Part shown: positions 1 through 64,000 of the stretch, in pieces
Layout: the number at the start of each line of letters is the position of its first letter
How positions within the stretch are numbered: the first letter of the stretch is position 1
Source of the DNA: Eutreptiella sp. 'Long Island Sound 2002'
Lineage: Eukaryota > Protista > Euglenida
NCBI GenBank assembly: GCA_964036045.1
Contig: OZ038378.1
Coordinates: 185,132,001 to 185,196,000, forward strand
DNA length: 64,000 nt
Direction: 5' to 3'
Position numbers and translations under genes: made by a program
Notes under the pieces: model-generated
Database searches by the model: none
Told to the model about the DNA's origin: nothing
The model's input: only the letters and a program-made list of their open reading frames with translations

Positions 1-400
1 GATCCCAGCGCTTGCCAATGGGGGCAGCTGCCAAGGCAAGTAGGGCCATGGTGATCCCAGCGCTTGCCACAACGGGGGCAAAATGCCTTGGGGTTACAAC
101 GGGGGCAGAATGCCTTGGGGTTACATGTGCGGCATCTGTCTTGGCGTGTAGTGCCGTCGCCGCACGTACACAATTTGTGACCCCGTGATCCCGACTGTCG
201 CTGACGGGGGTACAGAACTGCTTCGTCAATGGCGGTTGCAGCGGAATCCTGTGCCCGGGCCCCTGCCACTGCCGCTGCCTTTGCTCCTCCGCCAGCCCGT
301 TGTGGTCGTGGTGGTAATGGAGGGCAATGGTGGGCAAAGCGGCACTCGGCTGCTGCTGCTGTTGCTGCTTTTCGCCTCAGGCTCGACCTACAAGTGAGTG
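1..400 (-). pseudogene. Possible gag-like remnant: Gln/Pro low-complexity stretch followed by a Cys-rich zinc-knuckle-like motif, running off the window edge
   Basis: The minus frame from about 232 to 1 reads ...DRCRTCNPKAFCPRCNPKAFCPRCGKRWDHHGPTCLGSCPHW (CX2CX5HX4C-like). It includes an in-frame 27-bp duplication (69-95/96-122). No start codon or intact context is visible. Confidence 0.3.
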
Positions 401-1302
401 GTGTCCTGTTTGCAGGTACTTGGGGCAGTTTGTCTGCTCTCTAGCAGAATCGCTTTTGTCCTTACGCAGCTCACTAGCGCACTTCGCATCCTATGGTTCT
501 GATGTCAGAACAACGTTGCTCTCAGTCATGAATTCTGTTCTCTAAAACACCATACGCACGGAAACCTTCTAGAGCACCTCGCCGGGCCGCCGTATTTCGT
601 TGTGGTTCATACATTGCTGCCCATACGCCGCACGTTGCTCCTGTCTTGGTGAAAGCAAATTTTCTAAATTGTAATAAGACCGGTCATCTACTCGTCAACT
701 TTTGCTTGTTCTTTAAATCTGGCGGTCTCATCCTTCAATTGTTTGATTAATATATGTTTCGGCAAACGCACAACGAGCAATGCACAGAGAAATTTAGATC
801 CATTCAGCACTTTTCGCGGTTCACAAAACACATCGTCTTATCCCTAAACAAAAGCACAACGAAAAATCCACGCATAAAAAGAAAGTACCTTTTTGCTCTA
901 CATTTTTTCTTCTCGGCTTCGCCGTCAGCCCTATGCTAGCATAATTGCATCTGTAAACCTGCAGCACCTGACTTCTGGCTGCTACTCTGCATTGGGTGCC
1001 CAACAAGACAACCAGCCAACCCAATCCCCAACCCTACGCCTTAGACCAATCGCTGGCAGGCCCCAGACGGCCGTCCCCGCCTGCTCAATGCCCCCAGTAG
1101 AGCCAAGGCCTCCGCAGCGTGCCACGACCGCCTAGGCAGGGTTCCCCAATAGCAGTGCTATCCCCAACCTGTGGCTCTGTAGGCACTGCGGCAGCCGCGG
1201 TACCAAGCCTGTGCCCATTGCAGACAAAATCCTATGTACCTACTGATGAAACTAAGACTGATCGACATGGCTAAAGGGGTCCCGGAGCTGCGTCATAGCA
1301 AC

Positions 1303-4300
1303 CCTTCACTGCCAATTTGTTTCTCCCAATTTCCACCCTATGGGAGGAAGGCCACACAAAAGATACACACCCCCAAATACAAAAAAACACCGCAACACAA
1401 AAAACACACGCAACTCCCTAGGGGCTGTAGCTAACGAACGCAGGCGGCTGGTGGCCGAGCCCAAAAGATCAATAGCCAGACAAATCAAAATCTTGGAACC
1501 TCATTTCTACTGCGCTCATTGTTCATTCGTTACGCCGATGCTTTGAAGTAATGCAAAGGAAAGAGACATGCTACAAAGGAAGAGACCTACGATGTTCCAT
1601 ACCATGCTATGCAACGGTGTTGCCTCATCAACGGGACATGACATATTTTGCATTTTCTTCATCGGCTATTTGCAATGCATTGTACTCCGAGCTATCCCCA
1701 TGTTATGGGGCAAGGTGTTCCCATAACCTCGCGTTGGGTGATGGGACCCCCCATAAGGCATTGGTTGAGTAGCCACGTTTCACATATTTGGGTCCCCTAA
1801 GCGGCACCACTTCCAAATGTCTTGTAGACCAAGTGTAGCCTCCAGCACAACACCCAGCATCAAATATCTCACATGCGAGCCTTGTACAAAGCATGAATTT
1901 CAAATGGCTTCGGACCTTGGCGGTCGAGAAAATACCACGCCTTGCCATCCACCCGTGGGACCGCTTATAGTATCCCTTGCTGCATAAACCAGTCGGGATA
2001 GCCATTTATCTCATTGTACTCCTTGCATCCTTCCTTCCTGTCGCCCTGCACAAGCATTTGCACACTCCTTTGTAGCTATGAGTTTTACAAGAAGCTCCCT
2101 ATTGCAAAAGAGGGCAAGATATTTGGTCTTCTAAACAAAAGGTTTTCATGTTGGGGCAAGGGGTCCTTTGTTGTTTGATTTTCATCCCGCGTTGCCTCGT
2201 GGGGACAGTCAAATATAGACCTATTTGCACACATGGGTGGTGTTACAAATTTGTGGCAAATGTTGTCCATGGGCCATTTTCGGCCGTCTGCTTCCGCTTA
2301 CCGTTGGTTTGGGTAGATGAATAGCTCAACTTTGTTTGTGCTGCGTAGCTTTCATAGCCCAACGGGACACATGCAATGATCAATGGAAACCCAGAATAGA
2401 GGCACCTGTAGATGCAGAGTAACGTTGCGCAGTGGCTTTGTGCAGTTGTGGTGTGTAGTGGTGTTGTGTACAAGTTTTGCGTTATGGTGTTGCGGAATGT
2501 TGCGGAGTGGTGTTGCGCAGCAAATTTGGGTTTGCGATGATGATTTTGATCATTCAAAAGGATCGCAACCAGGGCGGCAATACCTTACAACTGGTCCTAG
2601 AACTCATCGTCTTGTTTCCTTTACACTTCCAACAGCCGCTACTCCACCCGATCTTGCTGCCGCTGCAGCCAATCCTGCGCCTGAATGAGAGAAGCCAAGA
2701 GCCGTGATGGGGTAGGGAAGGGACCTTAAGAACCTTTGCTATGATGATTGAATGTCAATTCATAGTTTTGCAGAAAATGGATTAGACTCGGCCTTGAGGC
2801 ATCTTCGCTAATGACATGCGGGTCCCCATGCGGCGCCCCGTCGTGGTGCGACATGAGGCATGGTGACTGAACTGGACGTCCTGCCGGGGCCCATCCTTCT
2901 TCCTTGCCTTGCGCGCCACCTCACACATTTTACTTTTCGATTTCTTGGTGGTTGCACTCGGCACTGCGCCTCCAGCGCCGCGGCGTCACCTGCGACCCCG
3001 TTCGCTTGCGCGTCCTCCTTCCGTGGCCGCCTGGTGCCGTGGCTCCCGTGAACCATCGGAATCATCAAATCATCAATTAATTTCAGCTTGCCCAATTTGC
3101 CCATTAGGTGGAAAACGATGAAAAGCAAAAGCATGTAAGCGTATAGACAAGTAAACAATACTCTTCCTTGCCCCTCCTTCACTGCCAATCTGTTCCTCCC
3201 AATTTCCACCCTATGGGATGAATGCCACACAAAAGATACACACCCCCAAATACAAAAAAACATCGCAACACAAAAAAACCCACGCAACCCGCTAGCGGCT
3301 CTAGCTGACGAACGCAGGCGGCTGGTGGCCGAGCCCAAAAGATCAATAGCCAGACAAATCAAAATCTTGGAACCTCCTTTCTACCGCGCTCATTGTTCAT
3401 TCGTTACGCCGATGCTTTGAAGCAATGCAAAGGAAAGAGACATGCTACAAAGGAAGAGACCTGCGATGTCCCATACCATGCTATGCAACGGTGTTGCCTC
3501 GTCAACGGGACATGCCATGTTTTGCATTTTCTTCATCGGCTACTTGCAATGCATTGTACTCCGAGCTATCCCCATGGTATGGGGCAAGGTATTCCCATAA
3601 CCTCGCGTTGGGTGATGGGACCCCCCATAAGGCATTGGTTGAGTAGCCACGTTTCGCATATTTAGGCCCCCTAAGCGGCACCACTTCTAAATGTCTTGTA
3701 GACCAAGTGTAGCCTCCAACACAACACCCAGCATCAAATATCTCTTTCGCGAGCCTTGTACAAAGCATGAATTTCAAATGGCTTCGGTCCTTGGCGGTCG
3801 AGAAAATACCACGCCTTGTGATCCAAGCGTGGGACCGCTTATAGTATCCCTTGCTGCATAAACTAGTCGGGATAGCCATTTATCTCATTGTACTCCTTGC
3901 ATCCTTCCTTCTTGTTGCCCCGCACAAGCATTTGCACACTCCTTTGTAGCTATGAGTTTTACAAGAAGCTCCCTATTGCAAAAGAGGGCAAGATATTTGG
4001 TCTTCTAAACAGAAGGTGTTCATGTTGGGGCAAGGGGTCCTTTGTTGTTTGATTTTCATCCCGCGTTGCCTCGTGGGGACAGTCAAATATAGACCTATTT
4101 GCACACATGGGTGGTGTTACAAATTTGTGGCACATGTTGTCCATGGGCCATTTTCGGCCGTCTGCTTCCGCTTACCGTTGGTTTGGGTAGATGAATAGCT
4201 CAACTTTGTTTGTGCTGCGTAGCTTTCATAGCCCAACGGGACACATGCAATGACCAATGGAAACCCAGAATAAGGCACTTGCAGATGCAGAGTAACGTTG

Positions 4301-6572
4301 GGCAGTGGCTTTGTGCGGTTGTGGTGTGTGCTGCTGTTGTGTACAAGGTTTGCGTTATGGTGTTGCGGAATGTTGCGGAGTGGTGTTGCGCAGCAACGTT
4401 GGGTTTGTGATGACGATTTTGATCATTTAGAAGGATCGCACCCAGGGCGGCAATACCTTACAGCTGGTCCTAGAACTTATCGTCTTGTTGCCTTTACACT
4501 TCCAACAGCCGCTACCGCACCCGATCTTGCTGCCGCTGCAGCCAATCCTGCGCCTAAATGAGAGAAGCCAAAAGCCGTGATGGGGTAGGGAAGGGACCTT
4601 AAGAACCTTTGCTACCATAATTCAACGTCAATTCATAGTTTTGCAGAAAATGGATTAGACTCGGCCTTTCCGGCATTTTTGCTAATGACATGCGGGTCCC
4701 CATGCGGCGCCCCGTCGTAGTGCAGCATCACGCGTGGCGACTGAACTGGCCGGCTTGCAGGGGCCCATCCTTCCGCCGTGCCTTGCACGCCATCTCACAC
4801 AATTTTCTTTTCAATTTCTTGGTGGTTGCGCTCGGCTCTGCGCCTCCAGCGCCGCGGCGTCACCTGCGACCCCGTTCGCGTGAGCGTCGTCCTCCCGCGG
4901 CTGCCTTGTGCTATGGCTCCCGTGAACCATCAGAATCATCAAATCATCAATTAATTTCAGCTTGCCCAATTTGCCCATTAGGTGGAAAACGATGAAAAGC
5001 AAAAGCATGTAAGCGTATAGACAAGTAAACAATACTCTTCCTTGCCCCTCCTTCACTGCCAATCTGTTTCTCCCAATTTCCACCCTATGGGATGAATGCC
5101 ACACAAAAGATACACACCCCCAAATACAAAAAAACATCGCAACACAAAAAAACACACGCAACTCGCTAGCGGCTCTAGCTGAGGAACGCAGGCGGCTGGT
5201 GGCCGAGCCCAAAAGATCAATAACCAGACAAATCAAAATCTTGGAACCTCATTTCTACCGTGCTCATTGTTCATTCGTTACGCCGATGCTTTGAAGTAAT
5301 GCAAAGGAAAGAGACATGCTACAAAGGAAGAGAGCTGTCCCATACCATGCTATGCAACGGTGTTGCCTCGTCAACGGGACATGCCATATTTTGCATTTTC
5401 TTCATCGGCTACTTGCAATGCATTGTACTCCGAGGTATCCCCATGGTATGGGGCAAGGTGTTTCCATAACCTCGCGTTGGGTGATGGGACCCCCCATAAG
5501 GCATTGGTTGAGTAGCCACATTTCACATATTTGGGCCCCCTAAACGGCACCACTTCTAAATGTCTTGTAGACCAAGTGTAGCCTCCAACACAACACCCAG
5601 CATCAAATATCTCCCATGCGAGCCTTGTACAAAGCATGAATTTCAAATGGCTTTGGACCACCTTGGCGGTCGAGAAAATACCACGCCTTGCCATCCACCC
5701 GTGGGACCGCTTATAGTATCCCTTGCTGCATAAACCAGTCGGGATAGCCATTTATCTCATTGTACTCCTTGCATCCTTCCTTCCTGTTGCCCTGCACAAG
5801 CATTTGCACACTCCTTTGTAGCTGTGAGTTTTACAAGAAGCTCCCTATTGCAAAAGAGGGCAAGATATTTGGTGTTCTAAACAAAAGGTTTTCATGTTGG
5901 GGCAAGGGGTCCCTTGTTTTTTTATTTGCCTTGATTTCTTCTCATGGGAGATTCTTCCCGCGTTGCCTCGTGGGGACAGTCAAATATAGACCTAATTGCA
6001 CACACGGCGTTGTGTTACACATTTGTGGCACATATTCTCCCTCAGCCATTTTTCGCCGCCTGCTTCCGCTTACCATTGGTTTGGGTAGCTGAATAGCTCA
6101 GGTTTGGTTGTGCTGCGTAGCTTTCCTAGCCAACCGGGACGCATGCAATGAAGAATGGAAACCCAAATTAGAGGCACTTGCAACTGCAGATTATCGTTGG
6201 GCAGTGGCTTTGTCTAGCTGTGGTGTGTAGTGGTGTTGTGTACAAGTTTTGCGTTATGGTGTTGCGGAATGTTGCGGAGTGGTGTTGTGCAGGAACGTTG
6301 CGTGGTTGTTGTGTTGTTGTGTTGTGTAGAATGGGTTAGGGATGACGATTTTGATCATTCAGAAGGATTGCAGCCAGCGCGGCCGTACCTTGCAGCTGCT
6401 TTTGCAATGCACCGTATTGTTGCCTTTACACTTCCAACGGCCGCTACCGCACCCGATCGTGCTGCTGCTGCAGCCAATCCTGCGCCCGAATGAGAGAAGC
6501 CAAGAGCCGGGATGGGGTAGGGAAGGGACCTTAAGAACCTTTGCTATGATAATTGAATGTCAGTTCATAGTG
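1303..6572. repeat. Tandem array of a ~1.87-kb unit, 2.8 copies (1303-3175, 3176-5049, 5050-~6572)
   Basis: CCTTCACTGCCAAT..CTCCCAATTTCCACCCTATGGGA recurs at 1303, 3176 and 5050. Matching ORFs recur at the same offsets (1703/3502/5371, 2085/3959). Copy 3 is truncated and more diverged. Confidence 0.95.
2584..2680 (-). pseudogene. Decayed 97-nt coiled-coil exon inside the 1.87-kb unit (also at 4457-4553 and 6389-6485)
   Basis: It has a pyrimidine-rich acceptor (TCTCTCATTCAG) and a G|GTA donor, is 97 nt in all three copies, and reads AQDWLQRQQDRVE*RLLEV*RKQDDEF*DQL* with TAG/TAA stops. Confidence 0.55.
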
Positions 6573-8463
6573 TTGTATTGGTTTTTTTGTCACAAGAACC
6601 ATGCCAGCTTTGGCGCTCTAAAAAGGAGACAGCTATTATGATTAGTTCATGGCTAGGTGGTCACTAGGTTGAAACGCACGGATGGAGACCATCCGCTGAA
6701 AAGCACGGGGAGCACACACACTCATATGTCCTCAAGATGCCACGGCCGTTGTTGTCGTCTATGGTGTAACCGGAGAAGCGTCTCGCCTTGCTGACGCAGA
6801 AGTACCGCGACCGCGGGTGGTAATGTAGTGGACGCCTTGAGCCTACCATTGGTGCTACCCCTCCACGAGAACGATGGCTGTGGCGAAGCCTCCCGGCAAT
6901 GGCAGCGATGCGCTAGCTGTGCACGAGTAAGGCACCCCCGCCGCTCTTTGTGGATGCCATGCAAGAAGTTCTAGACAAACGGGGGTGGGAGAAGTTGAAG
7001 CATGCCAAGGTGGCGCAGCGGTTCTTGGAGCCTTCTCCATCTCCCTGCATAAGCACAGAATCCGTTAGCTACGGAAGCTCTCACAGCTGCTGAAGCCGTT
7101 GGACCGTGTCCGTACCATCACTCGTGTAGCCCGCGAGCAGAATACTCTACACGTGTTTGCGGTGGCACTCCATGGTGGTTCCATGGAGGGGGGAAAGGTT
7201 GACGGTGTGGTCGTCCTGAACTTGGCCAAAAATGCAACCACTTTGGCTTTTAGCGATTTGCTGCGGCAGTTAGGCGTGCCATGCAAGCGCCTAATGAGGG
7301 CGCAGGCGTTGGTCGCCAATTGTTTGTATTTGTCGATCCAAGTTGTGTTTGTTTTGCGCGGCATGGACCACCGCGTGTGGTTGACAATGAGGGCTGAGGA
7401 CTGTGCAGAGGTCCTACGGAATACACGGAACTGGTTTGCCACACTGCCGGGTAAACGGGGCTGAAAGTGGCACCGCAACACAGTAGATGCCCTGCAGGTC
7501 CTCGCCGCCCGCGGTGCTAATATGTATGTACCTCTTACCGTTGAGGGATTGGGTGGCGGTGCGGCCCTATTAAATGATGTTTGTGTATGTTGTAAGTTGT
7601 GCAATTTCTTGTGTTTTTTGGCAATGTATGCACGGGAAAAAGCCGCCATACCCTATATTATTTTTGTGTTGTCACATTGTGCAATTTTGTCAGGAAACAG
7701 ACATGGCAACACAAAAGAAGTTACACAACGAGATAGCAAAACAAAAAGCGTCATGACGCGATTGTGTTGCTTTGTACACAGCCCGACGGTGAAAAAAGAA
7801 AGTGAAGCGCGCTATTAATGAAAAACAATTACACACGCGGACAATAAAAATCAAACTACATGACCTAAGAGGAAAGGGGGAAAAAATGAAAAATATACGC
7901 TTGGAGTCGTCCCTTGAGTTGGCAATATGCAGCACCCCCTTCCTGGGAGGGTCTGCAAGACAGCAACCATCAAGTAGCCACTTTAATTTCCAACCCCCAT
8001 TGCTGGGAGCCCAATACGGCACTACCTCTACCCTTGAAAAGGGTGTTCTCATCGGCTTACTATGGTTGCACCATCCACATGTGCACGTTGCACCTATCGA
8101 TCATTATTGCTCCCCTTTTTCCACAACATCCTTTACTGCCATGGATAAGATATTCATGATGCTTCATATACAATCATGTCGAGAGCAATCATTGATGCAC
8201 CAATGCAAGGAGGTTTGGATTGTCCTTTCTTGCACAAATTGCGACGGTTGCACATCACGTGACAAAATGGAACCCGCTGCCTCTTTATTGCATCACCTGT
8301 CAACACCATTCTATGTCATTGATGAATGCCTTGCCAAGGACATTGGAGTTACCTCCTCATGGAAAGCCGCGAAGGCGTCGCACGACATCGTGGTGCTCTC
8401 GGAGCGCAGGTCATGGAACAGGACATCGAGCACTGTGATCTTCTTCAAACTGATCCCCGAGGT

Positions 8464-8864
8464 CTGGGCGGGAAGAAAATTGCTTTGCGGGGGGGGGTGG
8501 CACGGAAGCCCATTTGCCCAACCCCCCCCTCCCCCTCCTTGGTCGCCGTGCCGGGAGGGGGGTTTGGGCTGGGGCTGCCCTTCCTGCCGTGCCGGGGGGG
8601 GGGGGGGTCCGACCCCAACATACATGGCTCAAAATGATACCCACGTCGCGCTGATCATTTTGACTACACATATGTGGGGGAAAATTTTTGAGTGAAGAAA
8701 ATTTTCCGGGCCAAAATTTGTGTTCCGGCGCCTTTGGTGGCAACAACCGTCCTTACACAAAACAAAGGGCCCGGCACGGAAGCCCATTTCTGGAACCCCC
8801 CACCTCCTTCGCCGGGCGCCCATGCCATCCCCCCCCCCCGCAAAGCAATTTTCGGGCCGCCCTG
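8464..8864. mobile_element. MITE (~400 bp) with ~37-bp terminal inverted repeats, Tc1/mariner-like ends
   Basis: GGGCGGGAAGAAAATTGCTTTGCG(G)nTGGCA on the left is nearly the reverse complement of TGCCAT(C)nGCAAAGCAATTTTCGGGCCGCCC on the right. The right end is CTG|TA; the left flank is degraded. Confidence 0.7.
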
Positions 8865-10874
8865 TACAGCAGTGTGCAGGTCAATGGTTCTGCATGTCAC
8901 AGTCCTGGCGTCGGATAAATCTGGTTTTTCGTTGTTTTGGGGGGGGGGGGTTCGCGCCCACGTTCCGGACGCCCCTGGCCCTTCTACAAGGGCAGCAGTG
9001 ACTGTGGCCCTTACCGCCGGAACAGCCCATCGGGAGGTTCGAGGGGAGGGGGGGAAAATCCTGAACTATTGCTGCTCTCCTGGCAGTTGGCAGTGCCAGT
9101 CGGCTTCTTGCCACTCCCGAACATCCACCAAGTCGCTGTGTTGGCCCACTCCACGCCAGTGGGTCATGGCACCAACACGTTCAGGATCCGCACCACAATA
9201 ACCTTCAGTGCAGTGTGCAAGCACCCTGCCACGGCGAAGTGCCCAATGGCGCAACAGTGCAAATGGCTGTGTGGTCTTGATTTCACGAGGCGTGTGCAGC
9301 ATCAACAGTAGCTGCCATTCTCCCTGCATGGGAGCACACCACCCCGTGCACCACTGGCACTTGCTTAGCTGTTCAATGTAGCCGTAACCCCCAGCTATGC
9401 CAGTGACACTTTGTCCCCAAGCGCCCACCTGCTAACCATAGCGTAGTCTCTCCCAGCACGTAACAACACATCTAGGTTCCTGTTAGGCCTCGACGACGAA
9501 AGGCTTGGTCGAGCGCGGAGGGGGGGGGGGGTGTGACCTAATTAAAAAACAGACAAATGCAAACCAGGGGTAATGCACTCCACAGTCAGGCATAAGTGCA
9601 TCTTTATTCTCTATGCCAAACCTGGTTAAACCTCAAGACACACACTGTGTCTGAAACAGAAAACAGAACATCATGTCTGACTACATTAGTCAGACAATCA
9701 CAGTCAGTAGCTGTCAGTCAGACATCAGCAATCAGTGTCGGATGAAGACACCATGCGGAGGGGGGGGGGGGGGGGGCTGCCTGGCATAAACGAGTCAAAA
9801 TGGTCCCCATGATGCGCTAACCATTTTGAGGTATGTGTCATGGGGAAAAAACCTTCGAAGAATTATTGAGGCAACCACAGCCTCCTTTGGCGGGCGGGGG
9901 GCATTAGTGTCTGGTAGGGGGGTGTCTGGTAAAGAGGGGGGAGGTTCCACAAAGATGGAGTGGGTACCATGTACCGCAACCCTCATGCAGTGCCATGTCT
10001 GGTGTGTGACCTGCTGTTGTTGCTCAAAGGCAGTTGTGTCTATTGGGAGTAGGAGAGGTACATTTTTGTGGGTCAGAGTAGAGTATTGATCCTGTTGCTT
10101 ATTATCATTGCAGCACACTGTCCACTCGCCTGCCAGCGCTGGAGGGTTTCATATGCACCTAGCTTGGGGGCGCTGAGGATCACGTGACAGAACGCACCCG
10201 CTCAAGCACAGCTCACGACTCAGTTCCTTGGCGGATGCCCTTCGCTATGGTACACATCAGATCAGCAGCAACACCCACCTGACCATGACCCCTGTCGTGG
10301 TGGGTTGTGCACAATACTAAACAATGGCAGAGAGGAAGGGGTTGTCAGGCTTGAGGGGACTGGGAGTTTGGCCGGAGCCCCCCTCCCCCCTTGTATGGTT
10401 GTCTACCATGGAGGATTCTAGATGTTTGCTGTTATTTATGAGGCTTCTGGACGGTTGCTGTTAATTCCTGGAGGCTTCTGGCTGATTGCTGTTAGTTCCT
10501 GGACGTTTCTGGTTGCAGGCCATTCCTGGAGGCAACACGAGGTGATGGTGGCACACCATCACACACGGAGCCCACAAGGGGAAAAATTCTGACCTGGACC
10601 ACGCATTAGAAGAGGGGGAGGGGGTCCAAGGGGAGGAGGGGTCCGAGTTGTCAGCCATTCTAATACACGTTTGGCATCCCCCCATTGGCCCAATTGTGCA
10701 TTTTCTGCCCTTCGTCCCCACACTCGAGCCTCATCCTGGCTTCCAATCCCCAACCATCACCATGGCTCAAGAGCGGCACCTGGCAAACAACCAACGGGGT
10801 TCAACGGGGCTCAGCAGGGGTCAATGGGTCCGTTGGACGGGGGTTGCTTTGTTGGACAAGGATAGAAGGGGTAC

Positions 10875-11091
10875 CTTTTCGATCAAAGCTGCCACTACAG
10901 AGCACTCCACAGGATCCGCTGGGGTGACGGTCGAATCTACAGGCACCGCAAAGCTTTCCATAGGGCAACCCGGGGGCGTGTACTGCCTCAGCTGCTGGGG
11001 GCTGCCCTGAGTGTTCTGCAAGGAGAAGTCCACCAGCCGCGAACCTGGGACCCCTTCGGTGCTCACATCCTCAGTCACAAGCACTTGCCCT
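10875..11091 (-). CDS. Receptor-type cyclase-like gene, exon 8: end of the cyclase domain (GQVLVTED) and start of a possible second degenerate domain
   Basis: Acceptor TCTGCAG|A, donor AAG|GTACCC, 217 nt, phase 2 to 0. It joins exon 7 to give VAQG-GQVLVT, matching the trypanosome AC motif VANGGQVLMT. Confidence 0.75.
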
Positions 11092-13265
11092 CTGCAGATA
11101 TGGGACGGCGTGCATTTTGGCGATGACGGTCTCAACAGTTCAGAAGGATACTGCGGACCCTCTTACGACAAATTGACGCTCATGCTCAGGATCGCGCTTA
11201 CAGCAACACGGGGGGCGGCCATAATCCAATTCAAATCGGGTTCATGTGGAGTTGAACTTCTTACAGGAATCTTTTTGTCAAAATCCCTTCTTCCAAAAGC
11301 AACACTTTGTTTCTGAAACAGTAGCTTACCAAAAATACATTTTCACCAAATTTGTTTGTACCAAAATCAAAAATGATTGATTTTGGTACATGATGGGGAT
11401 TCTGGTAAAAAAAGGTAACACAATCACAGCAAGATTGATTTTCGGAAAAAGATTTCGATTCTGGCAACAGCTGAACAGTGGGTTGCAGCAATTATTGCGT
11501 CCAGTGCCTGGATCCTGCTGCCCAGTGCTGAGGCAGCAAAACGGAGCAAAACTGCGGCTCTGCCACCCCCCCCCCCCGCCGCCGCCCGCCAGGAGGGTTC
11601 AGTGAGCGGTGTAGCCCTCACAGTCCCGTCTCATCTCAGGTGGCCAAGGCGCGGCGGGCTCACCAGGGGGCTCCGCTCCCTTGAGTGCTCCTGCTCCAGC
11701 GCTTTTCATCCACCAGGACGCCCCCAGCCGGTCTAGCACTCTCTGCAGCGCCACCTGGGTCAGTCAAGGAGCACCACAAACCACATGTCCAGGCAGCGCC
11801 CCCTGCAGTGCTCAGGGGTTTTGTCGTGGGCAGAGGAAGCCCCAGGCCACACCCAACCCACAAACACCCCCAGCGGCTCGAATGTAGGGCTCCCCTGCCT
11901 CGTCGCTGGGGCCCGGAGCACCGGGCACACACAACCCCCCAACATGGCGGCACACAACTTGAAGAGCACACCAAGAACAGCACCTGCCATGACAGGCGCC
12001 GGGCCAGGTACCTTCCAGAAATACACCCTGCCCCCCCCCCCCTTCCCCCCCAGACGCACGCCGACAACACACAGGCAACACCCACACGGGCACGGCGGTA
12101 TCTCCCTCCCACCAGCGCCTCGGTGGGGTTCGGGGATCAACATTGAGACCAGACAACCGGAGGCTGAGGCCCAGTCGCGCCAACGAGGACACACAGGCAG
12201 TAAGGACGCACAGGCCGTGGACCCTCGCCTTCGGCGCAAGCTGAGACCCGACCCAACCCCCCTCCCGACTGCCGTTGTATTGCATAGTAACCGACCAGCG
12301 TGTAGAGGAGCAGCCTTCCCCAACAGAGATGCTCTTGCTGGGAATGGGCCTTGCGGGGGGGGCTTCAGTGGTTTCAAAAGCGGTTACCAGCAAGTGGAAA
12401 AGCGGTTGGGAGGCAATTGCTGGCGGGCGATGACCAGTTGGAGAGCCAACAGGGGCACAACTGGTTGGCAGGGCTGACTGTCACCCCAAAGAGAGGGTAG
12501 GTACGTCTCCCTCACTTCACGCAGAACCCCCCCCCCCCTGCACAGTTGGATTTGCCAATACTGGGGGTCGGGGGGGAGGGGTCAGGTGGCGACATTTTCG
12601 CGCGGGTAAAATTTTCGGCACCCGCACGTTGGTGCCTTTTGGACAATCAGTTGTGGGAAATGCCAGCGGACCCAAATTAGGGGGAACAGTGCATGTGAAC
12701 GAAGCAGCCATATGAGGGCAACAAACAGAAAAGCAAGGCCTAAGGTTGGCTCTCCATATTGAGGGGGGTGCTGACTCAAGGAATGGATGCGATGAGAGCG
12801 CCTCCTCTTTTTGATCACGCTGCTCTTCATATGAACCACGGTTCAGGGGGCGGGGGGGGGGGGGGGACTGGAATCGGACCCGATGTGACCACCCGAAACA
12901 CATGTTTCTCGAGACCCGGAGCGGGTGGGGGTGGGTGGGGGGCTGTGGGGCGCCTTGTAGGGGGCAGCCGCAGAGAAGGGGGCTGGTGTGGGCGGGATTG
13001 AGCCCGCAAAGGTCCACGGGGGGTTGGGTGGGGGTGTCGCGTACGACGACCGGACGCAGTCATCTCCACCCCCGGTACACGGGTTTTTGTCTTTGCTTGT
13101 GCCTTGAGGGCCCAGGGGGCAAAATGTGTCCCAAATTGCACAAATACGTTTGTGGGGAAACTCCGGCCCCGAAATTTCCCTTGCGAAATCGACCCCTGCC
13201 GAAGTCCCTCCCCCTCAAAGCCCCCCTCCCCTAACCCCCTGTACCTCACCACCGGCGGCACATAC

Positions 13266-13445
13266 CCCTGGGCCACGTCCGTCACCTGTGCCGCCACCTC
13301 CACCACCGCACCGGTGTAGTCATAGCGGTTGGTGCGGCGGTCCCGCACTATCCGGCCCCGCCCGCTGTGGATGCCAATGCTGAGACGGACGCTGGGCGGC
13401 TCGTTGGCCCTCTGCCTCCAGCTCAAGTCCTGCGTCCTGACAGAC
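13266..13445 (-). CDS. Receptor-type cyclase-like gene, exon 7: class III cyclase C-terminal half
   Basis: SVRLSIGIHSGRGRIVRDRRTNRYDYTGAVVEVAAQVTDVAQG aligns to GLRVRVGIHTG...YDYYGRTPNMAARTESVANG. Donor is GG|GTATGT. The acceptor is at 13445 or 13436; both are phase 2. Confidence 0.85.
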
Positions 13446-14224
13446 CTGTGCACATATGTACACACTGTGCCAGATGTATAGATATAGCGCATCGCCGCCA
13501 GCACAGGACACACACTTTTAGTGAGGGGGCACACGCATGATGCACACCTTTTGTGCATTGGAAACACGTGTGGTACATGAAAGCCAACAACAGAGGGAAA
13601 GATCTTGGCCATCCCCCACAAGGCAAATGCCATATCAACAAAGACTCAAAATCACTTGCTTCATTGTGTCCGGGAAAGAACCGCACGGGTCTGGGGGGCC
13701 AAACCACGTACCAAAGAAGAGAAGGCTGTGAGACGGCTGTGATACACACTCTTGAAAAATGGGGTCCAGCCCAATACAGCAATTGCGATTGTTGGATACA
13801 CTGACCCACACGTCTGCACTGTGCACCAGCATAGACATAGTGCATGCATGTGTACACTCTGCACAGTGTGCGATATGCATGTCAACAGCATGAACAGATT
13901 ACTGCGCCACCGACACGCAGGCATTGTGTGTGGTGTGGTGTGGTGTGGCGTTGTTGCCAAATGTCAACAGCCGGGATGGTCTTGCACACGGGAAAATGCA
14001 AGCCGGGAAGGCTGTGTGTCTAAACACGCACTGTGTGTAGTGTATTGCGTGCCTATGGCAGAGGGCTGTCACTCTCTCTGGTGCCGGGTGGCTGCTGTAG
14101 AAGACTGCCTTGGGGACACCCTACCGCTCTGCTTGATGGTGCAATCAAAGTTCTTGCTAGGCCTAGGCCTATGTGCCTGCGGGCCCTGGTCGGGCATTGA
14201 TGTGGCCGGCACTTGGGCAGCTAA

Positions 14225-14565
14225 GATCCTTCAGTACACTGCCACACTGCGATGGGCCGTGGGCAGTGAGAGTCCTTCAATATTCTGCCACACTACAATG
14301 GACAGCGGGCAATGGTGATCCTTCAGTACACTGCCACACTATATGGGGCAGTGGGCAGTGGGGATCCTTCAGTATACTACCGCACTGCACTGGACACTTG
14401 GCAACGGGGCTCCTCTTGTACACTGCCACACCGCAAGGGGCAATATGCAGTGGGTATCCTTCGGTATATTGCCACATTGCAAGGGGCATTGGGCAGTGGG
14501 GATCCTTCAATTCACTACTGCACTGCAGTGAATTCACTGCCGCACTGCAGCGGGCAGTGGGTACC
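14225..14565. repeat. 46-bp degenerate minisatellite, ~7 copies
   Basis: GATCCTTCAGTACACTGCCACACT...GGGCAGTGGG units start at 14225, 14271, 14317, 14363, 14409, 14455 and 14501. Confidence 0.9.
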
Positions 14566-14870
14566 ACTTCCCTGCTTTTCCAGTCGCCCCCTGAAAAACG
14601 TAATCTGAATCTATGATTACACAAAATTTACAGGGCCAAGCCGGAGACAACCGGAGAGCAGTTAAAACTGCTACCAACTCCACTGTGTTATTCGTTTGTC
14701 GTTCTCCGTCATCCAAATGAACTGAGACCCTGACCTTGGCTCCAACATGAGATGGGGGTGCATAGACCCCTACCCCCCCAATCCGTGGTATTTTTCGGGA
14801 CTTAGTGCGTTTTGAGGACCCATCTATGTATAATAAAAGGTAACCCTCAGACACCACATTTGCAATCTAC
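14560..14870 (-). mobile_element. RNase H (RNase HI-like) remnant of a retroelement, inside a cyclase-gene intron
   Basis: LYIDGS...GVGVY...QTNNTVELVAVLTAL...IIDSDYVFQGATGKAGKW contains the D, E and D RNase H motifs. No RT or complete element is visible. Confidence 0.8.
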
Positions 14871-15429
14871 GCCGACACCAACTGTACCACTTGGGGTTCT
14901 ACTTTCCTGCGCTTCGAACAAACATTCACTGCCTCCCCGTCCAAGTTATCCGGTCTCACAGAAGGGACTGCTGGGGGGCAAGCCCCTCGTCAACTTCTAG
15001 GGCAACACACCCAATTCTAGTAGCTGGCGTAGTGCCAATAGCAACACTACAGTTCGATCCACCACGGTGTGCTCTACCCGCAAATCTTAACCGGCCCAGT
15101 CCGCCCAAAGAGAGTATCCGGGGAAGGTCAGGGCAAGCGGTGGGTCTTCCCAGGGTTTCACCTCCGGCTTGTGACGGCACTTGGCTATGAGGGACGCAGC
15201 CTAGCATGACTCGTCATGTTGGCAAATACCAGCCACCACGTCACGTTGCTGTCACAAGGATACGCCCAGTTTTTACCCCAAGATTGGGCCACCCCAAGTT
15301 GTAGCCATCCTTAGGCCTGCCCCAGTTTTCCGTTGCCCCTGCAACAGCCAACAGGAGCCATCGCCACGGCGGCGGTAGGCATCCAATTGGAGGATGCCTA
15401 GTACCTCGGGTCTGGCTAGTGGTGTAATG

Positions 15430-15990
15430 CAGCACTGTGGCGCTCTGTGGGCTGTTTTGCCCCACGCTAGAGTGCCCTATGAACACATCTGCCCCACCTT
15501 GGGGCGCTTTGTGAATGTCTAAGTGTCCCACGACGGTGCACTCGGTGACTGTTGCTGCCCCACACTAGGGCAGTATGTGAACCTGTTTGTACCACGTTGG
15601 GGTGCTGTGTGACCGTCTCTACCCCATGTAGGGGCTGGGAACGTCTTTACCCCACGCTGGAGCGCTATGTGAACGTTGCTTGCCCCTCAATGGGGAGCTC
15701 TGTGAACGTCTCTACCCCAAGTTAGGGAGCACTGTAACAACCCTGTCCCACATTGGAGTGCTCTGTGAATGTCCTTGCTGCAAGATGGGGCACTCTGTGA
15801 ACGTTTTGTCCCACCCTGGGGTGCTTTGTGAACGCCTCTACCCCACATTGTGGCACTCTGTGAATGCCTCTACCCCACGTTGCGGTGCTCTGTGAGCGTC
15901 TCGGCCCCACTGTGGGCCACTCTGTGAACGTCTCTGCCCCATGTTGGGGCGTTCCACTGGCGCCTCCGCCCCTTGTTGGGGCACTCTGCG
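15430..15990. repeat. ~32-bp degenerate minisatellite, roughly 17 copies
   Basis: The consensus is about GGGGCACTCTGTGAACGTCTCTACCCCACGTT. The best-preserved consecutive 32-bp units lie at about 15815-15950. Confidence 0.85.
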
Positions 15991-16670
15991 GACGGCTCTG
16001 CCCCTTGCTAGGGCGCTTAGCGGGCGAGGCGGAGGGCCACCCCGCGGTGGTCTTTGGCTGCGCAATACCCCTGCACTGGGCATCGCGATGAGAGCAAATG
16101 AGCGCTGGGTGAAGCCCTCACCATGGCGCCTCGAAAGGTGGCCTATAGGATCACCGTGGTGAGGCCGCCCTGAGAGTCTATGGCGAAAGAAGGACGTGGA
16201 CCACAAGGGGAAGGCACATACGGCGAGCCACTCTCTGTCCCTGAGAACGAGAATGAGAACAGCGAGAACGGAGAGGGCACAACCGGGCACATGTCCGGGG
16301 AAGCACGTCACGAGGGGTGAGCCACATTGGCTCACAGAGGACGTCATGTGGCAGGCGTTTAACATGATGTAACACGAGGGGTTTTTCACGGGCCGGTGCC
16401 TGGCAATGTGTGTGGGCAAGCCGCCACACAGCTACCATCCTGAGGGTGTTAATACTGGGGCCAGGTCACCAGGGTGTAGTGTGGTGTGGTGTGGTGTGGC
16501 GTGGCATAGTGTGGTGTGATGTGGGGTGGGGTGGGGTGGGGTGGTACTGTGTGGGGTGGTTCTGGTATTGTATGAGAGCTTGTGGTGTGCTGTGGTGTAC
16601 AATGTGCTGGGGTGTGTTGCAGCGCGGAATGCTGTGTTGGGGTGTGTGGGGGGTCAGGCAGTGCATATAC

Positions 16671-17005
16671 CCTGCGGGGGAGACACCGAACGACCGGCGC
16701 GCCTCGTAGTGCTCATCGGGGACCCCCCGCGTGGAGCGCCCTGGGGACCCGCGGGGGGCCGCGTGCAGCCCAGGCCCGGCAGAGCGGGCACTGGCGCTCA
16801 TGCGCTCCAGCGACTGGCAGCTGCTTTTCGGGGTCAAGACAGTCTGGGCCTCAGTGAGCGGCAGCAGGGGGTTTGCAGCGCCGGGAGTGACCAGCGTCTG
16901 CCCCCAGTTCGCTGCCGCCGCCTGCTGCTGGATATTGCCTGCACACTGCAGGAGGCGCGCGGGGGATGCGGCGACGATGAGGAATGCATTCCCGATCTGC
17001 CGGGC
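16671..17005 (-). CDS. Receptor-type cyclase-like gene, exon 6: cyclase beta2-beta3 region plus a long insertion
   Basis: Acceptor TTCTTCTCAG|GCC, donor GG|GTATAT, 335 nt, phase 0 to 2. ARQIGNAFLIVAASPARLLQCAGNIQQQAAAANW aligns to VKTVGDSFMIASKSPFAAVQLAQELQLCFLHHDW. Confidence 0.85.
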
Positions 17006-18128
17006 CTGAGAAGAACATTTGAGGCAGAGGGAGACGTGTACATACGTATTCGTCACAACATGTCGATATGGCGGTAAAAAAATCGCGAATCTTTGGCTTC
17101 CGAATCGCGAAATTTGGTTCAATTTCGTGATTTTGTTGCGTGGTCACGGTTGTCCAATTGTATGGGCAGTACACGAATGCAGTGCAGTCTCCCAGAGGGG
17201 CAATTGGCCCCAATTGTACATCAATTCGGGTCGTTCGTGGGCTGACGGCGGACTGTAGCATGACACTCATGAAAAAACCCGGTCCTACCGCATACGTTTT
17301 GAACATCCTGAAGTTCCCCGCTAGGGGGCCTAAAAACCTGGTGATGCAGGGGGCACTTTGGGCCACCTAAGTCCCAGAGCCCAAGGTGCGCCACCGCCCT
17401 CCTCTGAACATGTTCCTCACCCCACCGTACTTCATGGGCCGCACGCAAACGGCTGAAGTTACTTGATCAAGTCTGATATGCCGCCCAAGAGCAGATGCAG
17501 CAGGAAAATCACACAGACGCAGCGCTGAACACAATCAGGCCGAACACTAGCAAAGCAGCGGTGTGTGCCACGACCACCAGCATTCTACATCTGAAGGGGG
17601 CACGGACGGAAAATTGCGGTTGTGTGACGGCAGTTGATGGATAACCTATTCTTGTGGGTTACCTGACAGCGGTTGCCAACAACACCAGTCGACCGACGCC
17701 TTCATAAGCCTCACTGGTGGCGGAGTCCAGCGGTTGTTTTTCTTCCTCAAGAAAATGCCGTCCTGTACGAATCGTCCGCAGCCCTATGCATGACGACCCT
17801 GCCAGTCTTTGACAAAAAAAAAACGCTGAATCCTCAAAGACCGTCCCCGGATCGAACTATGGAAACGCCCATATGGCCCGCCAATGGCCGGTGGCCAGCG
17901 AAAAGGCTGCCTGTAGCCCCCCCTGTACCGTGCCCTATAGCCCCCCTTTCGCGTGCCCTTTAGCCCCCCTTTCGCCCGCCCTACAGCCCCCCTTCGCTTG
18001 CCTATGCCAGCCAATGGCCTGCAGATAGTCTGCCGATGACCTGCCCATGGCACGCCCATAGCCAGCCACAGCCCTACCTATGGCGTTGCACATGGCATGC
18101 CATCCATTACAGTCCCCCCGACTCAGAC

Positions 18129-18391
18129 CTGGTAGCACTTGTGCTTCTGGACAGTGCGCGTTATCATGCGCGAAATGGCGACACTCACGCGGTGCATGGG
18201 CTCTTCGTACTGGGCCCAGAGGGCGTTCTCGTTCTTGAGGGACACGAACATGGCGAGAAACGGCTGTGTGGCATCCTTTGGGGCCTGGGCCGTCTGCATG
18301 CGTCGCTTGAAGAGGTACAGCAGAACGAGGGCTGAACCCAAGCCGACCAACAACAGCAGGCCGATGACCACCAACAGCAGGGGATCGGTGC
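18129..18391 (-). CDS. Receptor-type cyclase-like gene, exon 5: transmembrane helix and start of the cyclase domain
   Basis: Reads TDPLLLVVIGLLLLVGLGSALVLLYLFKRR (TM plus basic stop-transfer), then APKDATQPFLAMFVSLKNENALWAQ...KHKCYQ. Acceptor CCCTGTCCACCAG|GC, donor CAG|GTCTGAGT, phase 1 to 0. Confidence 0.85.
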
Positions 18392-18504
18392 CTGGTGGAC
18401 AGGGGCAGGCACACCAGTGGACTAGTTCGGTGCGGGCTGGCGTGGTGCTATCAAGACCCGTAACCTCCAAAGCCCAAAGCCTGATGCACCATGCTCTGTA
18501 GAAA

Positions 18505-20051
18505 CACACAACACAACACAACACAACACAACACATCACAACACAACACAACACAACACAACACAACACAACACAACACATTACAACACAACACAACACA
18601 ACACAACACAATACAACACAACACAACACATTACAACACAACACAACACAACACAACACAACACAACACAACACAACACAACACAACACAACACAACACA
18701 ACACAACACAACACAACACAACACAACACAACACAACACAACACAACACAACACAACACAACACAACACAACACAACACAACACAACACAACACAACACA
18801 AGCAACACGGTACTACACCAAACAGCACGACACGATGCGATACGATACGACACCACACAACACGACACAACACGACACAGCACAACACAATGCAATACAG
18901 CGCAACACAACACAGCACAACACAGCACAACACAAGCAAACGCAACACAACATAACACACAGCAACACAACACAACACAACGCAACGCAACACAACACAA
19001 CACAACACAACACAACACAACGCAACACAACACAACACAACACAACACAACACAATGCAATACAGCGCAACACAACACAACACAACACAACACAACACAA
19101 CACAACACAATACAACACAACACAACACAACACATTACAACACAACACAACACAACACAACACATCACAACACAACACAACACAACGCAACGCAACGCAA
19201 CGCAACACAACACAACACAACACAACACAACACAACGCAACACAACACAACACAACACAACACAACACATCACAACACAACACAACACAACACAACACAA
19301 CACAACACAACACAACACAACACAACACAACACAACACAACACAACACAACACAACACAACACAACACAACACAACACAACACAACACAACACAACACAA
19401 CACAACACAACACAACACAACACAACACAACACAACACAACACATCACATCACAACACAACACATCACAACACAACACAACACAACACAACACAACACAA
19501 CACAACGCAACACAACACAACACAACACAACACAACACAACACAACACAACACAACACAACACAACACAACACAACACAACACAACACAACACAACACAA
19601 TACAACACAACACAACACAACACATTACAACACAACACAACACAACACAACACATCACAACACAACACAACACAACACAACACAACACAACACAACACAA
19701 CACAACACAACACAACACAACACAACACAACACAACACAACACAACACAACACAACACAACACAACACAACACAATACAACACAACACAACACAACACAA
19801 CACAACACAACACAACACACAGCAGGGGTGTCGGAACACAGCACAACACAACACAACACAACACAACACAACACAACACAACACAACACAACACAACACA
19901 ATACAACACAACACAACACAACACAATACAACACAACACAATACAAAGCAACATAACATAACACACCGCAATGCAATGCAACACAACGCAACACAACACA
20001 GCACAAACACAACACAGCACAACACCACACAACACAATGCAATGCAACACA
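18505..20051. repeat. (CACAA)n pentanucleotide satellite, ~1.55 kb, filling a cyclase-gene intron
   Basis: Directly visible array with variant units (CACAT, TACAA, CGCAA). The long VVLCC/NTTQH ORFs in the track are translations of this repeat. Confidence 0.99.
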
Positions 20052-20052
20052 C

Positions 20053-20117
20053 CGACGGCGTCTGCATCCCCCACACAGTGCAAAGGGTCCGCAGTGGGGC
20101 CATCATTCGACAACACA
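20053..20117 (-). CDS. Receptor-type cyclase-like gene, exon 4 (65 nt, stalk)
   Basis: AAG|T GTG TTG ... GTC G|GTGTGT reads (C)VLSNDGPTADPLHCVGDADAV(G). Phase 2 to 1 fits both neighbours. An in-frame TAA immediately upstream fixes the acceptor. Confidence 0.5.
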
Positions 20118-21384
20118 CTTTAGGCATTAGGTGTTATGATGGAAGATGCTGTGCTGTAAAACACATCAAGGGTGCCACAGTAAGTTCCACTGCTCAGTAG
20201 CACAATGGTGTTGGAAGAAAATTGCAATGTTTGGACGTGGGACGTTCAATACTGTTGCCCTCACTCAGGCCTCTTGAGAATACTGGACGTGCACTCACTC
20301 GTGTGAAGGTAATTCACAGCGTCACGCACACAACACTGGGCAGCAAGCGCGGTGCTGACAGCACCCCCCCGCCCCAAAACAATAAGAACACGTGTTGCCA
20401 TAGAGGCACGCGCGCAAGACCCAGGGCTGTCCTTGGGGAATGAGGTGTTTCTTTTTTTCTTTCCCCTAAGGGCAGCCTGAGGTCTTGAGAGTGGCAGGAT
20501 TGCGGTGACGGCGGTTGGAGCTTAACCGTCGGTGGTTGATGGTCAACCGACGCCAGTTGGTCGGGAACCGACAGCACAGCGAGTGCAGGAACAAGCACGC
20601 ACTCTCGTCACTTGCAGGCACCCCCCCAAAAAAACACAAACCGGCCCTTTCCCAATCGCGCCGAATGAGGCAGAGGCGTGCCAGAGTCTGTCAGTGTTTT
20701 CTTTCTGCAGTAAGGACAGCCCTGGCAAGACCACTGCTGTGAACGGATGTCTGCATGGAGGTGTTTGCCGGCACTGGCCGGCGCGGTGTCGATGTACAAA
20801 AATCCTTGCTGCCGTGCTGGTGCCCACATGCAGAACACGTTGCTGCTGCCTAACCAATTGGAGCATACCTGAAATATCCAAACAAGAACGTATGCGCGAG
20901 TTCTTGAGGTGAATCGGCTTGGTAAGAAACATATGGCAACGGGGTTTTGACATTAAGGGTCAAACTTGGTTCGCCATGCATACCCATATGGGGCTGAATT
21001 GGCCCTGGGTTGCCAAGTGGCCGGCCCACTGGTCATGACCATTTTGTCCAATGTGCCACAAAGGCTGAGTAAGTCTGCCAGTTGGCACTTCCGGGTGTAT
21101 GCACTAGTCTGGGTTTTCAGGAGGAAATTGTGTACATTGTTTGTCCACTGGGGGAAAGTATTTTTAGCAGGTGAGAGTGGGAAAAATGTCCCTCTGCTCA
21201 CAAATGCTGCTTGTTTCACCACTGTTAGGGAAGTACTAAAGAGGGAATTTTCACAAACCATGAGGCAAATTCCAAACCTGACAAACAAGGGCTGAGTCAC
21301 GAAATGGGAGTAGATGTACCAGTTGGTACTTCTGGTGCTGGTGCACCTGGACATGGTTTGTGGGACTCCCCTTGGTAAAGGTAC

Positions 21385-21448
21385 CATTTCTGCCCCGTGG
21401 CGTCCCTCCCATGCCAGTGCCGGCAACGCCTCACACATTCAGTCCTCC
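21385..21448 (-). CDS. Receptor-type cyclase-like gene, exon 3 (64 nt, stalk)
   Basis: TAACAG|GG AGG ACT ... AAA TG|GTACC reads (G)RTECVRRCRHWHGRDATGQK(C). Phase 1 to 2 fits both neighbours. Confidence 0.5.
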
Positions 21449-21744
21449 CTGTTACAGTGAAGTTTGTTGGAGGGTGGCGCCCACCGCTGATGTGGGAAAT
21501 GTAATGCAGGGCCAGGGGGGCCCGGATCACCAAGTGTTGCCCATCAGTGCACAGCAGTGTCAAGCATTTTGCCGTACAGGGGGGCGGGGCTGTCTATCCT
21601 TTTGCAGTGTTCGGCCCCCATGGTGTCCACTTCCCTGCCACTTCCCTGCCAATGGTCACTCCCAACAGAGCAGAAGGGATCATTTTGAGGCATCATCAAT
21701 GCTTTTGCATGTCTTACTGTAGTTGCTAATGATTTTTTCGAAGG

Positions 21745-22110
21745 TTGTTCCTAGACCACTTGGGATGCTCCAACAACTTGTTTTCGCCTGTTGTGGCCCA
21801 TGGTGACCGGTTTTGGCCCCCAAAAGGTTTTAAAATGCTTGAAAATGGGCCATTCTGGGACCAAAACAGGGTCCAAAAGGGGTCAAAACCGCATTTTTCC
21901 CAAACTGATCTTGGACCCTTTGGGATGTTTTCACTCCACTTCGAGCCGGTGGTGACCAGTTTGGCCCCCCAAAATATCCCAAAGGGGCTTGTAAATGGAC
22001 CATCGGGACCAAATCAGGGTCCATAAGGGTTCAAACATGCACTTTTGCACAAGCGAACCTAGACCACTTGGGATGCTTGTGGAAGTATTTTTCGCCTATT
22101 CGGAGACCAC
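21745..22110. repeat. Degenerate ~150-bp unit repeat, ~2.5 copies
   Basis: The CTAGACCACTTGGGATG-like anchor recurs at about 21750, 21910 and 22059, followed by similar TTTTCGCC..GGTGACC..TTTGGCCCCC..AAATGG..GGGACCAAA blocks. Confidence 0.6.
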
Positions 22111-22693
22111 ATTCACCCTTTTCGGCCTTTTTGCCTCTGCCTTGACAGATCCTGGGCGTACCCGTTGCAGCCATCTCCACACTACTGTGCGGGGGATACA
22201 AACACAGGCACAGACAAGGACGGAGACCAGGGCATGGACAGGGTGTGCGGTTTGCTGTTTATGGGGTGCATCGTTCATGGTTTTTAGTGTGCAACGTTTC
22301 TGTCCCACCAACTTGGTCCCAATGTTCAGTCCTGGTTAGGCGTCAGCACTCGTTTGCATGCAAGTTCCCTTGGAACCGCCTTACATCCTGTCATCTCAGC
22401 AACATCTAATTGACATGCATGCATCATGAACATTGTTGTGGCAGGCTGCCACAGACATAATTCTCCTTCCGGCGCCTTTGGCGCCGATGGTGACGTCAGG
22501 CAAGAGCCCGGCTGAGCCCACTGACCTCTGGTAGCTAACTGTGGCCGGAGGGCAGGGAGAGGGAGTTCTGTATCCTTGGACCTGCAGACCCCCCCCCCCC
22601 CGCCCTTTCCACTCCTTCCGGGTTGCACCAAGTTGCCCCAATAGCTGGCGTACTTTGTGGGGTCTGGAGGGGAGGGTCTGGCCCTACATGTAC

Positions 22694-23029
22694 CTCCCCC
22701 GCATGCTTCAAGTGCCCCCGTGACAGAAACACAATCGAGGGGCGTTGTGCGAGGCCAGCACTGCACACCCGCAGAGCCAGCATAGGTCAGGTTGCAGCCG
22801 TTGTCAACAAACGTCACCACAGCCTCAGGCTCTGCACCGCCCACAAGGCGACTCAGGCGGTAGACCCTCATCTTCCGCACGCCCCAATTGCAGACAACGC
22901 AGCCTCCCATGGCGTTTGCGGCGGATGTGAGGCACGGCGGTTGTCCGTAAAGGGCCCCAGTAGGTCCGAGTAGATGGGAATATGCCGCGCCGCGTACCAA
23001 GCGTCAAGGATGCTGCTGTTGTCCGGGAC
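22694..23029 (-). CDS. Receptor-type cyclase-like gene, exon 2: end of the periplasmic-binding-protein-like ectodomain, with a 1-nt frameshift
   Basis: Acceptor CCCTGCAG|GTC, donor GGA G|GTACAT. VPDNSSILDAWYAARHIPIYSDLLGPFTD continues, after a frame change near 22943, as QPPCLTSAANAMGGCVVCNWGVRKMRVYRL (like the GPF..C..C.CNxGxR motif of euglenozoan receptor ACs). The exon is 336 nt where 337 is needed. Confidence 0.65.
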
Positions 23030-23413
23030 CTGCAGGGACATGTGGCGAAGCCACTAGTGGCGTTCCTCGCAGGCACCCGCACACCAGCCGTTGCAGAGCG
23101 TCTGATGTGTGGCCATTCACTTGGTTTAAGAGGGTCTGTGTAAAGAAAGTGCACCGCTTTCTGGGTGGTCCAGTATTTCGTTCTTGGCTCATGCTCAGGG
23201 GCTGGGAAGAAGATGCCATGATCAACTTGAAATCTCTGAACCAGAGTGTGACGTCGGCTGTGTACGTAAGGACTACGACCGTACAGGCTGCCATTACAGC
23301 ACCGAAGGTTGCCAGTGGGGGCGGGGGGGGGGGGATGCCGTAAAGGCTCACATAGTGTGCTGAGTGGTACTGTTGGGGGCAGACCCTGGCTTGAGTCTTG
23401 AGGAAATGGTCTA

Positions 23414-23597
23414 CCCCCCCCCTTGCGGGAACAACGGTAAAGTTCCAAAAGTTTTGGGGACAACACCTCCCATTGATAGGGGGGGGGAGGGGGGTTCTTC
23501 ACAAAGGGCAAAGGAGGACATGGTTCCAAAAGCTGCGGAAACTACCCCTGATGTTGTTCTGACAAGAGGTTGTTCTCACAAGGCGGGGGGGGGGGGG
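23414..23597. mobile_element. 184-bp MITE with TA flanks and poly-C/poly-G-ended TIRs
   Basis: TA|CCCCCCCCCTTGCGGGAAC ... GTTCTCACAAGGC(G)13|TA. Confidence 0.7.
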
Positions 23598-24059
23598 TAC
23601 GTTATCTGTCCAACGGCGGTGTGGAAACGTATTTTTGGTACTTGGGAATCGAACAGTTGTCCCTCTGCTTCTGCCCCTTGGGGTTCCTCCCACTCCGCAT
23701 GCTTCACGCGCTCAGTCATTCCCATGGCAGTGAATGTTACCCATCGCTCGTGCGAAGCATTTCAGGCAATTTGCCTTTTGGGGGGGGGGGGGATACGGGT
23801 GGCTTGGCACTGTCGTCCATGGCAGGGCCGCCCGGTCAGCTGTGTGGCAGTGGCCGTCGGAGGCCCGCCTTTGGTACCCGGCCACTACAAGCACGAAAGG
23901 GGGGTTGCAGTTCTGTGGTGCGTGTGTATCGACAGCATGTCGATCACCACATTCCTGACGGTGGAAGTAGGGTGTCCGCCATTGCTTGCGTTGCGCTGAG
24001 GGCTGCCGGCCTCCGGTGCCCTCGGACCTCAACAGAGCGCCAGCCGACGAGCAAATGCG

Positions 24060-24290
24060 GTCGGCCATCGGCCAACCGGCGTCCGGGTCTTGGGGGCATT
24101 TTTGAGCTCCCCGTTTCATTCGGCACATTTTGAATATACACAAGTCTGGGGGCACAATCCCCTTGTAGCCTTGACCACAAAAGGGGGGGGGGGGGACGGG
24201 GGGAAATCGGGAAAATGGGGGTGAAATTCTGCGCCCCGGTCCACAAAGGCCAACAAAATGGCCCGGGCGCCGCTGGGGCCTGTCGGTGGT
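24060..24290. repeat. Dispersed repeat, related copy at ~28215-28420
   Basis: Shared TTGGGGGCATTTT...GGGG(C/T)ACAATCCCC...GAAATTCTG(C/T)GCCCC(G/A)GTCCACA..GGC.AA.AAAAT.G.CCG.GCGCCGCT.GGGCC. Confidence 0.75.
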
Positions 24291-24918
24291 TCCTCGTCGT
24301 TCACCGTCGGTGTGGGTTGGGGGTCCGACACGTAAGCCCCCCCCTGTGGCCGTCTGCTTAGCGCCAACCTCCGTCGGTTGGCGGTTGGCCGAATCCTGCC
24401 ACTGATCACCGTCGGCCGTCCCCACTGGACGCAAGGTACAAAAAAAATCTGCTTCCTGAAGGGCAGCGCCGGATGGAACACTGGACTAGCCCCGTGCCGC
24501 AGACCGCGGAGGTGGGCCCCCACACAGTCACCCACGTCAAGCACCTCCTCAGCCCCTCGGCTGATGTATATCGTCTCGTAGTCAGGTCTTGTTCCCCATC
24601 AAGACAGCGGCGCTGTTCACAGTGTCCGTGTGCTCGGGGCCGCGGAACACATGATGGAGCGGGACTGCAGCAGGGCAAACGCGTTCTCGGACTGCAGGGG
24701 TGCTCAGTCCCGTTAGAGTCATTGCCCCCACCCCCGCCAGATGTGTGCAGCTCTTTGAGTAGTTCTGTGCCTCTTCGTCGTTCCGCGATTCCCTGACTCA
24801 TGACCTCTACATCTGGTGCTGCTTCTGCACCGTGGGTGCTGGGGGTGGAGCTGGCTGTACCAGGCAGCGAGGTGGCGTGAAAGCAAAGGCGCCGCCACCC
24901 GCAGGGCGCAGGGCATAC

Positions 24919-25839
24919 CAAGTTGTGACCCATCTGCTCCATCACATGCCCGAGGGCCACTTGCGCATAATAGCCCATCACCTGCATCGGATGCTGCAAG
25001 GCTTCGGGAAGGGGGGCCTCGGTGCTGCGATTGCCGTGCCAGTTCGGGATGCTCATCCCGAACACCACGTTCTCGAGGCCGGGGCAGCCGTGCGCCGCAA
25101 TGCAGTGCCGCGCCACCGCGTCCCAGTGCAGCGCCAAGTCCGCAAACGGCACGAAGAACGTCCAGGGGGAGCCACTGGCAAACGTCAGGAAGTCCATGAC
25201 CTCCTGCTCCGTCCGCAACCCGAACAGCAGCAGCTGCCCCGGCGCTTTGCCGTGCACCTGCGACCACTCCACCCACAAGTCGTCGCCGTACTCGAACACC
25301 GAAGCGACGGCCCCCCCGTGCTCCGCGGTCGCGCGCCGCACCTCCGCCGCGACGCCGGAACTCGAGAACCCGCCGGAACTGGCAGACTCGCCGCGCCGCC
25401 GATCCTCCGCGGGGGTCCGGGGAAGTGCGACGTGCGGCCGGACCGCCCCGGTTGTGTTCCCAAGGAACCGCAGCCAGGCCGCGATCTCCTGCTGCAGTGT
25501 GGGAAAGTTGCGGGGCATCGCCCGCTGGTGCCCGGCGAGGCCGCTCGGCGTCTGCAACGTGGCGAGTACGAGGAACGGGTAGTGGGCCTCCGGGACCGCG
25601 ATGCTGCCAACGAGCGCGCCAGCGTCGGCCACCCCCGCGGCCGCCTCCACCGCTGAAGAGCCGTTGACTGCGGCGTCGTAGCGCCCGGTGACGAGGGCGA
25701 GGGCAGGGTCCTCGCCGTCCGCGCTGTACCGGAGACCCGCGTTGAAGTGCCGCTCCCAAGACGCGGCGTTCGGGTGGCCGAGGGGCAGGAGCTGAACGAA
25801 GCGGAGGGGCTCGGAGTCGTCGTCGTCGTCGTTGTCCAT
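24919..25839 (-). CDS. Receptor-type cyclase-like gene, first recognisable exon: type-1 periplasmic-binding-protein-like ectodomain
   Basis: A GC-rich 921-nt frame. LRFVQLLPLGHPNAASWERHFNAGLRYSA...PTLQQEIAAWLRFL resembles the Leu-binding-like folds of trypanosomatid receptor ACs. Donor TTG|GTATGC is phase 0 and matches exon 2. There is no signal peptide, so an upstream exon may be hidden by a 1-nt deletion near the ATG. Confidence 0.7.
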
Positions 25840-26116
25840 GGGTCAGACGGTGCAGGACCGCAAGGCCCTTTTGCGCGGCTGGCGAGGCACGCGGGCGTTC
25901 GTGGGCCTGGGGGGGCTCTGGTCAGAGGACGAAATCATTTGACAGAGGGCCCATACCGTCTGCAGACATGACAAAATGAGAGATTGGCCCTGTGCACGAC
26001 GAAACGATACAGACCAAGAGGGCGTGGCACCCCCGGGGGGGCAATGAATCCTTGGCCTGCGCCGAAGTACCAGCGACGCCACATGCATTGTTCTCACTGC
26101 GTCCATGCGAACTGTA

Positions 26117-26861
26117 CCCCCCCCGCCCCTTGTCGTTCCCCACCCCAGGGAAGACGGTCCCCCACCACCCCCTGGGGGACGGTCACCAAGTGACGGTCCC
26201 CCAGCCCCCCCTGGGGGACCGCACTACCACCGCGCGCGCACATTTGCAGGCACAGAAATTGCAGCATAAAACGAAAGAATTCAGCATAAGATACGTTCAA
26301 AGGGCTGCCCATGTACGGAGACCTACTCCTTGACCAGCTCGGTGTAAAATTTCTTGGTCCTGCTCCACTTCACCTTGAACTGTGGCACATGCTCTCCACT
26401 TTCCACTGGAATGCTTTGGGCAGCACTCTTGGGTGGTGGTTTTGCCTTCTTGGTAGGAGGCTTGGCAGGCGCAAGCAGATTTTTGGGAACCCATTTCCCT
26501 TCGGGAATGTCCCTTGTAAAATACAACTTGTTCCCAAAACTGTGTGCCATACCCCATACACCACGGGCACTCTTCACCCACACAACCTCCGTGTCAGAAT
26601 TCAGGTCACTATCATCATCCGTCTGATTTGTCCGGTCCCAGGGGGAAACATGGTTGTACTGTCAAGTTCCATTTCAGCGAAAGTAAGCAAAATGTCCCGC
26701 CATGAGTGCAAGGGATACAAGTGGCAGTGCCCCACAACACAGTCACCCACACAACAACACAATGAGCCGCAACAAAAAATTTTGGGTTGACCAAGTGACG
26801 GTCCCCCACCCCCCCCTGGGGAACGACAAGGGGTGGGGAACGACAAAGGGGGGGGGGGGGG
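26117..26861 (-). mobile_element. TA-flanked non-autonomous DNA transposon (745 bp) carrying a transposase C-terminal fragment
   Basis: TA|CCCCCCCCGCCCCTTGTCGTTCCCCACCCC ... GGGGTGGGGAACGACAAA(G)n|TA. Subterminal CAAGTGACGGTCCCCC occurs near both ends. The internal ORF 26323-26583 is homologous to part of the 59124-60249 element. Confidence 0.8.
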
Positions 26862-27099
26862 TACCAACTGCAAACCAGGCAGCTCATTGCAGTGACAACG
26901 CAAAACGTGTGGCTGTGTTGTGGCTGGGGTTTGGCATGGTCTGGCACGATTGGGTAAGGGTCTGGCTGGGGTCTGGCTCGGGTGTGGCTGGAGTTTTGGC
27001 AGGGGGTTCAGGCGAGGGTCGGGCTGGGCTTCGGCTGGGATATGGCTGGGGTGTGGCAGAAGGCACAATCATCATTTACACAGCAACGGTTCATGAGTC

Positions 27100-27400
27100 C
27101 AGTACCCACCGCAATGAATGACATTACGGTCTGCAAAAAGCCCAAAACAAAGTGAATGAGCAGACACTATCTTACACAAAGTTTGTGCTGGACATCTGGT
27201 AGAGGTCAAACAGGTCCCGTCAGTGAACAGTGGCAACACTATGTCCCAATGTGGTATCCGTTCAGGGAGCAGGCGCCAAACAGTCGAGTGTAGGGGCAAC
27301 CTACTCCACTCGTGCTCTCGCGAGGCCGCCTCCTCTTGTTTGAAGGTGGAGAGGATGGGGGTCATTCATACACGGTGGAGTTGTTCCTCCATGAGGACGT
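27100..27400 (-). pseudogene. Possible highly decayed DDE transposase fragment
   Basis: WRLLPERIPHWDIVLPLFTDGTCL loosely resembles the first-Asp (DG/DT) region of PIF/Harbinger-type transposases. It is frameshifted. Confidence 0.25.
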
Positions 27401-30400
27401 TGACCTCTTGTACCGTAAGGTGGGGATGATTGATACCCTAATGCGCTCATTTTCAAGTCGCAAGGGGGGATACGGGCCCAAACGGGTTTGCTGGATTTGC
27501 GGGGTTGCGAGAAGGGGAGAAGGAGAGGCCCGTGCCCTCCATCATCGTGGTGGGGCTGCCAACCCGGCGCCGACTGGCTGGGGCCCGTCAGCCCCTGGGG
27601 ACGTGAGATGGCCTACCACGTGAGGACACATCGCCCCCTCGGTGTGGACGAGGAAACTCAATGCTGCCCCCCAGAATGGGCCGGGGCGCCCCCCTCTGCG
27701 CTTTGGGCCCCACGTGCATGGCCCCGCCCGGGCCCATCACCAACAGTGGAGCCGGATGGTCAAGCCCCACACCGGGCTGCGGTATAGGCAACCCTTGTGC
27801 CACCTGGTCGGCCGTTACGTGGGCTGCGCTGCGAGCTGCTTCCAAGGATGGTGCTGCCACCGCCAAAAGTGGTACCGCCGCCGCACCGAGTGCCACACAG
27901 CCATCTGCACCATTTGTCCCAACTGCCACCACATGAGGCCCCACCGGTGCGTATGCCGGTGTCCCCGTCCCCTGCGGCTCCACCGGTGATACCGCACCTC
28001 CTCCCGGTGCGGCTTGCGACGACAAGGCCTACACTAGGGTGGGGCTGCTGGGGGTGAGCCCACCGGAGGGGGAATATCAGACATTGGTCAGGAAAATTAT
28101 AAACACACTATGCACGGGGCAGAGTATCTAAACTGCAGTTTAGGGTGTCAAGCTTTGGTTTAGTTCAGTTCTTGACCCCAACCCCCGCGGCATGGGCAGG
28201 GGGGTCCAAAGGGGGCTGGTGGGGTTTTTTTCCGGGTTTTGGGGGCATTTTCGAATTTCCTGCTTCATTCTGAGCAATTGAATAAAACAAATCAGGGGGT
28301 ACAATCCCCGTTTACCATTCACCACAGATCGGGGAAAATAGGGGGAAACGGGGGAAGAAATTCTGTGCCCCAGTCCACAGAGGCGAAAAAAATTGTCCGT
28401 GCGCCGCTAGGGCCCAAGACCGTTATTTCCCATTCGTCCACGCACACGCTTTTTCCCTTACTCGGGCTGGCACAGATGTTGCAGTGTTCATATGTTGCAC
28501 CACAGGCCAGACTTACAGGGGTCTTACATGTTGGGCTGGACCCCCAATGTGGCACCACCTAGGCTCTAGGATGGTCAGAGGAGAGTAGAGCCTGACATGT
28601 TGGGACGGAATGGCCAAAACGATGTTATGCTTGTTGCTTGTTGCTGGTTGCTTGCTTGTTAGCTAGATTTATGGGGAGAGGGGTGTGGTAATACGTATTG
28701 GGGGTATGGCCTGTGTAGTTTGCCCTCACTCTGAAGTCCACAGTGGATCACGCAATATACTCACAGGATTCTGGTAAGAAAAGCTTTCAGGCCTGAAAGC
28801 ATCAACACAGTGCCTCCAAAGCCCAAGCCAACCCCCTAAACCGCGCAGCCTTGCATCAAGTATCATCAATCTTGTGCACACCAGCCCTGCGCCCGAAAGT
28901 CAAACCCGACCTCCACGGCCTCCTACATATTTGCAAGCATCATTTGTCTCAGACGCTTGTCTCCGCTTGTCGCACGCAAGAGTGTGTGTCTGTTCATGTT
29001 CTCTGCTTTTCCTTTCGTGTTTTTGTACTCCCCCTTTTGTTAAGCAATGTTTCCTGTTTTCAGTCACCCGACCCGCTGAAACCAGTAGCTGCAGAGCATT
29101 CTGGGCAGCAGGAACAAGTCACTGTGGGCAGTAGCATTGCAACAACGAGCTCAGTTGCAAATGGTTCGTGTTCTCTTTCAGCGACGCCTGAGGCTGCCAA
29201 CACCGGCACGACGCCGGATCTCACTGACATTCTGCAACGCCTCCGGACAGACCGGGACCGATGGATGCCTCCACTACGAGAGAAGCTCAAGCTGCCCAGG
29301 GGTTCTGCCAAGAGGTTTAGACCTTCATGCGTGCTCTGGCTGCCGTCATTGTACTGCCGGTCCCGCGATATTGGGGTTCGGTGGGGGCCGCGGGGGGGGG
29401 GGGGTTAGCAGACCCACCCCAGCACAACCCACACAGGGTGAGCTGCGAGCACGATCCTTGTTCCACCATCCAGATGACTGGAAAACAGGAGAGTCCACGA
29501 GGACAACGCCGCAACTGGCAGTGGGTTGAGCAACGAATCCCTGTGTTGTTAGTCAAGTGCGGGTTAGAGCGCCTGTGTGTACGTCCTTCTGACATTCACG
29601 GGCCCTTCTTGGGCTACCTTTCATAGAGGCGGCTTGGGGGGAACACAGGAAGCCAAGGGTGGTTTGGGGTACCATGGAAAGCGAATAAGAACAGGTAGCC
29701 ACCCGAGAGGACCGAGACAGCACAGCCGGTGGCTCCAGCAAAGCACCATGAATGGCAGAAATATTGCAGGCGGAGAGCCAGGATCCGGTGGTATACGACC
29801 AGGATGACGGAGACACAGCCCAGTGATAGATAGTCGTGCCACAAGGGGGAAGGGGGAGGGGGGCTGTGCATGGGAGGAAGGGGGACGGGTGTCATTGGGG
29901 GGAGGAGTAGCAGTGGTTTGGGGTGAGGGGAGGGGGATCAACCATGGGGCAGGGGTGGGGGAGAGGGGCAGTGGTATAGGGTCAGGGGAGGAGGGTCATG
30001 CGGCAAGGCCGGCAGGCAGTGGCATTGAGGGGACAGGGGGCATAGCCATTTGACGGAGGGGGGCAGTGGCATTTGGGTTGGGAGTGGCTGTGCAGGCAAG
30101 GAGGTGGGGTGGCCTTGCGGGGTGGAGAGCGGGGCAGTGGCATGGATGCCCGTTTCGATACCCCCCCTATCTCGCCACTGGCATAACCTCAGAACATGCC
30201 ACCAAACAAGACTTGCAGGTACCTTTGGGGCTGGAATTCTTGTTTATGGGCAGTTTGGAAGCTCTGCTTTTTGAGTCGTTTCTTGCGTTCTACACGCCTT
30301 CCCGCCCCCTCAGCTCCTCTACTACAACAGCCAACTGTTCCTCCCATTGGTGCAGCTTTCAGAAGGACGCTATCCTGTAGTTTTAGCACGTGCTACGCCA

Positions 30401-31391
30401 AGATGGCATGACGACGCCTTTGCCGCATTCCATGGTCAATGCAAAGACCGCTTCACGGTGTGGGACCAATACAAAAATTGCAGGTCTGCAAAGGAATCGA
30501 CGAGGATGGCCAACCTCAGGCTCCGGTCTGCGAAGCTCACACCCAATCTCCACCCCGTTTTGGGGACCTGGGTTCCCCAAATCAGCCCGAATCAGGGGAT
30601 TTCTGGCTGCAGCGGTAAAAAGGACACTTTAATAAAGGTTCTTGAGTTGTGATGAGAACTACGTCTGTATTGCACTGTGTTGACCTTTTGTTATCCAACA
30701 ATTCTGATGGAAAACTGTGCTGTTTGTGGCAGCATGGGGGTCACCTTGGGCTTGCCGAGTTTGAGGAACAACAACTGGCGTTGCAACAGCGTCTCTGTTG
30801 AGTTCATGGTGTGTGCAGTACCTTCAACCTTCTCCGTTTGTTTTTTGCAACGACAGCTGCAGCCTCATCAGTACAAAGGATCAATGGAAGCAGTGCCAAG
30901 ACTCCTGTCAGGAAAATGAAATCACTGGAACCTAGGCCAGCCGGTGCCAGAATGCATGTTGCTAAACATGTGACGGTGCCCCAACGTGTTGAAAAGCTCA
31001 GTGCCGTAAAGGCTTTTCAAACAAGAGAACTTGTAGCAATGGGCCTGGCCCGCGTCAGTGCTCTGCCCTCTGCGACTGGGTCTTCTTTTTGGTGATGGAC
31101 AGATGTGGAGCCAGTCACAGCCCCGCCCCCAAAAGATTTTTTCTGGTTCTTGTGCAGTTCGGGCCATTAGCAGCCCCGTTGATTGTCGGGATTTTCGAGA
31201 AAAAAGTCGCTCCGTGGTCTGTATGTCATAGTTCAGCAGTTCACTGTCAGAGAGGGGTGGCAGCTGAGTGGTATACACCTGGCATCTAATCCACCTTTTC
31301 CCCAGTATTTGCAAAAGAACAACCATCGGCGTTGCACAGCCCATAGTCAAAGGCAACGCTGACACGCTGACGACTATCAGCAAAGTCCGAA

Positions 31392-32879
31392 TCAATGCGA
31401 AGCGTCGTCGTCATCTGAACTGGACTCAAACAACGGTTGCAACACCCCACAATCCTCCTCCTGCAGCTGCACCTCCTCCTCCTCCTCCTCCTCCTCCTCC
31501 CCCTTCACCCCCGGTCCGGCTACTTGAGCCACTCGGAGCGTGTGCAATATCACCTGCTTCGCCACCTCCCGCCTAAGCACCTCCTCCGGGACGTCATACC
31601 CCGAGAAGGCACAGCCCGGGTTCACTTCATTCACGCACAGTTCCGTTCGGCCCGGGTCCACGAACAGCATGTCGACCCCCGCGTAGAACAGGCCCAGGGC
31701 CCGGGTGGCCGCCACCGCCATCGCCGCGTGCTCCGGGGACAGTCTGTACAGTGGGTCCGTGGTGCGCCCGTCCACGCCGGCACGGAACTCGTCCGCGGAC
31801 CCGGCGATGCGCCGCATGCACTTCACCACCTCCCCGCGCAGCACGAAGGCCCGCACGTCGGTGCCCAGCGAGTGGCGCATGCACTCCTGCAGCACCCACC
31901 CGCGCGCCCACCCCTGCTCCTCGCACCCCGCCATGACGCGGCGCAGGTGCCGCCACAGCGCCGCGCGGTCCTCCACGAGCACCACCCCTTCGCCCCGCGT
32001 CCCGTTCGTCGGCTTCAGCACGCAGGGGAACGTCGGGAACGCGAAGGGGGCGTCGCGCCGCATCGCCTCCGCCCAGTAGTCGAAGTCCACCCGCACGGTC
32101 CGCGGCGTCCGGACGCCCGCCCGGTGGAGCGCCTCGAACGTCGCGAACTTGTCGGCGGCGCGCAGCCGCGACGCGCCGTCGATCACCACGACGCCGTGCT
32201 CGCCGCAGAGCCGCTCCAGCGCCGCGGGCGGGTGGATCGCGAAGTGCGGCACGGCGAACGGCTTCAGGTGCCGGCACGTCCCCGCCATCTCCGCCTCCGT
32301 CTTGACGGCCACCCCCCATTTTTTAAGGAACGAGCGGAAGGCCGAGACCTGTCCGGACCACCCGTGGTAGCCGGGGTACCCGGCGAGATACGCGTCGCAG
32401 CTCAGGTGCGTGACGCCGGGGAAACAGGCGAAGATCGCCGCAACGTCCAGCGCGGGGTAGCCCTTGATCAGGAGGGTGCCCACCGAAGGGCACGAGAGCC
32501 CCTCGGTCAATCGGAGCGCGGGGTTGGCCCCGACGTTCAGCCACTTCAGGCCCGAGAGGTGCCGGATGCCGTCGATGCTCCGCAGCGCGTTGCTGAAGCC
32601 GGACAGGTCGCTGAGGCCCGGCAGGTCGCCGGCGATGAAATCGAAATCGGTCAGGCCGTTCCAGTCCAGGTAGAGCTTCCGCAGCGAGGGCAGCTCGCAA
32701 ATCCGCGCCAGCCCGGGGCTCTGGGACGTGATTCCGGCCGAGCACAGGATCAGACAGTCCAGGCCACGGTACTGGGCAGGCTCGAAGCGGAACGGACCGC
32801 GCTCGGGGGCTCGAGCGTGGCTGCTGCAATCGCCTTCGTCTGCGGGCGTTGGGTGCGGCTCCATGACGGCCACCACCAT
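31392..32879 (-). CDS. Intronless leucine-rich-repeat / RimK-family ATP-grasp ligase fusion protein (495 aa)
   Basis: N-terminal LRRs: LPSLRKLYLDWNGL, LPGLSDLSGFSNAL, LSGLKWLNVGANP. RimK/LysX motifs: AADKFATFEAL..AGVRTPRT, FPCVLKPTNGTRGEGVVLV, VLQEC, DVRAFV, LGLFYAGVDML, VNEVNP. Acidic tail, strong GC3 bias, TGA stop. Confidence 0.92.
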   Translation of the reverse strand: MVVAVMEPHPTPADEGDCSSHARAPERGPFRFEPAQYRGLDCLILCSAGITSQSPGLARICELPSLRKLYLDWNGLTDFDFIAGDLPGLSDLSGFSNALRSIDGIRHLSGLKWLNVGANPALRLTEGLSCPSVGTLLIKGYPALDVAAIFACFPGVTHLSCDAYLAGYPGYHGWSGQVSAFRSFLKKWGVAVKTEAEMAGTCRHLKPFAVPHFAIHPPAALERLCGEHGVVVIDGASRLRAADKFATFEALHRAGVRTPRTVRVDFDYWAEAMRRDAPFAFPTFPCVLKPTNGTRGEGVVLVEDRAALWRHLRRVMAGCEEQGWARGWVLQECMRHSLGTDVRAFVLRGEVVKCMRRIAGSADEFRAGVDGRTTDPLYRLSPEHAAMAVAATRALGLFYAGVDMLFVDPGRTELCVNEVNPGCAFSGYDVPEEVLRREVAKQVILHTLRVAQVAGPGVKGEEEEEEEEEVQLQEEDCGVLQPLFESSSDDDDASH

Positions 32880-32900
32880 TGGGCCTCAAGGAGACGATGA

Positions 32901-32960
32901 CTGCACACAACGCCGCCGCATTGTAAACATGAGCAAGAGCAAAGACTTGGAAGAGATGAA
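32901..32960 (-). promoter_or_regulatory. Pyrimidine tract and AG acceptor 21 nt upstream of the LRR-RimK ATG (candidate spliced-leader acceptor)
   Basis: Minus strand ...TCTTTGCTCTTGCTCATGTTTACAATGCGGCGGCGTTGTGTGCAG|TCATCGTCTCCTTGAGGCCCA-ATG. Confidence 0.4.
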
Positions 32961-34690
32961 AACGAGTTCAGGGGGATGACTTTCTCCCAGCATCGCCATG
33001 TTCACACCCCATGCCCCTGCCCCTGCCCCCTTACCGTCACCCTTGCCGTTTCCGCTCCTCCTTCTTCCTACTCTGCCCCCCCTTTGATATCCCCACCCCT
33101 TTTGTGCGACGACAGCCCCCCCCTCCCCCCCCTCCCCCCGGTCGGGAGAACGGTCATCAAGTGATGGTTCCCGAAACCACCCCCCGAGGGAATTGCACCA
33201 CTAAACAGCACCAAGGAGGAGTGTTTGCCAAGCGCGTGTGCAGCACGCTACCCTTGGGCAATTGTCCAGGACTTTAGATCCGGATTTATCATCCCCTTGA
33301 GCAGCCTCCAAGCACATCAGTAGAATGGCCCCCGTTTTAGCCAAATCAACTCCAAAACCATCCCTGCAGAGCACACAACAGAATAGCAAATCTGTCAACT
33401 CAAATTGCAGCAGAAATGCTAAAGAATCCCTGCCGTTCCCCAGGGCGGGGAGCTCTTGGATAGCACTTGGTATAGCACTGGTCAGGGGCGTTCGGCCTGA
33501 AAAGATGCCCGGCGCGCACATGGCGCACTAACCTTCCCTCCAACGTGTGAACCTCGCAATGCATACAACGAAACCACATGTGTATTTGTCAAATGCAAAG
33601 TCATTGAATATACTGGCCTGCAAAGATGCCGAGTATTGCACCAAATATGATCGCCTTTGCAGAGAATGCATGGTGTACATGCATGTCGCCCTTGCAACAT
33701 AACCAGTAGGCGCAGCAGGTCGTCCAACCCTGAGACGGTCTTGGCGCACTGTGCGCGCACGGTGCAGTGTTCTTGAGAACAATGTATGGTTCCGCCCCTG
33801 AAAACCTGCTACCCCAGCCCCCCCTTGAAATCTCCCCCCTAATGTTGTGACGGTTCTCCCACCGGGGGGGGGGTGATTGCACCACACAACGGTAGCACTA
33901 AAACTGCAGCAATTCCAGTATAATCTAAAGAAAAGTTTCTCTTTGGCGTCTAGTATTTTCTCTGCTTTTGGGGCGAAGTGATGGGTTCCCCCCCAAGGAG
34001 GGGGGGGGGGGGACCCCAAATAGGTCCCAAGAGGAACCAAAAACGGATGTGTAGTTCCTGGATGGTTGCTGTTGATTCCTGGGGTTTTGGGTGGTTGCTA
34101 GTGGGGAGCTTTGGTCAAGCTTTGGTAGAGGGCTTCTTACTCACAGCCATAGAGTATGAATTAAAACTAGGCTCAGGCCGCCAAGCCGGGATCCATACAC
34201 AGGATGCGATTGAAACTTCTCTCAGATTCTTGGAACATGGTGGAAGACCTATATGCCTTGTGAATACCGACCCCATGTTGGTGCCATTGTCTGGTCCCCA
34301 AGAGATACAAACCTCAGAATGATTGCCATGTCGGGCTGATCATTTTGAGGAAAAGTTGGTGTGGGACAAAATTTTTCTTTCGCGTCTAGAAGGCTCCATT
34401 CACAGGATTTTTCTCTATCTCTGTTGTCGCCCGCGTAACCCATTACATCACGCTGGACCCCACACGTCACACTTACGCCAACCACAACAGACCACGACAG
34501 ATGACTGATTGATTGCCCATTGGGCGTGGCAGGTACGACTGCACTATTAGAAGGGTAAACACATTCTATGGCTGTACGATGCTTAGACCACAGGTCCGCT
34601 CGGTTTCGGGGGGCACTAGTACTGTACATAAATGGACCTTCTGCTTTCTGGGGTTCTCCTGAGTACACCTTGAGCGTCGGTAACTAAAAA

Positions 34691-34912
34691 AAAAAACATA
34701 AACGGTCGGCACCTAGGGTAGATCTTGAACATGCGAGGTGGAAGAAATGTTCCAGGGGGGGGGGGGGGTTCTGAAAAAAGGGGCTCAAAGGTTGGAACTG
34801 TTCAAGTGAACATTGCTGCTGAAGGGGCTGGGAGACATGCCCCAGCCCTTTATGTCGCCTACAACAAAAGCCAAAGGCACGATACCCAGTGAGTTGACCG
34901 TTTATGTTTTTT
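34691..34912. repeat. Perfect 17-bp inverted repeat pair enclosing ~190 bp (MITE-like)
   Basis: AAAAAACATAAACGGTC (34691-34707) and GACCGTTTATGTTTTTT (34896-34912). No clear TSD. Confidence 0.6.
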
Positions 34913-36299
34913 GCATGCCTTTGGTACTTTGGAGCACCTCAGCTGCACTTCCTACAACAAGAAGTGTTACTATACAATAAACAACTACACTTTGTGCCTT
35001 TGTGGGGTACATGTTTGCCCGAAGTAAAGCATTGGTAGACTGCATCTTGCATCTGCACATGGGTCCCAAAATACCGGACCATGGGCATCAAAACCGCATC
35101 CACACAATGCATTGCCCTGTGGCATGCCAAAGAAAAAGTTGGAACCAAGCTTCAAGCAAACCACCCACCTCCCCATTCCCTGCCCATGAGGTCCATAGGG
35201 TGTGTGCTCTTGGAAAGTGAGGCAAGCGTTCTTGTTTTTGAATATAAATGTCACCAACTGTCACATTTGGCGATTTTTTTTGATGGGTAGGAGTGAGTAG
35301 GTTTGTTGCCTGCAGAAGGTACCCCCAATAGAGGGTTGGGATGCCCAGAGGGCCAGAAGCGCGCACCTTGGAATGCTGCTCCCGGAACCCAGGTTTTCCC
35401 TGGAAGAAGGACCCCATAATACACCCCAAAATACCAATTCCTTGGCCATGTTTTTGCACTGTGCACACCGCATGCACATTGCAAAGACCCCTCCACCAAG
35501 CCACCTCACAACACGGCAAAGCAACAAAGCCAACAGGACACACATTGACCCAGTGCCAACCGGGTACTGTGATGCACCTATAAACATCTCAATTAGCGTT
35601 GTAGAGTAAAGCTATCCTTTTGTGTGTATGTGTGTGTTCCGGCGCTATGCGTGTGCAGCAGCCCCTAAAGGGTCCGCAGCCATGAGCACACACGGACACC
35701 GGGTCCGAAACCATTTACAGCCTCCATCTTGGGACCTGTAGTTTCACACGGGTGAGGTGTGCCCTCAAGAAAGACACCATAGGGGGCAAAACTTGCGTGT
35801 AGACTGTCACATCCATGTAGCTGGGGCTACCACAATCCTGGTTGAAGAACTGGACCAACACTAATGTCATGAGAGTCCATTGCCTACTTGAATATGTTGT
35901 GTGTCATCTGTGTGTCATCGTTGTTGTCAACACAACACCGGGCTGAAAAACTTGGGTCGTTTTACGAGTAGTCTAAGTTAGAGTCCTACAAGCAACACAT
36001 ACCTACATTTGCTACTACCCCATCTACAACTGCGTTGTGTGTCAGGGGCGGGGACACATGTGTGATCTAGACTATGCTAGACACATTCCAGCCTCAGGGG
36101 GCGCACGGTGAAGAGGATACGCAGCCTATGGCATATGTGTTGATGGTGCTACCACCTTTGTGCAAGATATGTCTGCCGTGACGAGTCCCACGCCATCATG
36201 GACTGCAGGTAAGCTGTACAGCATATTGAAGTATCCCTTGGGATCACCGGTTGGGGTTGTGTCCTGCCAACCGGATGTAGCACAGCGACTCAAGTGTGG

Positions 36300-36760
36300 C
36301 CACGCGGCGTCGTACCTTCCTAGGTGACGGGTTGTGGGGCCGTTTCCGTTTCTTTGACATGCAGAGGACGTGCCGCCCAACTATGCGACCACCACACATG
36401 TTTAAGTGGCAAGTGCCGCACTCTGATATATCACTCGCACGGTGGCCACACAACTCACACACTAACACCATTGTCATTTTCCTCCTCTTCCTCGGTAGCC
36501 TCATCATGTGCCCACATAGACTCATGCACATGAGGCCAAGGTCCATAGGATGATATCTGCTTTGTCTTTGGATACAAAATTGAGTGAGATGAAGCAAAAT
36601 ATGTACATGACGGTGCAATTGCCATCAGGTGGTGATGCACTCCTAGAGGGAGTACTCGCACCGTGCGCACACCGTGCGTGCACCATGTGCGCACTGTGCC
36701 AAGTATTCGAACAACTTCCCCAGCAGATGGTCTACTGGGAGAGGGGTTGTAGATGGTACC
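36300..36760 (-). pseudogene. Decayed PIF/Harbinger-like transposase 3' fragment with a C-terminal Cys cluster
   Basis: The frameshifted pieces LHRHVHILLHLTQFCIQRQSRY, YGPWPHVHESMW and VCELCGHRASDISECGTCHLNMC match the 38190-38879 ORF. Confidence 0.75.
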
Positions 36761-36830
36761 TGGTAGGCTCTGAAGTGTTACCATTCCCCCTAGTTGGCTC
36801 TCAACGGTTGTTGTCCTATCCTCTTGGGCC

Positions 36831-36975
36831 TTGGATGGTCACTGTTATTTTTCCTGATGGGTTGTGGATAGTTGCTGTTATTTCTTGTTGGGTCCTGGAT
36901 GGTTGCTCTTATTTCCTACTATGTCCCGATGGTTACCGTTTTCCTTATGGGCCATGGATGGTTACCGTTATTTCT
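36831..36975. repeat. ~31-bp minisatellite (TGGATGGTTGCTGTTATTTCCT core), ~5 copies; related arrays at ~10420-10515 and ~34058-34100
   Basis: The core motif is directly visible at all three loci. Confidence 0.75.
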
Positions 36976-38189
36976 CAACAACTCAAATACTTGTGCGGTG
37001 CATGCACCGTGCGCGTATCGTGCTCCCTCCTAGATTGGGATCGGGGGGACCGCGAGGTCCGGGGTTTCTTCAGCGATGGCTAACGGGAATGGGAAGAGGA
37101 TCCCGAGGGGGAATCCTTGCACTGCGCACGCACTGCGCGCTACTTTTAGACTAGGTCCTCCCTAAGGGGGAACCTTTGCACTGCGCGCGCACTGCGCGCT
37201 ACTTTTAGACTATGTTCCCCCCTAAGAGCCCCCAAGCACACCCCTTAGAAACGCCCTTAGAATTAGGTGACCCAAACTGCCCCGGCTCAAGAAAGTTGCA
37301 AACTACCTTCCCTTCCCACTACACACATCATGCACAACTGGAAAAGCCATGAACAGGCGTGGGTTGCACCATTTTTAGCGATGGAGGTTGGGTTGGGGCA
37401 AACTTGCATGTAACATGATCCATGAATGCCCTTTCCCTTACGTACATGGTACTCACACGAGCCTTAATCGCGTCCTTGTATCGGATAATCGGACTTGCTT
37501 CAATACTTCCACTTCCCCATGGAATCTTTGGCCGTCCGATGTGTGCTTGTCCCCCTGAGTGGAAATGACTCTATGGAATCTTTGGCCGTCCGATGCGTGC
37601 TTGCCCCCCTGAGTGGAAACGGCTCTTCGCCACTCTGCAGAGATATAATGTAAAGCATAAACACAATCAAGGCAAGAGAGTCGCAAACGGCATTGTAGTA
37701 AAGAGGGCGGAAATGCTACGTCACCCCTGCATTCTCGGGGGTCCCCAAACAACGGGGGACAAAATCAGAAGTCAAAACGTACGCTAGGGGTCACCATGAT
37801 GCCCCTAGGGGCCCCTAGTATCTCAAAGTATGGGTCTCTAGTACGGCCAGATGCCCAAATAGTTGCACTGCGCGCGCACTACGCGCTTGAGGCGCCCCCT
37901 AAAGAACCCCCATGCACACCCCTTCCAAATGCCCCTAAATTTAGGTCACCCAAACTACCCTGGGAAGGTGCCCTGCGCGTGCCTTGCGCACTACTTTTAT
38001 CATGACTATCCTGGACTTAGCCCCCAAGCTTACCACTGTGTGGAGGGGCCCCCCGGGAGACCAAAGCATGTGACATGTGAAGTGCAACACCATCCTTGCA
38101 AAGCACTCAACAAGAAAAGCACGGCTAAATCACCTCCACAACTTTGTCCACTTCAATTCAGTGAATGACAATTGAACATGTAAGATTGT

Positions 38190-38879
38190 TCAACAAACAG
38201 CCTTGTCCCCGCAGGTGTGCATATCAATGCATTCCGCACAATAATTCAAATGGCATTCACCACAAACGGTTGTAGTGTGCTTGCGGCAGCACAATGCACA
38301 CACATCCACCTCCTCCCCAACATCATCTTGCGTGGCAGCCTCAACAAGTTCCTCCGCACTCTTCCAAACATGAGGGGGTACATGTTCCCACGGTCCGTAG
38401 GGAGGGTAACGGACCTGCCTCCGGATGCAGAAGTGCGTAAAATGCAACAAAACTCGTACAGATTGATGCAACTCATTGGGGCCGCCACGCCAAATGTTCC
38501 GAACCAAACCCCAATGCCATAAATGAGCGAACAATTGCTCAATTCGGGCCCGATACCATCCATGCACATCATTATAGCACTGCTGCCGTGCGGTGAGCCC
38601 ATCATTCTTCCGGCCAATGAATGGCACAATGACATGCAAACGGCCTTTGTAGGCCCCATCATGGCCCCCGACCTCAAAATCAAAAAACTCTCCTCGTGTT
38701 CGGGAAGGTCCATAACCATCCCATATCAACACGTCAGCGGAGGTGCCGGGGGCCAAGGGACAAATCCATATTATATTGCCCAACATATCAATGGCAACAG
38801 TCACCTTGTAAATATGACCTACGTACTTTGGATTCCAAAGGTCAACGGACCATATTCCTCCAATGGAGCTTATTGGCAT
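38190..38879 (-). mobile_element. 5'-truncated PIF/Harbinger-type (DDE_Tnp_4-like) transposase with a C-terminal B-box-like Zn finger
   Basis: Motifs: LWNPKYVGHIYKVTVAIDMLGNIIW, GHDGAYKG (second Asp) and YNDVHGWYRARIEQLFAHL (Glu). The first Asp is absent. The tail is CALC-x8-CGEC-x4-CAEC-x3-HTC. Confidence 0.85.
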
Positions 38880-39043
38880 CGAGCAAGAGCTCAGGGCAGC
38901 CTTAGGTTCCCCGAAGGTACTTCCTTAGCACTTGCCCCCAGAAGCGATCAACGTAGATGCCCCGGCTTCCTTTGTCACGGTAAGACTCAAGTAACCCCTG
39001 TCTTGTCGAGGGTCCCCATATAGAAGGGGACAAGATCACATTT

Positions 39044-39200
39044 GGCTACATCACCCCTGCCTTCTCAAGGTCCCCATAGTGGGGAGAAATCAAAGTGGCT
39101 ACATCACCCCTGCCTTCTCGGGGTAAACATAGTGGGGAGAAATCAAAGTGGCTACATCACCCTTGCCTTCTCGGGGTCCCCGAAGTGGGGAGAAATCAAC
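39044..39200. repeat. 53-bp tandem repeat, 3 copies (degenerate relatives at ~38990 and ~37715)
   Basis: GGCTACATCACCCCTGCCTTCTC...AGTGGGGAGAAATCAA at 39044, 39097 and 39150. Confidence 0.9.
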
Positions 39201-40640
39201 CTAGAAAGGAGTGGATGTGGTGGAAATGAGCAAAAAATGGGTGAAAATGCGTGAAAATGGATAAAAACATGCATGAGAAGCTTAAAAACCCCTACCATGG
39301 AACAACAAACCTCCACAAACGGGCCGAAACTTGGGTTTGGGTAGTTACGGACGTACAAAACTTTGCCCTGCGCGCGCCCTGCGCACTGATGCTTCCCCCC
39401 TAGCTAAAGACAAATGCAAGCCACCTTCCCCTCACATAAGACGTCATGCAAAATGCGGAAAGCCACACACATATCCTCTTTTCTTTTCAATTGTCAACTA
39501 AGTACAAAATCAGAATGCTCCAGAGTGGCGGCGCGGAAACGGGTGAAAGGGGGTACAAATAGGTGTTTGCCACAAATAGGTGTTGTTTAGCACAAGACAA
39601 TCACTGCAACAGAATTTGGGTTCAAGCGAGGTTCGGCTTGTGAAAAAAGGTGAAAATGGATAATAATTCAAATATGTCACATCTCGAGTGCATAAGAAGC
39701 TTTAAAAACCCTATTATGGAACAACAAATCTCCACAAAAGAGCCAAAACTAGGGTTCGGGTGGGCGACTACAAAACTTTGCACTACGTGCGCACTTCGTG
39801 CATTCCCCTTTTTTGCATCGCAAGGTACGAGGCATGACATAGCTGTTCGACACGCAAGCCCCACCATGAAGACCCACCAATCAACAGCAAAGCACAACTG
39901 CAGTAATGCACCAGCAAGTCAGCAACAGCAGGCACAGGATCACAACTGGTATCGCATCTTTAGAGAAGCAGAATGCAAACAGCCGGGATGTTGCGAGAGA
40001 AACAAGACACATGATAGGCGGGCTCAGCTGCGCCGTGTGCTCAGTGCCACTTCCTCACCATATCACTTTGCAATGCAAGCTCCTGGGAAGTTTGTGGCAC
40101 GTCACTTGCTCAACAAGACCCATGGTGTACTGGGTCATGCTCGTGCAGATTTGTATCTGCTCATCACAATGTTGTGCTTGCCGCAGCACCCCACTTCTAT
40201 TGATGTGATTTGCTTGACCCGGCATTGCTGCCACACATACACGGCCCTGTCAACGTATGGGATCCCTGTCTAATTGTCGTTTTGCCTGACTGCGGCGGTG
40301 CTTGCGCCAGGGGGTGAGGGACTCATTACAACCCACTCACAAACACATCATCTTGCATGCCATAAAACCTGTGGTCAGAAGACCAACATCAGACAGAGTC
40401 CCTGCTGAGACAAGGCCATGGTAGCGCAAAGACGGCGGGGAGGTAGGGGTGGTGTGCACAAATGGTCTGAAACAGGCTTGTCGTGCACCACAACGACAAA
40501 TGTCATGCAGACACGCCTGATTGCCACCACCAGAACGCATAGAAGGTGCTGTTATCCTCCGTGAGGGTGCTGCAGAGTTCCACACAAGCAGGGAGGGAGG
40601 GCGGGTGGGTCAAGGGCCAGGGGAACTGTAAGAGGGGGGC

Positions 40641-40710
40641 AGTGAGTGAGTGAGTGAGTGGGTGGGTGAATGGGTGAGTGAGTGAGGGAGGGAGGGAGGG
40701 AGGGAGGGAG
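40641..40710. repeat. (GTGA)n/(GGGA)n simple repeats
   Basis: Directly visible. Confidence 0.9.
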
Positions 40711-43700
40711 AGAAGGGCAGGGGGGGGGGGGTAAGCGCGCGAGGGGCGGACAAGGGAGCAGATGGCATTACAAGATGGTGGTGGGGACGGAAGAGGAGGG
40801 CATTGGTGTCCCATTTTCTCGTTTGCCTCCTTCCGCCAAATACCAACGTGACAAGAGTGCACTCTTGGGCAACGGACAACGCCACAATCCTCAATACTTC
40901 AAGCTCAATACTTCAAGAGCACGCGATGCCCAATCACAAGGACTCATAGAGTCGGTGTAGGAACCGGGTGTGTACACTTAAAACTGCCATACGAACATAA
41001 ATACCTTGGAAAACCCTATTGAGCAACCGATCAAGAATTAAAGTGGGAGGGAGGCTCCCAGGAGGTGCTGATTTTTCGTTGGTGCTGAAAGCATGGAAAG
41101 TGCTGCAGCAAAGCTTGGCTTGGCCGGAGATGCTGAGGATTTGCCTATAGGAGTGCCAGGCGGACTTGGGGGGGGGGGGGGGTGTCTGCCTTTCGGAGGG
41201 TTCGAGTTGTTCAGTTGATGTATGAAGTGCTTCTTGGCCTGGAGTTGGATCCAGGACCACATAGCATCGCCTGAGGCAGGCATACATCCTCACAGAGATG
41301 TGCAAAGTTGCCCTCTTCGTAAGAGGCCATCGAGCAATGCTGTTTGGAGACAGCCACATCATTCAGGATGACCAGACCCCAGAGAAATTTCTCCGTTGAG
41401 TTGACACAACAAAAACAACTTCCGGATGCAGGGGCAGAAAGTGTCTCTGTATATGTTGTAGTGTGTGATACCCCCTGCACTGACAAAGTACCAAACATCG
41501 GGGGGCATTGTGGCACAGCGCATGCACAGCACCCGTCATCGGGGTGACTGTACCAGAACCAACCCCCAAAACACCAAAACACCACATGCAAGGGCCCAAA
41601 GCTGCGGTCTGTTGTGGTCCATGTGGTCCAAAACCTCGCATAACTTTCATCCAACTCCATCACACCTTTCTCTTGCATGTGTTCCTCCTCCTGCACGTCT
41701 CCCATTGGCACAGGGTCGCACGGCAAGGCACTGGGTAAAACGGCTGAATTTGCGCAGAGCGCACTCGGCGCACGGTGTGCCCCAGGACCCAAATTTCTTG
41801 ATAGGCTTTGCCTGTAAATCATGGGGCGGATGCCAAATTTGTGCACCTGTGCACACAAAAGGGCACCCCCTTTGAATGGCACGGAATAGGGGGGGCGGGG
41901 GGGCGTTGGTGTATCACTGAGGAAATCGAGTGCGGGGGATGCATCGCCGCGTGAGCCCGCAGGGCACAGAGAACAGGTTCGCGATGGCAGGAAATGAGAC
42001 ATCTTATGTGCCTCAGTCGAAGCGTCACTGACAAGACATATATACTAAAAAGGCAGAGAAATGCACAAGCGGTACTGCCAGCCGCTTGTCATGGGCAACC
42101 CAAATGGCACCCGTACACAATCATTACTCTCATCCTGAGAGGCGTGACCAGTGACATGTGCACCATGCGTGCCATTGCACTGCGTCTGGCAACATGGCGT
42201 GTTGACCGTGCATGGCACTGCACTGTGCATGACGTTTGTGTCCCATGCATGACATTGCACCGATTACCGCCCGGCACCACTGTACTCCCGTGCACCACTG
42301 ACAAAGGCAAAGGTGACCCAGGCCAGGAGCGAACAGCAAGTGGTCCGGCGGGCTCCCATTAGTGAGCAGTGCCACTGAATTGGGTCCCTGGATTGCAGGT
42401 TTGCCATTGAATAAGCCCCACTGGCCCAGTGCCCATCGTGGAAATCGAAACCGGGACCGCAGGACTGTAAGGCGCGTGCCATATCATCGGTGTGGGCACG
42501 AATACCATGCCCCAACCCCATACCCAAACAGACAGCGAGGGAGTTGGTTCACCCTAAACATTGTGCCACCCTCCAAGGGTGCCAGGAGGGGGCAGAGTCT
42601 CAGCGAACCCTGCTAGGCCTCACGAGTGGTGGTGGCATGTGGTGGCACCAGAGTTCCACTTGGGGGGGGGGGGGGTGCCCCGCCCCCCCCCCCCTACTGG
42701 CCCTGAAGTAATGGAGGGCAACTTGTGGGCCAGCCCAGAAATACATTCACCCAAGAGCCACAAGGTGCCATACCGTGTTGTACAATGGGGGTTCCAAGCC
42801 TTTTTCGAAAATCTGTAAAGGTAAAGAGACCGCTGCTTTGGTGATGGCATGCAATGGCATCTCCCCAGAGGGATGTGAATGCGCCGCGGTGCCATGCCAT
42901 GGAAAATTGGTGCGGAGCAAAATTTGGCCCAATCGCTTAAGGGGGGGGGGGGGGGAGGTGGGTCTGAGGTGGTGGTGGTGGTGGTGGTGGTGGTGGTCTG
43001 GAACCCCACCCCCACCCCTACTGTGCTGAATTGTTAAATGGAACTCTGGGTGGCACCTGAACCCCACTTGACACTCACCATCCTTGCTGAGGGTCTATCA
43101 GAACTTTTTTTCAAATGTAAGACCTCGAAAATCTCACCCACAACCCGCATGCTCACTACTGACTGGACCCCCAAAACTCAACTGTTGCTACTCGGAAACA
43201 TTCGGAAATATTCGGAAATCTGACCGGACTCCCAGACAAAAATTGTTGCTGTTCGGAAATATTCGGGAATTCGGAAATATTGCAGGTTGGGTTCTGAACC
43301 TCGCCCTTCTCTTGCCACTAGCATCCACCACCTGAGATCTGATCAGAAGGGGCTGGCTTACACCAAGCAGTGTACTTGCTGCAGCTGATGCTTACTGAGT
43401 TGCAGATGTAAACGGCTTGGGTATGGCTCAGTGGCACATGGCATGGGGCGGAGCCCTAAGAAGACTTCAGCTGTGTAGCAGACGGTAGCAGCAAGGCTGA
43501 TCCACCTGCCAACGAAATGAATAGCCCATCAGGACAACTTATTCAGGGTGCTGCAGTGCCACACAAAAAAAAAGGCAAACCAAACCCAAAAGAACTTAAA
43601 AGGCTCGGGAATAGAACTTAAAAGGCTCAGGGACCTGGGGAAATTCGTCCGTTTTAAGCAGTTGGAATGAAGCACCGCTTAGGACACCAATTCGCGACTA

Positions 43701-43779
43701 CTGCTCTGATGGTTCGTAATCACGCGAAACATGCGGGCCGCACTGCGTGCACAGCACACCGGGCAGCCCGGCAGCAACG

Positions 43780-43900
43780 TTCCCCTTGTCCCCAACGCAA
43801 ACATCTTCTTGTGACCCCGGTGGAGCAAGAAGCCATCATTTCATGGATTTCACACCTACAGCGAGCCCTGCACCGATCGCTGCAAACAGGTCTTCTGTCC
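43780..43900 (+). other. Possible PH-domain C-terminal coding fragment, leading into the 62-bp array
   Basis: QRKHLLVTPVEQEAIISWISHLQRAL fits the PH beta7-helix pattern with the conserved Trp. No acceptor or further exons were established. Confidence 0.35.
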
Positions 43901-44270
43901 CACACACACACGCACACCTACAGCGAGCCCTGCACCGATCGCTGCAAACAGGTCTTCTGTCCCACACACACACGCACACCTACAGCGAGCCCTGCACCGA
44001 TCGCTGCAAACAGGTCTTCTGTCCCACACACGCACGCACACCTACAGCGAGCCCTGCACCGATCGCTGCAAACAGGTCTTCTGTCCCACACACACACGCA
44101 CACCTACAGCGAGCCCTGCACCGATCGCTGCAAACAGGTCTTCTGTCCCACACACGCACGCACACCTACAGCGAGCCCTGCACCGATCGCTGCAAACAGG
44201 TCTTCTGTCCAACACACGCACGCACACCTACAGCGAGCCCTGCACCGATCGCTGCAAACAGGTCTGCTGC
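43851..44270. repeat. 62-bp near-identical tandem repeat, ~6.8 copies
   Basis: The unit is CACCTACAGCGAGCCCTGCACCGATCGCTGCAAACAGGTCTTCTGTCCCACACACACACGCA. Minus-strand ORFs recur every 62 bp (43856, 43918, 43980, 44042, 44104). Confidence 0.98.
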
Positions 44271-45544
44271 CCAGTTCAGGGTGCACCAACCAATGACCAC
44301 AAGAAGAGCTACCTCGGCAGCCTTTGGGGCCGATCTATGCTGCATATTGCAGCGCCCATATACAGTGGTGCGAAGAGCCTACACAGCCATCCATCCTCCA
44401 GCAGTGGCGCTTCTGTCAACTGGAAGTCCAGCCACCCTATGTGGCCAGCATCATCTGCAATGCTTCATCAACATGCCGAAGATTCTGCGGGGTTTGACAT
44501 GCTGATCAGTAGTCTACTGGGCACCAATGACAAGGGCACATGGCCGACAACATGCCTAGCCTTCGCCACTCATCACCGTGGGGTATGACAAGGCGAGAAT
44601 CGGGACTACCACGGTCTCTATGGTGTGGGGACATTGTACTTTGGGCCTCCAGCGTTTCGGGGCTGGAGGTGTGGGGTTTGTGCAGGGAGCGTATTGCTCC
44701 AACCGTGTGTGTGCTCGCGCATGTTTCCCTGTGTTGCGGCGTTTTTGAGTTACTCCGTTCGCTAGTGTGCGTTGCTAGTGTTGCTGCCTATTGCCGCATC
44801 GGTCACACACATTCGGGCGTAACAGAAACAAAAGACCACCGGCATGACGGCTGTGCGCCCATCAGGTGTGTGTGTGTGTGTGTGGCAAGGTGCTGCACTG
44901 CCCAGCATGTGCAGGGGGCTTGGATGCTGACATGTCAAACTGCGTTGCAGGCTTGTTTGAAAGACATTGTGCCGTGTATGGATTGGATCTGACCACCCAA
45001 ATGGACTTATGTAACGCCTGTTTCTCCCACGCTGACATTGGGGAGCCAGAGACCATGCGACAAATGACTGAGTGTAGGTGTGTGTTTTGCCCATCTGTGC
45101 AATTGGGTACAACGACACGGCCCAACGTGTGTAGTGGAATGGAGAGTTCTCTTGCCAACTCACGCAACTGAGTTTGAAGAAATTTCACCCTACCGAAGTC
45201 ATCAATGGACCCGGCATCTTTAATCCCTTGGAGCTTTCTGGTTGAGCCAACCGTGATGATGGGTGTTGCCATCAGAAGCAATACCTGGCGCCACATCATT
45301 AATTGCATACTGGCGGTATGTGCACCACCAGTGGTGTTCACGGACACTCGGCAGCCAATCTCGTCAACAAAGTTGAGCGGAAGGATACCCCAACACACAC
45401 ACACACACACACACGTTGAAACCCACGTAAATAAGAACAAAGCACTCCTCGGGGGCTGCAAAGCAGCCCTAGACGTCTTTCGTTCTGTCAAAGAGTCGAG
45501 AAGGTATGCAGCTTGTCCTTACCACTAATGCACTAAAACACACA

Positions 45545-45548
<4 letters not shown>

Positions 45549-45587
<39 letters not shown>
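45549..45587. repeat. (GA)n microsatellite; (CA)n tracts nearby at ~45392-45414 and ~46033-46060
   Basis: Directly visible. Confidence 0.95.
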
Positions 45588-45589
<2 letters not shown>

Positions 45590-47273
45590 GTTTCATAAAT
45601 GCCAAAAGCCCCGCACACCCTGCAGCGATTGCACAGCCGGGAGCAACGGACGTTGGGACTTTTTGTCAGGCCAATGATGATGTAAACACGAAAGACGTGT
45701 TGCAAGTGGAGGTTGTGTGCCTTTTTGAGGGGACACAAAGGTCAGGGACTCTGCAAGCAGGCCCCCGGAACTGGCAGTGGCGCTTTGCTGTTCGCCATGA
45801 GGCCAGCCCCACCCACCCCCCGATCGTCGCACAGACAGGAAAAAGGCCTGCTTGTCCCTGAAACAACCCGTCCCCGCTGAGCAGTGAGGAGAAGGAAATG
45901 GCACCATCCCTGCCCCAAGCGATTTATCATGCTTCCCTGCAGTGGTATGAGGAGAAAGGGTAAGGGAATGGGAGCAAAGGAAACCGAGGCTTTCTGTATC
46001 AGGGTGTGACAGTCTTGTTACATCCAGATCCAGACACACACACACACACACACACACATACATACAACCACAGACACATGAGTGCACACACATGCACACA
46101 TAAACACACATGCACATCAGCAGCACCAACGGGCACACATGAGCGCAGAGAATCCACAAGGCCCCAGTTCTGCATAGATATGTAACACCCAATACACGCA
46201 CACAGAACTACGCCTGCACAAACACAAAACGTGCACACGCCCGCACACACACGCCACGAGCGCTGCTCCATCAACTAGACCACGTAGGTGGGAGATTCCC
46301 AGAGCCGTAGGAAAGGTGACCAAGTCTGCCTTCAAAGTTGTAGGCAGGGAGGAAAAACGACACAGACCTTAGATGGAGACGAGAGCGTCCACAGAAATAC
46401 ATTCACGAACACGGACAGCACTGGTGCTCTCCAAAGAAATACATTTCATATACTCCCCAGCGATGCATTCACTGACCCGAGAAGTACGGATACGTCCGTA
46501 CCACAGAAGTACCTTCACTGACCGGGCAGTACTGATACAGACCACAGAAATACATTCAGTGACCAGGCAGTAGTTGTGGTAATTTAAACCTTGGCCAAAC
46601 CCCAAGCTGAAAATGAACAAATGTCGCGACGCAGGGGTAGAGCAGGAAAACGAGAAACCAAATGTGGGCAGAACCATAGCAGATTCGCGTACAAGGCCTA
46701 AACGCCGCAAAGCATACTTGCAGTCTGCCGCAACAGCTGACGTATATAATTTTGGTAGCAGCAGACCTGTGTGTTGCACAGCATCTTAGTGCCTGTAGTG
46801 GGATTGATATGACATGATAAAACATGGCCATCATACCCACGCCATGGTGAGATGGGAGGTGTGCAAATATCCTGCGTACAGGAGTGAACTCCGCATCCAC
46901 GAGCGATGATATTGTCGGTGATCGGAAGTAAGGATGATCTAATGAATCAGATTGAGGCATGGAGCCCTCTTGTTGCCCATACAGCTATAAGCACCACTAT
47001 GTACAAGGAACGTGCGAGAGCTGAATGGCCTACGAATTTACAGTTGGCAAAGACGGACCTTGTTGCCCACGCACGGCAACGCGCACAAGCCCTTGAGGGT
47101 GGAGGGGTAAGGGTCAGGGGCCCGCCCTCCCAAGAGGAACAGCAGCATTAGCCCTACGGATAAAAGGCGTGCTACGATTTTGGGAGCATGTGCAATTTTG
47201 CACGTCGTAAGCGTTGGCACCTTCGACTTCTGAAGGAGGTCACCGAGGCACTGATGGGGCTCTCGGTCACAGG

Positions 47274-48834
47274 TCAGGTGCTTGTCGTCAGTGGCACGGC
47301 GCTCTTGCATTGGTCAATGATATCTTGCTCTGACCATCCATCGCAATGAATCAGTTCCCCGACCGGGGGCGAGTAGCAGAGGTAGCAATGCTCCATGACG
47401 AGGTTCGGGTACTCACACAACGTCGTCAGGACATGCCCACCCTCTTCCAACTCGCACTCTGTGTCTGGGCTGTAGCTTGGGGATGGGGATGGGGATGGGG
47501 ACGGACTGGCGCTGGGGAGAGGCGTGGGGCTGGCACTCGCAGATGGAGATGGACTGGCACTCGGGAAGGGGCTGGGGCTTGCACTAGCGGATGGGGACGG
47601 GGGTGCAAGCTCTGCGATACCGGCATCAACGTCCAGCTTCGATTCTCCTGGAGCAAGAGCAAAGGGGTTTGTGACGCCTTGAGAATTTGCATCGGAATCG
47701 CTGCTGTCGTCACCTCCCACCTTGGGCAGCGTAAATTGAAACCCGGCTGGAAGATTCGACTTTTCGAACTTCACACGGTAGTTGCGGCCGGGTGGCACGC
47801 CGTCGAACAGATACTTCCCGTTGCGGTCAGTGGTTTGGGTGCCCACAAATATACCACTGCTGTCCAGAAGCTGAACCTCCACACCTGCCACTCCAGGTTC
47901 CCCAGCATCTTGAATCCCATCTCCATCCAAATCCTTCCAGACGCGATCCCCCACCTGTCCAAGCTCCACGATACCGGCATCCACGTCCAGCCGCGTTTCT
48001 CCCGGTGCCAGATCAAAGGGGCGGGTAAACCCGTGGGGACCCGCGTCGGAATCGCTGCTGCCGTCACCTCCCACCTTGGGCAGCGTAAACCCACACCCGT
48101 CTGGAAGAGTCGACTTCACGAACCTCACACGGTAGCCGTTGCCAGGTGGCACATCCTTGAGCAAATAGTTGCCGGTGCTGTCAGTGAGCTGGCTGGCAAC
48201 AAGGCGGGGAGGGTCATGACTGTCGAAGAGTTTCACCTTCACGCCTGCCACTCCCGGCTCCCCAACATCTTGAACACCGTCTCCGTCCAAATCCTTCCAG
48301 ACCAGATCCCCTACCTCCGCCGGCATGCCGAACGGTCCTGCGCATTTCGTCCGGACCGATAGCGGGACCAGGCCTGGGATGGACTCGAAAGGGGCGGCGG
48401 TGTAGCCCCGCTGGCCGCAGTGCCCCCCCAAGGAGCAGCGGTTGAACCGCACGTCGGAGTACTCCACTCGTGTGCCGATCCACTGCGTGCAGCCCTGGCA
48501 GTTGTGACAGCTGGAGTGGGTTCTCTCGCCTAAGTTCGGTTGTCTCGGATTCTCGTAATGGGTGCTCGGAATGCCTGTCAGGTCCCAGATGCCGATGCCG
48601 TTCAGGACGCCATGGCTGAAGGAGAACACGGTGTCGTCGCCGCTGCCCTCTGCCTCGTATTTGACGAATGCTGCACCCAAAGTGCCGAGACTGGCGGGAT
48701 CGTTGGGGTGTGAGGTGTACGCGTCGCCCATGAGGATGGCTGTGTTTTGAAAATTCACGTTAGACTTGCCCCGGATGCGGAACAGGAAGAACACGGTCCC
48801 GTCACCATTCAGCACCCAATCCGTGTTCGAAAAC
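47274..48834 (-). CDS. Secreted SdrD-B-domain protein, exon 3: end of the N-terminal domain, two SdrD_B (Cna-B-like) domains, Ser/Pro linker, Cys-rich tail
   Basis: VGDLVWKDLDGDGVQDVGEPGVAGVKVKL...TDSTGNYLL...SDSDA...LDVDAGI occurs twice, followed by (PSxS)n and CELEEGG...CYLCY...CDGW...C. Acceptor AATGTGCAG|G is phase 2; TGA stop. Confidence 0.92.
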
Positions 48835-50762
48835 CTGCACATTCAAGGGCACAGGTGACGCGCGTGTTTTGTGCGACCATTCCAGTAGCACCACTTTTCG
48901 GCAGGAATTTTACCACACTGAGTAACTCATTCATTAAAACGGAGTAAGGACGAGAGAAGGCGGGTCAAATGCAACAAAAAATCAAGAAATTGAGCCAAAA
49001 GTGTTTGTTCAGAAACTTTGTTGTTTGTTCAAGAGCCTTGTCCGAAAAATATTTACCTAAGTTTATCTTTATCATTTATCCTCCAAAAACTGAGGGACGT
49101 GTTTGGGTGTTTGGGGCGCATGTCTAAAACATGCACAAATTTGGATCCCCTTGAAACTTCAGCTCTCAACACCCCCCTCTTCAACCCAACAACCACCATT
49201 GCCACCAAAAAAAATGGCCACGTCTCCCATGCCGTAGTGGGTGCGGGTCCTACATATCCCTTAGCTCTCCCCATATCGATCGAACCCTATTCCATCAATG
49301 GAGCTTGTATTTGACTTGGTCACATCTTCCCTACATATCAGGGCCCGGGAGTCTGGGGTGGGAGCGATGTGGCCCGCACAGATGTCGCGCCCTCTCGGCC
49401 CTGAATGCATGTGTCTTGGATGAAAAATGTGTCTATGGTGATGTCATGAAAAAAAGATCTAGTTTTCATAAATCTCGCAAAGTAGGACAAATCACTCGAG
49501 GAAAAAATCTGCCTATCCAATAATGGTGTGTACTGCACACTATTTGTCGAATGCCACCAGAATCTGAATTACTGTGCAAATACCACATGCTCGCCCCCCC
49601 CCCCCCATTTCTCTTCATCTTTCTGTGAGGTCCCAGAGTAGGAGCAAACATGAATCCAGGACAGAGACAGAGCCCGGCCTCAACATGGCACATACGGAAG
49701 AGGACGCAACGCCCCCGTGAGCAAGGGGCTGGCAGTGATGCACAACACTCCACCAAAAGAGTGGCCCAAAATGAAATTGGTAGTTCGGGACAAAAAAAAT
49801 GCGGTCCACACGCATCGTGAAGCTTGCACAAGGCATAGGTTCAACACAACAGCGATAGTCGCTGCCCTTTGGTATCTCAACGGGAAGCCTCTCAAGCAAT
49901 GGGTGCCAATATTGTCAGCAAACCGCCGTGAGGCGACCCAACCAATGATCCCAATGTGCCCAACGGCGCGCTCACTTCCCACTCCCGAACATCCCCATTC
50001 GGCGCCCTTGTTCTTCTCGTGTCACTTATGTCCTGGCGAAACCCGTTCTCGCCCCCCCCCCCTTCCCCGCGACCCACTTATCATCGTTTGGTGCCTCAGT
50101 TGCCGACGACGATGGTGTGCCTGCCTCCGCTTTCGCTCCCTGAAGTCACTTACATCATTCAGGGGTAGTTTCGCCAGAAAACTGCTGATGGTCGTTCCCG
50201 AACCAATGTGGTGTGCGGTACAGCAACACTTGTTGAAGCCCAATCACCGAGGCGTAGCTCGCACGAGGCAGAAGGCTGGGGGGGGGGGGGGGGGGTAATT
50301 GGGTTCCCCAGGCATGGGTAGGTAGTCCCCCGGCCCCAGAAGAAATCTTCTGCCCCCAAAAACATTAATTCCGGTAGATGGCCTCTTGCCCTTGCATAAG
50401 CACGGCTCAGGGAATGGGAAACATGGTCAGAGAGGGATCTCGTGCTGAGTGCTTGCGTGGGGTATGCCAGCAAGGCTCAGCAAGTGTGCGGTCGGTACTT
50501 CCGGGTGTACGTACTGGTCTGGGTTCAGGAGGAAATTGTCTTCATTGCTTGTCCTCAATTGGTGGGCAACAGTATTTCTCGTGGGTAAGAGTGCAACGGT
50601 CTTCCCATGCTCACAGGTGCTGCTTCTGCCCCTTGGCGTCCCTCTCACGCCGGCGCCGGCATCACAAAAAGTCGTTCCCAAGACAGGGAAGGTTTGGAGC
50701 TCAGCGCCACTAATGTGGGAACTGTAACACAGGGCAGGGGGTTCCGGAGCACCAAGTGTTAC

Positions 50763-51301
50763 CCATCGGTGGGGCACAGCATTTCCAGGCATTTTGCCAT
50801 TGATTTCTTTTTGTTTTCTCGTTCATGCGGTGTGCCAAAGACTATGGCGTTGAGAAAGGGACCGCTTCTGCTGGTGCCGGACGCGGTGGACATATCTGTT
50901 ATGCGCTGAGGGCATAGGGCACAAGCAAGTGGTGCACCAAAGACGAGGATATGGTGCACTCGGGGCACGGGCAGGTATGTCGTGCACGGAGGGCATAGGA
51001 ACCCGAAATCCTTCCACGTGGTGCCGTCCTTGACGTAGATATCAATGACAGCGATCTTGTCACCGTTCTTGTCGCAGCTGTCGAATGAGTTGGTTGTCAG
51101 CCCGTTGGCCCTCCACTTTCCATCCTTGTCCCTGGCCTTCACTTTGCCACTGCTTTTCCAGTGCCGGCCCCAGAGCGGGTGTCCTTTGTCCTTCATGTTG
51201 ATGCCCTGGAAATCAGCAGCGGGATCCCTCGACTTGTACCTGCACTCGGGGCTGAGCCCTTCGACAAACTTGCGCAGCTCGGCCACATTGTTGCGCAGCA
51301 C
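50763..51301 (-). CDS. Secreted SdrD-B-domain protein, exon 2
   Basis: Acceptor CTCTCTCCCTTCCCCGCAG|GTG, donor GG|GTAACA, 539 nt, phase 0 to 2. It joins as DLQ-VLRNNVAEL and CPTDG-FSNTDW. It may contain an extra 81-nt intron. Confidence 0.75.
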
Positions 51302-51977
51302 CTGCGGGGAAGGGAGAGAGGCAGGGGCGGGAGGGGGCCATGATGTCATGCCAGCATCATCGTGACCTCATGCCAGACTCACTCAGTCCAATCCAGCTCA
51401 AGTGCCCTGCTACCACAATGTAGTTTGCCTTGCCACTCTCGCAGCGCAAACCAGACCGGACTCACAGGCACACATTGGAACGTGCTGCTGCCATCGATGT
51501 TGGGGTTGGCGGTGTTGGGCGCAATAATCCTTCACACTGCAGCAGTTTGATGGTCTGAAGGTACCACCTGTGATGTTATGTTCGGCACTCCACAATATTT
51601 TTCATTGCAATATTCACAATTCACACGGATGTCAGCTGCATGAAGCAATGGTGGTGTTGTGACCCAGAATCATGTTGACACGCCACCAGCATTCTTACGT
51701 GCCTTACCTTACCACCACAAGGCCACCCCTCCTTCCCTTGTGGTGGTTTGGGCAGCGCCGCAACTCATATTCCAACAACCACAGCATCCTTGCGTGCCAT
51801 ACCTTACCACTGCAAGGGCATAGTGTGCGCTCCATTGTCTCCAACACCACGGCTATGTGCACTGGCCTGTCTGGTCTAGCCATCACCCCTGGCTGTTTTA
51901 GCACACAGGAGGGCATGGGGCACAGGTCAGGGGTGAGGGGGGGGGGGGGGGTATGGGATGGGGAGGGAAAGGAAAAC

Positions 51978-52577
51978 CTGCAGATCCCAGGGCTGGAGGA
52001 TTGTCAACCCATTACCCGTCTTGATCGCATCAGAGCTCTTGGGATCCTCCCACGGTTCCTTGCCGCCTTGGGACACGAGCTGGCCGTCTTTGAACCACTC
52101 CGTGTTCTCCACATTGCGGTTCACACTAAGGCCAGCCACGAAGCCAACGTCCGCGAAAATGTGCCAGTCGCTGATCGAGAACTTGCCCCCATCGTCCGCC
52201 GCGGGCGCTGTGACAGCAACGTTGCCCGACCAGTCGACGCCCTGGAAAACCTTCTTGGCACGGGGAGGCGACAGATGCCCGGTGTTGCCGGGGTCGGGGT
52301 TGGCGCGCCCGCCGCTGCAGGTTTTGTCGAGCTTGTCACCCTGCCTTTGCACGAAGCGCTCCTCGTAGACCCCATGCAGACTGGGGTTGGACTCGCTGAG
52401 CACACAGCGGTCTGCCCCCAGCTCGTTGGAGCTCTGCTGGTCGAAGGAGTTGCCTGCGGCAGTTTCCGTGTTCATGGCAATCACCAAATACGTGGCAGGC
52501 TCGAGTAGCCGGTCTGTCTGCCCAGCCACCCAGACGCATAATAGAGCATAGATTGCAATGCGTAACCACAGCATCAT
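51978..52577 (-). CDS. Secreted SdrD-B-domain protein, exon 1 with signal peptide
   Basis: MMLWLRIAIYALLCVWVAG looks like a signal peptide. The exon is 600 nt with donor CAG|GTTTTC. The three exons total 2700 nt (899 aa plus stop). Confidence 0.8.
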
Positions 52578-52582
52578 GAGGA

Positions 52583-52620
52583 CTGCAGACGCACACACGC
52601 GGACAACAGAACACGATCAG
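52583..52620 (-). promoter_or_regulatory. AG acceptor 5 nt upstream of the ATG (candidate spliced-leader acceptor)
   Basis: Minus strand GTTCTGTTGTCCGCGTGTGTGCGTCTGCAG|TCCTC-ATG. Confidence 0.45.
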
Positions 52621-54724
52621 GGGCTGTCATACACGCACAGAAGAGATCTAGCCACTTAAATGACTTGGGGCATGGGAAGATGCTTTTGGGGGAGCACTGG
52701 ATGCAGTGCATGGACAGCGTGCATGCACTGTAGGGATGAAAACGCATTGAATCTAGTCACGGGGTTGGGTGGGCTGTGGTGCACATGCTTAGTACTCAAA
52801 TGCCACGAGAGTCTGCTTGCAGAAGGGCTGAATGGAAGTGGAGTCTGGTCATATCAATCATCACCGATGAGACGAGGGCTATACTCCGAAGAGAGGGAAA
52901 CGTTGCAGTCCCAGCCATGGATGCTCTCGTTTGCACCATCCAAATGACTATCCATACACTTGTTCCCATGATACCTCCATTTGCGACATGTATGCAATCA
53001 GGTACCCAAGCAAGTGTAAATTGAGAGACTTTGCCAAGAGCCCCCATGGCCCCATCAAGGCATGTCAAGGCACAAGTGTCATGCAGTGCAAAGAGTCCAC
53101 TGCTTTTCATTGTTTTCTCAGGTTCAAAGTAGGTGCAACAAGAAGGTCCATCTGTGTTGGATCTATTGCACACTCTAGCCAAAGGAGGGGCTTCTCCCCA
53201 TGAGGATGAGGTCTGTTTCCTAATTCTCGACATGTCCTATGATGCATGTACAGAGTCCAGCCCGCGTCTATGTACAGTTGAGCAGTGCAAATAGTCCACT
53301 GTCTTGGCAGTTCTCAGTTGCCCTATTCTTAGTGGTTGGTGCCAATGAAAGAACAGGGCCACCAATGTTTTCAGTGTATCAACAGCTATGCATGTATGTG
53401 CATCTTATGCCGGTCAACTTTCTACCTTATCGGCCACTAGGGTGCTACTTGTGCTGCTACAATGTGCCAACTGGTATGCTCATCTTATGCACAGGAGATG
53501 GACTCCATGGCAAAAGGCCTCAAGATTTGCCAAGAACCAATGGATGTTTTGAAGCAGATGGGCCCTTGGGAAGCACATAGGTCAACCATGCCATTGCTTT
53601 CCAAGATGTCTTACACAAGCCGGGGATTTACGGGGGTCTACAAGGTCGGACACGAGGTTTTCACTGCTCCCCACAGCCCCTCAAGCTGGGATCGTCGCCT
53701 CACACATGTTCAAGTATGCAACAGTATGCAAGGTTTACAAGGCTTTTGGCCCCCGGCCCCCACCTTGTGTAGATTGGTGTAAGTTTTCCCAAAAGTGGCG
53801 TAAATTTCCTTCAAAAAAAGTGCAAAATTTAAGAAGAAGCCGGTGTCACTCAACAACTCAACCAATCATGAAAACGCATAAAACAATAATGTGGAGTTTT
53901 GATAATTGGTTGCTTGGGCCTTGTAACGTTCCTTCCAAACTTTCAGAAAATTTTCACAAAATTGTTTCACCCTTGCTTTTATTTGACCAAAGTCCCAATG
54001 ACCTTAAAATCAACAAAGCAACAGCACCGCATGACAAAATTGACAAAGGGCGCAAAGTGCACGCGTTATTAAATCTTGTGTGAGATGTGAGATGACAATA
54101 CGCAAGAATGGTGTGTAATGTACCGGTTTCGGCTCCAAATGAGTCCTGCTCAGCAACAATACATCTCTGCAAACATGGTGCATACATTTGTAAGGCAAGG
54201 AATGCAATGAATGCCTTGAAGTATGCACAGCGATCACTGCTCCACACAAAATATACACCGCACTTAAAACCTATCAAGCAAAATAAATTCTGGGCATCGG
54301 GGACGCAACACATCAAATTACTTCAAAACTTGGGATGGCAAAGGAGATGGACTCCATTTTGCATTGCCGATTCACCACTCTCAACCCATCTTGGTAGTAT
54401 TTGAAGTGGAGGAGTCCGTCTTCAGCCGCCCCAACCACCGTGGCAGGAGGTCGCAGGCCATTGGAGCGGGTGTAGAACAGCCTATCCGTAATGCTGAGAT
54501 CCATGTAGAAAGTGGGGCTGAGAAATGAGGAGGGAAGTATGATGTCCTGTAGCAGGCACCCTAAAAAGGTATCACCATATCAATCAACCGAGAAAAAGAG
54601 TAGATGTGGTGGAAATGGGTAAAAATTGTGTGCAAAAAAGTAGAAATGGGTGAAACAGGGTGAACATCCAAAAATGCCAGATCCCCAATGCATCAAAACC
54701 TACTACCAAACAACAATGATGCCC

Positions 54725-54810
54725 TGAGTACCGCAAAGTATGGGTTTCTACTGCGGCCAGACGCCCAAATAGTTGCACTGCATGCGCACTGCGCTTAAGG
54801 CGCCCCCATT
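54725..54810. repeat. Dispersed repeat block homologous to ~37815-37900
   Basis: Shared CAAAGTATGGGT.TCTA...CGGCCAGA.GCCCAAATAGTTGCACTGC..GCGCACT.CGC..TT.AGGCGCCCCC. Confidence 0.8.
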
Positions 54811-57800
54811 GTTCGTGTTGCTCCTAGTACAGAGAGGGGTTCGGCTTGCAATACTGGCACTCACCCTTCTTCCTTTTGCGGATAGACCGCCCTGCCTATC
54901 ACTGACATCTGTGTGGTAGTCACGGTCATCATGGAAGAGCACCCGCTCCACCGGGTGCTCACCCACAACTAGGTCGGGTAACTCACTGGCTCTCAAATAT
55001 AGCGGTGAAGGATGGTAGCTGCCTGACATCGGGGCTTGGAATTCTTTGGTGCACGTTCAACCTGCACTTGCTGTAAAGTTGAGGGGGCACCTTCAACCTT
55101 GACGTGGCGGAGGGCGGCGGCGGGAGTAGGGAATTCTTGCCACTCGGTTGCCGGTTCCTGCTTGCGCACCCACATCACAAAAGCTGCCACAACATCCGAC
55201 ATCTCTAAATCTACATCTAACAACATACAAAGCACTTGGGTTCCTCAATTTACACCGAATTTACAGAAACTTACACAAATTTACGCCACTTTTGAGCAAT
55301 TTACAAAATCTTACATAATTTACAACGTAAATTGCATTTGGCCCCCGACCCCACCCCATTATTCCCCGGCTTGGTGATTGGATCAATTTTTTTAGTCCAA
55401 CTCAAACTGTCCATCGGGTTCAAAGTGAGCTCTCGAGCAACAGCCCAAGATCAAGGAGTCGGGCAGGTAGTGCAAACGAGGGTCCCACATGCAGCATCAT
55501 TCCAACACGTCCCAGTGTTACTTGCTGGACCTCATCGCAAGATTGGACTAATTCAACACAAGACCTCATTGCCGGCACCTCTGGGGACCAATATGTCCGT
55601 GCCACTTGTATTTATCCAATGGGGGCGTCCTAGCACAACGTGCATGTGACAAGGAGAAATTGGGGGCTTTTGCTGCTAATGGCGGTGTTCTTGCCTATGT
55701 GGACCATACTACACCCCCTCATTGTTGGACAACCTCATCTTTCGCCCCACCTCTAACCCCAAAGCTTCCAAGGTCCACGAAGGATGCCACCCTTTCAGCT
55801 TCCTTCCATTTCTTTTGTGCCTTATTTTGTCGCAACCTCAATGTTTCTTCCTCATCGCAAGCTTGGGGAAGTCCACCCCCATTCCATGTCCTTTGGAATG
55901 TGTTTCCCCTTGCCCACTTTCAAAATCTGTCTAACAACCGAGGGTGCTCTAGGCGGGAGTAGGGGGTAGTCCAGCTTCTCCTCCTTCCAAAAATTCACAT
56001 GCGCCGTTCAAAATTCTTGCTGGTAAGCCTCACGTTGACAAGGCCCACATTTACATAGTCGGAATCTAAATCCAAATTCTTGATAGATACTACGAAACTA
56101 TAGAACAAGATGCAAAACAACACTCATAAATGCACTAAAATGGGGGCAAGGCATGCAAACAACTCATATAAAATGCATCACAGGGCTCATGGTTACCGGT
56201 ACTAGGCACTGCTATGGGGCTTGGGTATTGTCCAGCACAAACTTTGTGCACAGCACGCACACAATTCTACATGCAGAGTCGGTATGAAGCATGGAGCAAG
56301 GCCGTCCCAAGGAGACGGACCACATGGTATCGCTAGAACACGACAAGAAACAGCAACAAAAGAATGGGGATAGAGGTGCATGTTAAGACAACCTAGCGAC
56401 ACAAGTGACCAACAGGTAGTAGAGTTTGGTGAGCAACTTAGAAATCCGCACCATAAGGTGTGGCCCCACATCAGTGCACATGCAAAGAGTAGAACACACA
56501 GGTAGTGAACAGAGCAGGTCCACAAGGTGAAACTAGGACATACTGGCATGCCACATGTGGGACTATTCTTGGTACGATATGCCCTGCTCTTTGATCTAGG
56601 TTGTTGCTTGAGAGCTCACTTTGAACTTGATGGACAATATGGGTCAGAACAAGAAAAAAGAAAACACACATGATTGATTTGGCTGTCCAACTAAAAGGGC
56701 GCATTGGGGGTGTCTTGCGCGCCGTGTGCGCGCTGTATGGCCCACACATGTTCCGTCAGCAATTTTCCGACATCTTGCAGCACCTCTGCCTTCACTCAAC
56801 GGCATGTGGCCCCTCCCCCCCCTCCTACTGGTATCACGCGTCAAAATAATATCATGCACGCATGATATCATTTTGTCCACCTGAAATACTATCACACACA
56901 CCCTAACAAGAGAACAAGGGGGACATGCATTGCGCAGATTTTGACGACATTGTTCACTTAATGGAATGAATGATGCAATGGACAGTTGCCTAGCCACAGG
57001 TTTGGGCTGGGCCTTTGGCTTTGGTTTTGGTGGAAGTGCATTACCAACTAGCACAGTAGGGGGTACAAATTGGAAAGGAACACCCAATTTGGCCCAACCC
57101 TTGGAACAATTTGGGCACACCTAATGTGCTTGTAGCTGTTAGAAGCCCATTGTAGCAAAATTCCACAAATGAGTTCATCATGGTCCCACCCTTGAGCCAA
57201 CAAGTTGGATTCCATTTGGAAAGCACTGGACGCCATGAGAGGTTCTGATAAATGTGCAAAAGACACGTGTCAGAATAATATCATGCATATCAAAATAATG
57301 TCACGCACAAAATAATATCATGCGTCAAAATGATGCCAGGCGCGTGATATTAATAGGGAGAGGGGTTTAGTTTCCAGTACTCGCTTTTTTGCATGCCTCC
57401 CATTCGTCACGCTGGCTGGAGTTTCAGCAGGTTGGCAGTATTGTACTTGTTCAATTGCACTTTCCCTTTTTGCTGCCACTTGTGAAACAGGTGGTTGACT
57501 GTGTCCTTGGTGTTTGTGTAGCACATCTTGCAGGCAGACTGCTTGTAGTATTCCATCATGTGTGTTTTCTTTGTAGTTGTAATTTGGACCCGGATGCTGC
57601 TGTCCTTGCTGGAATGCAGCAAACGAGGTTTCCTACAATGCACAATCCAAGAATCTACCACCACTTTTTCAAGGAATCAGCAATCTGTCCGGCAGGGTAA
57701 GCCCTTCGATTTGCTTAGTATTAAATTCGGCACACATACTATACCATACCCAAACCAAGCGAAAAAGGGGGTCTGAGCATCTGAGGCAAGTGATTAATGA

Positions 57801-59123
57801 CAACCAGTGGTGGTGGCAAGCCAGTGGTGGTGGTGGCAGGTGACTACCATGGCCAAATTCTGAATTCTTTTTAGTGCTGCCCATGGTCACTGTTGCTCTT
57901 TGAGTGGTACTGCAACCTGCCCATTGCTGCAGTCATTATAGAGTCTCTTGAATAGTGCCTAGGCATACACATCTCTGTGCATGCTGATGATACAAAACAG
58001 GACCTCCACAAGGCACTCCAGTGCAACGAATCATTGGGTGGCCCTGAGCAGTGCGGGGGGGGGGGGGGGTCAGATGTGCATTACCCTAAGCAACTCCCCC
58101 AAAAGCTCTCCCTTCTTGCAATAAAGGGCGAATTCGGTCCTGCTCTCCAATAGACCCACTCTTCCTCACCTACGGCCGATCAAGTGTAACATTTTGCTTT
58201 CTCCTTGTTGAAGTGGAGAATCACCAGCCACCACCATAAAAACGTCACCCGCAACCACCCCCACAACACCCAGCGCCACCACCACCGGCCACCAGCCCCT
58301 CCTCCTATTAGCGGCACCTGTCACCATGACCACAACCAAATACTACCATGACCACCCTGCAACAATCACCACCACCCGCAAACGCCACCACCGCCCACCA
58401 CCCCCACCACGCTTCTGCCTCAGGTGGATGAGACCTTAACACGTGAAATTGATTCCCACAAAAATCGAGGCAGATACTCAGCTGTGGCAGCCAAGTCTAG
58501 TGCAAAAAGTTGAGGGAGTGGGAGTAACAAACACAGCCAAATAAGCCTTTGTCGACTGTTTTGGCCCTTTGCCCTCCAAAGGGTAAAACATAGCCTAGCC
58601 TCTTGATTTAAGCACCTCCAACACCACCCTCCGCAACACTCATTGGTATGCTAAAATCCTCAACAACCACCTGCAACCCTCCAAACATCTCCGTTTGCCC
58701 CCCCCCCCCTTGTTTTCGCATTCTGGGAAATTGTGTGTCCTCATGGGCACTCTACAGTCTCTGGGTTCAGAAGTCAAAGAACAATGGTATTGTCCACACA
58801 CAATGAGTATATTTCAGGCTGAAATAACCTGATGCTGGGTCTACTCTCCCTGAAAACTGCATGTGTGCGCATACGACTGCACTTTGTGCAGTGCAGTGCT
58901 AAAAACAATGCAGAAAAGAACTGGTACGAGGGGACCACCGACAGCATACGTGGCAAACAGAACATGCACCTACATGCCAGAGCTGGTTCGCCACAACCAA
59001 GGTCACACTCATGATCACTTGGAGCCATAACTTGGCATGGCTCAGGAGTTAGGCATTAATGCTGGTCCAAGGATGGCACCAAACCAGTCACGGACAATTG
59101 ACCTCATGGGACAAATACAGGTA

Positions 59124-60249
59124 CCCTTTCCCCCCCTTGCAAACTCCCGGGTTAGCGCGCGACGGTATCCCGGGTGGGGGGGGGGGGACGGTCGCCAAGT
59201 GACGGTCTCCCAGGGGGGGGGGGGGTTGCAAGGGTATTTCAAGGCAAACTGTGGTACCCTCCACCGATGCAAGCAAAGAGAACACATGTGAAGCGACTTT
59301 CGCATTGATGCGGTGCCAATGTGTTTCATCCAACATTAATGTTATTGAGGATCCAAAGGAACGGTGAAGAACTTCTGGGTATGAGAATAACACACTTTGA
59401 ACTGTTGCACATGCTCGGTTTGCATGACAGGCACGGGGTGTGTTGCACTGGCTGATGAGGAGGAGGCAATGGCGCGCGGGGCTGGTTTGGCAGCCGCTTT
59501 AGTGCCCGCTTGCACAGCCAAACCAGTCCGTTTGGCGGCTGGCTTTGCTCTTGGCTGGGGGGCAGCCTTTGCTCTTGCCTTGGGGGCGGCCACCGACTTC
59601 TTTGGAGGCACCAAATCCTAGGGATCCACTTTTCCTCACATATATCACGCGTGAAGTACAATTTCCTATCAAACACATGGCCCAAGCCCCAAACTCCACG
59701 TGCACTCTTTGCCCATACTACTTCCACATCATTACCCTCCTCTTCCTCCTCTTCCTCCTCTTCCTCCGCACTACTCGAAGACATGGAGTCCACATTGGAG
59801 TCCTCTTGTCGCGATTCATCACTCGATGCGGAACCCGATGATGAGGAATCCGAAGATTCAGATTCAGATTCCGTGGGGGAGTCATCGTGTGTGCGTGAAA
59901 AATATTCCATGTCTTCCAACTCTGAGAGCTTCGGGCCCTTTGGAAAATAAGCCGTTTCAGTGGCGCGCAGAATTTTTTCATCAGAAATTCGCTCCCAAGC
60001 ATCCCGGATCCAAGTGACCATCAACCGCCGCTCAGGGGCAGGCACTGGGTCCTTGTCCGAAAGTTTTTCCAAAATGGGAAGCAGCCATTGACAGAATTGT
60101 TCCTCTACATCTTCCTCTACAACCATGCGTAAAGCAGATGGGCAACACAAACCAGCACAATACATGTTGTCTAGAAAAACATGGAAGTGACGGTCTCCCG
60201 GGTGGGGGGGGGGGATTGCAAGGGGGGGGTGTTTGCAAGGGGGGGGGGG
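59124..60249 (-). mobile_element. TA-flanked internally deleted pogo-like (DDE_1) DNA transposon, 1.13 kb
   Basis: TA|CCCTTTCCCCCCCTTGCAAAC ... GTTTGCAA(G)n|TA. Subterminal AAGTGACGGTCTCCC occurs near both ends. RRLMVTWIRDAWERISDEKILRATETAYFPKG resembles the pogo/Tigger transposase C-terminal helix motif, followed by an acidic spacer and an extra domain. Confidence 0.8.
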
Positions 60250-63200
60250 TACACATGAAAGAGTGCTTGCAGGGCTTGGAACATGGATTTACAAGGGGGG
60301 CAGAAATACCCAAAACTGCAAACAGCCATATGTTGCTGGTTTTTTCCCTTTTTGGGGGGGGGCGGGTGTTGGAAACCAGCCTGCCTTTGCACTGTGGAAA
60401 AGCTACTGCTGGTTGCTGCTGACTGTTAGGTTAGGTACTGTTGGACGGTGGCCTTCATTGCGGGGAATGAAGCAACGGATACTGAGCTGCCGAATGCCCG
60501 TGACACAGGGAATTCGGTCGTTGGGTTAAACCATGCCTTGATTGGGGAGGGGGCAGGGGGAGGGAGGGATTGCTGATCACATGTAGCATGTAATGTGTAT
60601 CGCACGGGCGTCGTTGTTCCCACTTTTTATACTTCGGTACAGGTCAGGCGGTGCCCTGCAAGCTCTCAAGAGATCAAGCTGCAGGTATGGTACCCAGACA
60701 TAATTGCTGCGTGGAAAAATGTTCCCAGAGGCAGTGGGGAGGTGTGTCGCTTGACCTGTTGTGTCTGAAACGATCAGTTGTAATGGGGAATGCCAGGTCG
60801 TAGACATTCAACGCAACAGGGAACTGTCAAGTCCAAAAGGCGTCCCAAAGTTGCATCAATTGAACAGGCAGAGGCTGAAATAACAGTAGCAGGCGCCGGT
60901 TCTTTTCTCTGGGACCGGCAGCGACGCTTGAACAACAGCAAATTTGTAGGGAACTTGTGCTGAGATGGAAACCATGGTCCAGAGGGAGCAATTTCACGGG
61001 AATCACTCACCAGCATCATCCAGTTTAAAGGCAAAAGGGAAAGCCCCCACAATTGCCACCCCTCAAAATGGCCCAAGCTGAAGACTAAATGTTTTGGGAG
61101 CATTGCTTGGACGTCGCGGAGTTTGAGGCTGAATTGACAGCTTCATTGACATAGGCATAGACATCGGCAAAGTACGCCGATTTGGTTGCCAGCCGTCCGC
61201 AGCTGTTGTCGGTTGCAGGCTGTCCCCAATCAAACAGCAGAGAGAAAAATGCTGGGATCAGGCTAATGCGTACTGACCCGGAGGGGTGGAGGGTTTGGGA
61301 CTCTGGCCAGCCCCAGCTGACCCATCCACCTGCTACCCACATCAGAAAATTTTTCCCCGGGGGAAACAAGGAATTTATCAAAGGGGGTGAGAAGTTGGAG
61401 GCCAATTGAAGATACAGACACTTTTTTTGGCCTCTGACCCCACCCCCCGGGGGAGGGTCGAAGGGCCACGAGGCAATAGCCTGGCTGCGATTAGAACACA
61501 CACACAACCGCGACGATGCAAATGTGGTTTCGGGATGTGCTGAGAAAGGTGGTGGGAAGTCGGTCTCTCGCTGCACACTCCACGCAGAGCACGCGGACAA
61601 CAGTGACCTGAGATATGGTCAGAAAGGCTGCAGCACCAGGCGAGTGAAGGACACCTAGTGCCTGAAGTCCATTTCAGCGCTGCACGTGGGCTGTAGTCCA
61701 GCAATCTGCCCAACATGACATGCGTTGTGGCCAGGCCCCAGTCGCAAGACAAATGACGGCAACACACCAGGGTGCTCCCAAAGTCAAAAAAGGGGGGGGG
61801 GCAGACGGGGGGCGGTCATACACTCAATCATACTTGGGCAGTTGCCGACGGCGATTGGACGGTCACCGCGAAGAGAAGTGCACCCACAACAAAAAAAGAG
61901 ACAGCCCTGGGCGCCTCGCGGACACACACACACACGCCTACGCACACGGCGTGAGACACAACGGACAGCAGCAACACCAGAAGCAGATGTCATGAAAGTT
62001 CTTGTCCGGCCTTAACCACATGGGGCATGCAATGGCCCCAACTAGGCGCCTGTCGAAGGAAAAGAACACGCATGCACACACGCACGCCGGCACGCACCCA
62101 TGCCTCTCATGTCGCGTCGGGCGCCGCACAAGTCAAAGCCGCTCAACCCCTTTCCTTCTGCGCACACTCTCAAGCCACAGGGCGACAAAAGGCATTTTTG
62201 CTGCCTTTCAAGGCCTGGGCCCCCAAGAGCGCTAGGCCTTTGTTCAGGAGGCGGCAGGATGCAGCACGCAGGCATTGCTGTCTTCACACTGCCTACACGC
62301 TGCTTTGAAGGTTGTAGTATATCTCTGCCCTTTGGTGGGAGATACAAGTCCAGGTCAGGGACATCCTTTTGAAGGAATCCCTCGGGGGACAGGACCCCGG
62401 TGGTTGTATACCACTCCAGGATAGGGTACGGCAGGGGAGTAGCATGCGCCACTTTTCAGTCACAGCTGTGCTCCGTGGCCACGGGATGCTTCTTGGAGGG
62501 TAATGCGGGGCATTTTGGAGCCGAGGATGGTGCGGCCAAGCCCCAAGTAATACAGCTCAGAGAGAATAATGAAGAACACTACACAGTCAACTACCACAGA
62601 GATGGGGGAAATGTCCGGAGAAAGTTATAGCTCCACAAATTGTGTCGGTACTAATTCCTTCCCAATCCATAAAAATGCTTATTCGGTTATGCCCATGTCC
62701 TGAAAAATGCTACGATAATAGACGTCGGCAAATGCTCGTTTCTTGCGTTTGGTTGCAGTTTCAACTCTGTCTGAATGGCATCAGACGAGACCGAAGTTCG
62801 CGGAACAAGGAAGTGGTCCAATACAACAGTGGGACAGAGCTGCTGCGCTGGTGGAATGCAGTGTGCAGGATGCATTGCGCATGCATGTCAGCACGCTGCG
62901 GGGGCTTGGCTCGATGCAACTGTCACGGTGCCGCTTTGTTCAACCATCCTGTTTGCCGAAAAATATATGCACCAGGGCGGAAAGAATGCGTCAGGGCCGT
63001 TCGGTTAGAATTTATATAACAGAGTATCGATAGGAGCCATCTCTCCCCTCACCGGCACTGAGACACAGGGGGGATACTGAGCGCCAACCAAATATCAATG
63101 GTGGTCAGATGAGTAGTAACAGGTCCGCCAGGTGACAAGCGGTGTGGTTCAGCAAACATTGAAGCATTTTTCTCTGAAAATCTGAAACAATTGCATCCCT

Positions 63201-64000
63201 CCTGGATCTTGGACAATCCGCAACTGAACGGACCAGGAAATCGGAAAATTCCAGGGGGTTCTTTGACTGCAAAATCCAAGGCCATACATCATGAGACCCT
63301 GCTTGGCTTGGCGCTGTGCCGGCGAAGTACGACCAACGTAGCTGAATTTAGGAAACTCTGCCTTGGCGAATGCAACATCAGACTCGTTGAGCGTGTTGAC
63401 TCTGTCCCATTGTGGCACTTCATCCTGATGCACAGAAATATGAAACTTATTCGATCTGTCCGAGGTCAGGGTTTTGGGAGAGGGTTTCCCATCCGGTCCC
63501 TCGGTCTGCTTCATTCTCTTTGCAGTCTTATGGGTTATCTCATTGATGCACACCCATGGATGGAGGGGTGGCGAGATGCCCCCTGTCGAAATGTGCGCCG
63601 CCGTGGGGGGATTGCCCCTTCCAAGAGTGAACACACAGGTTCGCTTTCGCTTGTTGATTTCTTTGTGGCAGCAAAGACAAGACAGAAGCCCCAGAGACGA
63701 CGGGCCCCAAAAACCCATCCCTGCCCCTCCTACCTCCCCGTCCACCTCTTCGACACACAGACAAGACCTCCCGCTTGGGGCTGCGTGTGCAGAGAGTATC
63801 GTACTGTGATGGTATGAGTCATCCGTCGGTTGACGAGGCAGTCGGCCAAGTCCGGTACGTTTCTGCCCTGGAAGGCGTCCCCCACCTCCCAGGCCCGGCA
63901 TTAACCTCAGGTACGGCAAGTCATGCTTTCAGGACGTGTGTTGTTTGCCTTTTACACTGAGGCCAGGGCCCACGGTAGGAGGCTTTCCGGGTGTTCAAGG

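Follow-up and report, generated by a model that had tools for sequence, protein, structure and literature searches.

Results

The window, that is the whole 64,000-nucleotide stretch of DNA analysed here, carries a minus-strand gene with GT-AG exons, the predicted product of which has a PBP-like domain close to the membrane, a TM helix and a cyclase-homology domain of class III. The initial annotation had read a multi-exon gene with a PBP-like ectodomain, TM helix and class III domain, and exon 1 together with the homology to PDB 1fx2 bears this out. We identified seven exons, all open and with strong codon bias (GC3 of 0.67 in the last cyclase exon and 0.8-0.9 in the others), and six intact GT-AG junctions. 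Exon 1 (25839-24919; 307 codons; GC3 of 0.89; donor L/GTATGC, the slash marking the border) encodes most of the membrane-proximal PBP/VFT-like domain, of the Pfam PF25493 type. Exon 2 (22769-23029; acceptor cag/GTCCC, likely donor G/GTGTGC), located by tblastn with the paralogs P0005, L004 and P0003, encodes the end of this PBP-like domain; its peptide reads ..ILDAWY..LLGPF.. and then ..CVVCNWGVRKMRVYRL..CNLTY.., with a change of reading frame inside the exon. The TM exon (18129-18391; C-rich acceptor, alternative start at 18436) was recognised by its match to 1fx2, by alignment and by GC3, and the intron upstream of it holds a 1.5-kb (ACACA)n microsatellite (18506-20037). In this single exon, a hydrophobic stretch of approximately 24 residues, the TM helix, is followed by KRR and then by APKD and the beginning of the cyclase-homology domain (APKD..AMFVSLK..KCYQ). 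Cyclase-homology exon 2 (16671-17005), placed by homolog alignment, carries ARQIGNAF and then a long low-complexity insert at the site of the trypanosomal delta-subdomain; exon 3 (13266-13445), placed by matches to Pfam Guanylate_cyc and PDB 1fx2, carries SIGIHSG, RYDYTG and VVEVAAQ; and exon 4 (10875-11091) runs from (G)GQVLV through LRQYTPPG to AALIEK, its 3' edge being a GT donor and not the end of the gene.

A further exon, beyond the range initially annotated, lies at 8353-8463 (TSGISLKKITVLDVLF..DAFAAFHEE) and encodes the start of the C-terminal domain of the clade described below. It was detected by hmmsearch with a profile of that domain (E of 1e-6) and by tblastn with P0003 and P0007. 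Its borders (cag/ and /GTAACT) are both phase 0, its GC3 is approximately 0.84, and read-through of the donor would bring the frame to a stop 13 codons on. The gene limits of 10875-25839 proposed earlier are therefore too narrow at the 3' end, where this exon follows, and the start lacks a signal peptide and the first PBP domain. The eight-exon phase set 0,1,2,1,0,2,2,0 survived in part: the phases 0 (exon 1), 0 (TM exon), 2, 2 and 0 were reproduced, at GT-AG borders that match the homolog alignment to the residue, whereas the middle 1, 2, 1 were not. The Cys stalk and the fourth exon of that model had no homolog support, as approximately 12 residues separate C-x-L-x-Y from the TM helix in paralogs; codon bias also falls within the supposed stalk.

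Exon 1 aligned with residues 424-706 of E. gracilis EG_transcript_310 (P0002; HMMER E of 1.7e-16), a region assigned by Pfam to Peripla_BP_A-cyclase (PF25493), and its start coincides exactly with the boundary of this domain. The protein-atlas features of the exon point toward Peripla_BP_6/ANF_receptor. Two codons before its ATG lies an in-frame TGA. No signal peptide was found for the window copy, the candidates being weak only; a short signal-peptide exon is beyond the reach of homology search. For the first PBP domain (PBP1, Peripla_BP_6), five PBP1 queries gave no tblastn match in the 64-kb window, local alignment over the 5.5 kb upstream stayed at noise level, and the domain was not found across 38 kb upstream, where an unrelated gene is located on the same strand. 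Paralog L004 of the same genome, in contrast, carries the first VFT domain and has a signal peptide.

The cyclase-homology exons have their best relatives of solved structure in T. brucei GRESAG4.1 and 4.3 (PDB 1fx2 and 1fx4). Class III domain homology was scored exon by exon: against 1fx2, the TM exon gave an E of 5.7e-5 and exon 3 an E of 0.028, and exon 3 alone matched Pfam Guanylate_cyc (PF00211) with an E of 0.018, which is under the gathering score. Of the two profile alignments suggested in the initial annotation, the cyclase one was obtained at this level, and a direct Pfam search of exon 1 gave no match. The four cyclase-homology exons are collinear in alignment with active and dead relatives, and these homolog alignments contain the motif changes originally described (FTDI to FVSL, GDSF to GNAF, NxAAR to EVAAQ) as well as the retained GIHSG, YDY and GGQVL. 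Ser takes the place of the first metal Asp and Asn that of the second, Glu replaces the transition-state Asn and Gln the Arg, and the adenine-specifying Lys has become Arg (YQ/ARQIG), while the Asp of YDY is retained. The gene is a GRESAG4-type receptor cyclase homolog for which the canonical two-metal mechanism would be unusable, since the metal Asp and the Asn/Arg are replaced. It is hardly credible that the protein is nonetheless an active cyclase or another nucleotide-handling enzyme, with Ser/Asn binding the metal and Glu/Gln stabilising the transition state. In its favour, YDY retains the Asp that contacts the purine, and the Lys to Arg change is conservative. Against it, the two metal Asp and the two transition-state residues are lost clade-wide, with replacements that differ by member, and T. 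brucei ESAG4 with substitutions at one metal Asp and at the transition-state Arg is a dominant negative (PMC6027212).

Within exon 2, the GC3 coding signal changes frame near 22,940, and paralog alignment together with this switch places a frame break at 22904-22950 (around 22938-22943). DNA contigs from two runs (X2 and X4) match the window at this site and confirm the break. It can be read in three ways: as the loss of 1 nt or the gain of 2 nt; as a GT-AG gap of 32 nt (22935-22904), which was the exon 2/3 junction of the initial model; or as a 35-nt stretch (22950-22916) resembling a nonconventional intron, which fits the euglenid code N3-CDG...CH'G-N6/R. Excision of either stretch gives loop lengths as in paralogs P0003 and L004. 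At the proposed junction both frames carry coding signal, and paralog P0005 aligns unbroken over the break (GPYSDTPC to GPFTDN/PPC), which is, as judged from the alignment, a frameshift pattern. The smallest catalogued GT-AG intron of E. gracilis has 41 nt (PMC11170887), and euglenid introns down to 30-36 nt are on record (PMC11170887, PMC12501133).

In an RNA-library run, two contigs were 100% identical to the window in exon 1, and one of them departs from the genomic sequence at precisely 2 nt beyond the predicted donor of this exon, as expected of a transcript whose next exon begins with GT. Neither protein search contained a transcript-derived protein of the gene. The window copy is possibly still transcribed. 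Taken with the frame break, these observations bear on the view that the window copy is a working, shortened pseudo-cyclase receptor of approximately 750-765 residues, with a single VFT domain, a TM helix and a dead domain, in the role initially proposed. Such a protein would start from an undetected small signal-peptide exon, or by spliced-leader addition combined with another targeting route; a 32-35-nt intron would cure the frame break, and translation would stop soon after exon 8463-8353. The open exons with strong GC3, the retained motifs, a short branch in the tree, the coincidence of the exon 1 start with the PF25493 boundary, and the exon 1 RNA-library contigs, one of which ends at the donor, all favour this view, as do the very short introns known in euglenids, the agreement of the 35-nt candidate with the nonconventional code and the paralog-like loop lengths. 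We nevertheless consider it unlikely: the signal-peptide candidates are weak, 32 nt is below the catalogued E. gracilis minimum, P0005 aligns through the supposed intron, the conserved C-terminal domain of the clade would be cut after its first 37 residues, and the protein searches yielded no transcript-derived product.

The C-terminal domain that remains in place in the window copy consists of exon 8463-8353 only, i.e. its first 37 residues, and the remainder was not found within 31 kb downstream of the gene. The rest of the domain was found at locus L010 as E10a (+), E11 (-) and E12 (-), 24.6-28 kb past the window start and approximately 35 kb from the gene. Two of these three displaced 3' pieces lie on the opposite strand and the block is scrambled by inversions, E10a being inverted relative to E11/E12 within about 1 kb. 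All three are open and codon-biased (GC3 of 0.68-0.84); no other family exons, and no other 5' partner, were found near them within a further 21.6 kb. Between the gene and the displaced exons lies a tandem array of approximately 3.3-kb units, approximately 18 kb in all, which begins 1.8 kb downstream of the last exon still in place; positions 1-6575 of the window hold its first part. How the distant 3' block is oriented is known from one assembly, across this 18-kb repeat array. An intact full-length gene could be masked by the assembly if the 3' block were collinear but mis-oriented and the 5' exons lay farther out; mis-joins typically arise at long repeat arrays, and open, codon-biased pieces that lack another 5' partner would fit such a gene. 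However, an inversion within approximately 1 kb is inexplicable by a large mis-join, the 38 kb upstream hold no PBP1 but an unrelated same-strand gene, and the window and the ENA contig are the same except for two poly-C lengths. An intron of approximately 33 kb would also be needed, against a catalogued E. gracilis maximum near 8 kb (intron size limits: PMC11170887, PMC12501133). We regard this explanation as very improbable.

The dead paralogs compared were L004 and L001/P0003 from the same assembly (ENA ERZ25074135) and, from a different assembly, P0007 and P0010-P0014 (ENA ERZ21831265). In a tree of 12 rows with long branches, dead and active paralogs split at 100/100; the window gene was sister to the L001 paralog at 91/91 and had the shortest end branch among the three dead members of the same genome. 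Derived motifs common to the window gene, P0003, L004 and P0007/10/12/13/14 are MFV[ST][LM], VG[SAN]A, the loss of N/R, a 2-residue deletion, QF/YxPPG and TSG..KKI.VL. The catalytic positions vary by member (S/T, S/A/N, D/V/E/N and V/A/I/Q/S), which, at the level of sequence, speaks for relaxed identity there and not for a new catalytic set. Intact members consist of a signal peptide, two Venus-flytrap (PBP-like) ectodomains, one TM helix, a cyclase-homology domain in which both metal Asp and the transition-state Asn/Arg are missing, and a conserved C-terminal domain; active members lack this extra domain.

P0007 and P0010 are intact tandem genes of 1,375-1,380 aa with an overall dN/dS of 0.29; for the dead domain and the C-terminal part combined it is 0.20. 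Values of 0.2-0.3 place these intact clade relatives under purifying selection. P0007-type genes have no introns and are complete at 1,375 aa, whereas the window copy has introns and both its ends are missing. L001 is likewise intronless and has one in-frame stop. All of these dead paralogs belong to the same clade as the window copy and agree with it in the derived motifs and in how the C-terminal domain begins. The substitutions are not the product of random decay, because they are common to a well-separated clade that includes intact genes of 1,375 aa on which purifying selection acts. These comparisons support a dead state that appears old and selected rather than randomly decayed.

Discussion

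We propose, with a probability of roughly 0.6, that the window copy belongs to an old, dead euglenozoan branch of the GRESAG4/ESAG4 type and has been truncated or recently disabled, and that it is not a working receptor. The copy is probably truncated or decaying, because its front end is missing, its frame is broken and its tail exons are inverted approximately 35 kb away, and it has presumably lost its function. Any disabling would be recent, given the open codon-biased exons, the retention of every motif conserved in the clade and the shortest end branch. The non-catalytic receptor-cyclase clade to which the copy belongs is, to our knowledge, undescribed. The regulatory pseudo-cyclase receptor of the initial annotation stands only in part: the dominant-negative precedent of ESAG4 (PMC6027212) speaks for it, and the missing front, the frame break and the inverted last exons speak against it for the window copy.

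The active sites of class III cyclases form across the dimer interface. An intact dead-clade protein would produce no cAMP as a homodimer, and in a heterodimer with an active paralog both sites would be killed, since each spans that interface. Such proteins may act as ligand-binding, non-catalytic partners or brakes of active cyclases, or as scaffolds, and analogy suggests a dominant-negative or regulatory role for them. More tentatively, the Euglenozoa may possess an undescribed dead receptor-cyclase clade under purifying selection, with a second strongly degenerate cyclase-like domain, whose dead heterodimers tune active cyclases, a proposal that we consider possible but rather doubtful. The window copy would then be one, possibly shortened, member of this ligand-sensing clade and a natural counterpart of dominant-negative ESAG4.

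If the proposal is true, a conserved, naturally dead branch would represent a built-in regulator within the large receptor adenylate cyclase families that trypanosomes and related organisms have, and would offer a handle on the dimer control of receptor cyclases, and pseudo-cyclases would join the better known pseudokinases as a class of pseudoenzymes. For annotation, the locus illustrates that a convincing euglenid domain model may represent no more than a fragment, which lacks its ends and has inverted exons as well as frame breaks that might or might not be tiny introns, and that loss of catalytic residues by itself cannot tell a decaying gene from a selected pseudoenzyme.

Degenerate cyclase-homology halves are retained as dimer partners in mammalian tmAC C1/C2 and in soluble guanylate cyclase, and in this they resemble the dead domain. 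In those systems, however, each half holds a complementary set of residues and one site works, whereas the dead domain has lost both sets and would therefore form no working site with any partner. Leishmania donovani RAC-B, a receptor cyclase paralog, is said from work by Sanchez et al. in 1995 to be inactive alone and to lower the activity of its active neighbour RAC-A; it reportedly retains its catalytic residues, unlike the dead clade. T. brucei GRESAG4.1/4.3 and ESAG4 share with the window gene the VFT-type ectodomain, the single TM helix, the class III domain directly after the membrane and the insert at the delta-subdomain site. The window gene differs from them in the replacement of both metal Asp and of the Asn, Arg and Lys, in being split by GT-AG introns, in having the second VFT domain only and no signal peptide, and in belonging to a clade that adds a conserved C-terminal domain. 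In the engineered T. brucei ESAG4, one metal Asp and the transition-state Arg were replaced, giving a dominant negative (PMC6027212), and the same kind of residues are gone from the window gene. The former was derived in the laboratory from an active enzyme, whereas the dead state of the latter appears natural, old, clade-wide and more complete. As the same residue types are gone in both, heterodimers would be expected to be poisoned by a natural dead paralog much as they are by engineered ESAG4.

Gene model and catalytic positions

The window is GC-rich, eukaryotic DNA, and the same sequence is carried by contig ctg10220 of the ENA assembly ERZ25074135, which differs only at 8593 and 9759, where two long intronic poly-C runs each vary by a single C, probably due to polishing. 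The minus strand encodes a receptor-cyclase homolog, in which exon 1 (24919-25839), the exon with the transmembrane (TM) helix (18129-18391) and the next two cyclase exons are stop-free with a GC3 of 0.8-0.9, and the last cyclase exon is weaker (GC3 0.67). Searched singly, the TM exon and the exon with the GIHSG motif find their best matches among solved structures in T. brucei GRESAG4.1 and 4.3 (E 5.7e-5; 0.028). Exon-by-exon Pfam searches gave one Guanylate_cyc match, sub-threshold and on one exon, and no match on exon 1; no paralogs were found inside the window.

Four minus-strand GT-AG junctions in or after the cyclase-homology domain match the homolog alignment to the residue and reproduce the phases 0, 2, 2 and 0 of the initial annotation. 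These lead from ..KCYQ/gt at 18129 to cag/ARQIGNAF at 17005, from ..SPAG(2 nt)/gtatat at 16671 to cag/G-SVRT at 13445, from ..VAQ(2 nt)/gtatgt at 13266 to cag/(G)GQVLV at 11091 and from ..IEK/gtacc at 10875 to cag/TSGISLKK at 8463. Position 10,875, previously taken as the end of the gene, is thus a GT donor; the exon that comes next (8463-8353) is the start of the C-terminal domain of the relatives (hmmsearch E 1e-6). A weak match at 7652-7515 was not accepted into the model, its E being 4-12 and its GC3 low. At the other end of the gene, exon 1 closes with L/GTATGC at 24919 in phase 0, and the next exon opens at cag/GTCCC, 23029.

Comparison with three active relatives, namely P0002 (E. gracilis EG_transcript_310), P0006 and the same-genome paralog L003, bears out the catalytic substitutions first read from the sequence. 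The first metal Asp (FTDI in active members) is Ser (FVSL), the second (GDSF) is Asn (GNAF), the transition-state Asn and Arg (NxAAR) are Glu and Gln (EVAAQ), and the adenine Lys is Arg. The Asp of YDY and the motifs GIHSG and GGQVL are kept in the active relatives and the window gene alike.

A catalytically dead clade

Other family members carry corresponding replacements. The same-genome paralog L001/P0003 has FVSM, GSAF and VVRAAI, and a second one, L004, has FVTL, GNST and VVNGAAS. In the ENA assembly ERZ21831265, intronless genes of 1,365-1,381 aa (P0007, P0010 and P0012-P0014) have the same replacements, with the motifs FVSL/FVTL, GSAM/GAAV and CVDGAAVV; P0011 runs off the contig end and was seen in part only. 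Members of the clade further have in common that two residues are deleted, that they carry QF/YxPPG and that their C-terminal domain starts TSG..KKI.VL. In a maximum-likelihood tree of 12 rows with long branches, for which a script combined the aligned exon fragments by column, dead and active members split at 100/100, the window gene is sister to L001 (91/91) and its end branch is the shortest among the three same-genome dead members. Between the tandem copies P0007 and P0010, dN/dS is 0.29 overall and 0.20 in the dead domain and C-terminal part; in at least one organism the clade is thus maintained by selection. The catalytic replacements are a property of a dead clade and not of random decay.

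In ERZ21831265, whose organism is apparently intron-poor, locus L005 (7412-21539) holds three dead-clade genes in a head-to-tail array, two of them complete (1,375 and 1,380 aa) and the third extending past the contig end, and another contig (L006) carries an active family member. The intronless paralog at L001 (7170-13009) has one in-frame stop in its C-terminal domain, and its second PBP domain has a repeat-filled gap in place of the first half. LINE-like ORFs (Exo_endo_phos, RVT_1, RNase_H) follow downstream. No branch in the tree is longer than that of this paralog, possibly a retro-copied pseudogene.

The C-terminal domain of the clade comprises ~280 conserved residues (alignment of P0007:1090-1375 and relatives) with the motif GIAxGK...G..PExALRLE. 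Its predicted order of strands and helices approximates that of a class III cyclase domain, with both metal Asp absent; a PDB profile match to OaPAC (E 0.07) falls on the GxxxG...AxRLE motif, and its protein-atlas neighbours carry Guanylate_cyc. An hhalign comparison with the first cyclase domain was negative, Pfam gave no match to the domain, and its AlphaFold model has a pLDDT of 44. We treat a second, degenerate cyclase-like domain as a lead only.

Structure and expression of the window copy

With exon 1 as query, an exhaustive HMMER search recovered only eight proteins, P0002 being the best (E 1.7e-16). Exon 1 aligns to residues 424-706 of P0002, a region that Pfam places in PF25493, the PBP-like domain that lies second, next to the membrane, in receptor cyclases; an N-terminal Peripla_BP_6 domain is also present in P0002, P0006 and P0007. 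Exon 1 thus encodes the second of two Venus-flytrap domains. As queries in word-index protein searches, exon 1, P0003 and P0007 matched only themselves or close copies. Five queries with the first PBP domain (PBP1) gave 0 matches in the whole window, and the 5.5 kb between exon 1 and an unrelated same-strand RimK-type gene held only noise-level PBP1 similarity and, for a signal peptide, only weak candidates. An in-frame TGA lies two codons ahead of the exon 1 ATG, and the same-genome paralog L004 has both signal peptide and PBP1. The PBP-like ectodomain initially described therefore stands for its PF25493-type part; the first PBP domain and the signal peptide were not found.

Neither of two protein collections contained a transcript-derived protein of the window gene. 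Read contigs were placed over 20100-25839, and only one RNA run, an estuary metatranscriptome, held part of the stretch, as two perfect contigs in exon 1. These contigs (24917-25170 and 25683-25839) are 100% identical to exon 1, and the window organism or a very close strain was therefore present in that estuary sample. The match of one contig ends 2 nt past the predicted exon 1 donor and is followed by five loose letters, as would be expected from splicing to an exon starting GT; with coverage this thin, the contigs may also stem from DNA carry-over. The remaining matches of this run (90-95% identity) fall in very high-copy intron repeats at 21060-22020 and 23364-24323, where contig depth in DNA runs of the same organism (X2, X4 and X5) is 40x to several thousand x that of single-copy exons.

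In exon 2 (22769-23029) the coding signal shifts frame near 22,940. The 32-nt GT-AG gap (22935-22904) proposed to bridge this change is not borne out by the paralog P0005, which aligns through it without interruption (GPYSDTPC vs GPFTDN/PPC), the pattern of a 1-nt loss or a 2-nt gain. A 35-nt alternative (22950-22916) fits the euglenid nonconventional-intron signature N3-CDG...CH'G-N6/R (PMC12501133), and removal of either 32 or 35 nt gives loop lengths resembling those of P0003 and L004. In E. gracilis, the shortest catalogued GT-AG introns measure 41 nt and the shortest nonconventional ones 30-36 nt (PMC11170887). DNA contigs of two runs match the window at this site; since these and the ENA contig agree with the window there, the frame break is real in the DNA; RNA processing may remove it.

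The 'Cys stalk' and the exon 4 of the initial annotation are unsupported, because codon bias drops past the motif C-N-L-T-Y, a consensus donor (G/GTGTGC) lies at 22769, only ~12 residues separate the motif from the TM helix in the paralogs, and the best acceptor ahead of the TM helix is the C-rich ..ccaccag at 18392. An intronic 1.5-kb (ACACA)n microsatellite (18506-20037, ~306 copies), read in frame, yields long CCVVL/TTQHN 'ORFs', which are not genes.

Neither the window nor the 22.7 kb beyond its start contains the remainder of the C-terminal domain. Much of this stretch is filled, from 6,575 downward, by ~3.3-kb tandem units, ~18 kb in all. The array (loci L007 and L008; 1-6575 of the window to ~11.6 kb beyond its start) begins 1.8 kb downstream of the last exon still in place, and its units are 88-98% alike. 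Farther out on the same contig, at 24.6-28 kb past the window start, locus L010 holds three open, codon-biased exons of the domain: E10a (17405-17581) on the plus strand, which here denotes the strand of the window gene, and E11 (16444-16151) and E12 (14621-14244) on the minus strand, E12 with the clade motif DEWMYELE and the C-terminus. The small segment with E10a is bordered by 79-nt inverted repeats (17125-17203 and 17610-17688, 90% complementary) and could possibly invert; the E11-E12 intron contains a 413-nt inverted repeat pair (14852-15264 and 15499-15911, 98% complementary). The 21.6 kb past these exons holds unrelated genes and no further family exon, and a convergent paralog as their owner was rejected on this ground. 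Most simply, E10a, E11 and E12 are the window gene's own tail, scrambled by one large and one small inversion. In the assembled order, a complete C-terminal domain is not obtainable from any single strand.

Proposed role of the dead domain

The window copy therefore has three independent structural defects: its 5' part is missing, its frame is broken and its 3' end is scrambled. We consider it truncated or recently disabled, with a probability of roughly 0.6. A working shortened protein, with which the stop-free, high-GC3 exons and the short end branch could be reconciled, is unlikely beside these defects. An intact gene concealed by the assembly is very improbable. The proposed pseudo-cyclase receptor is right for the family, with its dead clade and its signs of selection, and meets these defects in the window copy. 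Class III cyclases build their sites across the dimer. With both the Asp pair and the Asn/Arg lost, a domain would form an inert homodimer, and pairing of a dead domain with an active partner would inactivate both sites of the heterodimer. In T. brucei, an ESAG4 engineered to lose one Asp and the Arg has a dominant-negative effect (PMC6027212).

What the first reader, a model, noticed from the sequence alone, without database searches (positions are those of the whole stretch)
31392..32879. LRR fused to a RimK-type ATP-grasp ligase in one intronless eukaryotic ORF
Seen: about 5-6 LRRs followed by a complete ATP-grasp core (KP..G..G.G, QE, D.R, GVD, EVN) and an acidic tail. Known: RimK, LysX and RIMKLA/B are stand-alone amino-acid ligases. 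Here the E. coli RimK loop FRSNLHRGG reads FRAGVDGRT and the usual N-terminal domain looks replaced or diverged. Inference: a substrate-targeted peptide or glutamate ligase in which the LRR recruits a protein substrate, possibly a new post-translational modification enzyme. Lacking introns next to intron-rich genes suggests HGT or retroposition. I do not know this architecture from characterised proteins, but I could not search.
Basis: partly seen in the sequence, partly recalled or inferred. Interest (0 to 1): 0.8.

Follow-up and report, generated by a model that had tools for sequence, protein, structure and literature searches.

The report
LRR-plus-RimK ligase gene, euglenid orphan
A single-exon gene of a euglenid alga joins a six-repeat leucine-rich "gripping" domain to a bacterial-type (RimK/LysX family) ATP-driven amino-acid ligase. 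I found this combination in no other sequenced organism, but one normally invariant active-site loop is altered and nothing yet shows that the gene is used.

Summary
Window 31392-32879 (-) is an intact 495-codon ORF. It encodes six internalin/SDS22-type LRRs (res ~36-165), a truncated pre-ATP-grasp domain (~166-240), a RimK/LysX-type ATP-grasp module (241-430; Pfam RimK E 2.6e-18; AF2 pLDDT ~90; Foldseek top hits LysX/RimK/ArgX) and an acidic tail with an E9 run.

All ATP/Mg template residues are kept. The near-universal Asn and Gly-Gly of the "FRxN...GG" lower ATP-binding loop are lost, as are RimK's poly-Glu-binding arginines. RimK-like chemistry on a different substrate is plausible, and a pseudo-enzyme is possible.

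An exhaustive HMMER pass over 1.84 billion representative proteins found no full-length relative and no LRR+RimK fusion among the 150 best hits listed. The gene is single-copy and is the genome's only RimK hit.

Precedents exist for the idea: plant TTLL12-like LRR-SET-TTL proteins and haptophyte HEAT-RimK proteins.

The host is a euglenid, probably Eutreptiella. Intronless genes are common there, codon use is host-like and there is no retrocopy scar, so the "HGT or retroposition" inference is unsupported.

Expression is unproven: the only RNA trace is one 244-nt metatranscriptome contig in the 3' flank.

Verdict: a real, new domain-architecture variant of a known enzyme kind, of moderate interest.

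The parts
31392..32879 (-). Whole ORF, 495 codons plus stop (stop at 31392-31394), single exon
   Evidence: the only stretch with strong GC3 periodicity within about 5 kb on either side; single copy in the genome
32775..32879 (-). N-terminal ~35 residues, low complexity, predicted disordered, no hydrophobic signal
   Evidence: pLDDT 37-45; GC3 0.77
32385..32774 (-). LRR domain, res ~36-165: six 22-23-residue repeats of internalin/SDS22/Roco type. Three have the canonical Asn (DWNGL, FSNAL, GANPA); three are degenerate
32160..32384 (-). Truncated, diverged pre-ATP-grasp (RimK N) domain, res ~166-240. It has two deletions relative to RimK. The counterparts of RimK R8, R64 and S68 are not kept
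   Evidence: alignment; (local homology back to res 185); low pLDDT 35-66; Pfam Rimk_N not detected
31590..32159 (-). RimK/LysX-type ATP-grasp catalytic module, res 241-430, with K244, K289, G293/G296/G298, Q331-E332, D341, R343, R357, D403, E418 and N420
31758..31787 (-). Altered 'lower ATP-binding loop', res 365-374 (FRAGVDGRTT). R366 is kept. The Asn (99% conserved) is Gly at 368, and the Gly-Gly is Arg-Thr at 372-373
   Evidence: role of this loop and of N213 in E. coli RimK from PMC10375531
31395..31589 (-). C-terminal helix (res 433-454) and disordered acidic tail; E9 run at res 461-469 (31473-31499, a GAG repeat) and a DDDD near the end
31051..31294 (.). 3' flank, 98-341 nt past the stop. 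It is matched exactly by one 244-nt contig of an estuary metatranscriptome run, which is the only RNA-library trace. It is possibly a 3' UTR; the strand is unknown
   Evidence: X1 record 1, 0 differences; unique at 100% in the genome, other copies at most 85%

Best explanation
This is a genuine single-exon nuclear gene of a euglenid alga. The one polypeptide has four parts: a six-repeat LRR solenoid, a shortened pre-ATP-grasp domain, a RimK/LysX-type ATP-grasp module and an acidic tail.

Shown: the architecture, the fold, retention of every residue of the ATP-grasp ATP/Mg/acyl-phosphate template, host-like codon use, single copy, and absence of any full-length relative.

Inferred: the protein binds ATP and activates a carboxylate as an acyl-phosphate, as RimK, LysX/ArgX and TTL do. 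This is most likely the acidic C-terminus or side chain of a protein or peptide. It then ligates an amine to it.

The residues that give RimK its glutamate and poly-glutamate specificity are gone: the Asn and Gly-Gly of the lower ATP-binding loop, R8/R64 in the N domain, and R98/R102 of the basic belt. The substrate pair is therefore not RimK's.

The LRR concave face is the most likely partner-recruiting or regulatory module, by analogy with the non-catalytic targeting domains of TTLLs.
For: - Intact ORF with in-phase GC3 of 0.90 across all domains.
- Pfam RimK E 2.6e-18, rimK_fam E 6.6e-29, PDB RimK E 5e-13.
- AF2 pLDDT ~90 for res 230-430, and Foldseek top hits LysX, RimK and ArgX at E 1e-14 to 1e-15, TM (target) 0.64-0.79.
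- All invariant or near-invariant ATP-grasp columns of 76 relatives are kept: K244, P285, K289, G293, G296, V299, Q331, G339, D341, R343, R357, D403, E418, N420. They match the superfamily template described in PMC4431377.
- R343 is the counterpart of RimK R189, LysX/ArgX R173 and TTL R202, which hold the C-terminal carboxylate of the acidic protein substrate (PMC10375531).
- The LRR solenoid is confidently modelled and internalin-like.
- DNA reads of three runs from two studies cross both ORF borders at flank-level depth, and an independent 818-kb ENA contig carries the same gene.
- Codon preferences are host-like.
- Unchecked notes of this scan list several other LRR fusions in the same genome.
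Against: - No transcript evidence over the ORF. The only RNA-library trace is a 244-nt contig in the 3' flank.
- The exact protein is on record only from a genome assembly. TTL control genes are too, so this is weak.
- No orthologue exists anywhere, so purifying selection cannot be measured.
- The Asn present in 75 of 76 relatives, and the Gly-Gly, are lost from a loop that touches the ATP gamma-phosphate in E. coli RimK.
- The rimK_fam score of 101 bits is below the 143-bit cut-off.
- Nothing tested here shows that the LRR binds a substrate.
Confidence: 0.4

Rival explanations
1. An unused ORF: a young chimeric gene or a slowly decaying relic that is not expressed and has no function.
For: - Orphan with no orthologue or paralogue.
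- No transcript-derived protein on record and no RNA contig over the ORF.
- Loss of a 99%-conserved Asn and of the Gly-Gly.
- Degenerate N domain.
- Gene-poor, repeat-rich surroundings with a DDE_Tnp_4 remnant 5.3 kb upstream.
Against: - 495 codons without a stop or frameshift, with GC3 0.90 against about 0.52-0.55 GC in the flanks. Neutral decay would erase both.
- Every ATP/Mg template residue is kept despite at most 39% identity to any relative.
- High-confidence fold.
- Exact metatranscriptome match in the 3' flank.
Confidence: 0.25
2. A pseudo-enzyme. The ATP-grasp module still folds and may bind nucleotide but no longer ligates. The protein acts as an LRR-based scaffold or ATP sensor, as has been proposed for TTLL12.
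For: [quoted passage not shown]
- Loss of the RimK substrate-binding arginines.
- TTLL12 is described in the literature as a possible pseudo-enzyme (abstract of PMC5112610).
Against: - All phosphate, Mg and acyl-phosphate residues (K244, K289, R343, D403, E418, N420) are kept, which is unusual for a dead enzyme.
- One natural relative, P0034, also lacks the Asn, and the nearest kin show looser loops, so the loop is variable in this branch.
Confidence: 0.15
3. A small-molecule amidoligase like RIMKLA/B (NAAG or beta-citrylglutamate), MptN or CofF. The LRR serves localisation, oligomerisation or regulation rather than substrate capture.
For: - The RimK family includes many metabolite ligases. 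NCBIfam hits include MptN E 4.8e-20 and CofF E 1.5e-3.
- The nearest relative P0029 sits beside a second RimK-like gene and an MFS transporter in a bacterial operon-like context, which suggests small-molecule chemistry.
Against: - None of the equivalog models comes near its cut-off.
- Fusion to a protein-protein interaction scaffold, and retention of the Arg that holds a protein C-terminus in RimK, LysX and TTL, fit a macromolecular substrate as well or better.
Confidence: 0.15
4. Assembly artefact or bacterial contamination inserted in the scaffold.
For: Bacterial-type enzyme family, no introns, very high GC3.
Against: - Contigs from DNA runs of two studies bridge the ORF into both flanks at the same depth as the flanks: X2 31514-33381, X5 29930-31451 and 31514-33026.
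- An independent 818-kb contig carries it.
- Codon preferences are like host genes, with frequent GGG and CGG.
- The best bacterial identity is only 37-39%.
Confidence: 0.02

Closest known systems
RimK (ribosomal protein S6--L-glutamate ligase; PDB 4iwx, 5zct, 7qyr)
   Same: Best sequence and fold match for res ~220-430. Same ATP/Mg template, and same Arg (R343 = RimK R189) that holds the acceptor carboxylate. A pre-ATP-grasp domain precedes the catalytic module.
   Different: Only 33-40% identity. The FRSNLHRGG loop reads FRAGVDGRT. R8, R64, R98 and R102 of the glutamate-binding sites and belt are absent. The N domain is truncated. An N-terminal LRR and an acidic tail are added. rimK_fam is below its cut-off. 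Eukaryotic host.
LysX / ArgX (LysW-dependent amino-group carrier ligases; PDB 3vpd, 3vpb, 5k2m)
   Same: Top Foldseek hits. Enzymes of the same clade that act on the acidic C-terminus of a partner protein.
   Different: LysX_arch scores 55 bits against a cut-off of 276. There is no evidence of a LysW-like partner. Partner recognition in LysX is by the catalytic domains, not by an added LRR.
RIMKLA / RIMKLB (animal NAAG and beta-citrylglutamate synthases)
   Same: Eukaryotic members of the RimK family.
   Different: They are stand-alone metabolite ligases without an LRR. No specific relationship was seen here: the query sits alone on the tree.
Plant TTLL12-like proteins (LRR_4 + SET_TTL + TTL)
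   Same: A known architecture in which an N-terminal LRR is fused to an ATP-grasp amino-acid-ligase-type domain. These were the nearest ESM-Atlas feature neighbours (score 0.77, a lead only).
   Different: The catalytic domain is TTL (PF03133), which the query does not match. A SET-like domain lies between. They are conserved across plants, whereas the query is an orphan.
Haptophyte / Tara HEAT-repeat + RimK proteins (P0056 cluster, Phaeocystis antarctica P0181)
   Same: A eukaryotic-algal RimK-type ATP-grasp preceded by a protein-interaction repeat scaffold.
   Different: HEAT repeats, not LRR. They keep the canonical FRSN...GG loop. About 30-34% identity and no supported grouping with the query.

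Membership tests
ATP-grasp superfamily (template of PMC4431377) | Lys in the linker between the pre-ATP-grasp and RAGNYA domains | tested here: met
   K244, in a column that is 99% K in 76 relatives
ATP-grasp superfamily (template of PMC4431377) | Lys at the end of RAGNYA strand 2, followed by the ssxGbGl glycine loop | tested here: met
   K289 (invariant column), G293, G296, G298, V299
ATP-grasp superfamily (template of PMC4431377) | Acidic residue in strand 4 of the kinase-like domain, and an ExN motif at the end of strand 5 | tested here: met
   D403, E418-V-N420, all invariant columns
ATP-grasp superfamily (template of PMC4431377) | [quoted passage not shown] | tested here: met
   R343 in D341-x-R343, an invariant column. 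It aligns with R189 of 7qyr
RimK family (Pfam PF08443 / TIGR00768) | Score above the curated family cut-off | tested here: inconclusive
   PF08443 scores 66.7 bits against a cut-off of 21: met. TIGR00768 scores 101.1 bits against a cut-off of 143.4: not met. No equivalog model comes near its cut-off
RimK family | RimK pre-ATP-grasp domain (PF18030) | tested here: inconclusive
   No Pfam hit. Alignment shows a shortened homologous region, res ~166-240, with two deletions
RimK family | (F/W)(R/K)xN...G(G/A) lower ATP-binding loop | tested here: not met
   N is G at 368, and GG is R-T at 372-373. Of 76 relatives, 75 have the Asn
RimK proper (S6 poly-glutamylase) | Basic belt and glutamate sites (R8, R64, R96, R98, R102) | tested here: not met
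   Only the R96 counterpart (R240) is kept. R98 and R102 are Ala. R8 and R64 have no counterpart. Residue roles are from PMC10375531 and PMC10092738
RimK proper (S6 poly-glutamylase) | ATP-dependent alpha-L-glutamate ligation; tetramer | not testable with these tools
   Needs biochemistry. Oligomer prediction was not run
Leucine-rich repeat (internalin/SDS22-like 22-residue class) | Tandem LxxLxLxxNxL repeats forming a solenoid | tested here: met
   Pfam matches are below cut-off. However, PDB phmmer gives E 4e-7, the register is clear in A4, AF2 gives pLDDT 80-95 with six strands, and Foldseek matches internalin, Roco and SDS22
TTL / TTLL family (PF03133) | Match to the TTL domain model | tested here: not met
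   No PF03133 hit at E up to 1, although the genome has at least 63 TTL-matching segments elsewhere

The most novel reading that the evidence does not exclude
The protein is an active, LRR-targeted protein-modifying ligase. It would be a euglenid-specific enzyme that uses a RimK-type ATP-grasp core with a remodelled nucleophile and phosphate loop to add a non-glutamate amino acid (or a short chain) to the acidic C-terminus or a side chain of one specific partner protein held by the LRR. This would be a new post-translational modification system that arose in parallel with the TTLLs.
Probability: 0.15. Interest if true: 0.7.

Novelty: new variant of a known kind. Interest (0 to 1): 0.4.

Why it matters
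RimK-family ligases are known as stand-alone enzymes that extend acidic protein tails or make small acidic peptides. In eukaryotes, protein-tail ligation is the province of the related TTL family, whose specificity comes from added targeting domains.

A RimK-type core hard-wired to an LRR would be an independent invention of the same design. It would also give a clean test case for how a recognition scaffold retargets an ATP-grasp ligase.

It adds one more example of the very free shuffling of LRR modules that this scan has noted in this euglenid genome. If it proves unexpressed or dead, it is simply one lineage-specific domain shuffle among many.

Tried and rejected
1. Transcript check. Splicing, ends and expression could not be settled.

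2. First AF2 job with alignment A1. MAFFT had spread the RimK N domains over the LRR region, so the LRR came out as low-confidence helices. I rejected that part and redid it with an LRR-only alignment, A4.

3. Alignment A3, which combined RimK parts and LRR segments, put the LRR segments on the ATP-grasp region. I discarded it.

5. The tree of 183 ATP-grasp modules has the query on a lone branch (length 0.91) with no supported clade. No donor can be named.

I revised this for three reasons. A control BiP ORF is 100% identical to a UniRef entry labelled Eutreptiella gymnastica. Contig 1 exceeds 185 Mb, whereas the largest published E. gracilis chromosome is 121 Mb. The exact RNA match is from an estuary.

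7. Retroposition signs: no leader remnant within 3 mismatches in the window, no poly(A), no flanking direct repeats.

8. PADLOC defence models: no hit. Literature searches for RimK with LRR and for Euglena with RimK found nothing relevant.

Full report
**What is there.** Window 31392-32879 on the minus strand is one open frame of 495 codons starting two codons after an in-frame stop. It is not a chance frame. Shuffles of its own bases never reached that length (0 of 300). Third-position GC is 0.90 against 0.49 at second positions, and it holds at 0.93-0.95 through the LRR, middle and ATP-grasp parts alike. Between 20 and 46 kb of the window, only this ORF and one other ORF (24.9-25.8 kb) show such periodicity. 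The gene is therefore an isolated single coding block with no neighbouring exons in sight.

**Catalytic half.**
- Pfam RimK (PF08443) matches res 241-423 at E 2.6e-18.
- NCBIfam rimK_fam matches res 223-428 at E 6.6e-29, but below its cut-off (101 against 143 bits). MptN, LysX and E. coli RimK equivalogs score far below theirs.
- Against PDB sequences the best matches are Pseudomonas RimK (E 5e-13), E. coli RimK and Thermus LysX.
- AF2 gives pLDDT about 90 for res 230-430. Foldseek ranks LysX, RimK and ArgX first (E 1e-14 to 1e-15, TM by target 0.64-0.79).

**Active-site residues.** In an alignment with 76 relatives, every invariant or near-invariant column of the ATP/Mg/acyl-phosphate machinery is kept: K244, P285, K289, G293, G296, V299, Q331, G339, D341, R343, R357, D403, E418 and N420. 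These are the positions that define the ATP-grasp template in PMC4431377.

The exceptions are concentrated in one loop:
- The Asn of (F/W)(R/K)xN is Gly368. It is 99% conserved, present in 75 of 76 relatives.
- The following Gly-Gly is Arg372-Thr373.
- In E. coli RimK this is the "lower ATP-binding loop" (res 204-218), whose N213 approaches the gamma-phosphate and the upper loop on closure (PMC10375531).

One natural relative (P0034) shows a similar loss, and the nearest relatives have looser loops, so the loop is evolvable in this branch.

**The region before the catalytic module.** Local alignments to RimK proteins reach back to query res 185-210. [quoted passage not shown] The N domain is thus shortened and diverged, not replaced.

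The residues that bind poly-glutamate or the incoming glutamate in RimK have no conserved counterpart. These are S7, R8, S14, R64 and S68 in PMC10092738, and R8 and R64 plus the R96/R98/R102 belt in PMC10375531. Only the R96 counterpart (R240) remains; R98 and R102 are Ala. By contrast R343 is kept. It equals RimK R189, LysX/ArgX R173 and TTL R202, which hold the C-terminal carboxylate of the acidic protein substrate.

**LRR half.**
- The Pfam LRR models are sub-threshold.
- phmmer finds the Chlorobium Roco LRR (E 4e-7) and internalins. In the 1.84-billion library it finds an LRR array protein at E 2.2e-26 through 11 repeated matches to query res ~53-143.
- Aligned to 21 LRR segments, the register is plain, with canonical Asn in three repeats.
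- With that alignment AF2 models res ~35-165 at pLDDT 80-95, with six strands spaced 22-23 residues apart.
- Foldseek returns internalin A/B, Roco and SDS22.
- The first full-length model had a poor LRR only because its alignment was wrong there.

**Tail.** Res 431-495 carry 20 acidic residues, including an E9 run encoded by a GAG repeat.

**Host and gene status.**
- The genome is 2.28 Gb.
The dinoflagellate leader occurs 0 times.
- A control BiP ORF is identical over 655 residues to a UniRef entry labelled Eutreptiella gymnastica.
- Contig 1 is longer than any chromosome of the published E. gracilis assembly.
- I therefore call the host a euglenid, probably Eutreptiella.

The gene is single-copy and is the only PF08443 match in the genome. 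It is not contamination. DNA-run contigs from two studies bridge both ORF borders at the depth of the flanks, and an independent 818-kb contig carries it.

Full-length HSP70 and TTL domains lie in single open frames at many loci, so intronless genes are ordinary here. Codon preferences correlate with those host genes (r 0.745), including frequent GGG and CGG, although GC3 is at the upper end of their range of 0.55-0.85. There is no leader remnant, poly(A) tract or target-site duplication.

**Relatives and origin.**
- The exhaustive search found 2,051 hits at E up to 1e-3, but only the query itself below 1e-30.
- Apart from the query itself, the 150 hits listed are stand-alone RimK-like proteins (33-43% identity over res ~220-430), three pure LRR proteins, or other fusions: Zn-protease, GH3, HEAT.
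- Word searches with the whole protein and with the LRR region alone found no closer kin.
- On a tree of 183 ATP-grasp modules the query is a lone branch without a supported sister.
- One near relative lies in a bacterial operon-like context beside a second RimK-like gene and an MFS transporter.
- The ultimate origin is probably bacterial, as for the family in general. No donor or date can be given.

**Precedents.**
- A Phaeocystis/Tara cluster has HEAT repeats in front of a RimK domain.
- The nearest ESM-Atlas feature neighbours are plant TTLL12-like clusters carrying LRR_4 + SET_TTL + TTL (score 0.77, a lead only).
- Unchecked notes of this scan list LRR fusions to McrB-like, phytochrome/F-box and helicase-like modules in the same genome.

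So "recognition repeat plus ATP-grasp ligase" is a known design. LRR plus a RimK-type core is, as far as these searches go, new.

**Expression.** This is unresolved. Three holders are DNA-like. The only RNA run, an estuary metatranscriptome, has one 244-nt contig identical to 31051-31294, which lies 98-341 nt past the stop. That stretch is unique at 100% in the genome, although it belongs to a low-copy repeat family. The exact protein is on record only from a genome assembly, but so are TTL control genes. A pyrimidine-rich tract followed by AG at 32901-32902 upstream of the ATG would suit trans-splicing, but this is read from the sequence only.

**Reading.** The most likely case (0.4) is a functional, lineage-specific ATP-grasp carboxylate-amine ligase whose substrate differs from RimK's, with the LRR acting as the partner-binding module. 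The rivals are:
- an unused or decaying ORF (0.25);
- a pseudo-enzyme or scaffold (0.15);
- a metabolite ligase with a regulatory LRR (0.15);
- an artefact (0.02).

It is a new variant of a known kind and of moderate interest until expression and activity are shown.

Noticed in passing
window 24406-25839 (-): A second isolated 477-codon ORF with strong GC3 periodicity (about 0.9 over 24921-25839). It has no Pfam hit and is on record only from the genome assembly.
   Followed up: partly
window 38190-38879 (-): A 229-aa ORF matching the DDE_Tnp_4 transposase domain (E 3e-7), about 5.3 kb upstream of the gene. Probably a Harbinger/PIF-type remnant.
   Followed up: partly
window 29388-29410, 33105-33136, 33859-34024, 34752-34774: Poly-G/poly-C tracts of 10-16 bases flank the gene. 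DNA-run contigs pile up there (summed depth up to about 2,800-3,500 against a base of 19-32) and show many chimeric joints between these tracts. This is a genome-wide simple repeat that breaks short-read assembly.
   Followed up: no
window 31111-31294: The 3' flank belongs to a dispersed low-copy repeat family: 12 other matches in the genome at 70-85% identity, the two best on the same contig.
   Followed up: partly
L009 (G000:C413:14178-15794): A full-length HSP70/DnaK ORF with GC3 of only 0.11, against 0.55-0.85 for the other host genes sampled. Contig C413 may be a bacterial associate or contaminant, or an organelle-like sequence, within the assembly.
   Followed up: no
G000 genome-wide; L007:1423-3387: The euglenid spliced-leader 24-mer occurs about 5,458 times. 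A BiP-type HSP70 ORF is 100% identical to UniRef A0A7S4GGM1, labelled Eutreptiella gymnastica, so the genome is probably that species rather than Euglena gracilis.
   Followed up: partly
P0056 / P0181 (Phaeocystis antarctica and Tara Oceans proteins): Eukaryotic-algal proteins of 547-742 aa with N-terminal HEAT repeats fused to a RimK ATP-grasp domain that keeps the canonical loop. This architecture seems uncharacterised.
   Followed up: partly
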